Shown: positions 1 through 64,000 of the stretch, piece by piece
How the letters are laid out: each line of letters starts with the position of its first letter
Numbering within the stretch: the stretch's first letter is position 1
Assembly (NCBI GenBank): GCA_965285935.1
Contig: OZ260662.1
Location: 98,952,001 to 99,016,000, forward strand
DNA length: 64,000 nt
From: Ophelia neglecta
Lineage: Eukaryota
Direction of reading: 5' to 3'
Position numbers and translations under genes: made by a program
Notes under the pieces: model-generated
The model's database searches: none
Seen by the model: only the letters and a program-made list of their open reading frames with translations
What the model was told of the DNA's origin: nothing

Positions 1-88
1 GTGATAAAGTTGCTCCTTGCTTAACATGGTTTTTATCGGAACAGCTCCCCGGGCATTATTTTCTCACTATAATCGATTCCATTTCTGG

Positions 89-888
89 GAAAGACTGAAG
101 GTGTGGAGCAGACTGCCGTTAAATCACCGGGCTTCAAACAGGATCCTAAACGAGGCAAAGGTTAAGTATGGACGCTATGTAAACTACTGTAGAACATGAA
201 CCGACGGACAGGTAATAACTCCACAAGGAAATACCAGTCAGGAAAAAAAACACAGGAAAGATGAATGTAACAAAAATAGAAACGGGAAGGGCCAGGTTAA
301 CGTGGTTTATAAGCTATTGCAAAACCCCGTGCACGTTGTGCTGGTTCATATATGTCCATTAAGTTGAGCACCAACAACTTTTCCAACACCTTTGACAAGT
401 AGGCAAGCTTGCCAACTAGCCTGCATTTTATGAAAGATTCATGATTATGTTTCCGAAGCTTCCTAGTTCTTAAAGACTGCTGGTCTAATTTGATACTTTA
501 AACACATGACAAGACGCCGTTTAATCAGAAGAATGCCAGGTACGCTCTGTTGAGGCTTTATATGAAAATAAAGGTATCCTACAAAACGACATTCTTCTAA
601 TCTGCAATTCCTATCACGGTATCTTTTAGTCATTAAAAAAATTGCAGAATGGAAATGACCACACCTTGTCAGTTATGTAATGACCATTTATATATTGACC
701 GGAACAGTAACTATTGGTGATTAAGTTGCTCCTAAGTTTACCTGGTTTTAATCGTAGCAGCTCATCCGGCATTATTTTCTCACTATAAACAATTCCATTT
801 CTAGGAAAGACTAAAGGTGTGAAGCAGACTGTCGCTAAATCACCGGGCATCAAAGCGGAACCTGAACCAGTGGATCAACCAAGCAAAG
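89..888 (+). pseudogene. Duplicated copies of TRPM exons 2 (89-160) and 3 (805-888)
   Basis: Identical or nearly identical to 3235-3306 and 3951-4034, but the exon-2 acceptor reads ctGG at 85-88 instead of ctAG. Confidence 0.55.
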
Positions 889-1195
889 GTAACGTGTGGA
901 CGCTAATATTTTACAAGTCGATAAAATTATTCCACTTGCTTCGAGGAATCAAATAAAGGATTTTATCAGGCAAGGGGAGAGAGAAAATAGATCAATGACA
1001 CTCTTTAAGACTGCTCATAGAACTAATCCAGGCTAATGATTTGCCAAATATCCACTCGATATTTTTATGTTTGTCACAAATGCCGGACGACTCCCAATAG
1101 GAAATAGGGGCGGTACTTCCTCGTTGGAATATAAGCTGAAGCAGCGATATCCAAATAATTCACTAGTAAATATGTAGTAGTTCAACCAGATCACT

Positions 1196-2075
1196 GTGCA
1201 ACAGCTTTATAGGTTTATAGGCATGAATCCAAACCGTCTCACAAGGAAAATATTTATTCTTGATCTAAATCTCGCCAATAATTTATTCAGACCAGTTTTT
1301 GAAAGTTTACAATTAGACTATATATTGTATGATAAACAACATTGTGATTTAAGTGTAGTGAATGCAAGATTTTTTGAAATTATGGAAGACAGCTAGAAGA
1401 CAGGGGTACAAGCCATGCCTTTATCTGTGAGAAATATGTGCAATGTAATATGGCTAAACAATATAGGAGTGCCTTGGCTCAATTCAGGTCTGGTATGTTG
1501 CCTTTAAACATTGAAATTGGCAGGTATAGGAATGTTAGGGTTGAAGATCGCTTATATGAATTGTGTGATTTAAATCATGTGGAAGACGAGTTTCACTTTT
1601 TATATATTTGTCCACGTTTTGATCAGATTAGAAAACAATTTTAAGACAATGTAAGTCAATTGTACCCTGATATATATAAACCAAAATATACAAAGCCAAT
1701 TCCAAATTATTAATATTAAATTTCAACATCATTTGGCTAAGTATATATTTCTGGCTCTCTCTCTTAGAAAGCAGATTTTGTTCACTGAGTGAATCTATTT
1801 ACCTTCAATTTAATGAGCCTTCTATTTACCTTCAAAATAGTTTTATATCACTGGTAGATGCTATTTATGTGTGATTTGATTCTCTGTATTCTCTGTTCTT
1901 CGTTTGGTGTGTGCGAGCATGGGGCCGCTATATTATTGTAACATATCTGTCATTTGAAGTGACGTATAAGCTCAGGCTGGCCTTGGTCAATTTGTTCCGA
2001 TACGTAATGTATTAATTTGTTGTATCGAGTTTGACATGTCACTATAATAAATGAAAATACATACATACATACATA
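1196..2075 (+). mobile_element. 5'-truncated non-LTR retrotransposon 3' end (RTE-X-like), copy 1
   Basis: LAQFRSGMLPLNIEIGRY…EDEFHFLYICP C-terminal Zn-finger region, AATAAA and (TACA)n tail. Confidence 0.8.
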
Positions 2076-2979
2076 GCACTAGAAGCCATTAAATCAGCAG
2101 ACTGTTTGATACGCTAGGTTTAATTTTAATTACTATTGGATGGATAACAATGGATCCTACAAAACGACAGACTTACAGTAAAGGATACCTATCGCCCTTT
2201 CCATAAAACATTACATAAAATGCATGATTGACATAACAACACCTGCTTAATAGGTGCATATCAATTTTAACTTAAAAAGAAGTGCCATACTTAAATCGAA
2301 GTATAGCACTTTAATTTAGGTATTATCCCTCCTTCTACACATCATGCCTCAAACAAAGTGTCCTACCTCATAGGGCGGTTTGTACTGGACCTGCTACCAC
2401 TTCGGTTGAACCAATTACAACGCCTCGCTTGAACTAACCCATACCACTACTATTGTGCCATCCGTGAAACATGTTAAAGTAGTAATTTCTAGCCTCTTTT
2501 AATACCAAATATCTCTATTATATTTTTTACTATTAGCTTCCATGATCTGCAAGCAAATCATCATAGAATAATTGGAGACGCGGTAACTGTTAATTTGTTG
2601 TCAACAATCCCTTTGCCTAGCGAAAAATTATTTGTGTGCGACTCAATACTTGATACTTGAGAAGCTTTTATTATAACGTAATATATATTTGAGACAATGT
2701 GGTGTGTTATTTTATATCGCATGTATATTTATGCACGACAGAACGTAATGATCACATCCAAACTAGCAGTCACAAGTAATGTAGGCACATGAAGCCTTTT
2801 TTTAAGAATAATTAAATGAAACATTAATAACAAGCTGATATACATATATCACTTCTCAAACTTTTTCTTTTTAAAAAATGCAATACTTGCGAATGCTTAT
2901 AGCTTTACTCAGCGGGGGTGCTCGGGGGTAGTAGACTGAGCCAATAATCAAACTTTGGTCAGACTTTAAGTGATACACC

Positions 2980-3052
2980 ATGCCTGGAACATCTGGATCC
3001 GCGTCAGCCCTGACAAAACAAAAAATAGCGGAAACGATGGATTGGACACAAA
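2980..3052 (+). CDS. TRPM-like copy A, putative first coding exon (MPGTSGSASALTKQKIAETMDWTQ)
   Basis: ACCATG context, in-frame TGA 9 nt upstream, phase-1 donor GTTCGC (similar to the GTTCGT donor at 5669) that matches the phase of the next exon. Confidence 0.45.
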
Positions 3053-6000
3053 GTTCGCTAACTTAATTTTCAAAATAGAGATTGTAATTGCCTTATTCAG
3101 AATATCTGAATTGCCAAAAGGGTGCTGGCCAAAACAGTCACTATTGGTGATAAAGTTGCTCCTTGCTTAACATGGTTTTTATCGGAACAGCTCCTCGGGC
3201 ATTATTTTCTCACTATAATCGATTCCATTTCTAGGAAAGACTGAAGGTGTGGAGCAGACTGCCGTTAAATCACCGGGCTTCAAACAGGATCCTAAACGAG
3301 GCAAAGGTTAAGTATGGACGCTATGTAAACTACTGTAGAACATGAACCGACGGACAGGTAATAACTCCACAAGGAAATACCTGTCAGGAAAAAAAACACA
3401 GGAAAGATGAATGTAACAAAAATAGAAACGGGAAGGGCCAGGTTAACGTGGTTTATAAGCTATTGCAAAACCCCGTGCACGTTGTGCTGGTTCATATATA
3501 TCCATTAAGTTGAGCACCAACAACTTTTCCAACACCTTTGACAAGTAGGCAAGCTTGCCAACTAGCGTGCATTTTATGAAAGATTCATGATTATGTTTCC
3601 GAAGCTTCCTAGTTCTTAAAGACTGCTGGTCTAATTTGCTACTTTAAACACATGACAAGACGCCGTTTAATCAGAAGAATGCCAGGTACGCTCTGTTGAG
3701 GCTTTATATGAAAATAAAGGTATCCTACAAAACGACATCCTTCTAATCTGCAATTCCTATCACGGTATCTTTTAGTCATTTAAAAAATTGCAGAATGGAA
3801 ATGACCACACCTTGTCAGTTATGTAATGACCATTTATATATTGACCGGAACAGTAACTATTGGTGATTAAGTTGCTCCTAAGTTTACCTGGTTTTAATCG
3901 TAGCAGCTCATCCGGCATTATTTTCTCACTATAAACAATTCCATTTCTAGGAAAGACTAAAGGTGTGAAGCAGACTGTCGCTAAATCACCGGGCATCAAA
4001 GCGGAACCTGAACCAGTGGATCAACCAAGCACAGGTAACGTGTGGACGCTAATATTTTACAAGTCGATAAAATTATTCCACTTGCTTCGAGGAATCAAAT
4101 AAAGGATTTTATCAGGCAAGAAGAGAGAGAAATTAGATCAATGACACTCTTTTAGACTGCTCATAGAACTAATCCAGGCTAATGATTTGCCAAATATCCA
4201 CTCGATATTTTTATGTTTGTCACAAATGCCGGACGACTCCCAATAGGAAATAGGGGCGGTACTTCCTCGTTGGAATATAAGCTGAAGCAGCGATATCCAA
4301 ATAATTCACTAGTAAATATGTAGTAGTTCAACCAGATCACTGTGCAACAGCTTTATAGGTTTATAGGCATGAATCCAAACCGTCTCACAAGGAAAATATT
4401 TATTCTTGATCTAAATCTCGCCAATAATTTATTCAGACCAGTTTTTGAAAGTTTACAATTAGACTATATATTGTATGATAAACAACATTGTGATATAAGT
4501 GTAGTGAATGCAAGATTTTTTGAAATTATTGAAGACAGCTAGAAGACAGGGGTACAAGCCATGCCTTTATCTGTGAGAAATATGTGCAATGTAATATGGC
4601 TAAACAATATAGGAGTGCCTTGGCTCAATTCAGGTCTGGTATGTTGCCTTTAAACATTGAAATTGGCAGGTATAGGAATGTTAGGGTTGAAGATCGCTTA
4701 TATGAATTGTGTGATTTAAATCATGTGGAAGACGAGTTTCACTTTTTATATATTTGTCCACGTTTTGATCAGATTAGAAAACAATTTTAAGACAATGTAA
4801 GTCAATTGTACCCTGATATATATAAACCAAAATATACAAAGCCAATTCCAAATTATTAATATTAAATTTCAACATCATTTGGCTAAGTATATATTTCTGG
4901 CTCTCTCTCTTAGAAAGCAGATTTTGTTCACTGAGTGAATCTATTTACCTTCAATTTAATGAGCCTTCTATTTACCTTCAAAATAGTCTTATATCACTGG
5001 TAGATGCTATTTATGTGTGATTTGATTCTCTGTATTCTCTGTTCTTCGTTTGGTGTGTGCGAGCATGGGGCCGCTATATTATTGTAACATATCTGTCATT
5101 TGAAGTGACGTATAAGCTCAGGCTGGCCTTGGTCAATTTGTTCCGATACGTAATGTATTAATTTGTTGTATCGAGTTTGACATGTCACTATAATAAATGA
5201 AAATACATACATACATACATACATACATACATACACAGCACTAGAAGCCATTAAATCAGCAGACTGTTTGATACGCTAGGTTTAATTTTAATTACTATTG
5301 GATGGATAACAATGGATCCTACAAAACGACAGACTTACAGTGAAGGATACCTATCGCCCTTTCCATAAAACATTACATAAAATGCATGATTGACATAACA
5401 ACACCTGCTTAATAAGTGCATATCAATTTTAATTTTAGGAGAGCCAGATGATAAGTCCATAGCCGGACTGGAACAAAAAGTAATACAAACGGACGATCCA
5501 CCAGATAATGAAAACAGCCCAAACTTGCAACCGCGAGGAGGTCCGAGTCAGGACAAAGAGACAGAGGAGCTGGAAAAGAAAGGGAGGCCTGTTGAGGCTG
5601 AACTACTGAAGTCATCCGAATTATCTACGATCGTGACGCCAGATAAACTGTGTACTCTCTTTGAGGAGGTTCGTCCATATTGCCTGTTTTTACGTAATTT
5701 GTTTTGGAAATGTATTATATCTGCTTGTAAATATATTAAAGTATGACATTATTATGAATATTGTAAATTAGATCTTTATGGACACCAACAACTTGTCCAC
5801 ACTCTTTCTTCTACCGTTCTCAGTTAATTGAAAATAACCCAATTCCAACACATCGCAACACAATTGAGGTTCTGAAGGCGCTTGTAAAATTGAAGGACGG
5901 ACAGAAACCGGTAGGTAGAAATTGGCTGCTAAATGAGCGTCAGGTTTGACTTGTTTATGTTTAGAACTATTACAAGAGATATGCATATTATTTTAAGAAA

Positions 6001-9000
6001 TAGTCTTAATGTCTCTAACACTTGTTTTAACAGAGCAAAAAAACGCTCGACCAAATTGGGTCCATAATAGACACCAAGATAAGTAAGGAAGTATTGGACG
6101 TGTATTGTAAAGAAGGTGAGTTAGCTTGTAATAATTATGGATATAAGATTATAATCTTTGTCAATATCCTAGGACCCCACAGATAGTAAATGAACTCGCA
6201 TTGGTATTTGTGGGCCTGCAGCTGGTGGTTCTAAAAATCACTACTTTCAAAATGCCATGTATTAATAGGGGTGGGCTGACATTTTTCCACTTGATTTCCG
6301 GTAGGTTTATCATTGTTCTTTAGCTTACATTAGGAATCTCATAAACATTTGAACTGTTGATTTTCTAGTCCCCCCCCCCTCACTCCTTAAGAAGCAGCTG
6401 GCTAAAATTAAGGCTTGTTTTTGTTCGAGCGCTTGATTTAATGATCGCAAGCATTAATTGAGGCTGAGTGAATGGGTATTGCCTGCTCTACTGACATGGG
6501 CCCAACCGCATTTTTCACCTAAGATTAAGCCGGTGTGTGATTTACAATTCATTTTCAGATACTATATATCTAGACTGCGACCTGTCAATATTTAAGAGCC
6601 TTGCTTTCTTGCCGCAGTTCTGAGATAATATAGTCCTACCTATTCACCTTATTCCTCCAAAATGGCTGGTACCTGTATATAGTTTGTTTGTGTGCTACAT
6701 GTCCTTCTTAAATTGTTGTTTCAATTGCTGTAATGGAAACCTCAACGTTTTCATTTCGGATGTAGAAAGGGAAGTTCGTGCTACATTCAGACTTCGGCTT
6801 ACATCCTGCAGAAAAAGTTAAGATTTCTCGTTATTCAGGTGAATGCGACGGGTCTGCATGTCGTCTTCCAGGCTTGGAATAGGGACTTTGGGCTTCTTCA
6901 GTCTAAACGCGAGGGGCCACACTGACGAGATGACAGTGCTTGTGGTGGAAGTCCTGTTTTTGGAGTCTTTCTAGACGCCTGTTTCATTATGTTCAAAGAA
7001 ATCGCTTCACCTCGCAGAAAAAACAACACACATAGTCTGTCCCTCTCAAAAAAGGTTCTGTTTTTAATAAACAATCATCATGTTGATCAGTACTTTAGCC
7101 CTGAATAGACGATGGTACTAAAGCTAAAAGGCCGTTTGACAGCTAGCCGACATGACAACAAAGGATATCACAGCTTCCGTGTTTCCTGTCAAACAGAGGT
7201 GCTCAGCTAGGCATTTCGTAAATGGTATAAACTTTTAAAAAGGGCTTCATCGTTGAAGACAGGGGAAAATACTTCCGGAATTAGTAATTCTTCCGCTCGA
7301 ATATGACAAATTCAAACAACTTTAAAACACTTGATTACGGTTTAATATGAGCCTTCAAAATATGTAATTCCCAATTCAGGCATGCGGCGATAATGCAGTA
7401 AAACATAAACTAGTAACGACACGATCTACTCAAATAAAAGATCCAAACCACACAAGGTACACATGAAATAAAGTTTTCTTTTCAAGCTAAAACTTGCCTT
7501 TACATTAAACACATTGGTTGCAAATGTTTTATCAGGACCACAATCAGGCCGGATTATTACCCTATACATTGAGCTGTTTTGCATTGATATTGGTTATGAT
7601 TTAAATATTTGGGTTAAAAACTGCTTCTCCTGCTCTCAACTGTTAGCAGGAACGTATGACAGATGTGGAATTTCTAGGATCAGTTAATTAAATTGATTAA
7701 GTTTTTCTTTAAAAGAGTTCCATGGGGAAAGTTATATATATATAAATATGTATTAGGAGTATGAATACATTTGAAAGGTATTTTTTTGCGGTTAGTATAC
7801 TGACACTATATGTTAGGTAGTCCTCATTAAATATTAAACACAGATATGGTTGGATGATGTATCGCACAACTCACTGACACACTTTCCCACACTATTAGGA
7901 TACAACAAAGTAGTTTAGGTTAGTCCTTGGAGCCCGAGAGGCCTCTACAATTCCTTTGTCCCAATTTTAGAAACGTTCTGGTTTCTGTGTTTGTTGATTA
8001 GGATTAGTACACAAAAGGCTAGTGGAGGTAAGGCAAACTTGCAAATGACATTGACGATATCGTCATCTGTATCATTGAATTCAGCCGGTATATGCTCCAC
8101 GGATAGGGCCTTTAAGGGAATTCGACTGTAGACAGGTGTTGCTATAGTTGCTACCATTTTGTAAAAGGATGATATTAAACTTAATGTTATAAAAGACTTG
8201 CTGGTTTTTAATGACCACCGCGAATATGTCTACACCGAAATTGATATAACTTTATATGAACTTGGCCATAATACAGAAGTGGGTGTCACCTATCTTCCTC
8301 CGAACACCGACAATTCTGTATTGAATGGAAATCAACGCAATGTCCCCTCAATGCTTAAAACTGAGTCTAAATCTTACTATTAATTGGCAGACTTAAGTAT
8401 AGTTAATGACGAAGTCACCCCAAAACTTCAAACTTAATTGACCTTATGTTTAGCCACTCATTGTTACCTTCCATCCTTCTATGAACAAGCCGACAAGGAT
8501 TACTAGATTTACAGCTTCCTTGTAGTGCTTTAAACGGCATCCTAGTTCCAGATACCACTGATCATTATCCTGTTTTCATTCTCAATATTCTTGGCTCCCG
8601 TTGAATAATAAGAAATACTGAACATCCTAAACCTCTCTTAGGATGTAGTCCCTGGCTAGGACTCAATATTCATATTCCAATGTTTTTGTGAGATATATCA
8701 AACCAGTTTTACCGCCAAAAACTCATATCATGAAACTTTCAGTAAGCGAATCTTCCCACAATAATTCAAACCTGCTAAAATCACCGCAATTTTCATGAGT
8801 GAAGACCGGAAATTATTGAATAACTATAGACTTGTCGCTTTCCGCCCTTTCTCTTTATAATTATTGGAAAAAAACTAATTTATAATCGTCTTCTTCTTTT
8901 ATTAACCAAAACGACATTTTAATAGGCCTCTACTTTGTATTTAGACGAATAAGTTCTTGCTCTGACACTTTTGGCGATAGAACTGTCAATAAAACTGTGA

Positions 9001-12000
9001 AATCCTACAATTCATATTTGGACATTTACATGAACATTAAAAAAGAAGCATTTCGTATAATAGCTGATTTTCCCCGGAAACAACCGTCTAAAAATGTGTT
9101 CCATAGAACTAATATTCTCTCCCTCAGCACTCCCTATTGTTATGCTCTCCAAATATTCATCTTTAAGGGCCGCAATTGCCTGGTCCCTGAAACTATCTCT
9201 TCCCTTCAGATGCATCGTTATAGACTGCTATACCTGCACGTACGAAAAATACTATTACAACTTTCTATGTATTCCCATTAATAAAGGTGTTTCTGTCAAA
9301 AACTGCCGAATTTTCGGCATTGTTTAGCTGTTAATATGATTACGGAAACTAGATTGGGTGGCAGACGGGCGCGGGCCGTCTTAGCAGTACTAGACCGGCG
9401 TCGACAGACCAGCTCTGTGAAAAGCATCTTTGGGAAGAGAAACATGTGTTTTCATCGTTTCAAGCCATGCTTATGACTTTAGAGCGGGATTTTACTGGGG
9501 CTATGCACCTATGTGTCTCCTTTGTATTGTCCTTTTCTCTTATGTGCAAAAATCCACGGTTCAAAGTGTTCAACACGCATTGCGTGATTATACGTTAATA
9601 TCTGACTGGGGAATGACAGTAGCTCTTGCCAGGTGCCAGCGTAATGGCTCGTGACGGGTCTCGACCGGTGGAACTGTATCCTCGGCTCCGGGCGGTCATA
9701 CCAGCGATTCTTGTACAATAAAACCCATTTTAAAGTCATTACTAAATTCAAAATCAACTTAAAGGCCGTATAAGCACATCTTTGCTTCCCCACCCTTTTG
9801 TCTTTATATCTGATTTATGTCTGTATTTGAGTCATCTTAGAATTATGTACATATCTGGGATGTTGTGTATAAAATAGACTTTTTTTTTCTGAAAACGGCA
9901 ATTAAAGTTACATATGTATAATTTAATCTTATTGTACTACCTGAAGTGCTGTTTCTATGGTGTTGGTATATTCAGCTGGCAAGAACGATTCATAGTGTAA
10001 ATATGTAAATAATGTAAAACAGCCATTATTGCAATATAGTTTTCAAATTCTGAAAGGACTGTAATATGTGCATTGCTAAGGGGACAAGTTTATCCATTAA
10101 ATTGACATCAATTTGTATTAGCAATATTTTTCGTCGTCATGAGTTTTTCCACTAAACATAAACTAATTTTAGCTGAATATTTGCCTTCTATCAGAATATA
10201 AAATAGGACTAATTTCGTTTGAGCCTTATCTTTGTATACAATTTGGTAAGGATGGACCAGTGAATAATATAAAATATGCAACTGGCAATGTAAGTACAAA
10301 GTAATTAAAATATAAGTTGCTCTCCACTGCAGAATGTGTTGTCAAGAAGACAATCGTTGTGGGATTGTTTTTCAATAGAGAACGTTTGGTGCGACATTGC
10401 ATTCTACAAGTAAAGTATCCAATAGGTAAGTTTGGGTCGTCATTCGTATGGGACAGGTTTTTTCCCATTTCTTTTTTCACAACAATGTTCTTCTATTAAT
10501 GAACTTTTTAATCTGGAGGATCTCTTTAAGAATGAAATCGAGCGTGGCGTGAATCTTTGCTCTTCGCCTATGAATTGGCTATGAAAAATTTCTACTGTTT
10601 AATTTCAACAGAAGCACCGTTTGCTGTATTTCATCCATAAATCACTTAAAACGTACTACACTTTTGACATAAATTCTTTGTTTCCACCAACGTCAAGCCA
10701 CCTTGCTGTTTGCGAGCGTTTACATATTAAAGCTGTATCATTTGCTGAAAGAACTAAACCATCGTACGTTTTATGAGGAGGCCGAACAAATAGCAAGGTT
10801 AGTTAGCTCAAGAACTGACAGGAAATGATAATGTTCTTAAAAATAATTCTTCTACATTATTGGATAACCAAGCAGATAAATAAGGTTTGAGTGGAATTCG
10901 TTCAGAAAACACATACATCAAGTCCATTGCTCAGTTTTGGATTACGACGCAATCATGGGAATTCTGGTAAATAGTGTATTGAGGGATATATTCGATACAT
11001 ACGGAAAAAGCAATATCCACTTCCATACAATACAAACAAAAATAACTGAAAGTCAAAAGAAATTAACACAAATTTCGGGAAACGCAAATCACTTAGAGCA
11101 TAAGTAAAATTGTCATTCATAGTAGAAGATCATAAGTTAAAAAGTTTGCCTTATATTTTCCCATTGTACCATTCCTACTGAGGGAATATGGGACTGACTA
11201 CACAACAATTTGTATGTCCATTTCACATCTAACATTCCAGAATATTCAACTTTCATATTTGTCCCATTCGCAGCTCGATTGTCCTATTGATATTTAGAAT
11301 CCGAATTGATCTACCATAAGTGTTTCCTGCAGTAGATGAACTACATTTTATGGTTTTAAATAGGCCGTACATAATATAATTTGGTTATTATAACAATAGA
11401 ATTCAATGAAATCAAACCTCTAATAGTATATCTCAGTTGCATCTGTAACGGTATTATGTGCATAGTGTACATTGCATTAGGATTAATCAGCTTCCTGGTT
11501 TTGGATATAAAGTATTACTTCATATCTTCTTTGAAGTTGGAAAAAAATGTGTGTTTTTAAAGAGTTCTTCATTAATTTACGTGCCCAACAATAGGGTTAT
11601 CTAATTGTCTGCTAAATGAACATCATTCTCTTGAACTAATATTGTAGAAATACAGCCATAGGCCGACGTAAATTGTAGGCCTATGTTGACAAATATAGTT
11701 TATTATTCAGTTTATATACATCCTTACGGGAGTGACTTTGTCTCAAAAAAGTTTTTTCTTATTCATCCATGTATTTAAAAGGTTAAAGCAGCAGTTAGTA
11801 TGAGGTGTAATATATTCTATAGAAAATAGATAATTCCTTTTCCAGATTAAAGCAGCAGTTAGTATGAGGTGTAATATATTCTATAGAAAATAGATAATTC
11901 CTTTTCCAGATGCTACATAGAAACAACATCTGACTGGTCTCATATTGTATTTACTTACAGAAGGCTGAAAATATTAGCTGCTCTAGTGCTAGACAAATGT

Positions 12001-15000
12001 TACAGAGAAAATCCAGAACAAGCAGTGCAGCTTGTTATAAGGTAAATGGTGTAAATACGTCTTGATGATATGTGCGTTTCTGAGCATTCAATAAAGTTTC
12101 ATGTTTAAAACGTTTAAATGGTTTGAACAAATTAATTGAGTTGTTATAAAACTACGTTAATTTAAAAATTAAAAAACACATTCGTTCGCTTATACAAAAA
12201 ACACTGCCTACCCTGCCCTATTGCATGTTTTTGCAAGGGGCATTGTGTTTTTAGTTGCTTGGCGAACTTGTAGCCCGACAAGACAGGCCATTTGAATTTG
12301 TCTTAAGCCTTAAGTTAAATGATTCATATCAAGAACAACATATACCTCCCCACATTTCGGTTGGAAACACGAAACGAATATGATAGGATTTTTAAGAAGA
12401 TGCGATAATAGGTAGCTCCAGCAATTTTATGATAATCGCTAGAAATTTGATAACATAAAAACGCATTATTTACTTATAATTAGGATGAGCTTTCTTCTTT
12501 CACTGACAAATTCCGATAAAGCGGAAGTGCCCTAGCAACGGCGACCCTTAGCGAGCCAGAATTCCTTGGCAAGTATTTGCACCAGTGAATAACACGGCAA
12601 AATTGTACAGCGGTATTTTACGATTAATTATTAAATTTTAGTAACGCCGTATATGAAAGGGCGAAAAAAGCTGTATAGGCACGAATTAAACATATGATAA
12701 AAAGTATATTAGAATAGCATTAAGAGACCGGCGGACCAAAAATACTAGTATTTCAGGACAATGGATCGCTCGGGTTTAGGCTAGTACGAGTTAATGCAGT
12801 CTTATAAACCGGCATATTCAATTCTATAAATTAATTAGGTCGAGCTTGCCCGGCAAGCTTATAGATACTTTGCGCGACCCTACTGTAAAATTAATTTTCA
12901 GAACCAAAGGCTCCAACTGTGTGGGCGAAATTATAGAATACACTACTGGTATAAGTCTTAGGCAACAATGATTCTAGTACACCTCGTGTCGGCGGTCGGC
13001 CTTATTTGAAAGGGAATATTGAGAGCCTCAAATCCAAGGGCCTTTATACATTTGGCCGAACTTAAATGAAAGTCAATAAGTAAAAACCAACATACATGAT
13101 ACGTGCTAGCATGCTCGAAAAGAAGTCCCATCTCAAATTTGTCATTCGTAATGTAGAATGGGTAACCGGCTGAAACAGTGAAACTACATAGGAAATTTAC
13201 ATCATAAGGATAAATCCATTACTAGTGATATTTTAGTAAAGGTATTACCAACATATATTTGAAAAGGCCCTTTAGGCAGTTTTTGGAACTAGACATTGTA
13301 CTAGCGATATGGGCTACCTTGGAAATTATATTTATGTAGGAGGGTAATCTAAGGTAGGCATTTAAAACAACTGGCCATAGCGGTAACAGCAAAACATCCA
13401 GTATTTATCACAAAACAAACATCGTGGCTCAATCAAAGATTGAAAAAGATATTACCGGCAGATAATTTACTACCGTAGACTGGCCAAGGGTTAAAATATT
13501 ACAAAAGTAGTTGGCAAATAAAAAAAAACATTAATTCAAGTATACATATGTATGATTCAGAAATTCCTTAACAATCGCTGTTGCAATATACATAAATAAA
13601 TTATTGAAAATATGACACAACTAATGTCAAAAACTCGATCAACACACTTCTCGACTTTTTTGCCGTTGAACGCTACCTAACTTTACTACCATTCATTGTG
13701 GAAAGATGCATAAGAAAGAGAATAAGGATCAGCGCCAGGGTTGGAAAAACCCGCCTGCCCGTCGGCCCGAGGAAGATAAATATTGCATCGGGTCGATAAA
13801 CTTCTCACCTAAGTGGCCCTGCGGGCCGGTGACCTGTCAGTGACTGATTTCATTATCTTTTCATGATTTTCTACACACAAAAATGTTGGATCTTGCTTGC
13901 TGCAGTCATGCATGTTTTCTACCTCAATGGAAGGAGCGATCTGATTGGCCTAGCCGGGCATGCCCCTGATCTCGTAGCTAATAACGCTGTTTGTAGCTTC
14001 TGATCCCCGGCACTACCACGTTTTGAACCAGTTCACATCTACCGAAATTTCTCTCCTCTTCTCAACAGGTACGCAACTATCCGCTACTACCTATAATAAC
14101 TAAAGGATTGCTGCGCTGGGAACTTGTCGGCCCTGGCCTTACTTCGCGATATATTCACTCCAGCAGTAATTTTCGGCAGACATCGCCACTTCCTGGAGTA
14201 AAAGTATCACAAAAGCTACTAACTCGAACGTGTGCTCTTTTGTATTCCACAATGAACTTGTCTCGATGAAAAAAAAGAAATGAAATCCCAGCTACCCATT
14301 CATATTTTACCGTGGCTATGCACGGTTCAAGCCATGGGAGACCGTCCATCATTGTCAACAAGTACGTGACGCCAGGCACGACTCTGATGCCGCAGCTGAT
14401 TTGTCAAAATCGTAATTTTAATACTTTTCCAAAATAATAGAAGAGTAAATAAACCATTGTTTCTTTTCGATGTATTTGCCGATGCGGAATTTGTTTACAT
14501 AAAATATAAAAAAAGAAGGGGTAAATATTTTATAATCAACATTTTATTTCTGCTCGCCGTATACCAATTCTCTGTTGCTGTTGCTGTGACTGCTACACAT
14601 TTCCCCAGTGTTTGTAGCTTTTTTATGATGTTCACAAGGGTAACGGTTTTTCCGGTACCTGCCTGCCAGTCATAAATAAATTGTGTCCTGCCAAAACCAA
14701 ATCTAACGCTCTCGGCTGATCCACGTTAAGCTCCATGTTGACACACTGTATCATGGGACTCAATGTATAGAAATGATCGCACGTGTATTGCCTAATTAAA
14801 CAAACACTAATCTTTCTGCGCATGCGTACGCGTTTACGAGTTCAATCCAGGTCGACCAATGGGCAATACGCTTTTTATGTACTGCGTGGCTGCTGCCTGT
14901 GCTAAGCCTGATTCGTTACGGTTAAGCACGATCGCGACAGGCAAGCTATTTACCATTGATATTTGAAGAAAATTACTGAACGAATACCAGAAATAGCTCG

Positions 15001-18000
15001 ACATAGTCTTAAAGTGGACTAAAACACACGCAGGGTTCGAATTACTATTGATATCTATTTATTAGCAAACATTATATATTGTGTATGCAAGTATGTATAT
15101 TTGCGAGCATTTATTGTTCGTATGACATTTTATATAATGTTATACGTTATGGGTCAGAATTGAGGGGTTTTATTCAATTAACCCCTCAAAACCATTGTTT
15201 ACTTATACTTTATATGATATTTTAGGCATAGCGTATAGATTTACCCTCATGAAATTATCAATAGGATGACGGTATTGATACCGTATGAAAAGGATAAAAA
15301 AAAATACAACTCGACAATAGTAGTAATAGTAATCCAAGCAAAAGCAAAAAGTGTACCTTAATTATGATCTAATTGCCTGCCACCAAACATCAATATGTAT
15401 CTAATGAGAATGATCAAAGATAGCTTCAATCAAACAATAACATCAACAATTTTTAAACCAAACATAAACCAATACCCATTGTAATAAACCAGTATGCTCA
15501 CTGGCAACCGAAAGCCCCGCACAACCCCACCCCACCCCACCACGCACCACCCCCGGCGCAACACCAGTACATAGGTTTGTAGTATATGGTACCACATCGG
15601 ACGCAGCGCGCGGCAGGAAGGAGAAAGAGAGGAGGCAGCAGCGCACCCGGGCGCCCGCGAGCATATCTAAGCACATACACAAGGAATCTAGCATTGTTTT
15701 ACATGAGCACGTATACACAAACATTGACAAATATATATAATAGATAGAGACACGGTCATTCGTGCATAGACTCTAGGCGGCCAATAAAGAGATATGAGGC
15801 CAATAAAGAGATATGAAATTAAGAGAATACACGTCGCCATTAAAATTCACACAGACAAATTTCTATTGTGATTTGACCAATTAAATCATTTCCTGAAGTA
15901 ATGCCATAGAAGATATTTAATATTTGGTATTTAATATTTCATGATTTATTGTTGGACATCCCCCCCTCCCCCCCCCCTCAAAATATCAAATAATTGTTTC
16001 AACGTTACCGTGCTGTTGGTTAAATTACAATATATATTATAGGAGGCTAGAAGAACCCTGGTTGAACGAAGGGGAGCCGTTCTCTCTGATGACTTTTTCA
16101 CCCAAAGTTAAATGTTATGAGATTATAGGAACGTCCGCCTTTGAGCAGCGCCTGTTTCATGTATGGAAGGGTTTTTTTTTGGAAATTCCAGCTCACTGGG
16201 TGAGGCATTGTGCTCATAAAACGATGTAAAAATTCAGTTTAAAGGTAATGCGCAACATTCAAATGTACTTAACGTACGGTGGTTTTTATTTCAGATGCTG
16301 TTTGCCTTGATATTTCCCTTTCATCTCTGTTTTGCAAAATACACGAAGGATACTAAGCGAATTATGAAAGAGATCCAGACTGAATTAAACCAAGATAATG
16401 CTATTAATAGGGCATCCGGTCTAGCTCCCAATGATACCGATACTGGTGTCCGTGAAGCATGGGGAGAGGACAAACAGGACGACAAGAACGCACCAATTCC
16501 AGAAGAAAGTTTTTACCCGACTGCTAAGAATTGTTTTGGCGTCGAAATATTGGACATTACCAATTGGTCCCGTGTCACGCCTGTCACATTCTTCTACACT
16601 ACCCCGATGATCAAGTTTTACTATTACGCGGTAACTGAACTAAGGTCAATTATTTAACCGGATATCTTACTATGATGAGCTGATTAGTTTCTTTTGTAAG
16701 CTAATAAGGAGATACTATACTTATTTATATGCTGTATATCATAAGAAACTTAAAATTTGTAATGAGAGGGTAGGGTAGGTGATTATGTTACCAGTGGTTT
16801 CATAAATGACCATTAATTTTTTCCTTTTATCTTATTGCAGGTTTCCAAATTAGTGTTTCTGTTCCTGTTTAGTTTCTTCTTACTGACCAATCTAGGACCT
16901 AAAAGTGAGCAGAGCATAAATGTCATTGAGTATATAGTCTGGTTATGGGCTGGCACAACCTTCGCAGAAGAAATAAGACAGGTAGTTAAACCATCAACTT
17001 TACTGTGATATCAATTCAGTAGTCCTGGTATGGATGAATTAAAGTATTATGGATATAGGACACGCATTCACATTCAAATGCAAGGAGTATTTCTTTTGCG
17101 TTAGATTGCCAGATTTGGTTCACATATAAAAGGCTTCATATGAAAAATAACATATACACACATATCACGTATATCCCTTATTGACAGCACTTCTTAACAT
17201 GTTTCGATATTTCAATTGTTTAATGAGGTTAGGTGGCCTCCTAGCCATGTAGGGCAATTCTCGATAGGGGCTTCAACCGAGAAACATTTTGTTTTAAAAA
17301 CGGTTCAATACGCTTTTAAAATACACAAATATGCACATACCACAATGTACTTAAGGAGAGAGTCACTGGTTTGTGTGCGCGTGGAGCAACAAGCTTATGA
17401 GCACATTACATAAAGCGTTCTGTACATGTACAGAATAAAATGTATTAATCCTGTGCTATTTGCTCACAGTAATGTAACTTTGTTCAGCTTTAAAAAGACT
17501 TGTTAAGCCATCCTTGTTCATTATATAAATTTACATGCACCATAACCTGTGTAAATATTATTTCTACACGTTGTCGGACTTCTGTGTTGAAAAATCCCTA
17601 TTTCCAAATGATTACTACGCATGCATTCTTTAGCTCATATTCTTCGGTTTTCGACATGTACTTATTATATACGTATAAAGACAGACATTTTGTTTAAATA
17701 AAATGTAACTTATTAGCAAACCCCAGACAGAAACATTGTTTCAAGCATAGGATAAAAGTTGTATTTGCAACCTATATACTAGCACTGCTACAAATTGGTG
17801 TACTTCAAGCCGCAGTCCATCCAACGAATAATCAAAAACAATCGTGTATGAAACACTAGTAGCATAGATGTTATCAAACGCAATGAGTTGAGAACTAATT
17901 ACATTAACTGGTTACTGCACTGATCACAATGAAAAAGATGTTCATACTGAATTTGTGACAAGCTTCGATACGAAAGTATTAGTCAGACATACATTCCTAC

Positions 18001-21000
18001 ACTATGGACATTCTTTCCATTTAACCTATCAAGTTCCTGGTAAATAGCCAAGAAATGCTATTTCACTCTTTATGTTCACGAATATCCGTTGCTTTTCCTA
18101 TGTTTGGTGCAGTTTATTCGTGGTGCTTAAATTGCCACTCTTCATACCACATGCTTTCCATTGTGCTGACCTTGACCCCTTGCCTGTGTCGGTTTTTGAT
18201 TCTGATACCGACTGGAATTACTTGTAATAAAATAGAAACTGAGGAGCCCTTTATGTTGAAGTGTGTCCTTTAAGACAAACGGTTGACATTTTGAAACAAA
18301 CACATGGAAGGCATGAAAATTAAATCGATAAGTATGTTAAATTCACAGGACAAGAAGGCACTTGAAAATATATCCGCCATGTGTAGAAAGCACTGAATAT
18401 TCAAGCAGACTATGCTTGAATTTTTGAATTTCTGTACACCGCTACCATTAAGGATATGATTTTTTATAGGCTATATAACGCAGTTGAAGACGCAAAGCAT
18501 TGTATAATGTTGATGTTTATAAATAAACTGCATAAAATATTACATATTATCAACATGGGCAATATTTAAATTCAAATAAACACTTTTTAATACACTCGGT
18601 TTGTAAACACTCGTCTTAAAAATGCTCAGTTTTGCTTTGTAAATCGGCAAGAGGAGTGTAACTGTATTTTCCCCTTGGACAAAAACAATAACAGATAGAT
18701 TCAACAATATAAAATCCGTACTAATTTGAAGAGTAATAATAGCATTATGTAAATGAACGTTGGTTTTCCCTGTAGACACGGCGAACGGACACAACAGCTT
18801 GATTTCAAAATTGGGTGAAAAAGTGCATTTATTCTTATCCCATTAAAATGTAACATTTATCTGGATTTGTTTACATTTTCTTCGTAGGCAAGTTAAACAT
18901 GTAAACGTTTATTCACAGATATACAATAAGAAGCAAAAGTATTTCGATAGCGAATGGAATAGATTGGACCTCGCTGTGCATCTTTTAATGATATGCTGTG
19001 TCATTCTGAGGTTCGTACTTAAATCCGAAGATTTTGTTTGGGTCCGAATGTGCTATGCGTCGGCACTCTTATTGTTCTTTATACGGTTTTCGGACGTAAC
19101 TCATCCATGGAGAACAATAGGGCCAAAAGTGATCATGATACGCAAAATGGTAAGAGTAATCCTAATTTAATTTCATAATAAGTTTAAATATCATAAGTAG
19201 CACCGCCCATAGTTTGTCAGTTTATTTTAGAAATATGCATAAGCTCGGTGAAAGTTGTATATATTTGTTATTTCATTCGAATAAAATGAAGCACAGCATA
19301 TTTGGCTTTTTTTACGTTACAGCTTGTTTGGATGGTTAATTATTGACAATCATTGTGTGTAATATGATTGCAGCTGGCTGAGATGATGCGGTTTATGTTG
19401 ATCTTTTTATTGTTCATGTTTGCCTTCGGAGTAGCAATCCACTCCCTCCGTTTTCCAAACAGCCAATCTTCATGGAGTATCATTATAAGTATCCTTTATC
19501 AACCTTACTGGAATATTTTTGGAGAGTTTTTCGAGGAAAACGGTCAAAGTAAGTGTTTGAATGACTGATGCAATCTTAACATGGGCATGCAACACAGAAT
19601 CGTACTTAACAATAACATATTGAGAGAGGAAACACTCATAAATTGTTACTAAGATATCCAGTCATTAACATTTCAAAACTGTATTTGTAAATGTCCTTCA
19701 ATATTCTATCTGTAATAGTTCTGCCAGCCGGGGATACTGATATTTGTACAAACAATATGACGCTACACCAAATTAACCCTGAAGAATATCCTAGGTGTGC
19801 AAAAGCATCTTGGTTGGCCGAGGTTTTGCTAGCAATATATATATTGCTGACCCATATTCTTTTACTAAATCTGCTTATAGGAATGGTAAGGTAAGATTCC
19901 CAATTTTGGTTCCTTGCGTTAAAATTTTAAAGGTTTGTTTTTTATCCGGCAAAAATAGTTACATATTTAAGACAATTTTGCCTCCTAAGTGTCATTTCTG
20001 GATTAACAGCTGACACTAGTTATAGAAATTTTGTATGCTTAATAAATTTGCGTTTTTTATCATTTTCAGTGGGAAGATATAAATAATATAAATTAAATTA
20101 AGCCTCAGGATATAGTTTTATCTCGGTGGCGCGTCTATCCATGGGCACGTCCTGAGCATCCAGCGATAGTTAAGGCCATGGTTGTCGTAAAAGGACAATC
20201 CTAATATGTTTCTCTATTAAGTGACTGGTTAACTGGTTTTTTTCTACCTGGGACTTCTCTACCCCGTAAACTAAACTTTTACATACATCATTTTAAATTT
20301 GCGGTTTGACATAACTCACAGATGGCTGGAAAAAAACATATTTCTACTGACCGATTAGAGGAAACAATGGCAAATCTTTCTTTTCACACAATGAATTTCA
20401 CAGTTCCAACATAGGGAGTGGACCCCAGTTGGTCCATCTTTTCTACTACCTAGATATTGATTTATTTTTATTGAGATACATTCATCATGGTTTCACAAGA
20501 ACTAGAGGGTTTTGTCCAACCGTGAACTCCCTAGGTGATATTTCATTTTTATCCTGTGTGACCACTAGTTCATGTCGCTTCATGGTAAATGCCAGTTACT
20601 TCTCATTTAATTGGGATATCAATCCAATGTTGTTTAAAAAATTCACTACAGCTGGTGACAGATGTTTGTGCACCTGGAGCGCATGATTCCTGGTGATGTG
20701 GTTCCTGGTGATTTAATGGACTAGTCTCATTTAATGATGTTGCTGTTTCTGTCCGATCTCCAATCGTTTGTTATTTTATTGGCTACGATATCCGGAGTCC
20801 CGTAAATCGCCCTACAGGTTTAAATATGCTTCAAACGGCTCTACTTATGATTTCGTCTGCTTCGCGTACTTTGTAAACAAATGTATCTAATCACGCTGAA
20901 TAGATGTATCACACTATAAGTATAAACATATTAGAAATAAGCGGTAAAAACCGACATTCAATAATTTGAACTGAAAAATGCCATCATTTGAGCATAAATT

Positions 21001-22842
21001 TGATCGATTCTTTCCAGATTACTCATAGGTCCAGCACACAGTGTCTATATCTGTCTATTTCTTTCAGTTTGCAATTAATATATAAGCTGACCACTCTCTA
21101 GATAACCAATATTTCTATAATAAGGTTATCAACATATTTCCTTTGCGTTATCTGTTTGACAGCTTGCGCACATATTACAATAAACGCTTCGCTTTTCAAA
21201 GTTTTAAAACTTATAGATCTTATACTTTTGGCTTTATGGGAGTTGTCCTACAAAATAAAACCCAATAATATTTTGTTTCGTAAACCTTCTCTTTTATTAT
21301 CGCATCTTCATGAAACTGAGCAGTTTCTCCGTCTCCACAGTTCCAAGTACCAACACATGATGGAAAATGCCAAAGTTACTTGGCTGGACCATTGGTACTT
21401 GGTTAACTATGAATTCTACGACAACCCAGCTTTTCCACCTCCGTTTAACATCTTAAGCATGGCGTGGACACTCGTAAAGAAAATATGCGTATTAATCAGT
21501 ACCATCCAACCCATTACTGATAATCAAATACAGGACGGCAACATAGAAGCTAGCAAACCAAAGGACAGTCCTTTTTGTAAGTAACAACAAAACTACAAAA
21601 AAAAGCAATTAAATTTACATTTTCTCTTTAACTTACAAATCAGGTTGCTCTTGCTCTCAGCTTAGGCCGCAGCTGGTGATTTCTGATGGAGACAGACGGA
21701 TTTAATGAACTATACTTATTATTTCAATAATAATGTTGCTTTGACTGCCGGTTATCTACGCCCGTCTGGATAATCAATTTTGCCATTTAATGAAACCGAA
21801 AAACACAGATAGCCCGCGCTTTTCGTTGAACATAATTTTATGCTGTGATTTTTTCCTCTTTAAAAGGCAGCACACCGATATTAGCCTTGTGCTATACGAC
21901 GAACCTCTAGTGATGACTCGATGATATTTTGAATAAATGATTTGCCATCTTTAAATTTCCATGTTGTCTAGGTACACCATTTAAGGAAGAGACAATGCAT
22001 GTTCTTGATGACTTGGAGAAACGCATAACAAGGAAAATATTTGAAAAAAAAGATCCTTGGAGGTACATATGAGATTCTTAGCATTTTATCGTTTCTTCAT
22101 GCCTAATATAATATTCATACGCCAGAAGATTCGCGTTGACTTTGTATTGAACCCTGAAAATTGATTCCCACTGAGAGAAAGACCCATACAGGCCAGGGTT
22201 CCACGACAGGAAATGAAGGTTGAGATGGCTTTTGGGGGATGGGGTGGAGACCGTCATTTGGGCGCTTTATCTATATGAATTACAGAAAGCACGAGTGTTA
22301 ACGAATTATTTGCAGCAGCACTATTTGAATATACAAACATGAATATTATACATGTATTGATCCGGCAAGTGACGAATGGATTATTAAATATACTAAATAA
22401 TCACTCAAGTGTCATCAAGACTGAATGTGATATCAAACACAGTCGTTTACCCCACTAGCATCGTATTAATGTTTCTTGTGCATATAGGTATTTATACACT
22501 AGCGCCATCGGTTGATTACTATAAGATAACTAGAACGGGACTAAAGCATGGTACACAAGGAATGCATCTTAAAATCAATTACCATTTTATCCTAAAATAT
22601 GATTCGGATACTTACTACGGTTGTGGGGGAATTTATTAGTTTTCAATACGTTTGTGATATATATGTGATTCGCCAATTAATTGTGAATTGTCGTAACAAC
22701 TATATTCTTCTTCTATTGTTATGTCCTATTTAGATTGCCGAAAGAAACGCGCAGCAGTTTTCAACATTCGACTCTACAAAAAGAACACACGAAAACAACA
22801 ACAACCCTTGCCTACAGGTTCCATCTAGAAAGTGAGAAGTAA
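2980..22842 (+). CDS. Divergent TRPM-family (melastatin-like) cation channel gene, copy A; 18 predicted coding exons, ~849 aa
   Basis: Hand-spliced exons 2980-3052, 3235-3306, 3951-4034, 5439-5668, 5824-5910, 6034-6115, 10333-10425, 10698-10797, 11961-12041, 16043-16199, 16295-16630, 16841-16981, 18919-19149, 19374-19548, 19719-19890, 21341-21576, 21972-22062, 22734-22842. All introns are GT-AG with matching phases; total 2550 nt, no internal stop. TRPM motifs: LDKCYRENPEQAVQLVIR, FFYTTPMIKFY, EEIRQ, WNRLD, GPKVIMIRKM, QPYWNIFGE, LLNLLIGM, EFYDNPAFPPPF. Exons 1-3 are less certain. Confidence 0.88.
3235..3306 (+). CDS. TRPM-like copy A exon 2 (KTEGVEQTAVKSPGFKQDPKRGK), symmetric phase 1-1
   Basis: ttccatttctAG acceptor, GTtaag donor, 72 nt, open frame. 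Confidence 0.55.
3951..4034 (+). CDS. TRPM-like copy A exon 3 (KTKGVKQTVAKSPGIKAEPEPVDQPST), symmetric phase 1-1, paralogue of exon 2
   Basis: ttccatttctAG acceptor, GTaac donor, 84 nt, open frame. Confidence 0.55.
4342..5236 (+). mobile_element. 5'-truncated non-LTR retrotransposon 3' end (RTE-X-like), copy 2
   Basis: Duplicate of 1196-2075 with a longer (TACA)n tail. Confidence 0.8.
5439..5668 (+). CDS. TRPM-like copy A exon 4 (acidic linker then MHR3-like LSTIVTPDKLCTLFEE)
   Basis: aattttAG and GTtcgt splice sites; C-terminal part resembles TRPM LxxFLTxxRLxELY. Confidence 0.7.
5824..5910 (+). CDS. TRPM-like copy A exon 5 (LIENNPIPTHRNTIEVLKALVKLKDGQKP)
   Basis: Pyrimidine tract plus cAG, GTaggt donor, phase 0-0. 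Confidence 0.7.
6034..6115 (+). CDS. TRPM-like copy A exon 6 (SKKTLDQIGSIIDTKISKEVLDVYCKE)
   Basis: ttttaacAG and GTgagt splice sites; resembles the TRPM ITLxDIGxVIxxL segment. Confidence 0.75.
7780..8160 (-). mobile_element. Old LINE ORF1/endonuclease remnant (internally deleted paralogue of 51115-51800)
   Basis: PLKALSVEHI…TDDDIVNVICKF reading; ~310 bp missing relative to arm B. Confidence 0.55.
8170..9330 (+). mobile_element. Highly degenerate CR1/L2-type LINE
   Basis: Fragments VGVTYLPPNTD, KPTRIT, TDHYPVF, KPAKITAIF…NNYR, KEAFRII; paralogue at ~49980-51100 (-). Confidence 0.7.
10333..10425 (+). CDS. TRPM-like copy A exon 7 (ECVVKKTIVVGLFFNRERLVRHCILQVKYPI), MHR4 start
   Basis: ctgcAG and GTaagt splice sites; paralogous exon at 48737-48829. 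Confidence 0.8.
10698..10797 (+). CDS. TRPM-like copy A exon 8 (ATLLFASVYILKLYHLLKELNHRTFYEEAEQIAR)
   Basis: AG and GTtagt splice sites, phase 1-2; paralogue at 48395-48494. Confidence 0.8.
11783..11910. repeat. Perfect 64-bp tandem duplication, arm A only
   Basis: ttaaagcagcag…ttttccaga occurs twice; single copy in arm B (~46684-46750). Confidence 0.95.
11961..12041 (+). CDS. TRPM-like copy A exon 9 (RLKILAALVLDKCYRENPEQAVQLVIR)
   Basis: ttacAG and GTaaat splice sites; classic MHR4 LLDxCYxxDExxAxxLL motif. Confidence 0.9.
12320..15825. mobile_element. Arm-A-specific composite insertion in intron 9 (hAT-like ends, Pif1 fragment)
   Basis: Absent from arm B; hAT-type termini …tttgcgcgaccCTA (ends 12882) and CAGGGttggaaaaaccc (starts 13736); 19-bp tandem duplication at 15779-15816. 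Confidence 0.55.
14565..14736 (-). pseudogene. Pif1-family (SF1B) helicase N-terminal fragment, frameshifted
   Basis: MELNVDQPRALDLVLAGHNLFMTG/QAGTGKTVTLVNIIKKLQTLGKCVAVTATAT: Q motif, Walker A and motif Ia. Confidence 0.8.
16043..16199 (+). CDS. TRPM-like copy A exon 10 (RLEEPWLNE...FEQRLFHVWKGFF...HW)
   Basis: tatAG and GTgagg splice sites; end of MHR4 (QxxLxxxWxG). Confidence 0.88.
16295..16630 (+). CDS. TRPM-like copy A exon 11, pre-S1 region (…FFYTTPMIKFYYYA)
   Basis: tttcAG and GTaact splice sites; FYxAPxVKF motif. Confidence 0.9.
16841..16981 (+). CDS. TRPM-like copy A exon 12, S1-S2 (…IEYIVWLWAGTTFAEEIRQ)
   Basis: ttgcAG and GTagtt splice sites; EExRQ motif. Confidence 0.92.
18919..19149 (+). 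CDS. TRPM-like copy A exon 13, S3-S4 and S4-S5 linker (YFDSEWNRLD…IGPKVIMIRKM)
   Basis: cacAG and GTaaga splice sites; WNxxD and GPKxxMIxKM motifs. Confidence 0.92.
19374..19548 (+). CDS. TRPM-like copy A exon 14, S5 and pore (…FAFGVAIHSLRFP…YQPYWNIFGEFF)
   Basis: ttgcAG and GTaagt splice sites; PYWxxFGE pore signature. Confidence 0.93.
19719..19890 (+). CDS. TRPM-like copy A exon 15, post-pore loop and S6 (C…RC…WLAEVLLAIYILLTHILLLNLLIGMV)
   Basis: AG and GTaaga splice sites; an alternative in-phase acceptor would start at 19728; two conserved pore-loop cysteines. Confidence 0.9.
21341..21576 (+). CDS. TRPM-like copy A exon 16, TRP domain (…AKVTWLDHWYLVNYEFYDNPAFPPPFNILS…)
   Basis: ccacAG and GTaagt splice sites; ExxxxPxxPPPF motif. 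Confidence 0.9.
21972..22062 (+). CDS. TRPM-like copy A exon 17, rib-helix-like (CTPFKEETMHVLDDLEKRITRKIFEKKDPWR)
   Basis: tctAG and GTacat splice sites; paralogue at 37958-38048. Confidence 0.8.
22734..22842 (+). CDS. TRPM-like copy A putative terminal exon (LPKETRSS…FHLESEK*)
   Basis: Long pyrimidine tract plus tttAG, correct phase, TAA at 22840-22842. Confidence 0.65.
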
Positions 22843-23854
22843 AAATTTAAAAACCGTTTTCCATCAGTCACCGTTAAATGACTCATTCTTGGTTTATGGT
22901 CCAAATGGGTAAGGCCTATTAAAAAATGGATAATTTCCAAGTTGTTTCATGACAGTAGAAAACTACAAAGAAAATTTTACAAGGCAATAGTTTAGTATTC
23001 CGCATCGCTTGGGTCTCCCAATTTTTCACGTATGCATTTGTTTATGCTTCATGTGTCCACCTGGTTTCGAATTGCGAATATAGATATATTTAATGGTTTA
23101 AGTATAAGTGTGACTGTGTGTAGTTTATTCCGCTGTCACTAAGCGTACATAACAGAGAGTTTGGCAACTAATTTGTATAAATAGATCCTACTCGTGCTAT
23201 TAATTACAGTGTTTTAAATTTAATTAATATATCCTACCTTTCTTTATAAATCTAAGTATTGTTACATGATTTTATAATAATACCCTTCGATTCGATTTTA
23301 ATATTGTTTTGAGGTCACATATTTACAAATAATACATACTATATCACCAAATAAGGTCAATTTATGATGACAAATCAACATATTCATGGGTAAATAGTAG
23401 AAGAATGCAATATAAATAGTTGTTATGATGTATTAATGACATGTCACACATGTCAAAGGTTGCTCTTTCTTTGTTTAATTGCTGATTGGCTTGAAATAAT
23501 TACGTGCTACTAATTTTTTATTCGTGTTTATACCAATTATTTGAGATTGTATGTATAGCACATTTCCCTTTATACATTGAAAAGCTCCCATTGAGCTCAT
23601 TTAATAACGATGAAAGGAGCAATTTATCAATGCCAATATTATCATAATGCTTTTAAAGAGTGCATATAAATTGGTCCAATTGTCTTGCGAGTGTTTATGT
23701 TAAATACTTTAGCCTGCACAGATTCTAGAGATATGTTTTATTCATCTGGGATGGTACTTGGCTGATTATTATCTGTAAATGTGCTAAGGGCGTCCAGTGG
23801 GGCCGGGCGGATGAGAACAAATTCTATTGAATAAATCTTTCAGAGTATTTTTAT

Positions 23855-24190
23855 TTCATGTCACATCCGTTAGCAAGGCGTTAATGTTTACCAAGGGTAT
23901 TGATAAAGACATTATAAGGATAGAATGTTTGTCAAAAAAAAAATAACCCAAACTAAAACAGACGATGTCAAGCTGTTCTGTTTATTTGGTTAAATGTCTG
24001 ATTGCTTGACTGGATGTCACTGTCACATCCGTTACAACAGATTCGAAACCTTTATAATCATAGCAAAGTTTAAAAATAGTTCACCTACATATTACTCATG
24101 ATCTACTAGAGGTCTCTAGGAGTGAAATTACTGATGGCTCGTGTTGTTATATAGGGGAACATGATGATGATTGTGTCACAACCGTTTTTA
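23855..24190. repeat. Repeated TGTCACA(T/A)CCGTT motif, probable non-autonomous DNA transposon
   Basis: Motif near 23859, 24021 and 24174; mirrored in arm B (35797-36135). Confidence 0.4.
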
Positions 24191-24442
24191 TTTATACTGT
24201 TTTCAGAAATTGATGGGGGTTAATAGTATGTATGGGTATAAAATCATTATTTGAACATACATATTATATTTACATGAGAGTTTAATCAATGGTAGTGCCT
24301 ATAATGTTAGCCCAATTCATAAGGCAAATTCCGTTAAAATAGTTTATATTGATCACACAATTAGTTGGATTTGCTAGGCGCGGCCAAAATTTAATAATTT
24401 CATTGAACATGTTGGGATAAAACCAAAGCCTAACAACCTTAA

Positions 24443-24690
24443 CCCTCAACGGCACGGAAGGGTCTTTTTTGACCCGGAAGGGTATATAAACCATTGTAAA
24501 ATTGTGGATTTTTGAGTTGCGTAAACATGGTTCCTGTTTATCCTCAAGCTATATGAGCGTAAGTTCAGTGTTTTTTATCAGGAATACTTGTACGGACCCT
24601 ACTTTGTCAAAATAAGTGCTTTCCAGGAATAGGCCTGCTATTAATCTTAAAATGAGCATAATAAACACATTTTTTTATGGCCTTATAGGC
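24443..24690 (+). mobile_element. piggyBac-like non-autonomous element end
   Basis: TTAA followed by CCCTCAACGGCACGGA and a GGGTC-n-GACCC subterminal palindrome; right boundary approximate. Confidence 0.55.
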
Positions 24691-25671
24691 TACAACATGG
24701 GAAGGAAATAGCCAATCAGATGCACGGCGTGCAAACAGAGATAATGGTGAGGGGCTCTTCCTGTTTAAAAATAAATCATTCATTTTTTAGTAAATATCAT
24801 GGCAGTTGGTCATTAAATAGTTTATTATATCTGATGTTGTAATTGAGGAAATAATATCAATAATATGTGTTTTGTTAAAGAAAATAAGTAGAATTGCACT
24901 TTACATGTATGTGTACTACTTGCTCAAATACGAAGTAGGTGAAATTAACAGTGTTCAAAGGGGGTAAGCCTCCGCGTTTAATCAATAGCCTACTGATATA
25001 ACGAAGAAAACGGTGCAATCGCATTTTAGGTAGCGCCGTTTTATGTGCATATGCTGAAAAATCGAGCTGGCAATGTTGTGTTTAAATATTAAGTAACCCA
25101 TTTCTTATAGAATGAGCTACAAACTAATATTAATGTGCTATTCCAACGATTGGTTTTTATATGTCATACTCAGCTAGAGGCTATAATAGCATTTATGGCA
25201 AAAGTCATTCCATGTTGAAGCCTAATAAGACAAATTCCCATTTATTCACACTATCTTTTTTTATCATACGGTTTTGACTAGTGACAACAGTGTCTACCCC
25301 CCCCCCCCCCCCAATGTTCCTCGTTTCACAGAGAGGTTTTTTAAAGCAATGAATTATTAATAATTTTGTTATTCTCAATATTATTCATTGCTCTTCTTTT
25401 ATCCCTGAAGGTGTCATTTTTAATTTCAATATTATTTGTATAATTTAATTAAAAGAAAACAGGAAGCACTTATGGCACTGAGTTTGCGCCTTTTGTTTGT
25501 TCAAAAGCTACTTATTTTTTATCAGTGTGGCGAAAGAAAGGTGAAGGTCCCTGAACGTAAATATCCGGCGTCTCATTTGGCAGACATTTCGTCTGCACGA
25601 AACACGTTTGATGACTAAGTTTTTACAATGTACAGAATTTAATGATGGCAGTTCAAAATAATAAGACGCAC

Positions 25672-26089
25672 CTGCTACGGCCTAAACATTGGCCTTTTCT
25701 TCCACTGCTGCTGGTCCGGTTGGAAATGCTATGTACTGAGTGGAGAAGTTATTTATTGCCGCCACAAACTGCCAATAGGCCTTGCTGACGGCGGACTTGG
25801 ACATCCCCATCCTGTCGCCGCAGAGCACCATAAAGCCACCGGAGGCAAGCTAAGACAGGAACACCAACACCACGTGAAGAACGGGAAGGGCGTGTCCTCT
25901 GTTTGTGGGGCGCACGAAACCAAAAAACACCATCTCGCACAACTTATGGATATACTTGGTATCGAAACGGAACTTCTCCCTAATCTGCTGCTGACTGAGA
26001 ACCTCAAGAGGGTTAAGCCTATCTGGGAAAAGACGAGTAATCGTTGCTTCTTCCTCCACACGGACTCTAGCGCGTCTCAGGGCAGCCAT
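25672..26089 (-). pseudogene. PIF/Harbinger (HARBI1-like) transposase exon 1, two in-frame TAG
   Basis: MAALRR…FPDRLNPLE…EKFRF…RPTNRGHALP…VLVFLS*LASGGFMVLCGDRMGMSKSAVSK…QYIAFP…NV*AVAG followed by a GT donor; follows the HARBI1 N-terminal HTH region. Confidence 0.85.
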
Positions 26090-26498
26090 TTTCCAAGTTC
26101 AAGTCACCTCCAAAGGTAACTTGGAAAATGACCAAGTTCAAGTCAAATACTTGCCTTGAACTTCCCAACATCCCAAGTATTTTTTTAAAACACACTTGGC
26201 GCCAGAAAAGTAAAATACATCAACTGTGTGTTTGCTTTTCCGTTTGTCCGTTTAATTATTAAGTAGTCGTCTCACTAAGTGATCAATAAAGGAACTAAAG
26301 GACACCTAGTACAAACATTGAACTAGCACAGTTTTGACCTAGCCGTGTCATCTAAGACGTATATATACTGAGAAACTACGATGAAAAGCTAAAGGCGAGG
26401 GAATATTTTGTTTAATCCATAGTATGTTCACCCACATTTTAAGCCATCGAAACAGCTAATAACAATCAATTCTTGACCGACATGTAAACATCCCATGG

Positions 26499-27964
26499 TT
26501 TCACATGTAAAATTGTAGCATCACTATATTGGTGCCAGAGTTTAAATGTATCATTCAAATAGAACTTAATGTATTGCTTATTAGTGTAGAAGTGTTAGTG
26601 TTAAGGGGTATTGCCTAAGGTACATTGGCATACTGAACATTGTGTATATCGTTCTCACCACAGCTTGATTTTAATTGTCTTATTTAACTTTTGGCCATAT
26701 CAGGGCCTATTGTGTACATGACTGCACATGCATTGTTCTGGTACCTGTCGACATACATACAAGGTGTTTCTGACAGGCCAAACAGGAGTTAGAGAATACA
26801 GTTGGTTGAAAGCACATGGAAAGTTAGGTGCCTCTGGCATAGGGCAGACACACCAGTATTTTACCAGCAATTTCAGTGAATTCCTGCAGTATGGAATTGT
26901 GAATCATATAGAGTTTGTGTTTAGTGAGTGTAGCACTGTGTTTTAAGCCGTGGAAATTCTTTAGTGTTAAATTGTGATTGGCTTGGAAATATTTGTGAGT
27001 CACGTGCGCAGTGGTAGGAGATGAATTCCTGCAGCGCTAACTCGTGAATTGCGTAGAGAGTTAGTGTATAGTTAGTGGAGTCATATCCCAGCAGTAGTGG
27101 AATTTCTTAAGGGTGTTTGTGTTAATTTAATGTATAATTCGTGTGAAAAAGCCACGTGATGGTGACGGGGCAATTCTAGAGCAGTGGAAGTGCGAACCTT
27201 GCTCAATGTAAATCTGTGTGGGTGCTAAACTGCTAATGGGGCTACAGTTTGGTTGCTGTGGAAATTGCTTTTAATCTCCTGCCTGCTGCATGTCGAAACC
27301 TGTGAAGGGCGGCCATCGGGTGAAATGACAGACATTATACAAGACTTCCCACCCCAGCAAGTAGTAACGTCTACCTGTATTATGAGACCACTTTAGGGAT
27401 GAGTACATCAACTACATTGCATTTATTTTGTCATGTTTAATTTGATTTCTATATATTTACTTTGAGAAAGGAGTGCCAGTGAACTTTATTTTCATGCATT
27501 CATGCTATCTGTATTATCGTGCTTAAATATTATGTCTTGACCAAGGGTGTCCATTATGAAGTAACTTTTGAAGGTGTGTAGTATTGCATATACTTTGTCA
27601 GATTTAATTTGATATCTATGTATCTACTTTTGAAGGTGTATACTTTTGATGAACCACGGTTGTTCTCATCCTGTGTCATTGTAATTGTGAAGTATTCAAG
27701 TTAAACCAGGGTGTCAATATTATTTTGTTTAATACTATTTGTTGGACCAAGGGTGACTATTGAGGTGATATTGACATACATTGAAGTTTGAGTAAATGTA
27801 ATGAGGCTGGATTGAGTACGACAACGGGGAAAACTTACCTATGAATAAACACTTACCTTATCTTACCTTACGGTCGTTGTTCTTGTGATGTTGCTTGTGG
27901 ACAGGTGTCCGTATCGAACTACTCTCGCACGCCCTTTAGCCAACACAGGCACCCACCTGTGACA
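26499..27964 (+). mobile_element. Solo LTR (~1.47 kb) inserted in the left TIR
   Basis: T(T)TCACA…TGTGACA ends, CATGG 5-bp TSD (26494-26498 and 27965-27969), AATAAA near 27845; TIR homology resumes right after it. Confidence 0.75.
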
Positions 27965-28444
27965 CATGGTATCGGATCTTTAAAACGTTCACAAAGTGAA
28001 TGCTTTAAAGAAAACCAGTGTATAATGCAGAATGTAAGAATTTATAGATACAATATATTTCTAAGTAGTTTACATCATCTTTATTATCGGACGAAAACTG
28101 TTTCCATTAAAATAGAGACTTACCCCTTGATAGGGGGTTCGTAGATAAACGCGCTAAACCTAGTCACACGACAAAGCTAGCAACTCCTCATGTATTGCAA
28201 GTTATACATTGGTTATCGTTAAAGTCTGTTCAAAGGTGGAAAACGCTCCTGTTTAAAATCATAACAGAGCTAATTGCATTATTTTCTAATTAGTAATACT
28301 TTCTTGAAATAACCTATAAAACTAACGACACCGATGACGTATTGCATAAGAATCTTATTTTACAGATGGTTTGATGGTTGTTTTTTATGCAATCAATGTA
28401 ATTATAACTAATCTAAGAACAACTTTCGTGGGTTGCCTGTTATC

Positions 28445-28870
28445 ATTCATATTGTTACCGGAGACAAAGAGTGTTAACGAGGACGCTTCTGGGCCCACCG
28501 AGAAAGCGGAGTATTCAGAGTAATACACACTGTCATCCCAAGCAGTCATGTCAACTCGGAGTTTATAGGGTCCGCTAGAAGTCAGCTAGTGGACGGTTTC
28601 TACCCCCAGCCATAACTCACCACATGGGTCCACGAACCCGGCAATCCAGCCATGATCGGCTGATATCATCGAACCATCAGTTTCCAATGAGTCACTCCCG
28701 GAGACCAAATTGGAAGTTTTGTTCTCTTGGTCGAAACTGTAGAAGATGTAGTTAGCCGTTGAGCATTTTACAGGACATTCAACATCTGAAGTACACTCCA
28801 GGTCCGATATAGTAGATTTGGACCATTGTACCACAATCTGGCTGTACCCGCACAATTGACGCCCTGACAA
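28445..28870 (-). pseudogene. Captured PAN/apple-like plus fibrinogen C-terminal (FReD) gene fragment
   Basis: AGFVDPCGELWLGVETVH*LTSSGPYKLRVDMTAWDDSVYYSEYSAFSVGPEASSLTLFVSG matches the FReD core; the upstream SDVECPVKCS…FYSFDQENKTSNL is PAN-like. Confidence 0.82.
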
Positions 28871-29539
28871 ATTTAAACCCTGACTGTTTTCAGCACCAGC
28901 AGTATCTACTTTGTGAACGTTTTAGAGGGCCGATACCATGGGATGTTAACATGACGGTCAAGAATTGATTGTTATTAGCTGTTTCGATGGCTTAAAATGT
29001 GGGTGAACATACTATGGATTAAACAAAATATTCCCTCGCCTTTAGCTTTTCCTCGTAGTTTGTCAGTATGTATACGTCTTAGATTACACGGCTAGGTCAA
29101 AACTGTGCTAGTCCAATGTTTGTACTAGGTGTCCTTTCGGTCCTTTATTGATTACTTAGTGAGACGACTACTTAATAAGTAAACGGACAAACGGGAAAGC
29201 AAACACACAGTCAAGTTGAGTAAACTAAGACAACAAACATCTAAATCGATTACAGTGGTTCTCATGTAATGTAACATGAATTTCATTATTAGGCCTACGA
29301 GACGCCGAAGCTGATTTCCAAATGTTGAAAATATAGTACGGCAGTTAGCGTCCTAAAGTAAAATATTGCACCTCCAAATGCAAACATTATTTTTATTTAC
29401 AGCATTCAATTGAAGCTGGGTAACACCATCTACCTACATATTAAAGGAAGTGATATGCATTTTATTAGAAACAGTTAAAAATGGCTATTACCAATCAGCT
29501 GTCGGAGGCGGAGGTCTTATTTCCGCGGTAGTGTGGTAA

Positions 29540-30458
29540 TTACCTTCTTATACTGACATGGCTACATGTTAAACCTGGTACATTAAATTAAGAAATCGGC
29601 TCTGCCAATTTAAATGTAATAACTCCTTTATTTAAGCTTCAAAAAAGAGCAGAGCGTATTGTTATTTCTGCGGCATATGCTATCACTTCGACTCCAACTA
29701 TAATAAATGTTTGTCTTTAATACTGACATTTACATATACAATACAAGTCAGTAAAATAAACTGTATATTTATCTTCACTTCAATCATTCCTTTCTCTTAA
29801 TTTTAATTATTTAAATCTGAATTGACATTGTAATATATTTACCAAGGTATAGTTTATTCTCTAATTGGTATGCTGGCCAATTGCACTTGCACTGTTTCCA
29901 TTAAAAATATCTAATAAGTACTTAAAACCAGTGATTAAGGGCAATGTTGGCAGAAAAACTTTTAGGTATCAAGGTGCTTTAACTTGGAATGCTCTTCCCG
30001 GGTATGTCAAGTCCAGCAGTAGTATCGAGACATTTAAGTCAAATTGTAAATCCTTTCTGCTAAACAGTTTTCACTGACTTGGTATCTGCCTGTAGGGAAT
30101 GTGACATGTTGTTTATTCGTTTCAAACATGTTTGGTAGCTTCATCCTGCAAATCGAGTGCTTCTTTTGCTGTGATAGTGGTATGTGATTTTTTGTGGATC
30201 ACCATGGATATAAGTTTTGTATTAAACTTTCTGGTGCTATCCCTTTCACTGGGTTACATATCTGTGTCATATCCTTGGTTTATGCTCAACGGTGCAGTTA
30301 AAAATCGATGGTGCTATTTGTGATCTCATTATAGTCAGACATGTTGGTCATTGTATGGGTTTTATTGCCTTATTTTTATTTTGAGGATGTATGTTCGATC
30401 TGTGATATATTGTATACTATGTTTTTACAGTGAATAAACTGAACTAAACTAAACTAAA
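29540..30458 (+). mobile_element. CR1/L2 LINE 3' fragment
   Basis: LFKLQKRA…, GRKTFRYQGALTWNALP…SIETFK; AATAAA plus (AAACT)n tail at 30434-30458. Confidence 0.8.
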
Positions 30459-31330
30459 TAATGTTTGTTCATACCCCAATATGGGGTCATATCCTCGTTA
30501 ATCACGATTTATTTTCTTTAGTGTATGCATTTATTTTATTGTATGTGCATTAATCTGTTTTACATATGTAGTTATTTCTTTGTATACTAAGCTGGATATT
30601 ATATAAATTTTGTGATCAATGAACAATTTTGAATTGCAATTTTTACATATGATTAGTGTAGCACGGACATTTAATAATGCGCCATCAATGGAGCCAGAAT
30701 ATAATGAAGGGAATGAATTCTTCGCTTTATTAGATCAACATAGTGCATCCAAAATGCAATAACTATAAGGCGTCCCCCCCCCCCCCCCCCGATTTTATTA
30801 TCTTATCACTTATCATAATATGGGGCGCGGGGCTGCACTTTTCATAGTATAAAAGGATACACGGAACCCATACAGCTAAGGGCACTTATGCTTTATCTTC
30901 TTCCATCGATACATTTTAAATGAGTAGCTGTCACAACTTCTGTAATGACGAGGGAATGATTTTTACAAATGACCTTAGAAAATCTGGAGCAATGAGTGCA
31001 AACATTTCTCATTATTAGTTAGTGAAACATAAACCGGCGATTGTACCGTTTTCTTCGTTGTATCAGTAGGCTATTGATTAAACGTGGAGGCTTTACGGAG
31101 GCGGATGTCATGGCTATTTCTTATTTGCACCAAGTAAAACAAGTCAGCAAGGCCAGGGAAGGGCTGGGGATTAATTTTAGGCTTTGAGAAAGGATAAGTT
31201 ATAATCTCGGAAATTCCTTTTGCATTATTCCTCAAGGCTCCGCGCCTCCGCTTTTAATCAAAAGCTTAACAATATAGTATTTTTGTGATTGGGATATCTA
31301 CTTTTAGTAAATTCTGTAAAGAAGATTTTA

Positions 31331-31760
31331 CCCTCAACGGCACGGATAAAAACACACATCGGCACGGACCAAATTTGACCCGGTGTACTTCTTTTGTCAA
31401 TTAATAATGCAAATGTGTATAGCATCCTGACAGTTGCTACTTATGTGTTTCCATACACAATTGTCACCATATGTAAACTTAATTTACAGTAGTTTTAGTG
31501 TTTAGATTTAATATTTCGTACCCTTTTGAAAATGTTGATTTTTGAAGAAATAAAAGATTATACAAGACTCAGGTTATTGCAGCCAACAATATTTGCATCC
31601 AAAATAAAAAGAAAAACAGTAACTTATGAGAGACCAAAAGATCTGTATGCAAAGTTATGCTCTAGAAAGGAAATTTTCAATATTTGGCTTTTTTGGGGGT
31701 TCAGAAATGACCAGCACTGGGTCAAAAATGACCCGTAAGACTTCTTCCATCCATGGCTAC
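31331..31760 (+). mobile_element. piggyBac-like non-autonomous element end, same 16-bp TIR as 24443
   Basis: CCCTCAACGGCACGGA, subterminal CGGCACGGA repeat, GGGTCAAAAATGACCC palindrome near 31719. Confidence 0.55.
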
Positions 31761-31769
31761 ATAAACAAT

Positions 31770-34700
31770 ATTGGTTTAAACATATTTATTTACATAATTT
31801 GGATTTTACAAAAGCCGAGGGCTTAACAAAGGTAATTTCCAAATAAATCATTGAGACAATATTTACAAATATGCGTGAGATAAAAATTAGATGATGAAAT
31901 GAGATGAGGGAGTTACTATACATATAATCAATTGACATTACATGCAATTTGTCTGCTGAGTCCAAAACACCAAGAAACTGGCAAGTAGACAGGGAGCGAT
32001 ATGATGCGACAATAATAAGAATAATCAATATAGTAGTCCAGATACGGGTTATTAAAGAAAATGAAAGACATATTGAAACAAAATATTTGTGAAATAGCCT
32101 ACTATTTACAACGAAATATAACAATAGTCACTGGTTTATAAAAAAATGATGCACAACCGATAATAACACAAATACATTAGATAATATTGCAAGAAGTATG
32201 ATGATGGTATAACAAAGCACCTGAACCAGGTAAGCATGAAGAACTCCAGAATAGGGTGTTCCTTATTTGTCAACCACACAGACACGCGAGAGGCCCACCC
32301 GCCGCCACCCATGCATAACTAGTTATACATAGGCAGCAGCGGACAGGCGCCCCGCGCATCCGCGTTCAAGGGCCCACAATGCAGTGCCAAGATGGACCAG
32401 GGAACCACTTAGTAGAGACACATGGAGATAATGTCGATAACATCAAAACTACGGCAGACTCTTTACAATAAGTAATTAGATAAAAAATAAATAAATGGGC
32501 CACTGTTAATCAGTGCATTTCCCGAGCAATTGACCACATTCAGACAAAATGTATCCAAATTTTAATTGAAACGTGGAATAATTATAAATTGACAATGGGG
32601 TCATTAGGAGACAAATCTGTGTGACTTCGTAATAAATTGCTCAACAATATTGGATAATTCAAGGGACATGTCATGATCATCACAGTTAAGTATAGTAGCT
32701 ATGCAATTTTCTGGTGAAACAGAATGGCGGTTTAAGAAGTCGACCAGGCGATCGCGGAGGGACGCGTACAATGGACAATAAAAGAAATAGTGGGAAAGGG
32801 TTTCGTTTTCAACGCCACATAGGCAAAGCGGAGATGCGATACAGTGGTTAAAATAGAGGTGGTTATTCAGGCAACTACAAGAAAGTCTGCACTGTGCAAG
32901 AAATATCTGGGTTTTACGTGATCCAATAAAAAAATATTTCGGTTTTTTTGGGGGGCAGTTTCGGATAAGTACTTTGAATAATCGCTTGTTCGTGCATTGA
33001 CGAGTTTTTACGGGAGGGGTATTCCATTCACTTTTGACTTATAAAAGAAAGAAGATTTGTATTTTTGAGTTCTACATTTTGGAAGGGCTAAAAGATTGTC
33101 AGACAGACTACGTGTGCTATAAGGATGCGAAGTAGTTACCGGTAAATTTTCCCACAGTTGATTAGGTGTGTTGTGATTATATAAATCAAATAATTTTAGT
33201 AGCATCGCCATCTTGCGGCGTGACTCCAGAGTTTCCCAACCAACTTCGAGTAGAAGCTGGTTGTGTGAAGTGCCTCGCCTTGCACCGCAGACGAGACGGG
33301 CGGCCTCAAGGTTTAAGTTTTCCAAAACTTTGGTCAATTCCATGGAAGTATTATCGAACAGTAGAGAACCATATTCGAGAAGAGGTCTGATATAGGTCTT
33401 ATAAGCTATATCAAGGCCCTTCCTAGACATCTTATATTTAACACTTTTCAAAATATTCATTCTTTGGCTAGCTTTTTTACTGATGTTAAGAATATGCTCT
33501 GCCCAAGATAGAGTGTTGGTCAGAATAATTCCCAGGTGAGAGTGGGACGTTGTGTTTATGCAAGGAGTGTCGCCGAGTAATAAGTCCAATGGAGAAGTGA
33601 TGAGCTTCCTACTAAAAAGGATACATCGTGTTTTCGGCAAACTAATTGAAACCTTCCATGCAGTACACCAATTATTAATTAGAGAGAGGTCATTGTTGAC
33701 TGAGAAGATTGCAGAGGCTAGATTTTTTGATGAAAACCTATGAAATAAGGAGGTATCATCAGCAAAAAGAAAGATAGAACTGGAAATGTTGTGAATGATG
33801 TCATTTATAGATTAAGAAGAGAAGAGGCCCGAGAACAGAGCCTTGCGGAACTCCGGCTGGAATAGATTTATAAGATGAGGCACCGCCAGGTAGAACAACA
33901 CGCTGGCGTCTATCAGTTAGGTAGTCACTTACCCACGAGAGAGTGTCACCATTAATGCCACAAGATTTCATCTTGTGAAAAAGGCCCTTATGCCAGACCT
34001 TATCAAAGGCCTTAGTAAAATCGATGAAAACTCCGATGACTTGGTCTCCAAAGTCGATAGCTTTGTGTATTTGTTCACAAATTTCCAGTAATTGATTTAC
34101 AGTGGAATCATTTGGGATAAACCCAGATTGGTTAGGAACAAGAATGTCGTGTGACTTTAGATGCCTAAATAAATGGTCAAACATTAGTCGTTCGAAAACC
34201 TTTGATAAGCAGGGGAGTAGTGATATCGGGCGATAATTATTACAGTCATACACACTGCTCTTTTTGTGAAGGGGAATGACATCGGCAGACTTCCAAGCAT
34301 TAGGAAATTTACACTGGGATAAAGATATATTAAATAATGATGCCAAAGGTTCGGACAGAGGCGCGGCTGCCTCCTTAAGGAGAAAATTGCCTACTTTATC
34401 TGCACCTGTAGCCTTCGATGGATTTAAACTTTTTAGAACATCAAACACCTCAGCGGTGGAAATTACTTTAGTTTCGATAGATGGTTTGATGAGAGGGGCA
34501 TCAGTATCCACAGGCAAATCATCGTTTGTCCCTCATTAAATAGTTGGGCTTTATGGGAGGGATCAGTAATGACATCGGCATCATGATGCAAGGGTGGCGA
34601 CGTCGGAGAATAACATGTATTAAGAATAGTTTTCATTTATCTCCTCCAACTAGGAGAAGAAATGTCATTACCAGAAGACACTAAGTCAATAGCTTTGTCA

Positions 34701-35613
34701 TGCTTTGCTTTAGCTTCACGCACTAAGTCAGTAATAGGTTTCTTGCCAGATTATACCGACGAAGGTGATCAATGCCAACGTGTTTTACTTTGTGTAAACG
34801 GTCACGTATAATCATCTGCCGTCTTATAGTAGAGTTAAACCATGGCTTGTCGTGGGGTCTGATAGTAACCATGTGGTGAGGGAAACAATGTTCACAAATT
34901 TGTAAGAGAAGATTTGTGAAATTATCAGTTACGTCATCAATGTCTGCGAGAGAAAGGATCATGTCCTAAGGAGCGTTATATATTAAATCTCGGTAGAGTT
35001 CGCGATTCCCGTTTTTAAAGTCCCAGATCATTCTTTGGAAACATGGACGTTTGGCAACGGCATGGAACATTTCGAGATATATAGGATAATGGTCACAATT
35101 ATCCACCAAGCGAGGAAGTGTCCCTTTCGAAACCACAAGATCAGAATCATTAATAAAAATATGGTCTAGACAAGCTTCAGAGTGTGAGTCACTGCGGGTG
35201 ACATCGCTAATTATTTGTGAGAAACCACGCTGCTTGAAAAAAGCGTTAACGAGTCGACCGTCTTTATTTGTATGATCAGTTGAGCACCACTGATCATTTT
35301 TTGCATTTGTGTCGCCAATAAAAACCATAATGTTATGACTTTCAGAGGAAGATTCGATTACTTCGTTGATGCCACTGAGAAAATGAAGGCAGTCTTCGTT
35401 TGGAGGCCGATAATAAAAACACAGTAGCACGGAGATGTTTCGTACCTTTACACTTAAGCATATATTTGCTATGATGATTCTACTTCGGAAATGTGTTTCC
35501 CATTAAATGTCTCTGATAAATAAACAGCAAGACCGCCCCCTATGCCTTCACGGTCCCTACGAATAGGAGACATGTAACCAGGAAGTACAACAGATGAACT
35601 AGGGGTAGTGTTT
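31770..35613 (-). mobile_element. CR1-clade LINE, 5'-truncated, frameshifted ORF2 (APE endonuclease, RT, CCHC) with long 3' UTR
   Basis: RRDREGIGGGLAVY, YYRPP, GDTNA, LDHIF, DHYPI; NYRPISLL, QSGF, DFTKAFDKV, GVPQGSVLGPLLF, FADDT; CLCG…HYFFYC; stop near 32605; AATAAATATGTTTAAAC 3' end near 31775. Confidence 0.93.
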
Positions 35614-37179
35614 TAATTGTGTGATCAATATAAACTATTTTAACAGAATTTGCCTTATGAATTGGGCTAACATTATAGGCACTACCATTGATTAAACTCT
35701 CATGTAAATATAATATGTATGTTCAAATAATGATTTTATACCTAGACACACCATTAACCCCCATCAATTTCTGAAAACTTACAGTATAAATAGAAACGGT
35801 TGTGACACAATCATCAACATGTTCCCCTATATAACAACACGAGCCGTCAGTAATTTCACTCCTAGAGAACTCTAGTAGATCGTGAGTAATATGTAGGAGA
35901 ACTATATTTAAACTTTACTATGATTATAAAGGTTTCGAATCTGTTGTAACGGATGTGACAGTGGCATTCAGACAAAGTCAAGCAAGCAGACATTTAAACA
36001 AATAAACAAAACAGCTTGACATCGTCAGTTTTAGTTTGGGTCATTTTTTTTGTGTTGACAAACATTCTATCCTTGTAATGTCTTTATCAATTCCCTTGGT
36101 AAACATGAACGCCTTGCTAACGGATGTGACATGAAATAAAAATACTCTGAAAGACTTATTCAATAGAATTTGTTCTCATCCGCCCGGCCCCACTGGACGC
36201 CCTAAGCCCATTTACAGATAATAATCATCCAACTACCATCCCAGATGAATACAACATATCTCTAGAATCTGTGCAGGCTAAATTATTTAACATAAACAAT
36301 CGCAAGACAATTGGACCTATATATATGAACTCTATAAAAGCATTATGATAATATTGGCATTGATAAAGTGCTCCTTTCATCGTTATTAGATGAGCTCAAT
36401 GGGAGCTTTTCAATGTAAAAAGGGAAATTTGCTATACATAAAATCTCAAATAATTGGTATAAACACGAATTTAAAAACAAAACTAGAAAAAATAAGTGGC
36501 ACGTAATTATTTCAAGCCAATCCGCAATTGAAAAAAAAACCAACCTTTGACATGTGTGACATGTCATTAATACATCATAACAACTAATTGTATTGCATTC
36601 TTCTACTATTTACCCATGTATATGTTGGTTCGTCATCATAACTTGACCTTATTTCGTGATATAGTATGTATTGTTTGTAAATATGTGACCTCAAAATAAT
36701 ATTTTAATCGAATCGAAGTATAATATTATACAATCATGTAACAATACTTAGATTTATAAAGAAAGGTAGGATATATTAATTTAATTAAAAGCACTGGAAT
36801 TAATAGACGAGTTGGATTTATTTTTACAAATTAAGTGCCAAACTCTCTGATATATACGCTTAGTGACAGCGAAATAAACTACACACAGTCACACTGTATA
36901 CTTAAAACTTTAAGTATATCTATATTCGCAATTCGAAACCAGGTGGACACATGAAGCATAAACAAATGCATACATTAAAAACATTGGGAGACCCAAGCGA
37001 TGCGGAATACTAAACTATTGCCTTGTAAAATTTTGTTTTTTAGTTTTCTACTGTCATGAAACAACTTGGAAATTAAACATTTTTTACACAGGCCTTACAC
37101 ATTTGGACCATAAACCAAGAATGAGACATTTAACGGTGACTGATGGAAAACGGTTTTTTAAATTTTTACTTCTCATTTT

Positions 37180-40100
37180 CTAGATGGAACCTTTGGGCAA
37201 AGGTTGTTGTTTTCTGTGTTCTTTTTGTCTAGTCCAATGTTGAGAACTACTCAGAGTTTCGTTTCTCGGGCTAAATAGGACATAATAATAGAAGAAGAAT
37301 ATAGTTGTTACGAAAATTCACAATTAATTGGCGAATCACATATCTATCACAAACGTATTAAAAACTAATAAATTCCCCCACAACCGTCGTAAGTATCCGA
37401 ATCATATTTTTAGGATAACATGGTAATTGATTTTAGGATGCATGCCTTGTGTACCATGCTTTAGTCCCGTTCTACTATTCTTATAGTAATCAACCGATGG
37501 CGCTAGTGCATAAATACCTATATGCACAAGGAAAATTAATACGATGCTAGCGGGGTAAACGACTGTGTTTGTCATCACATTCTGTCTTAATGACACTGGA
37601 TAGAATGCAGGTGGTTATTTAGTATATTTAATCATCCACTCGTTACATGCAGAATTGATACATGTATAATAATCATGTTTGTGTAGTGCTGTTGCAAACA
37701 ATTCGTTAACAATCGTGCTCTCTGTAATACATATAGATTAAACGTACAAATGTGGCCCCTAAATGACGGTCTCCACCCCATCCCCCAAAAGCCATAACAA
37801 CCTTCATTTCCTGTCGTGGAACCCTGGCCTGAATGGGTCTTTCTCTCAGTGGGAATCAATTTTCAGGGTTCAATACAAGGTCAACGCGTATCTTCTGGCG
37901 TATGAATATCATACTAGGCATGAAGAAACGATAAAATGCTAAGAATCTCATATTTACCTCCAGTCGTCATCTTTTTCAAATATTTTCCTTGTTATGCGTT
38001 TCTCCAATTCATCAAGAACATGCATTGTCTCTTCGTCAAATGGTGTACCTAGAAAACATGGAAATTTAAAGATGGCAAAATCATTTATTCAAAATATCAT
38101 CGAGTCATCACTAGGTGTTCGTCGTATAGCACAAGGCTAATATCGGTGTGCTGCCTTTTAAAGAGGAAAAAATGACAGCATAAAATAATGTTCAACGAAA
38201 AGCGCGGGCTATCCGTGTTTTTCGGTTTCATTTAATGGCAAAATTGATTATCCAGACGGGCGCAAATAACCGGCAGTCAAAGCAACATTATTATTGAAAT
38301 AATAAGAATAGTTCATTAAATCGGTCTGACTCCATCAGAAATCACCAACTGCGGACCAGCTGAGAGCAAGAGCAACATGATTTGTATGTTAAAGAGAAAA
38401 TGTAAATTAAATTGCTTTTTTTTGTAGTTTTGTTGTTACTTACAAAAGGGACTGTCCTTTGGTTTGCTAGCTTCTATGTTGCCGTCCTGTATTTGATGTC
38501 CAGTAATGGGTTGGGTGGTATTGCTTTTCTTTTTATCACTGTTCAGTCTTGTTTTGATTAATCCGCATATTTTCTTTGCGAGTGTCCACGCCATGCTCAA
38601 GATGTTCAACGGAGGTGGAAAAGCTGGGTTGTCGTAGAATTCATAGTTAACCAAGTACCAATGGTCCAGCCAAGTAACTTTGGCATTTTTCATCATGCGT
38701 TGGTACTTGGAACTGTGGAGACGGGGAAACTGCTCAGTTTCATGAAGATGCGATAATAAAAGAGAAGGTTTACGAAACAAAATATTATTGGGTTTTATTT
38801 TGTAGGACAAGTGCCATGAAGCCAAAAGTATAACAGACAATTATCTATAAGTTAAAAACTGTGAAAAGCGAAACGTTTATTGTAATATGTGCGCAAGCAG
38901 TCAAACAGATAACGCAAAGGAAATATGTTGATAACCTTATTAAAGAAAGAGTCAGCTTATAAATTATGGCAAACTGAAAGAAATAGACAGATATAGCCAC
39001 TGTTTGCTGGACCTATGAGTAATTTGGAAAGAATCGATCAAATTTATGCTCATATGATGGCATTTTCGAGTTCAAATTATTGAATGTCGGGTTTTAAAGA
39101 CAAAAAAATGAAATTTTACCTTGGGAGTTCATGGTTGGACTAAACCCTCTAGTACTTGTGAAACGATAGATGAATGTTTCTCAATAAACAGAAGACCAAA
39201 GATGGGTATCAAATACATATATTACCCATAGAAGAGGTTAAGGGTATATATCACACCGACAGAGCAAAAATAGTGTTAACTATTCAAGGTGAAACAGCCA
39301 CGATTTATTGTGACTAAACACTTATGTAGCTACCACTACATCAGTATGTATCAGATGTACAAATATCCTAGCCCTAGGGTGAACAGACCAGATCACTCAG
39401 ACGATTGTGTTCACACGGTGGCTTTTTTCAACTTAATAATAATCTTTAATAATTGATCTATTTAATCTAAAATATACAGGGTGTAGGATGACGTAATTAA
39501 GGTTATTTGGAATGAAGATTGCCGTAACAGAAAACTTAATAGACCGTTTTATATGAACAATAGAGGTAACAGATACAGGTAAATCATTTCATACTATCAG
39601 ATAAATACCAGTGTCATGCTTGTGCGTATTGGTTATTCCTGTTATGATTCCAGAGTTCTTGGTTAGCGCCTCTGGTGCTTAAGAGGAAAAACAATAAATC
39701 CGTCGTGTCTGTGTACGCCAGTCATTTTGATCCTGTAATTAATATTCTCATTCAGACCATCCGAAATATTTTACAAAGATTCTTCATCAAGAAAGACTAC
39801 CTGTCGTGGGTCATCTGATAGAAGGAAAGAACTTCATGTGTTTGTTTACCGTCGGCAAACCGACGGCCTAATATTTTTGGTAATGTTATTTCGATGTCCA
39901 TCGATTCGCCTTTGAAGATGTCGAATGGTCTCACCCATCTACAGGACCCCACAAACTGCCAATTATTATATATAGAGTATCTGTTGCATGACAACTAAGA
40001 TGAACAGCAGGCAGAAGTGATTTGGTTGTGTATACGTGTAAAAAGACTTGAACTGAGGGGAAAATTTATAAAAAGAATATGCTTCGCAACCTCGGAAGTT

Positions 40101-43100
40101 AAACATATAAATGGATTCTGAGGGATGTGGATATAAAAAAAGCAATCCTGCATTATGACACTGCAGAATTGTGTATGTGAGCGTTTATAATAACAATAAT
40201 ACTTTTGGCATTCAAAGAGTGCTCCTTTTCTCGTATATGTGCTCAATGGCGCTTTACAATTAAAAAGTATACGCAAAGAAGCAATTGAAATCGAATAAAA
40301 TACCATAAAAACGGATTTAAAAACAAAACTAAAAAAAGCCTTTCTTTGTCTTTCCAGCCATGTGTATCATTAATGAGTTGTGTTAAGCCGAAAATTTAAA
40401 ATGATGCATGTAAAAGTATAGTGCACCCGGTAGAGAAGTCCCAGGTAGAAACAAACCAGCTTCCTGAACAATTAGAAATCAGCCCCTCGTACATACAGCT
40501 AAAAACATGCCTATACACAGTTAAGGATATTGGGAAATCACGTTTGTGTGATGTCTGCAGTGAATGGTTCCTAATATTTAAAGCCCGATTCATTGGAAAA
40601 GTATTGATAAACCATTTTCCTTATCCCCTGCTTGACCTTGGACCAAGCACTATCCAGTGTAATATTATATTGCGCTAAATATAAAGAGATCACTTGGGAC
40701 CCCACTTAATGGAGAAACATATTAGGATAGTCCTTTTACGACAACGATAACCTTAGCCATCGCTTAATGCTCAGGACGTGCCCTTGGATAGACGCGCCAC
40801 CAAAATAAAACTATATCATGAGGCTTAACTTAAATTATAATAAAGGATCTTCCCATTGAAAATGATAAAAAACGCAAATCTATTTAGCATACCTATTGTC
40901 TATAACGATTGTCAGCTGTTAATCCAGAAATGTCGCTTAAGAGGCAAAATTGTCTTAAATATGTAACTTTATTCGCCGGATAAAAAACAAACCTTTCAAA
41001 TTTTAACGCAAGGAACCAAATTTGAGAATCTTACCTTACCATTCCTATAAGGAGATTTAGTAAAACAATATGAGTCAGCAATATGTATATTGTTAGCAAA
41101 ACCTCGGCCAACCAAGATGCTTTTGCACACCTAGGATATTCTTCAGGGTTAATTTGGTGTAGCGTCATATTGTTTGTACAAATACCAGTATCCCCGCCTG
41201 GCAGAACTATAACATATAGAATACTGAAGCCCATTAAAAAATACAGGTTTGAAATTTTAATGACTGGATATCTAAGTAAATAATTTATGTGTGTCTCCTG
41301 TCCCAATACGTTATTATTTAGTACGATTATATGTTGCATGCACGTGTTAAGATTGCATCAGTCTTTCAAACACTTACTTTGACCGCTTTCCTCGAACAAC
41401 TCTCCAAAAATATTCCAGTAAGGTTGATAAATGATACTCTATGAAGGCTGGTTGTTTGGAAAACGGAGGGAGTGGATTGATACTCCAAAGGCAAACATGA
41501 ACAATAAGAACATCAACATATACCGCATCATCTCAGCCAGCTGCAATCATATTACACACAATGATTGTCAATAATTAACCATTCAAACAAGCTGTAACTT
41601 AAAATAGCGAAATATACTATGCTTGATTTTATTCGAAGGAAATCGCAAATATGTACAACTTTCACCGAGCTTATGCATATTACTAAAATATAATTACAAG
41701 CTATGGGCAATGCTAAATTTTATTTGGAAATTAAATTAGGATTACTCTTACCATTTTACGTATCACGATCACTTTTGGCCCTATTGTTTTCCATGGATGA
41801 GTTACGTACGAAAACCGTATAAAGAACAATAAGAGTGCCGACGCATAGCTCATTCGGACCCAAACAAAATCTTCGGACTTAAGTTCGAACCTCAGAATGA
41901 CACAACATACCATTAAAAGATGCAATCTATTCCATTCACTATCGAGATACGTTTGCTTCTTATTGTATATGTGTGAATAAAAGTTTATATGTTTAACTTG
42001 CCCACAAAGAATATGTAAATAAATCGAGATAAATGTCACATTTTAATGGGGTAAGAATAAATGTACTTTTAAAACCCAAGTTTGGAAACAAGCAATTGTG
42101 TCCGTTCGTGTCTACAGGGAAAACCAACGTTTATTTACATTATGCTATTATTAATCTTCAAATTAGTACGGATATTATTTTGTTATATATATCTGTCATT
42201 CTTTTTGTCGAAGGGGAAAATACAGTATCATTCTTCTTGCCCATTTACCAAGTAAAACTGAGCATTTTTAATGCGAGTGTTTACAAACTGTGTGCATTAA
42301 AAAGTGTATAAGTAAAATGTTGATGATATGTAATATTTTATACAGTTTATTTATAAACATCAACATTATAAAATGCATTGCGTCATTCACTCCGTTATAT
42401 AGCGTATAAAAAGATATCCTAAATGGTAGCGGTGTACAGAAATTCAAAATTCAAGCATAGTCTGCGTAAATATTCAGTGCTTTCTACACATGGATACAAA
42501 TATTATCAAATGTTTTCTTGTCCTGTGAATTTAACATACTCATCAATTTAATTTTTAATGCCTCCCGGGTGTATGTTTCCATATTTCAACCGTTTGTCTT
42601 AAAGGACACACTCCAACATAAAGAGCTCCTCAGTTTCTATTTTATTACAAGTAATTCCAGTCGGTATCAGAATTAAATACCTACAAAGGCACGGGGTCAA
42701 GGTCAGCACAATGGGAAACATGTGGTATGCAGAGTGGAAGTTTAAACACCACGAATTAACCAAACATAGCAAAATAACAGAAAAGCGGATATTCGTGGAC
42801 ATAAAGAGTTTGATATTGTGTGAAATAACATTTTGTTGGCTATTTATCATAAACCTGGTATGTTGAATGGAAACCTGTCAACAGTGTAGGACTGTATGTC
42901 TGAATAATATTTTTGTATCGAAGCTTGTCACAAATTCAGTATGACAATCTTTTTCATTGTGATTAGTGCAGTAAATAGTTAATGTAGTTAGTTCTCAACT
43001 CATTGCGTTTGATAACATCTTTTCTGTCTGTCCTTATACGTATGTAATAAGTACATGTCGAAAACAGAAGAATGTGACCTATAAAATGCATGCGTAGTAA

Positions 43101-46100
43101 TCATTTGGAAAAAGTGATTGTCTAACACAGCAGTCTGACAACGTGTATAAATACTATTCTAGTTTTTAATCATTTAAGTAAGGTAAGGAAACCTTTTCTG
43201 GATATAGTTAGGACCAGGCGTTCCTCCGTTGCAAAAGATTCTTCCCACACACATGTTTGTTTATTTAGTTACTAGTGAGTAAACATTTGTTTCTGCATGG
43301 CGGTTTAAATATGTGAATACCTTTTATGAAAAGAAGAGTTATCTTTTTGATGTTGATGTTGTTTATTGCCGAGGGGTATTTACAGTATCATACTAGAAAT
43401 ATTAAATAACAAGAACTAATCATACAGGCTTCGGCTAGAAGAAAAACAAAAATCGGAACAATTATTAAGCATAGAACACAAAGCATTACAGAAATAAATT
43501 AATAAATTGTAATATCATTACACTGAAGGTATGATTTAATGAAAGCAGTGGAATCCTCAAGGCTATTGGAGCAGAAGCAGAGTGCTTACTAGTCCCATTA
43601 CAGGTATTTTACTAAATTACTTTGGTCGTACACAACGGGTGCATAGACATAAATGGCTCACATGTCTATACAATGAAAAGGATGGCTTAACTAGTCTTTT
43701 AAAAACTGATAAAAGTTACATTACTGTTTGCAAATAGCTCAAATTAAATACATTTTATTCTGCACATGCATGGAATGCTTTATAGTATGTGCTCCTTGTT
43801 GCTCCACGCGCACACAAACCCATAACTCTCTCCTTATGTACATCGTGGTATGTGCATGTTTATGTATTTTGCGTACTATTGCGTAATGAACCGTTTTTAA
43901 AACAAAATGTTTGTCGGTTGAAGCCCCGAGAAGTGCCCTACATGTATAGGAGGCCACCTCACGTCATTTAAAGACTGAAATATCGAAACAAGTGCAATTT
44001 CAATCTGGGCTATACGTGATATGAGTCTATATGTTATTATATCATATATCATATGCAGCCTTTTTATTATATTCAACCATAATACTTTGATTCATCCATA
44101 TCAGGACTACTGAATTAAAATCTATGTCAGTAAAGTTGATGGTTTACCCACCTGTCAAATTTCTTCTGCGAAGGTTGTGCCAGCCCATATCCAGACTATA
44201 TACTCAATAACACTTATGCTCTGCTCACTTTTAGGTCCTAGAATGGTCAGTATGAAGAAACTAAACAGGGACAGAAACACTACTTGGGAAAGCTGCAATA
44301 AGATAAAAGGAAAAAATAAGGGTTATTTATGGAACCACCTGTAACATAATCACCTACCCTACCCTTATATCTCATTACAAATATTAAATGATATACAGCA
44401 TATAAATAAGCATATTATCTCCTCATTAGCTTACAAAAGAAAACAATTAGCTCATCATAGTAAGATATCCGGTTAAAACTTTGACCTTATTTTATTTACC
44501 GCGTAATAGTAAAACTTGATCATCGGGGTTGTGTAGAAGAATGTGAGAGGCGTGACACGGGACCAATTGGTAATGTCCAAAATGTCGACGCCAAAACAAT
44601 TCTTAGCAGTCGAGTAAAGGCATTCTTCTGAAATTGGTGCCTTCTTGTCGTCCTGTTTGTCCTCTCTCGGTGCTTCAGGGACACCAGTATCGGTATCATT
44701 GGGAGCTAAACCGGATGCCCCTTTTATAGCATTATCTTTGTTAAATGCAGTCTGGATCTCTTTCATAATTCTTTTAGTATCCTTCGTGTATTTTGCAAAA
44801 CAGAGATGAAAGGGAAATATCGTGGCAAATAGCATCTGAAATAAAAGCCACCTTACGTTAAGTAGATTTGAATGTTGCGCATTACCTTTAAACTATATTC
44901 TTACATCGATTTATGAGCACAATGCCTCACCCTCTGAGCTGGAATTTCCAAAAAGAAACCCTGCCATACATGGAATAGGCGTTGCTCAAAGGCGGCGGTT
45001 CCTATAATATCAGTACATTTAATTTTGTATGAAATAGTCATCAGAGAGAACGGCTCCCATTCGTTCAACCAGGGCTCTTCTAGCCTCCTATAATAAACAT
45101 TGTAATTTAACCAACAGCACGGTAGAGTTGAAACAATTATTTGATATTTTGGGGAGGGGGAGGGGCTGGGGAGAAAATGTCCAACAATAAATCATGAAAT
45201 ATTAAATATCAAATATTAAATATATATTTTATGACATTACTTCATGAAATGATTAAATTGGTCAAATCACATTAGAAATTTGTCTCTGTGAATTATTAAT
45301 TATATAATTAGTTCAATAAAATAAGGTGAATTCAATATAAAATACTTCATTTTGTCCAATTGTAATGACGACGTGTATTCAATAAATGAATAAATTAATA
45401 AGAGTGGTAAACCTTTAGATACATTCAATGCATATATTCAACGTTACTTTTTGATTGTTAAATGCAAAAACGAAATGCCTTGTTATGAATATTTAGTCAT
45501 CGGCATGCTTAACCTTCTTACATTTAATGACAAGCATGGACTTGATACCAAATCAAATTTACTGAATTGCAAATATCATTTTGCCTATTATATATATTGA
45601 CCTATGGCAAAAGCCGTTCAACAAAATAATCAACCGGTATCTTCCCAGTTTACATTCGTGCAACACACTAAAGGCAGAACAAACAGCCTAGACAAGCTGA
45701 TCCACATGATCGAAACAGGGAAATGCACAGGTGCGAACAAGTACAATATAATATATAGTACAGTATAATAATAATAATAATAAAGTATGCAATGCCAAAG
45801 GGAACTGGGCACAAGAGTGCATGTGTTCCATCATCAGTGACGTTATATTGATATAGGTATATAATATGTGGTGCGATGTGCTCACGAGTAGAAATGAAAA
45901 GGATAGCGCATAGCCTACTATACAGATACAAATAATGCCAAGTAGCCCAATTTGTTCATAGATCAAAATTAATATTAGCATTTAGATTATAAAGACAAAA
46001 AATATTTTTTAAAGTTAAATAAAGATATTTTAAACAAGTAAATAGTTTTCAAATTTAACAAGCCTAGTTGTTTAAAGATTGGTCCAGTGTGCTCCTTAAC

Positions 46101-48829
46101 TTTAGAAAATATTATTATACGCAATGCCCTTTTCTGAAGTTTAAATATAGACTCAAGTGAAGTTTTGGCAGCTGATCCCCACATCTCAATACAATAATTG
46201 AAGTAAGGTAAGACAAAAGATTAACTTAAACTTAACTTAAGGCTTAAGAGTAATTCAAATGGCCTGTCTTGCCGGGCCACAAGTTTGCCAAGCAACTCAA
46301 AAACACAATGCCCCTTGCAAAAACATGAAATAATGGCTGCAATAGGGCAGGATAGGCAGTGTGTTTTGTATTAGCGAAAGAATTTTATTTATATCACCGT
46401 AGTGTTATGACTACTCAATTAATTTGGTTCAAACCATTTAAACGTTTAAAACATGACACTTTTTTGAATGCTCAGAAACGCATTCTTAGCACATATCAAC
46501 AACGTATTATGTTCAACGGTAAGTGTTGGAGTAAAATATTTCAACCATTTACCTTATTACAAGCTGCACTGCTTGGCCTGGATTTTCTCTGTAACATTTG
46601 TTTAGCACTTCAGCAGCTAATATTTGCAGCCTTCTGTAAGTAAATACAATATGAGTCCAGTCAGATGTTGTTTCTATGTGACATCTGGAAAGGGAATTAC
46701 CTATTTTCTATAAAATAAATTACACTTCATATAAACTTCTGCCTTAACCTTTTAAATACATAGATTAAAAAAAAAACTTTTATGACACACAGTCACTCCC
46801 GTAAGGATGTATATAAACTAAATAATAAGCAATGTTTGTCAACATAGGCCTACGATTTACGTCGGCCCATGGCTGTAGTTCTACAATATTAGTTCAAGAG
46901 AATGATGTTTATTTAGCAGATAACCAGATAACCCTATTGTTGGGCACGTAAATTAATGACGAACTCGTTTAAAAACACACATTTTTTTCAACTTCAAAGT
47001 AGCTCTACTTTTCGGACTCGGGAGGATGACACGTTCAGAATGAAGAAGAAATGAAGGCATACTTTTCAACCAAAACCAGGCAGCTGAGAGTATTAATCCT
47101 AATTCAATGTACAGTATGCACACAATACCGTTCCAGATGCAGCTCAGATATACTATTAAAGCTTTGATTTTATTGAATTCTATTTTATAATGACCAAATT
47201 ATTACACACATGAACTATCCTGCTATGAACTATTGCTGCCTAAAACAATAGTCAGTGTGGACGAAAGCACAAATGAACACCAAGTCACAATGGCACATTT
47301 ACTCAATACCAATTAGGAATTAGCATTTAGACATTAACATTATAAAGCAAAGAAATAAATCAGAGATCCATGTGTACCGAATAAATATATACTAAAATAC
47401 ACTTTGGCAACATAAAGTTATAATATGCATATAAATGAAGGCCCTATATAAAATCATAAAATATAGTACATCTACTGCAGGTCACAATTATGGTAGATCA
47501 ATTCGAATTCTAAATATCAATAGGACAATCGAGCTGCGAATGGGACAAATATAAAAGTTAAATATTCTGGAATGTTGGATGTGAAATGGACATACAAAAT
47601 GGTGTGTAGTCAGTACCCTATTCCATAAGTCGGAATTGTATAATGGGAAAATATTAGGCAACCTTCTTGACTTATGATCTTCAACGATGAAAGATAATTG
47701 TACTTATGCTCTAGTTGATTTCTGTTTCCCGAAGTTCGTGATAATTTCTATTGACTTTCAATTATGTTTTTCTTTTGGTAGTAAAATGGATATTGCTCGT
47801 TCAGCATTTATCAAATATATTCCTTCGACACACTTTTAACCAGAACTCCTATGTTTGCGTCGTAATCTCAAACTGAGCAAAGGACTTGAAGTATGTGTTT
47901 CTGAGCAATTTCCATACTCAAACATTATTTATCTGCTTGGTTATCCAATAATGTAGAAGCATTACTTTTAAGAACATTATCATTTCTTGTCAGTTCTTGA
48001 GCAGCCAGGCTACAAGCTACCAAGTAACAATTTCTACATGTCAAGTAAATGAAAGTATAAAATACACGTTTTAAGTGCAATTCAATTTCTATACAATTAC
48101 CTTTGTTCCTTTTATGTAACCTGACTGTTAAAATGCCATTTTAGGTAATATTATAATAAATATAATCACAAATTACCGGGACACATTATTGTCAATTCCT
48201 TTTGTCATCAACTGATAAAATTAGTTCTCCAAAGAAACTTAGCTCCAAGAAACCACCAAATGGCCCTCCCCTGCTTGACGGAATATGCCCTGCCGATGAC
48301 ATAGTTCCGGGTTTTAGAGTTTGTATGAATTTACAAATATTTGTTTACAAATAAATTTGATTAACCTGAACAAATGTATAACCGACTAACATACCTTGCT
48401 ATTTGTTCGGCCTCCTCGTAAAACGTACGGTGGTGACGTTTTTTCATAAAATAATACAGCTTTAATAAGTAATCGCTCGCAAACAACAAGGTGGCTTGAC
48501 GTTGGTGGAAACAAAGACTTTATGTCAAAAGCGTAGCTCGTTATAAGTGATTTATGTATGAAATACAGCAAACGGTGCTTCTGTTGAAATTAGACAGTAT
48601 AAATGTGATTCACGCAGCGCTCGATTTTATGCTTAAATAGAATCTCCAGATTAAAATGTTCATTAATAGAAGAACATAGTTGTGAAAAAAGAAATGGGAA
48701 AAAACCTGTCACATACGAATGACGACCCAAACTTACCTATTGGATACTTTACTTGTAGAATGCAATGTCGCACCAAACGTTCTCTATTGAAAAACAATCC
48801 CGAAACGAGTATCCTCTTGACAGCGCATT
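37180..48829 (-). pseudogene. TRPM-like copy B, pseudogene (homologues of exons 7-18)
   Basis: Exons at 48737-48829, 48395-48494, 46553-46633, 44931-45087, 44500-44835, 44152-44292, 41752-41970, 41378-41540, 41035-41206, 38444-38712, 37958-38048, 37180-37270. Lesions: EEIRQ becomes EEI*Q (TGA, 44155-44157); acceptor AG becomes AC (41971-41972); 12-nt deletion removes DLAV; W becomes TAG (41439-41441) plus another 12-nt deletion; shifted last exon. Confidence 0.9.
45385..46225 (-). mobile_element. CR1/L2 LINE 3' fragment, arm-B-specific, in intron 9
   Basis: YFNYCIEMWGSA…IFKLQKRALRII…HTGPIFKQLGLL. Confidence 0.8.
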
Positions 48830-49979
48830 CTTCAGTGGAAAGCAAGTTATATTTTAATTACTTTGTACTTATTACATTGCTAGTTGCTTATTTCATATTT
48901 CTTACTGGTCCGTCCTTACAAAATTGTATACAAAGATAGGACTTTAAAATATCCCACCGAAGTTTTTTCTATTTTATGATCTGATAGAAGGCATATATTC
49001 AGCTAAAATTAGTTAAACTTTACGTTTAGTGGAACAACTCATGACTACGAAAAATATTGCTAATACCAATTGATGTCAATTTAATGGATAAACTTGTCCC
49101 CTTAGCAATGCACATATTACAGTCCTTTCGGTGTGTATACATAATTTGAAACATTTATTGCAATGATGGCTGTTTTACACTACTTACATATTTATACTAT
49201 GAATCGTTCTTGCCAGCTGATGGTTCATGATTGCTATACAAGAAGCACATGAAACTAACGAAAAACAATAGAAAAAAGCCACGCCATTAAATTAAAAACA
49301 ATAAAGAATATACGAGAATAACTTCAACACCATAGAAACAGCACTTCAAGTAACACAATAATATTAAATTATACATTTATACATATGTAACTTTAATTGC
49401 CGTTTTAATAAAATATCTATTTTATACACAACACCCCAGATATGTACATAATTCTAAGATGAATAAAATACATACACAAATCAGATATAAAGACAATAGG
49501 GTTGAGAAGCAGTGATGCGCTTATAGGCCCTTTAAGTTGATTATGAATTTAGTATTGACTTTAAACTGGGTTTTATTGTATGAGGATCGCTGGTATGCCC
49601 TCCCGGAGGCGAGGATAAAGTTCCAACTGTCGAGACCGGTCACGAGCGATTACGCTGGCACCAGGAAAGAACAACTGTCGTTCCCCACTTACATATTAAC
49701 GTATAATCACGGAGTGCGTGTTGAACTCTTTTAAACGTAGATTTTCATTTGCACATTAGAGAAAAGGACAATACAAAGGTGACACATAGGTGCATAGCCC
49801 CAGTGGAATCCCGCTCTAAAGTCATCATCATGGTTTGAAACGATTAGAAAACATGTTTCTCATCGCAAAGATGCTTTTCACAGAGCTGGCCTGTCGGCGC
49901 CGGTCTAGTACTGCTAGGGCGGCCCGCGCCCGTCTGCCACCCAAACCACCCAAACTAGTTGAAATTCCGTAATCATATT

Positions 49980-51100
49980 CACTGCCAAACAATGCCGAAA
50001 ATCCGACGGTTTGGACAGAAACACCTTTGATGATGGGAGTTCATGGACAGTTGTAATCGTATTTTACGTACGTGCTTGTATATCAGTTTATAACGAGCTT
50101 AGTGTATAACAGTGATGATGGAGAGAATTTTGTATACGGTTGTTACCGGGAAGAACCAGCTATTATACGAAGTGCTTCTTTTTTAATGTTCATGTGAGTG
50201 TCCAAATATGAATTGTAGGTTCCTCCCCAGATTTCAAGGCAGAAACTGAGGTGTACTAACTAAGCCTAGGACACAGTTGTCGTCATCTATCGCATTGGAC
50301 AGTCTATCCGCCAAAAGTGTCAGAGCAAGAACTTTTTCGTCTAAATCCACAATGAAGGTCTATTATAATGTCGTTTTGGTTACTAAAGAAGTTGGCGATT
50401 TACATTAGGTTTTTCCAATAATTATAAGAAGAAAGGCGGGACAGCGACTAGATTTCTCAAAAAATTCTTTCTCCACTAATGGAAATTGCGGTGATTCCAG
50501 CAGGTTTAAATTATTGTGGCAATATATAATTACTGATAGAAAGGTTCATGATATGAGTTATTGGCGTTAAGACTGGTTTGATATATTTCGCAATAATATT
50601 GGAATATGAATATTGAATCCTAGCCAGAGACTACATCCTAAGAGAGGTTTACGATGTTCAGTATTTCTTATTATTCGACTGGAGCCATGAATATTGAGAA
50701 TGAAAACAGGATAATGATCAGTGGTTTCTAGGATGCCGTTTAAAGCACTACAAGGAAGCTGTTAATCTAGTAATCTTTGTCGGCTTGTTCATAGAAGGAT
50801 GGAAGGTAACAATGAGTGGCTAAACATATGGTCAATTAAGTTTGAAGTTTTGGGGTGACTCCTTCATTAACTATATTAAAGTCTGCCATTAAATAGTAAG
50901 ATTTAGACTCGGTTTTAACCATTAAGGGGACATTGCGTAGATTTCCATTCAATACTGAATTGTCGGTGTTTGGAGGATGATAGGTGACACCCACTTCTGT
51001 ATTATGGCCAAGTTCATATGAAGTTTTATCAATTTCAGTGTAGACAGATTCGCGGTGGTTATTAAAACCAGTAAGTCTTTTATGAGATTAAGTTTAATAT
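49980..51100 (-). mobile_element. Degenerate CR1/L2 LINE, paralogue of 8170-9330
   Basis: Reverse-complement match within the duplicated arm. Confidence 0.65.
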
Positions 51101-51114
51101 CATCCTTAACAAAA

Positions 51115-52150
51115 ATGGTAGCAACTATAGCAACAGCAGGCTACTGTCGAACTCCCTTAAAGGCCCTATACGTGGAGCATATAGCGGCTGAATTCAATGA
51201 TACAGATGACGATATCGTCAATGTCATATGCAAGTTTGCAAAAAAAGCAAGGGTGCGACCGTAATGTCCGGTCTATAAGAAATAGACAATGATAAGTCAG
51301 TAGAGTATAACATTGTTGTCCCTGCCGACCAGCAACCAAGAGTCCTTAACCAGGCCTTCTGGCCATGTGACCGTTACCTGCCCTGCATGGGAAATACAAG
51401 TTATCAACGCCGGAGAAAGGAAAATGACATGTCCTGGAAACAAACTGAATGGGAGCGCCCCCTTGGACGTGGAGAAGATAAAGACATGCGTTATGCAGTC
51501 ACGGATTATCGCCGTATACGGAGAGACTGTGATCACAGCAGCAACCCTAACCTCCACTAGTGTTTTGTGTACTAATCCAAATCAACAAAACACTGAGACC
51601 AGAACGGTTCTAAAATTGGGACAAAGGAATTGTAGAGGCCTCTCTGGCTCCAAAGACTTCCTAACCTACTTTGTTGTATCCCAATAGTATTGGAAACTGT
51701 GCCAGTGAGCTGTGCGATATACCATCCGACCGTATCTGTGCTCAATCTTCTATGAGTAATACTTAACATATATTGTCAGTATACTTACCCAAAGAAATGT
51801 AAGCAGGCCTGTTTCGTCGATGTAGTAGACATATTTGATGAAATCGTAGCTAAATATTCCGAGGTCTGACCTGTTATAATTCTCGGGTACATGCATGTAC
51901 AGTTCGATGTGTCATATGGTGTTAGAGGTAGTTTGAATATAGATAAAAATTGTGACTATTTAACAAATGTTATGAGAGAGAAGGCACTAACACCAGTAGA
52001 TATGACTATTAAGTGTAATATGCCTTCTCACACCTACAAGGGTTATCACGGTTCCTGCTCCTATATAGACATCTGTATTGTATCGGTATTTTCATGAATC
52101 GGTTGTAGCCCGCACTGTCCTAGACGGTTAAACACGTGTGTCATCGGAAC
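51115..52150 (+). mobile_element. Old LINE (RTE-X/CR1-like) ORF1 C-terminus plus endonuclease remnant
   Basis: LYVEHI…TDDDIV…IVVP…FWPCD/VTCPAW; LKLGQRNCRGL; IILGYMH…HTYKGYHGSCSYIDICIVS. Confidence 0.6.
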
Positions 52151-52211
52151 ATTTAGAGACACATTTTAAGATATGGTGAGAGAAAAAGTGGCCAGATTTT
52201 CGTCTCGGAAA

Positions 52212-52873
52212 TGGGCCCATTACCCCAACGACTGGCACGACCCACCTAGGGGTGCAATTAACGTGGGCCCATTACCCCAACGACTAGCACGACCCACCTA
52301 GGGTGCCATTAACGTGGGCCCATTACCCCAACGACTGGCACGACCTACCTAGGGTGCCATTAACGTGGGCCTATTACCCCAACAACTGGCACGACCCACC
52401 TAGGGAGCCATTAACGTGGGCCCATTACCCCAACAACTGGCACGACCCACCTAGGGGTGCCATTAACGTGGGCCCATTACCCCAACGACTGGCACGACCC
52501 ACCTTGGGGTGCCATTAACATGGGCCCATTACCCCAACGACTGGCACGTCCCACCTAGGGTTGCCATGAACGTGGGCCCATTACCCCGACGACTGCAACG
52601 ACCTACCTAGGGGTGCCATTAACGTGGGCCCATTACCCGAACGACTGGCACGACCCACCTAGGGGTGCCATTATCGTGGGCCCATTACCCCAACGACTGA
52701 CACGACCCACCTAGGGAAGCCATTAACGTGGGCCCATTACCCCAACAACTGGCACGACCCACCTAGGGTGCTATTAACGTGGGCCCATAACCCAACGACT
52801 GGCACGACACACCTAGGGGTGCCATTAACGTGGGCCCATTACCCCAACGACTGGCACGACCCACCTAGGGGTG
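52212..52873. repeat. GC-rich minisatellite, 51-52-bp unit, ~13 copies
   Basis: Consensus TGGGCCCATTACCCCAACGACTGGCACGACCCACCTAGGGGTGCCATTAACG, head to tail with no spacers. Confidence 0.97.
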
Positions 52874-53029
52874 TTCTTGAAGCTGTATTCTTCCTGAGCC
52901 TTTTTATCATAATCAATGTTCAACCTACAAGACCGCGATCAGTACACATAAGCTGAATTTGTAGTCCTCAGGTAAAACCATGGAAGTGTCTGTTGTATAG
53001 CATCTAATTAATATATAATCCGCTTATTG

Positions 53030-53210
53030 GAATACATAACCCAAAGTATTCATGAAAGTATTCATGAAAGTATTCATGAATGTATTATGAATACTTTAGA
53101 AAGTATTCGTATTCGAATACATCTGAAAACGTCTGTATTCGTATTCGTATTCGTGAGATTAATCATTATTCGTATCCGAAAACATTTTATGTGTATCCAC
53201 CCCATGCCTG
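53030..53210. mobile_element. hAT-like MITE terminus with subterminal GTATTC repeats
   Basis: (AAAGTATTCATG)n and (GTATTC)n repeats ending in CCCCATGCCTG (CAGGCATGGGG on the minus strand). Confidence 0.5.
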
Positions 53211-54499
53211 GTCTCTGCTCACAAGCCTGTCGACACATTGGTCGTAATCTGTGCTCTTTCTGTGGAGAGGAAGGGGACGATTTGTTTTACCTCCTAATGG
53301 TATGTAGGGGTCAGGCGCTTTAACATGACACGCTGTTCAAGCTAAGAGTCGATGGGCCTACCAGTGATGTATCTTTAAGTCCGTGCTCATGAATTAACTC
53401 CCCGAAAATTATCCTGTCAGCTCAAGGATTAAAGTACTAAATACTATTGCTTATATGTATTACAAAATATCGTCGTTATGCCGTTAAGTGCTTGTCGCCC
53501 CTATCAGGGACAAAGGTTTAGGAGACCATTTCATATTCCTACTTTCATATTAACTCTCATCCATGCATTTGTGTGTAATTTAATTTGCGTTTATTGTTTG
53601 ATTTCTTCCTTACCATCAATATTATTGTTTAACTTTTGATGAACTCTCCAGAAAGTGAAGTATAGAAAAACGATTCTCGCCTTCTCCCCTTTTAGCAATA
53701 CGTGATTGCTTACAGAGTTTAATCCGGGAATACTTTATAAGTTGACAGTGTCATGAGTGAAAGAAGTTTTGGATAAATCAATTACTGAAAATTCGAATTC
53801 AATATTTGACAAGTAAAATGTGGCTTTGATAAATTACAAGCCGCACTTCTAATATTGGAACGTAATAACGAACAACTATTGTTTATATTTTTCAGTTATC
53901 TACTTAATTAGTTAAACCCGTCCTCTATACATTATTAAGATAGGGGTGGAGATGATCCCTCATTATAAATTGTGCATCGGGGGGCAATATCGTAAAAATC
54001 AACATGCGTTGTGCAATGGCACAACAACGGATAATTCGAACATTCTTTGGACAAAATGATATGTCCAAAGACACGCATACAGCTCAGCTATAAAAAGGGC
54101 AAGGTCACCCAAGGGCGAAAAGGGTCAAAATTTGACCCAGCACATAAAATCTTGCTCCTGGAGGTAAATAGTTTTCGAGAAAATGATAAATATGTTTTCA
54201 AGGCCAAATTTTATCTGCTCTATAAAGAAGTAAAAGTTACCTCCAAGATGGAAAATCCTGTACAAAAAAAAATGAAAGTGGGTAAATCAGTATAGCTGAT
54301 GTTCATAACAATATGCAAAAAAAAATAAAAAGACCTTAGCTAAAAGTTAGACGTTTCCCTGAACTGAGAACTTGCACGTAGGTTATTCATTATTTGTTGA
54401 CAATATGTTCCAAAATAGATTTCCAAATCCAGAGTCCAATTTGAGGCTTTACAGAGTAATAGTTGTATTTCTGAAGATGTAAATTAAGAAACTCAGTGT

Positions 54500-56462
54500 T
54501 CCTACGTACATGTAAGGATAGTTATACGTATAGGTTACCTAGCAGGAAGTGATGTTTTGAAGAATTTTAAATTGAGAGAAAATGTATCTAATGTTAATAT
54601 ATCTAATGGGCCGATCAACACTTTAGGCATAATGCTGCCATGTGGACCAAACCCCGACATTTTGCTACAAAATTTTGATTAAGCTCTTCAGAATGTTGAG
54701 TTGTCATTGACAAGGTGGAAATGCCGGAGGTTAATTCTGTTGGGTAAAAGTCTGATAATTAAGGCAATGGTTATGGGAAAAGTTAATTATCTTCATACTA
54801 ATGTTCCCAAACCCAAGCATCTCTTTTTCAAAGCACTTGAACAGGTAATATTTAAAAGTCTATGGGAAAAAATCCGGATAAGATAAAAAGAAGTTTAATG
54901 TACAATGGTAGATTTAATGGAGGTTTGGGTATTCCTCATCCCGAAATTACATGTCATAAACTGAAAATCGGTTGGGTGAAACGTCTTGGCGCGCAATGGG
55001 GTACCGTGTGGATAAGTTTTGAAGAGAACCTGTTTTTTTCAAATTCGGCGGCTCCTACATATTTAAATGCAATATATCATACAATAATGTGCAGAAATAC
55101 ACCGAAAAAGTTTCCTCGGTCTTTTGAAAAGAAGTTTTATCCTCCTGGTACCTTCTAAATTTCTCCGACAATCCCATCACACAGTCCAGCATAGTATGAA
55201 GTAATTCAATGATAACTATAAATGATCTGCCGTATGTAAAGAAAACGTGGAAAGGTGTAGGCATTTCACAAGTTTGTCACTTTTTTAATAATCAAAAGTT
55301 TGTAACCTTTTCTCACGCAATGGGGTACCGTGTGGATAAGTTTTGAAGAGAACCTGTTTTTTTTCAAATTCGGCGGCTCCTACATATTGAAATGCAATAT
55401 ATCATACAATAATGTGCAGAAATACACCGAAAAAGTTTCCTCGGTCTTTTGGAAAGAAGTTTTATCCTCCTGGTATCTTCTAAATTTCTCCGACAATCCC
55501 ATCACACAGTCCAGCATAGTATGAAGTAATTCAATAACTATAAATGATCTGCCGTATGTAAAGAAAACGTGGAAAGGTGTAGGCATTTCACAAGTTTGTC
55601 ACTTTTTTAATAATCAAAAGTTTGTAACCTTTTCTCACTTTCAAATATTGCATGGCAACAGCTGTGATTTCATGTCTTTTGAATGTATCAAACGAACTAT
55701 TCTAACGGCATTTGATAACAGGCCGCTCTAGGCGGACACAATTGTCGCGGTACGAACTAATACAAACCACTAACGGTAACATAAGGTGTACAAACAACTA
55801 TATGACAGGCTTAATATTAGGCAGATCCTGAGAAGTGTATCAACTTCCTGAAAAATACTCTCAGGCAGCAAATTACATCAAAAGACGTATTTCCCCTTGT
55901 GTATAAAGAATAAACTCACGCCCCCCCCCCCCCCCCCCCCGGCTTTGCAATGTAGTCAGCCATCTATGGAGTGATATTTATTAATGGTTTAGCGGGGGTA
56001 TGTAGAAGCAATCGTAACATCATTGCGCTCACGCTGGAAAATATCATGCGTCTGATATAACCTTCTCATCTTGATTGTAAAAAAATACATATGCTCCTAT
56101 TTTATTGCAAAATCGACGCCTTCTATAGGTATTGCAATAGCTTGTTTAACAAACGTAAAGCTATTGGAAGAGCCTATAGCCATAGAAAAGAATCGAAGAC
56201 ACAGCTAAGCAGCAAAATAGGAAATTTGTCTGTCAAATATAAACGACATGTAATGCTTATATTCTTATCAAACTAAAAAATGGTTCAAGTTGAAAGAATG
56301 TATGATCTGTTTTTGTTTCCTGTTCAGGTGCTGTCATTTTTGTTGTTTCCCTTCTGTATTATAGTTTCTACTGTCTTTGTCGGTGTAATTGTTTGTATGA
56401 ATGATTATATGAGTAGGTGTATCAACTTTTGAAATCAATAAAATTATCATAAAGAGAAAAAA
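54500..56462 (+). mobile_element. Degenerate Tx1/L1-clade LINE ORF2 3' half
   Basis: WKCRRLILLGKSLIIKAM…KVNYL, SLW…KIKRSLM…GGLGIP…KIGWVKRL, FWKEVLSSW; T-rich 3' UTR, AATAAA and A-rich tail near 56440-56462. Confidence 0.8.
54992..55637. repeat. Tandem duplication of ~323 bp inside the Tx1 remnant
   Basis: 54992-55315 is nearly identical to 55316-55637. Confidence 0.95.
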
Positions 56463-56857
56463 GGATAGTTAAAACATCCGCAAACCGGTCGACTTCAAAG
56501 GAAATCTTCAAAGGATAACTGTCCCCAACGCCTAAATTCTCCTCAAACATAAGTCGTGATCATTCTGTCAATTTCAACGAAATACATAGCCTACTGAACT
56601 TACTGCACAAGCGGTTATAGTCAACTCTTCAAAAAACATCATTTTTCAGGTTTGATATTAACTATAATTACATTAAACTACGTCAAGTTTGCTTTGAATG
56701 AGCAAGATCTTCGTCAGGAATGAACATTTGTCAAGGGAATTTGGAGCAACTTTGGTGAGAGTCTTGTCTTTATACTTAGAATTGTGATTCACGCCTGACT
56801 GATTTTGGCACTATACATTGTGTTGTCACCTTCACCTACTACACAAGAGCTTGTACA

Positions 56858-57868
56858 ATGACTGAGAGCAATAATAATTACACTGCGCTGCAAAATAAAT
56901 CACCGTGGCTAACAATATCAGGAGTCAGGCTTCCAAAAATGTCTGAATTGGAGATTGCCGAGGCTCGTCTGACACAGGCAAGAGAAAAGCATATTGAATT
57001 CCCAGCAAATGCAATTTTGGGGGTTCAATATATTCAACCAAAGAAATTTTGGATTGTGTATACAACCGACTCGGTGAATAAACAAACGATCCTCAACATG
57101 CATGTTGTCCACCTCAGGAACAGTGTGGGGCAGATCAATGACTTCTCCAAGTCCAATCCTTTGTCATCTGAGAAAAACATACGTATTTCTATTAGCGGAA
57201 TACCATTTCATATATCTAACCAAGAAGTTGAGAATTGGATTTCTGCTCATGCTGAGTTGGAGTCCTATGTTCAACAGCACACAGCGAAAATCACAAGCAC
57301 CAGTGCATTTAAAACATTGTATACTGGACACAGATATGTGTATGCCAAGACAATCCTTAAACCGATACCACGCTACTACAACTATGATTTGGCTGCCCCA
57401 TGTGAGCCATCTAACCTGATTCAGCTAGGAATCACAGTATATCACGACAACCAGCCTATAAACAGTAGGTATTGTAGGGATGACCATCACATTGATGTGT
57501 GTCCAATCCTTAAGTCAAGGATGATTTGTCCAATCTGTGGTAAATCAGTTGAATTAAAACGGCGTTTCCAAACCCCGGAGAGCTCCGTGTCACACAACGA
57601 TCAAAACCCAGATGATGTCAACGAGAAAACTGACTTTATTCAAACAGTATCTCAGAACGAACACACCACAGAGGAACATACTCTAACCAACGACTTGGGC
57701 ACCAGTGGCAGTGACACAGAATCTGACGCTGAATCCTGTTCAACTGCACCTGATGACCTTGGCCCAGATGCCTGTACCACCGTTAACGAGGGCACTGATG
57801 CACCAGAAGCTGTATCTGCCACAAAGGTAAACGTTGAAAGAAGAGAAACTACAGCTTCCATGAACTAA
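56858..57868 (+). CDS. LINE ORF1 (RRM-like region plus degenerate zinc knuckles), 336 aa
   Basis: IRISISGIPFHISNQEV, LYTGHRYVY…IPRY, VYHDNQP, RYCRDDHHIDVCP, CPICGK; K-rich tail after the stop; lies directly upstream of the ORF2 remnants. Confidence 0.75.
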   Translation: MTESNNNYTALQNKSPWLTISGVRLPKMSELEIAEARLTQAREKHIEFPANAILGVQYIQPKKFWIVYTTDSVNKQTILNMHVVHLRNSVGQINDFSKSNPLSSEKNIRISISGIPFHISNQEVENWISAHAELESYVQQHTAKITSTSAFKTLYTGHRYVYAKTILKPIPRYYNYDLAAPCEPSNLIQLGITVYHDNQPINSRYCRDDHHIDVCPILKSRMICPICGKSVELKRRFQTPESSVSHNDQNPDDVNEKTDFIQTVSQNEHTTEEHTLTNDLGTSGSDTESDAESCSTAPDDLGPDACTTVNEGTDAPEAVSATKVNVERRETTASMN

Positions 57869-60800
57869 ACCCCTGCCAAAGCCAAGAAGAAAAAGTCAAA
57901 AAAGAAACAAAAAAAACAAAGATCACAGTCAGCCAAACATAATAGATTTTGTGACGCCAACCGGAGAAAAGAAACAAAAGGAAAATTACACCAATTGACC
58001 ATACTACAAAACTACATAAGACATGATCATAATAATGGAGAATATATTTCTTCTATTTTTAATGACAACATTAAAATTGGTTAATGAATATTAATAGATC
58101 GTGTTTCTATCATTATACTAATGGCTAGCACTATCACAGACTTGGAGGACTATTGTGTGAGCATGACCACAACTTCTCGCTTCTTTTCAAGGTCAGAATT
58201 TTTCTCCGTGAAGTAAATGACTCATTATTGATCTTAAACCTTAATATAAGATCCTTATGAAATAAGAAACGCGCACTTGAATCTCTGTTACAGGAGATGG
58301 ATATGAACAATAAGGTACTAGATATTCTGACACTAGAGGAGACATTGCTTACAAATGAAAATAAACAATTGGCTGCATTGGAAGGATAAACATCTATTTT
58401 TAAGCACAGGCTTTCAAACATTGGTGGCGGTCTTGCTATATATGTACGAAATGGCAAAAACTACACTGTTCGCGACGATGTTTCAATTGATCTTGAGTAA
58501 TATGAAAATTTATTTATAGAAATTAAGTGTACACGTTTACGTCGAAAACTTCTAATTGGAGCATAATACCGACCCCCAAATCATAGCAACATTACTCAAT
58601 TTACTAACTATATTGAAACTACTCTAAACAAAATATAACATGAAAATATTGATTGTATACTTACTGGGACATGAAAATAGACTTACTAAATACTACAACC
58701 CACAAATCATCCTCAGTACATAGATGATCTAACTTCCCTTAGCTACCTCCATTTAATATCTCATCCAACATAAAATATCGTGGCTCTCTTTTAATCGTAA
58801 ACTTGAATGTTCAGTCTCTTCTGAGTAAAAAAAGTGAAATAGAAGTCCTTATTCATGAGATGTAAGCAACAAGTAGGAAGATTGATATAATGACGTTTGA
58901 AGAAACATGGCTAGACCAAAACATTAAACAGTTAGCTAAAATTCCAGAATATAATGTTATTTTTAAACATGAACAAGGAAATAAAATTGGTGGTGGAATT
59001 TGTATGTATTTAAGACAAGCCATAGAATATAAAATTAGAGAAGATTCTAAATATTCGGGTTTGATGCACTATTTGTTGAAGTAAGTACAATTTTTTTACA
59101 CAAGAACTTGATCATAGACACAATCTATCGATCCCCCAATATTTCAAATATATTGTACTTTATCACAAGGCTAGAAGAAGCACTAGTTAAAATAAATTAG
59201 AGTAAATATGAATGTATAATTAGCGGCGATATGAACATTGATCTATTGAACTCTCTAAATCATGCACCATCTTCGCAATATATTGATACTTTAATGACAA
59301 ATAGTTACTTACCAGTCATAAGCAAACCTACCCGTGTTACCCCTACATCGGCGACTCTCATAGATCATATCTTATGAAGCTGGTACAATACTTACATCTA
59401 TTTCTGACCATTATCCTAATTTCTTTTTCTTTCATAATGTCCAACCCAAGAAAGGTCCCAAACACTTGAAAGTTAAATTTCGTAAAATAAACAAACAAAA
59501 TATAGAACTATTAAATTCTGCTCTTGGTAACAACTCATGGCAAGAAGTGAATAATCTATGTAAAAACGCAGATGTAAATGGAGCATATAATTTATTTACA
59601 GATACATATAGAAACACTATGGAGACCATAATACCAGAAATAAATACAAAATTTAATAAGTATAAACATAAAATAAGCCATGGATCACATACGGAATCAT
59701 ACACTCGATACACACCAGGGATATCCTGGCCACCAAGAAAAATAAAAGCAAAAATACGCCACGTTTCGAAATCTTAAATTCACATTTTATAAAATATAGA
59801 ACAATTCTCGACACAACTATACGCCTTGCAAAAGAAAATTACTGGACCACAGATTTAAACAAACGCAATATAACATAAAACAAACTTGGTCTAACATCAG
59901 AGCTGTACTAGGACAGCATAGTGAAAACAATGTACAAGATATATTTTATGATGAATTAAATGAAAAAATCACCGACCCACAACATATAGCTGAACATTTT
60001 AACATATACTTTGCTAATGTAGGCGAAACCATTGCCCGTAAAGCGGAAGAAGCAAATGCACCATTATTCACTAATTATTTAAACCCTGCTTTAGTTAACA
60101 GCATCTTTTTAAAAGAGACAGACCAATCTGAAATTATAAAGATAGCAAGCACTTTGAAACTTAAAACATCTACAGGAATAGATGGCATATCTCCGAAACT
60201 AATGAAAAACACGATTTGTTCAATAGCCCCTCCATTAGTTGACATATTTAATACAATGCTAAAAACATCCATTTTCCCAGAAAATGCCAAAATTGCTAAA
60301 ATACTACGTATGTTAAAAAAAGGCAAGAAAACAGATGTAAGTAACTACAGGCCTGTGGCCATCTTACTTGCTTTCTCCAAAATTTTTGAGAGGTTACTTT
60401 ACTCATTTCTAAAGAATCAATACTTTTTGCTTCCCAATACGGATTTAGGAAATACCATTCAACAGAATACGCCTCTCTGGAACTTCTGGATCATATTGCT
60501 GAAAACATTAATAGAAAGGAAGAAGTTGGATCCATATTTATTGATCTAACTAAGGCTTTTGATAGCTTAAACCATACAATACTTCTGCATAAACTCCAAA
60601 ACTACGGTATCCAGGGAATTGCTCATAAACTCATTACCAATTATTTATCTGGAAGGACTCAGTTAGTTTATTATAACAAACACACGTCCAAGCATCTCTT
60701 TATTAACTGTGGGGTACCCCAAGGATTAATCCTGGGACCACTATTATTCCTTCTTTATATAAATGATCTAAATAATTCCCTACGCATGTCTCTTACCATT

Positions 60801-61597
60801 TTATTTGCAGATGATACAAGCTTGTTAATACATACCCCCGATCAGGAACAACTTTATTATAACCTAAATGCCGAACTACAAAGAATTAATCAATGGATGT
60901 GCTCAAATAAACTCTCTTTAAACGCAGAAAAAACTAAATATGTGATCTTCAAGAACCCAAGGAATAAACATCCTAATCACACTTCAGTTATAAAATTGAA
61001 TGGCCGCACTATTAAACTGGAAACAAATTTCAAATTCCTTGGTACCTATTTTAATGAACACCTAAATTGGACAATAAACATAGATGAGAAGTGTTAGAAA
61101 ATTGCAAAGATAATAGCAATTATGGGAAGACTAAAATATACCTTGCCAACACAAACACTCAAAACTATTTATACATCTCTCATACAACCCCACCTCAGCT
61201 TCGGTATTACTACTTGGTTTAATTTTACTAATAAAACAGCATATAACAGACTGTTTCTTCTTCAGAAAAGAGCTGTTCGTATTATAGCAAAATCTCCATA
61301 CTTATCACATACAGACCCCATTTTCAGGTCACTACAAATACTCAAATTGGAAGATTTATTTATCCATTCATGTTTAAATATATACTTCTCTGTACTGAAC
61401 AATAAGTGTCCTGAATTTACCAAAAAATCTGCCAATCTCAAGAACATTACTGAAAAATACTACTATACCAGAAATATTGAAGTTATACAACGCAAGCGCA
61501 CTAGAACAAATTATGCTAAGCGATGTCTCTGGCACAAGTTGTTAAGTTCAACTAACAAAATTTTATAGAACTTAAACAACTTCAACAACTTAAACAA

Positions 61598-61807
61598 CTT
61601 CAGGAACCCAAGGAATAAACATCCTAATCACACTTTAGTTATAAAATTGAATGGCCGCACTATTAAACGGGAAACAAATTTCAAATTCCTTGGTACCTAT
61701 TTTAATGAACACCTAAATTGGACAATAAACATAGATGAGAAGTGTAAGAAAATTGCAAAGATAATAGCAATTATGGGAAGACTAAAATATACCTTGCCAA
61801 CACAAAC
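61598..61807 (+). repeat. Internal duplication of 60947-61156 appended at the LINE 3' end
   Basis: Near-identical 210 bp; the junction has a doubled AACTTAAACAACTTCA. Confidence 0.92.
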
Positions 61808-64000
61808 TTCTCTTCTATTCTTTGTTAAGGCGAAACCACATTGTGTAAGGTCTGCCAGCAACAAGGCGCTCAGTAACCAGTTTCGGCAGAAACTTCCATC
61901 AGCAGTCTACTTATCTTACACCAACTCCGTAATACGTGTGCTTCACGTGTAATTTGAATATTACGGATTATGCGTATAAAAATTTAATAAAGTTAAGTGT
62001 ATTCACAATCCTGCAAGGACGTTAAAATGTATGCATTGAAAGGATCAATCCGGGATTACTTAAAAATAACCGCTCACTGAAAAAATGATTTTTATCAATC
62101 AATAAGTTTTACCTACATGTACAGAGCACCTTACAGACTTGCAAAAATAGTACCATAAAGAGAATGGTTGTAAAATATTGGCTACTATAGCATTCTTTGT
62201 GTCAAACGACAAATGAAAAATGGTATTGTAAATCAGATATTCTCTGGACTTTCGCTTGAAGCTAAAAGCATTTCAAAATTGCTCAGTGCCAAATAAAGGA
62301 ACATTTTTCCGAGTCTTTCCGATGTGTTATGACAGGGGCACTGGTTGAGACAAAACCCATTCATGACCAGTAAGCTATAATGAAAAGTTTAGCTTTTATT
62401 TACTAAATGGGGACGTATAAGCTGGGAGCGGTATGAGTTAAATGTAAATGTGTGTATTCGTTTTTTGTAAATAATGAATGCGCGGCTCATTAAGGACAAA
62501 TAATTTTTTCAATTTAATCTAGCAAATATAGTTGAGTTCAACTTTCTTAATTCACAAACAGTATATACTTATCGAGCATACGGTAATCATTTAAACATTT
62601 TGCCTCTGAAAGTTTAATCGAAAGTAAAAGCATCTGACTCTGTTGTTTATTCAAAACCAGCTACATGACAGTATTCAACAAATGCGTCACCAAATGGACT
62701 AACATAACAATATCTAATACACTTTCAAGTACTTCTTCCTATGTGTGTATATAGAAAACTATTGATTTTTCCCATTGAAAGTGTATTATTTGTTTTTACA
62801 CTCTATTTACACAGCGTATTTACTGTATGACGGCAAAGGATTGATCTATGTGTGGCTGTGGCTTCTGGCCCTTATGGTTTAGGATATTATATCATTTTTT
62901 TTCCTTGTCTGTCGGTTTTCCACCTTCGTTCTTCACCTAATATGACTTGAATTGAAATGTTTCGGGCGATACTGGGACCAGGTCTTTGTTAACACTAGGC
63001 CATGTGGTCTATCAGCTTATTGGATTATCAGAGTATACATGAATGATAGGAAACCAAAGTATCAGCCTTGAATTACGTAGTTGTACCACATTATAGGTTG
63101 AAGACCAGTATGGTATAAGCATCAATTTATTTTTTAAGGGATGTACCCATGCCTTCCTGCCTATCCGATACCACGTGGAAGGGATAAGATGCAGACCTCC
63201 TGCCGGGACCGTAACTTGTCAGCTATGTAACACGTAAAAATCATGCATTCTTCTATCATTGTACTGTTAGATGAATGGAGCAAACCTGCTAAATTATTTA
63301 AAGGTTCCTGAAACAATCAATTAAACAAGAAACAAATTTGAATTATTTAGTAATGCATATGATAACACTGTGACCTATGCTTTGGGGTATAAATGTTGAA
63401 TCGATACGCGCGCAGCGAAAAGAACCCAGCGTCACTCTATGGCGAACCAACTAGGAGCATAATAACACATGAAAATTATCACTAAACATGGCATAAATGA
63501 ATGGCTTAAATGTAGGGCTATCATGTTCCTCATGTATATTGCCGAAAACTTAGCATTACAGTGCAGATATTGTATTAAAGGTTTCACTTTATGAAAGCTC
63601 AGGTGAAAGAAATAACCTATGAAAACCTTTTGAAAAGATGTCTCATCTTAGTATGAGCTGGTACAAGATTCCTAGGTTTATCAAAGTTTTTCAATCAATC
63701 TTACTGAGTATTTTTTGATGTTTCCATGGTTGCACTCTATGTGCAGAAATAAAAAATAACCATGACACACCACGGGGATTATCGTAGTTGAGATTTTGCA
63801 GTGCTCCGGGGTATAACTTTATTCAGGACACACTTCACTGTGAAAAACGAAAATGAATCCGTAAATATTGTGGCGATTTTTTTCTTAGAATAATGCAAAT
63901 ATGTCAGAAACATGTCAGCTTTCCTTGAAGGTATTAAATAAAACATGAAATTAGTATGTGTGCTTTTTTCCCATATATAGAAAAATAATGTCAAATTCGG

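Follow-up and report, generated by a model that had tools for sequence, protein, structure and literature searches.

A fast-evolving TRPM-beta-like channel gene of Ophelia neglecta that may lack the bottom cytosolic tier

SLOG, MHR3 and the pole form one structural tier of TRPM channels. All four melastatin regions (MHRs) were present in every TRPM examined, and the most recent survey takes them as invariant in TRPM and TRPS (PMC13143021). Deletions in TRPM8 indicate that the N-terminal regions and the coiled coil are required for trafficking and gating, and TRPM8 without the first MHRs or the coiled coil is non-functional (PMC9805079). One group of channels, the TRPM-beta-like clade, has no NUDT9-H by ancestral loss (PMC13143021), so that a missing enzyme domain is ordinary within it. 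Here, we describe a gene with a conserved membrane tier and a strongly altered cytosolic part.

The window analyzed, a stretch of 64,000 nt of Ophelia neglecta contig OZ260662.1 to which all coordinates refer, contains a GT-AG, phase-consistent exon chain that runs from an ATG at 2980 to a TAA at 22842 as a single ORF with no internal stop (Table 1). With splicing predicted from the DNA alone, the core model has 16 exons and 797 aa, and optional predicted mini-exons extend it to 17 exons and 814 aa, 18 exons and 824-831 aa, or 19 exons and 841-848 aa. An earlier note on this DNA had proposed an intact gene of 18 exons and 849 aa; the uninterrupted frame is confirmed, whereas that combination of exon number and length was not reproduced. 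The channel gene is real and intact. A search of sequencing runs listed no RNA run with the gene and recovered its DNA in three runs from one sample, with none of the 12 indels shown (16 in total) falling inside a core exon. Rfam gave no matches in the window.

Table 1. Features of the locus in window coordinates
Feature	Positions	Strand
Direct duplication, 1-2273 = 3147-5435, 98.5% identical	1..5435	.
Putative exon 1 (ATG; 24 codons), doubtful: very weak donor, multi-copy DNA	2980..3052	+
Exon 2 (acidic low-complexity stretch, then the second half of MHR3 in decayed form)	5439..5668	+
Exon 3 (MHR3)	5824..5910	+
Exon 4 (end of MHR3)	6034..6115	+
Optional 51-nt in-frame exon, predicted	10195..10245	+
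Exon 5 (MHR4 start)	10333..10425	+
Exon 6 (MHR4)	10698..10797	+
Exon 7 (MHR4)	11961..12041	+
Exon 8 (MHR4 end)	16043..16199	+
Exon 9 (pre-S1, start of S1)	16295..16630	+
Exon 10 (S1-S2; E457, Q460)	16841..16981	+
Optional S2-S3 mini-exons 18347-18378 and 18776-18814 and alternative acceptor 18888, predicted	18347..18918	+
Exon 11 (S3-S4, S4-S5 linker; N474, D477)	18919..19149	+
Exon 12 (S5, pore helix, FGE filter)	19374..19548	+
Exon 13 (pore loop with C605/C622, S6)	19719..19890	+
Exon 14 (divergent TRP helix and loop after)	21341..21576	+
Exon 15 (rib-like helix by position; statistically not significant)	21972..22062	+
Exon 16 (last 35 aa and stop; its phase-2 acceptor is the first acceptable one past exon 15)	22734..22842	+
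Inverted paralogue of 7780-24363 (80-90% identical) that retains exons 5-16	35614..51798	-

A profile of 21 relatives aligns to residues 169-706 with 415 bits, identifying a six-TM TRPM-type domain with a TRP helix. Exon-by-exon matches in the PDB are TRPMs: the best solved structures are TRPM-beta (Nematostella and human TRPM2) and TRPM4/5/8 for exons 10, 11 and 14, and TRPM3 for exon 12 alone. The S2-S3 acidic site (E457, Q460, N474 and D477), the FGE filter and the paired pore cysteines C605/C622 are all kept; the TRP-helix score is the lowest of the set. Pfam searches with 17 single-exon translations yielded only sub-threshold Ion_trans matches for exons 11 and 13, and a word-indexed protein search with exon 11 returned no significant match among 51 candidates, a blank that is uninformative, given that relatives sharing a 10-residue word exist.

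In a tree of 62 TM regions, with no alpha, gamma or TRPS sequences among them, the model falls on the NUDT9-H-less side, separated from 18 beta sequences by a 100/100 split, on a branch 1.39 long. The same side holds the cluster of Pecten XP_033755580, a protein named TRPM-beta-like (PMC13143021, Table S1), and no row on it carries PF25969/PF00293. In an earlier tree, all 16 of the long matches that it took from an unbiased exon-11 search fell on the beta-like side. The features of TRPM-beta (the TRPM2-like chanzyme) are lacking, with NUDT9-H not in the model and a tree position outside beta. Judged from its sequence, the gene is a fast-evolving TRPM-beta-like channel, apart from TRPM-beta. 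The ORF ends 131 aa past the TRP-box tryptophan, with no room for NUDT9-H in the model; the enzyme domain is indeed absent, as previously noted, but this is normal for the clade rather than special.

The cytosolic part presents a different picture. MHR4 and the second half of MHR3 are present but decayed: four of the six MHR3/MHR4 segments and the rib are down to 4-16% of the family score, compared with 68-93% for the membrane segments. Relative to the median of 58 relatives, the model scores 0.04 in MHR3b, 0.05 in MHR4a, 0.16 in MHR4b and 0.09 in the rib, against 0.68-0.93 in S1-S6, with MHR3d (0.41) and MHR4c (0.66) less decayed. Long-branch full-length relatives reach 64-98 in MHR3b, and only the SLOG-less protein P0156 lies below the model; the full-length P0093 is likewise weak in this segment (18). 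TRPM homology had been placed from exon 4 onward, after ~130 aa of low-complexity, K/E/P/D-rich sequence. Instead, the match to MHR3 begins in exon 2, where residues 61-100 align in register with the second half of the region (3/1000 shuffles), and residues 133-158 align with its end (0/1000 shuffles). Only ~aa 25-60 are without homology, and K/E/P/D account for 48% of aa 25-76. The first half of MHR3, the AWNR repeat, was not found (125/1000 shuffles), exon 1 as a degenerate AWNR exon being not significant by the same count. The AWNR-to-ALVQ spacing is 28-43 aa in 55 relatives, and exon 2 alone places ~42 aa before the ALVQ position; by its predicted length, the acidic extension of exon 2 is too long for a normal MHR3 linker.

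Neither SLOG, the AWNR repeat, the pole nor NUDIX was detected in the window, and a tiled HMM search for SLOG or pole exons was equally blank, with scans whose sensitivity is low for a gene this divergent (two of the seven positive-control tiles recovered). The best SLOG-motif scores in the window DNA at 1-5440 are 3.5-8.7, compared with minima of 30-63 in relatives. The absence of SLOG/MHR1-2 claimed in the earlier note holds for the window scans, but with the window edge cutting through the duplicated unit that forms the upstream DNA, loss is not demonstrable here; SLOG loss in the gene is plausible from the sequence at hand. Among the database rows of 120 relatives, 107 carry SLOG and 13 do not, and at least one of the SLOG-less models is a split annotation (P0226, with the adjacent P0274). 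Gene models truncated at the 5' end are frequent database artefacts.

The donor of putative exon 1, AAA/gttcgc, scores -3.2 and is outscored by 32% of the 1057 GT sites in 1-20000. This exon would lie inside an inferred repeat unit of ~3.16 kb (2274-5435), the upstream copy of which is cut by the window edge; only 873 nt of nonduplicated upstream DNA are visible. Contigs over exon 1 have a depth ~4x that of long gene-body contigs, which is not to be read as a copy number; at this depth, false haplotype duplication is disfavored as the source of the 5' repeat. For an alternative frame at 2973, the listed donors include none of phase 1, and Pfam gave no match. Both this duplication and the inverted paralogue had been missed earlier. 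Exon 2 itself opens with an acceptor, and its homologue is an internal exon.

At the other end, the last exon encodes, as originally described, a 35-aa tail and a stop, with no coiled-coil pattern: its heptad score is 2.0, compared with a minimum of 3.0 and a median of 5.25 in 54 relatives. No pole match was found in the tail (761/1000 shuffles), although the sensitivity of the scan is limited and a divergent pole exon could escape it. The duplicated block shared by the two gene copies ends 1.5 kb past the stop, and the three indels that separate the copies within exons 5-15 all preserve the frame, compared with 19 of 77 in introns, so that selection probably acted on both copies while their 3' end lay inside the block. 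These sequence features make a fairly good case for loss of the pole coiled coil, in agreement with the earlier proposal. The best pole-like stretch downstream, at 31991 (score 14.9, 1/199 frames), was rejected, as it is not preceded by a pyrimidine-rich acceptor of phase 2 and is located beyond the duplicated block. An acceptor at 24689 that opens a 50-aa frame, also outside the block, is not favored. The rib-like helix sits at the right position and looks right by eye, but its match is not significant (215/1000 shuffles), and the best-scoring stretch is not the expected one; the rib control also failed.

The inverted copy is a pseudogene, with stops in exons 10 and 12, an exon-11 acceptor changed from CAG to CAC, two 12-nt deletions, an exon 14 that is 33 nt longer and a 4-nt shift in the last exon; its exons 1-4 were not found within the window. 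Over 593 codons, the intact and decayed copies differ with dN 0.071 and dS 0.108 (intron divergence 0.097), a high dN/dS of 0.65. In neutral simulation, 1.6% of runs stayed stop-free, and 0 of 5000 retained the ORF together with its frame and splice sites. The intact copy has been under purifying selection since the duplication; the value near 1 that the earlier note had named, together with no expression, as telling against its reading is not what the copies give. Polarization of the copy differences by the family profile yielded 40 for copy-1 residues versus 32 (p=0.41, not significant).

We consider it somewhat more probable than the opposite that this is a functional, fast-evolving TRPM-beta-like gene whose bottom cytosolic tier (SLOG/MHR1-2, the AWNR half of MHR3 and the pole) is lost, whose MHR3/MHR4/rib tier has decayed and whose membrane tier is conserved. 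Its N-terminus would then be a short acidic leader, encoded in part by a putative first exon, that runs straight into the second MHR3 exon. A distinctly less probable explanation is an ordinary-length, very divergent TRPM-beta-like gene, with SLOG and the first MHR3 exons upstream of the window, past an intronic tandem array, in which "exon 1" is a chance ATG and the channel has an N-terminal ligand-binding clamshell like other beta-like channels, the pole being either kept or lost. The short nonduplicated upstream DNA, the weak donor and multi-copy depth of exon 1, the acceptor opening exon 2, with its homology to an internal exon, and the prevalence of both SLOG in relatives and truncated models in databases are all as expected for such a gene. 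However, MHR3b, MHR4a and MHR4b, unlike the membrane core, score at or below nearly all of the 58 relatives, an AWNR exon at the usual boundary would give a spacing of ~66 aa against the maximum of 43, and the pole, a partner of the same tier, appears lost. If upstream SLOG exons exist, the finding reduces to a divergent beta-like paralogue with a short tail.

Unlikely, in our assessment, is a recently inactivated or barely constrained partial duplicate that lost its 5' exons or promoter as the tandem unit arose, recently because its copies are so alike, and that has acquired no stops yet. The high dN/dS, the nonsignificant polarization, the strong decay of the cytosolic segments with the lowest TRP-helix score of the set, the death of the sister copy and the non-functional state of TRPM8 without these parts (PMC9805079) would all fit. 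Against this stand the lack of any stop, frameshift or splice-site loss over ~5% lineage divergence, as in none of the neutral runs, the retained Ca2+-site, filter and pore-cysteine residues, and core exons free of the indels shown from the three DNA runs.

Under the preferred reading of a functional gene without the bottom tier, the protein would contribute to a Ca2+-permeable non-selective cation pore. ADP-ribose gating would be impossible because both binding sites are absent, and control would reside at the membrane tier, most likely through Ca2+ at the S2-S3 site and lipid. Since deleting these regions kills TRPM8, co-assembly with a full-length beta-like paralogue would be about as likely as a homotetramer; the product is likely a Ca2+-permeable, Ca2+-modulated, ADP-ribose-independent channel subunit. 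A sensory role, raised as a possibility in the earlier note, gains no support from the sequence. More tentatively, a natural six-TM TRPM might conduct with its whole bottom tier missing (the pole coiled coil and half of MHR3 as well as SLOG), as the extreme of a recurrent, undescribed TRPM-beta-like route that connects a leader exon to the second MHR3 exon and is also taken in oyster and hemichordate. If true, the membrane and MHR4 tiers would suffice for TRPM assembly and gating, and a selected natural gene without both the N-terminal regions and the coiled coil would offer a ready test of the role of the bottom tier and of the minimal TRPM.

The best BLAST and tree neighbors of the model belong to the TRPM-beta-like clade (e.g., Pecten XP_033755580 and Tubulanus XP_074649507), with ~30% identity overall and up to 42% in the TM region. 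Shared with this clade are the lack of NUDT9-H, an FGE/YGE filter, the S2-S3 acidic site and the pore cysteine pair. In contrast, the relatives carry SLOG and a complete MHR3 (~450-790 aa ahead of model residue 85) together with a pole helix. The model has none of these; its MHR3/4 and rib have decayed, its S2-S3 linker falls 8 aa short of theirs in the core version, and its TRP box has WLDHW in place of WRFYR. Closer in architecture are oyster XP_034335684/A0A8W8JN38 (P0270/P0203) and XP_070565935 (P0156; hemichordate, as inferred from its accession range), SLOG-less proteins of 774-867 aa in which a low-complexity leader is joined to the same second MHR3 exon. P0156 has the same MHR3b and rib decay as the model, but a pole or coiled coil remains in the short forms of both oyster and hemichordate. 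With such database entries from other animals, and one intact gene and one dead copy seen here, the suggestion of a lineage-specific subfamily was too strong. The oyster short form arose recently and independently and groups as sister with a full-length oyster paralogue (100/100). The full-length paralogue P0279 has the leader in common with the short form, in which it joins straight to the same MHR3 exon. P0288, an ORF on an unannotated 1453-nt oyster contig, spans this leader-MHR3 junction and continues through the rest of MHR3, which suggests that the loss recurs. A sister grouping of the model with P0156 (83/69) unites two long branches, is unreliable and was not accepted.

Compared with TRPM-beta, the Ca2+-site residues of Nematostella and human TRPM2 align with those of the model (hsTRPM2 N869/D872 and, as we take to be the remaining counterparts, E843/Q846). 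The third filter residue is acidic, as is nvTRPM2 E1037 (PMC8145809), whereas the model lacks the coiled coil and both of the sites that bind ADP-ribose (MHR1/2 and NUDT9-H) and falls in a separate clade of the tree. Short vertebrate TRPM8 isoforms (PMC5045378) and engineered deletions (PMC9805079) are N-terminally shortened like the model; they are isoforms or constructs of a full-length gene and are reported to be mostly ER-retained or inactive, whereas the Ophelia protein is proposed to come from a separate gene and has all six TM segments.

The gene at 2980–22842 is a real, constrained and very divergent TRPM-beta-like gene. Single exons of the model match TRPM structures, and a search with exon 11 across 1.84 billion representatives returned 188 matches of at most 55% identity, the named long ones being 'TRPM-like 2' proteins of mollusc, nemertean, brachiopod and hemichordate that share ~30% identity with the model. 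The tree comprises 62 transmembrane regions, with no alpha, gamma or TRPS references among them; in it, the model falls on a long branch on the NUDT9-H-less side (support 100/100), where the cluster of Pecten XP_033755580, named TRPM-beta-like in Table S1 of PMC13143021, also sits. In that study, NUDT9-H is described as lost ancestrally in the beta-like clade, and MHR1/2, 3 and 4 as present in every TRPM and TRPS studied; thus, the enzyme domain that the earlier note had listed among the missing parts is indeed absent but its absence is ordinary for this clade, whereas the absence of SLOG would not be. In abalone, too, every TRPM is described as carrying SLOG, and Nudix is confined to two proteins (PMC12980990).

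Read by hand and by script, the window yields one 797-aa ORF of 16 GT-AG exons with consistent phases, from the ATG at 2980 to the TAA at 22842. Optional in-frame mini-exons (10195–10245 and in the S2–S3 intron) bring it to 814 to 848 aa in 17 to 19 exons, close to the 18 exons and 849 aa proposed previously, although these exact figures were not reproduced. Homology backs the internal junctions from exon 5 onward, and phase is the sole support for exon 1. Intron 7 carries high-copy insertions (12400–15800; ~3.4 kb not in the paralogue) with very high depth in all three DNA runs.

An inverted, tail-to-tail pseudogene copy lies downstream (Table), with two stops, one broken acceptor and deletions. 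Its homology ends at the equivalent of 7780, within intron 4, and the equivalents of exons 1–4 were not found in the next 12 kb. Over 593 shared codons, the two copies differ by dN 0.071 and dS 0.108 (intron divergence, 0.097); the resulting dN/dS of 0.65 is high, and the family profile showed no significant preference for the residues of the gene (40 versus 32). In simulations of a neutral lineage at half the copy–copy divergence, 1.6% of runs kept an open frame free of stops, and none of 5000 combined this with intact splice sites and an unshifted frame; therefore, the gene has been under purifying selection. All three exonic indels between the copies in exons 5–15 are in frame, compared with 19 of 77 in introns, suggesting that the paralogue, too, was probably selected for a time. 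A contig from run X2 has four substitutions clustered within a 13-nt stretch of exon 4 (6064–6076) and is possibly the paralogue's exon 4 from outside the window; contigs with other changes in exon 11 agree with neither the gene nor the paralogue, which hints at an additional allele or copy.

Features of the window
Feature	Position	Strand	Remarks
Inverted paralogue	35614-51798	-	copy of 7780-24363
Direct repeat	1-2273 = 3147-5435		98.5% identity
175-nt repeated element	696-870, 3126-3300, 3842-4016		twice per unit of the 5' duplication
52-nt unit	52212-52873		12.8 tandem copies, adjoins 5' end of paralogous block
LINE-like element, presumed from motifs	32607-35502	-	endonuclease and reverse-transcriptase-like ORFs, interrupted
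LINE-like element, presumed from motifs	56780-61949	+	endonuclease and reverse-transcriptase-like ORFs, interrupted
Shorter LINE-like remnants	1181-1641, 4327-4787, 8165-8380, 54856-55638
Presumed Harbinger-type transposase-derived nuclease fragment	25756-26116	-

TRPM homology, which the earlier note had begun at exon 4, starts in exon 2: residues 61–100 are in register with the second half of MHR3 (3 of 1000 shuffles as good), and residues 133–158 match its end (0 of 1000). Across 1–5440, SLOG motif scores do not exceed 8.7, against minima of 30–63 in relatives. Exon 1 lies inside a repeated unit, given the direct repeat and the raised depth of contigs over 2418–3297, exon 1 included (84, 35 and 51–74 in three DNA runs, versus about 14–20, 5–10 and 12–20 for long gene-body contigs, depth being a rough guide only); most simply, the other copy of the unit is just upstream of the window. 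The exon 1 donor is very weak, the ATG at 2980 is doubtful as the true start, and the true 5' end may lie outside the window. Relative to the family median, MHR3b, MHR4a, MHR4b and the rib score 0.04–0.16, MHR3d 0.41, MHR4c 0.66, MHR4d 0.33 and the TRP helix 0.46, whereas S1–S6 retain 0.68–0.93. In full-length relatives whose membrane branches are as long as that of the model, MHR3b stands at 64–98; only the SLOG-less XP_070565935 scores below the model. The AWNR tryptophan and the ALVQ helix are 28–43 aa apart in 55 relatives, against ~42 acidic residues ahead of this helix in exon 2 alone. The decay beside a kept membrane tier and this stretch indirectly favor a real loss of SLOG, which we consider somewhat more probable than its retention.

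At the C-terminus, the acceptor at 22734, one of 16 listed up to 35600, is the first acceptable phase-2 acceptor after exon 15, and splicing to it yields a 35-aa tail. Hexamers of the poly(A) type occur beyond the stop, at 22918 and 23830. The previously described tail and its stop hold up, but the rib-like helix before it was assigned by position and eye only. No pole match was detected in the tail (761 of 1000 shuffles score equally well), with a scan of limited sensitivity that did not recover the rib exon, and its heptad score is below those of all 54 scored relatives (four of 58 were omitted for too little aligned sequence). Between the copies, the tail has 21 mismatches and one frameshift, each copy ending within ~35 residues, and the duplicated block ends 1.5 kb past the stop codon, consistent with a gene that terminates there. 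Loss of the pole is likely.

The S2–S3 site residues E457, Q460, N474 and D477 are kept, and hsTRPM2 E843 and Q846 presumably have roles in this site. In the alignment with hsTRPM2, N474 corresponds to N869 and D477 to D872; the equivalent residues of TRPM8 coordinate Ca2+ (PMC9805079). The filter is FGE, and an acidic residue at its third position has been connected with the permeation of Ca2+ (PMC8145809). Both pore cysteines are kept, whereas the model has neither ADP-ribose site. The product is probably a subunit of a Ca2+-permeable cation channel, with regulation at the membrane tier; nothing in the analysis points to a sensory role. TRPM8 without the first MHRs fails to reach the surface, and removal of its coiled coil abolishes gating (PMC9805079). 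A homomeric channel at the surface and the alternative, in which the product co-assembles with a full-length paralogue or stays inside the cell, would therefore be equally likely.

Our literature search, conducted largely outside subscription journals, found no description of a natural SLOG-less invertebrate TRPM. Of the 120 relatives listed, 13 have no SLOG; the majority of these 13 resemble fragments, and one results from a split annotation. In the SLOG-less oyster entries A0A8W8JN38 and XP_034335684, however, a leader homologous to that of a full-length oyster paralogue is joined directly to the counterpart of exon 2 of the model, the second MHR3 exon. Two ORFs on unannotated contigs cross this junction, P0271 up to the position matching the end of exon 2 and P0288 on through the remaining MHR3, as expected of spliced cDNA. 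Another oyster sequence, P0289, has the same leader, there running into a remnant of the following exon that is cut short. XP_070565935, a 774-aa, very long-branch beta-like RefSeq protein, starts at the same MHR3 profile position; its MHR3 and rib are decayed, with the coiled coil kept. Unlike the model, the oyster entries and XP_070565935 keep the pole.

Follow-up and report, generated by a model that had tools for sequence, protein, structure and literature searches.

The element at 26224–29210 of the window (the whole 64-kb stretch of DNA that was analysed) is probably a non-autonomous cut-and-paste transposon with long terminal inverted repeats (TIRs) and a 4-bp target site duplication (TSD), which has captured a piece of a host fibrinogen-related domain (FReD) gene. 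This corresponds to a Pack-TIR of single or low copy number with dead cargo. The anatomy of TIRs, TSD and cargo fits the Pack-type element of the preliminary description, and no other reading fits it better. The locus consists of two TIRs flanked by a TCAA duplication, a segment homologous to FReDs with an in-frame stop codon, two nested inserts and a hairpin at one junction (Table 1).

Table 1. Features of the element and its surroundings (positions of the window).
Feature	Position	Strand	Remarks
Outer inverted repeat pair, 57 bp	24966–25022 / 31037–31093	.	95% identity; encloses the element
Stop-broken frame	25649–26089	-	starts ~135 bp from the element
Left TSD copy, TCAA	26220–26223	.	flush with the left arm
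Left TIR, outer 275 bp	26224–26498	+	begins CTGTGTG; ends in the CATGG target of the insert
Non-coding insert, 1,466 bp, probably a solo LTR	26499–27964	+	CATGG-flanked
Second CATGG copy, 5-bp duplication	27965–27969	.	made by the insert
Left TIR, inner 28 bp	27970–27997	+	completes the 303-bp arm
Hairpin, 16-bp stem with 2 mismatches, 3-nt loop	27977–28011	.	spans the inner boundary of the left arm
MITE-like insert, ~210 bp (28009–28218)	28005–28222	.	TTAA at 28005 and 28219; inverted ends of ~17–23 bp
AT-rich stretch downstream of the FReD fragment	28223–28456	-	read as intron that was captured, or as native interior of the element
FReD core fragment, 62 codons (AGF...TLFVSG)	28457–28642	-	Pfam, PDB, tblastn
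Open frame upstream, in frame with the FReD core	28643–28880	-	degenerate, PAN/apple-like; best part 28807–28700
Right TIR, 303 bp	28908–29210	-	uninterrupted
Right TSD copy, TCAA	29211–29214	.	flush with the right arm

Terminal inverted repeats and target site duplication

An inverted repeat of 280 nt is detected directly (26223–26502 and 28932–29211). After removal of the 1,466-bp insert, the two parts of the left arm align with the right arm without gaps over 303 bp, and 288/303 positions are identical, in agreement with the ~300-bp repeats claimed before. The element then measures 1,516 bp and is composed of the two 303-bp arms and an interior of 910 bp (27998–28907). The 15 mismatches between the arms comprise 6 transitions and 9 transversions (K2P distance 0.051). 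They are lopsided, with A/T on the left in 10 of the 12 AT/GC differences (p 0.04), and the arms share an identical run of 97 bp (p 0.04). This asymmetry is a hint that more than an equal decay of both arms was involved. A continuation of the TIR beyond 303 bp was considered and dropped, as the matching bases on the left are part of the MITE-like insert.

Both arms end at the same base beside TCAA, which argues for a Pack-TIR, and the claimed TCAA direct repeats are thus borne out. Among 200,000 random boundary pairs, 0.76% showed a direct repeat of at least 4 bp by chance (1.46% when two boundaries are allowed). When the boundary is shifted outward by one base, just a 2-bp CA repeat is left; over the 7 boundary offsets tried, the direct repeat is 4 bp (or 2 bp) at most.

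The locus might also have formed with no transposon at all. According to this explanation, which is unlikely, an intron–exon–intron piece of a FReD gene was inserted ectopically by templated synthesis in the course of break repair, template switching added an inverted copy of 303 bp of its own intron, and TCAA stems from a staggered break or from chance. In its favour, the window holds no further copy of the repeat, the open frame continues into the innermost part of the right arm, which makes it possible that arm and cargo are one contiguous piece of the parent, and the region contains an inverted duplication of ~17 kb; the alternative reading of the junction tract given below would suit this explanation as well. 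Template switching alone, however, does not predict that both arms stop at an identical base directly adjoining the duplicated TCAA (chance ~1%), and no coding or signal-peptide-like frame is evident by eye in the arm.

The insert in the left arm

The left arm is split by 1,466 bp of non-coding DNA. CATGG is found on both sides of this DNA, at 26494 and 27965. At the matching place the right arm has a single CATGG. The right arm thus preserves the uninterrupted site and provides direct evidence of an insertion. Since the insert sits within the left arm, its insertion is certainly later than the TIR. It has imperfect short inverted ends (8/10 match), with one terminus canonical (TG...CA) and the other not, a single plus-strand AATAAA at 27844 and internal degenerate repeats. 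The window contains no second copy. Based on the ends, the 5-bp duplication and the AATAAA, the insert is probably a solo LTR. Of the earlier assignment as a solo LTR, the insertion is confirmed and the solo-LTR identity is probable.

The FReD cargo

One minus-strand frame starts at the inner edge of the right arm, reaches 28457 and is interrupted by a single TAG (28588–28586), as claimed. It contains a FReD core whose identity, judged from homology, is certain. The match to Pfam PF00147 (Fibrinogen_C) covers residues 93–153 with an E-value of 2.1e-10 and a score of 41.3 bits (cut-off 22), and 58 PDB sequences and 1,306 library proteins match at E≤0.001. The FReD cores of the best relatives are ~50–55% identical. 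This part of the preliminary description stands in full. Only profile positions 64–127 of 221 are represented; the domain lacks its N-terminal part and all that follows ~127. Accordingly, in the family HMM the homology begins at AGF (residue 94) and ends near TLFVSG. A word-indexed homologue search with the fragment, covering longer proteins only, returned 0/478 candidates.

Damage to the cargo is light, with one stop and no frameshift in 424 bp. Conserved columns are changed in 4/19 cases, one of them beyond the end of homology; at least 4 are changed in 35/150 relatives. This level of decay fits an age about equal to that given by the 5% divergence of the arms, and the same column counts do not support a cargo older than the TIRs. 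The locus most likely makes no protein. A Pfam search of all six frames of the element found no transposase, as was reported before, and the sole other family was below cut-off (E 0.098).

The PAN-like stretch and the GWI/AGF join

The open frame upstream of the FReD core had been described as PAN-like, joined to the core as a fusion. Of this fusion the FReD half is certain and the PAN identity is weakly supported. At E≤10, Pfam gave 0 families for both fragments (2/2) and PDB gave 0 matches. The Atlas matches are uninformative (recognition 1761, below the mark of 2300), and a phmmer comparison with 150 relatives yielded nothing significant (best E 1.1). A custom HMM of five PAN segments scored the stretch at 6.9 bits, which is the top of 643 ORF pieces of the window (E 0.36 there) and was reached by 3/1000 shuffles. 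The hhalign probability for PAN is 2.6%, and 1/150 shuffles scored as high. Two expected cysteines are replaced by Y and S.

The stretch includes an adjacent 6-residue repeat, ISDLEC/TSDVEC, which was reached by 16/2000 shuffles and hints weakly at a second template. Its third-position differences were rejected as evidence of two paralogues, because choosing repeats by amino-acid similarity yields the same pattern.

Proteins that combine PAN and FReD occur naturally. Pfam PAN_1 and Fibrinogen_C are both found in relatives P0045 and P0029 and weakly in P0033, and such proteins are described in molluscs (PMC7588048). The invertebrate proteins have the same domain order as the cargo, but the spacing differs. 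From the PAN C-x-L motif to the FReD GF motif it is 23 residues here, compared to 81, 104, 232 and 319 in the four of six relatives in which both motifs were found. The natural pairing together with this short spacing suggests that the copy in the cargo is internally shortened. If the PAN reading holds, ~58 codons or more were lost relative to the shortest relative measured (23 vs 81).

The internal deletion previously proposed between GWI and AGF is plausible, and sizes from three codons to at least 58 codons compete. A PDB alignment suggests a deletion of three codons, in which DGS..GW is read as the FReD motif RRxDGSxxFxRxW. Among 202 tblastn matches, 91 start at 28639, and 12 and 8 reach 28678 and 28684, respectively. 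Given the 91/202 starts at 28639 and the HMM start at residue 94, a larger deletion or a junction at GWI/AGF is preferred over the three-codon model, although it is not proven by these alignments.

Non-coding interior and the left junction

The interior had been given as ~900 bp. This length is right (910 bp), but about 210 bp of it are a further, MITE-like insert that was overlooked, which brings the captured or native interior nearer to 700 bp. One end of this insert is imperfect, and it starts with AG. Its 23-bp inverted pair with ≤3 mismatches, 50–600 bp apart, is the sole case in the 64 kb (thresholds set post hoc). Kolobok elements are described with a TTAA TSD and 5'-RR...YY-3' termini (PMC9587614). 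By its TTAA duplication and AG start the insert appears Kolobok-like.

The coding piece has a GC content of 48%, compared to 32% in the adjoining interior (27998–28456), which speaks for capture. A GT follows where the homology ends near TLFVSG, and together with the turn to AT-rich DNA it suggests that the downstream DNA is an intron. The AT-rich interior has no local match in either flank. Similarity between interior and flanks was discarded as not significant (12–88 of 100 null sequences scored equally well).

A hairpin marks the left junction. Its loop stops where the identity of the arms stops, and no other hairpin of this class occurs in the 64 kb, at thresholds set after the hairpin had been seen. 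The fold of the left junction has a z-score of -4.04 (reached by 1/200 shuffles), whereas that of the right arm is 0.66 (147/200). The hairpin retains 15/16 stem positions after removal of the MITE-like insert. Snap-back synthesis in alternative end joining leaves junction repeats of this kind, as described in PMC5728401. Its location exactly at the end of arm identity and its absence from the right arm allow the hairpin to be read as a snap-back repair junction. The 15-nt junction tract can just as well be taken for a degenerate direct repeat of the innermost arm sequence.

Comparison with known transposon superfamilies

The termini CTG...CAG with a TCAA duplication match none of the superfamily signatures compared. 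piggyBac elements start with a pyrimidine, which CT...AG termini fit. Their target duplication is TTAA (PMC9587614); the TCAA on both sides of the element is one base off, and piggyBac was rejected. Kolobok was rejected for the outer element as well, which starts with CT and is flanked by TCAA instead of RR...YY and TTAA. Ginger elements have TG...CA termini and a TSD of 4–6 bp (PMC10741241); with TG as terminus (offset +1) no duplication is left.

Sola is the loosest fit among the superfamilies. Its TSD of 4 bp, variable termini and TIRs of 11 to 1,124 bp (PMC10741241, PMC3627910, PMC3845634) would accommodate the TSD length and the TIRs of the element. The Sola1 and Sola2 examples compared, on the other hand, have AWWT/AWDT targets (PMC3627910, PMC3845634), from which TCAA deviates.

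Plant Pack-MULEs resemble the element in their long TIRs around a gene fragment that takes the place of the transposase. Their TSDs, however, are 7–12 bp long (PMC6431247, PMC10741241), compared to 4 bp here, and the element is therefore not a Pack-MULE; on TSD length it does not fit Mutator. It does show two features of Pack-TIRs, namely host sequence between the TIRs and a TSD flush with them; Pack-TIRs are further defined by TIRs of a dispersed transposon family and by a parental copy of the cargo elsewhere.

It is very improbable that the element is a retroelement with inverted ends, either ITRs of the DIRS type or inverted Penelope pseudo-LTRs, by which the fragment was transduced via RNA. 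The length of the repeats suits such ends; DIRS elements have an internal complementary region and Penelope-like elements (PLEs) a hammerhead core. The CTGANGA hammerhead core is absent from 4/4 arm strands, the arm ends do not recur internally (7–9 mismatches of 20 at best), and Rfam gave 0 matches at E≤1 across 24300–32000. In favour of this reading, no intron separates the PAN-like part from the FReD part, but intron-like DNA follows the coding piece and the arms are symmetric to the base. PLE terminal repeats are reported to have moved host DNA with a TSD (PMC6431247).

Setting of the element in the window

The window is AT-rich, animal-type DNA (GC 36%). It contains an inverted duplication of ~17 kb (7780–24363 vs 35614–51798, 80–90% identity) with a TRPM-like channel gene (PDB matches with E 5.6e-7 and 0.005). 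A word-indexed homologue search with a frame of the TRPM region gave 0/86 candidates (longer proteins only). The element is located in the 11-kb spacer that separates the inverted gene copies. As the spacer is present once, without a duplicate, the window offers no empty site.

The outer 57-bp repeat pair shows no perfect TSD. The stop-broken frame to the left of the element resembles the N-terminus of a PIF/Harbinger transposase, but this was not confirmed by Pfam (0 matches) or by a homologue search, again limited to longer proteins (0/466 candidates). The left flank has nine CAAGT/ACTTG motifs in 230 bp (0.45 expected), and the final copy of the cluster arises only once the element is excised in silico. 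A motif restored across the join is as expected of an empty site and, being one motif, is of modest weight. The element appears to have inserted within older repeat DNA.

Copy number and parent gene

No second copy of the TIR is present in the 64-kb window, so that its membership in a transposon family is putative. A 25-mer taken from the repeat has 0 matches in prokaryotic genome contigs and 0 in plasmids, which is expected and uninformative. No other FReD-like DNA was found in the window either; all 202 of 202 tblastn matches from the 150 relatives lie in the 28–29 kb region. The locus is therefore not a native FReD gene, and a parent gene is absent within 26 kb to the left and 35 kb to the right of the element. 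Among unique Pack-TIRs in the published survey 56.9% lie within 15 kb of their parent (Tan et al. 2021, PMC8277862), and compared to this the lack of a nearby parent fits a transposed copy better than capture in place.

A multicopy Pack-TIR, in which one capture occurred in a donor and the TIR–cargo–TIR unit then transposed repeatedly and scattered PAN/FReD fragments, is rather unlikely. In favour of it, both ends of the element are intact, the TSD is perfect and the interior is mostly cargo-like; furthermore, the window lacks a parent, and the multicopy Pack-TIRs of the survey are always distant from theirs (PMC8277862). Long TIRs are also found in the multicopy Ssk-FB4 (PMC8277862). Yet multicopy cases number only four (1.4%) in the survey and 3/23 even in frog (PMC8277862), and one copy is present in 64 kb. 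The cargo, with its stop and restricted to positions 64–127 of 221, cannot encode a full FReD. Even if the element were multicopy, it would spread pseudogene scraps rather than genes.

The preliminary description proposed a route for the dispersal of FReD domains. This is not supported by the locus, in view of the one copy, the truncated cargo with a stop and the 1.4% of multicopy cases among the surveyed Pack-TIRs (PMC8277862). A more far-reaching possibility is quite improbable: a new family with long TIRs and 4-bp TSDs that fuses pieces of several immune-lectin paralogues in frame, carries them genome-wide and supplies domain-shuffled FReD exons or hairpin RNAs to a growing lectin family of invertebrates. 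In such a family the overlap at ISDLEC/TSDVEC and the GWI/AGF join would be template switches between old paralogues.

Proposed origin

Transposition, the route of capture and the order of events, apart from the large insert being later than the TIR, are deduced from the anatomy of the locus. In the Pack-TIR model, a transposase supplied in trans would have inserted the TIR element into older repeat DNA at a TCAA site. A double-strand break within the element, here or in a donor copy, may then have been repaired by template switching. The template would have been a distant FReD locus from which coding DNA and an adjoining intron were copied, a capture at the DNA level and not a retrocopy. Such gap filling is the route documented for most animal Pack-TIRs (PMC8277862). 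Snap-back synthesis may have closed the left junction and left the hairpin, and a deletion or a second switch would have linked the PAN-like stretch with the central part of the FReD. The MITE-like and solo-LTR-like pieces would have inserted subsequently, and the cargo would have decayed neutrally. The only plausible output is RNA, which could be a read-through hairpin of the 303-bp repeats with one arm split by the 1.5-kb insert.

Relation to known gene capture in animals

The process of gene capture is already described in animals, and the element works like the catalogued Pack-TIRs. The survey of 100 animal genomes (19 invertebrate) lists 370 Pack-TIRs (Tan et al. 2021, PMC8277862), among them five in the sea urchin (strPur2), all of which are piggyBac. 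The earlier statement that capture is little documented in invertebrates is thus outdated, going by this survey. The catalogued Pack-TIRs are nearly all single-copy (four, or 1.4%, are multicopy), and 13.4% contain exonic DNA (PMC8277862). They share with the element non-TE exonic DNA between TIRs, a TSD, a small cargo and a repair-type junction. They differ from it in that they are mostly hAT and Tc1/mariner elements with a known consensus and an identified parent (PMC8277862).

Ssk-FB4 of Drosophila melanogaster is likewise a non-autonomous invertebrate element whose long TIRs enclose DNA of a host gene. It is a multicopy element with TIRs of ~700 bp and TSDs of 9–10 bp, and the gene inside it is nearly complete and expressed (PMC8277862), in contrast to the 303-bp TIRs, the 4-bp TSD, the one known copy and the broken fragment here. 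The terms 'Sola' and 'fibrinogen' have 0 occurrences in 12 supplementary files of the survey (PMC8277862). A literature search found no description of FReD capture by a non-autonomous DNA transposon, which is weak evidence, with most subscription journals and Repbase outside the search.

The locus represents a clean, well-layered case of TIR-mediated gene capture with a readable repair junction in an apparent marine invertebrate. If the family proves to be multicopy with FReD cargo, the expansions of FReD genes would have a transposon-driven route.

Repeats surrounding the FReD-carrying element

The window contains a large tail-to-tail inverted duplication (7780-24363 versus 35614-51798), whose blocks are 80-90% identical and whose duplicated unit is a multi-exon TRPM-like channel gene. 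The 11-kb spacer between the two copies is filled with repeats.

Features of the spacer and of the remaining window
Feature	Position	Strand	Description
57-bp inverted repeat pair	24966-31093		encloses the element and a stop-broken frame (25649-26089, -)
CAAGT/ACTTG motif cluster	26094-26198		immediately left of the element
TTAA-linked repeats	24439-24458, 31327-31368, ~31719-31826		
Short LINE-like 3' end (presumed)	~29900-30460	+	C-terminal frame and short repeat tail
Fragmented LINE	32604-35502	-	Pfam endonuclease (E 1e-10), reverse transcriptase (E 1.7e-22)
Second LINE-like element	56780-61952	+	ORF1-like frame, then broken RT frames
Tandem duplication, ~2.3 kb	1-2273 and 3147-5435		98.5% identity
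Minisatellite	52212-52873		52-bp unit, 12.8 copies, 91% matches
Tandem duplication, 325 bp	54992-55638		

The stop-broken frame enclosed together with the element is taken by us to resemble the N-terminus of a PIF/Harbinger transposase. It has no Pfam match, and a homologue search among 466 candidates (longer proteins) was also empty. The CAAGT/ACTTG cluster contains an imperfect palindrome (26119-26178) and may belong to the enclosing repeat, as its promoter or subterminal repeats. A third, partial copy of the 57-bp repeat starts at 31244.

In the first TTAA-linked repeat, TTAA is followed by CCCTCAACGGCACGGA; the repeat recurs in direct orientation at 31331, and a degenerate copy is found at 31353. 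These may derive from a TTAA-targeting DNA transposon, representing its terminus and its subterminal repeats. A search for an inverted end matching them found none.

The fragmented LINE lies at the right edge of the spacer. The short LINE-like 3' end, presumed as such by eye, has no Pfam match. In the second LINE-like element the ORF1-like frame comprises 362 aa, the RT frames match RVT_1 (E 6e-30) and a 210-bp duplication is present (copies at 60947 and 61598). Diverged, shorter copies of the start of the ~2.3-kb tandem unit are located at 703-905 and 3849-4016.

Truncated FReD relatives

The N-terminal part of the FReD is also missing in several predicted protein relatives (P0038, P0009 and P0030), and in some of these a degenerate PAN-like stretch precedes the FReD. 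Relatives lacking this part are either natural truncated forms or prediction artefacts.
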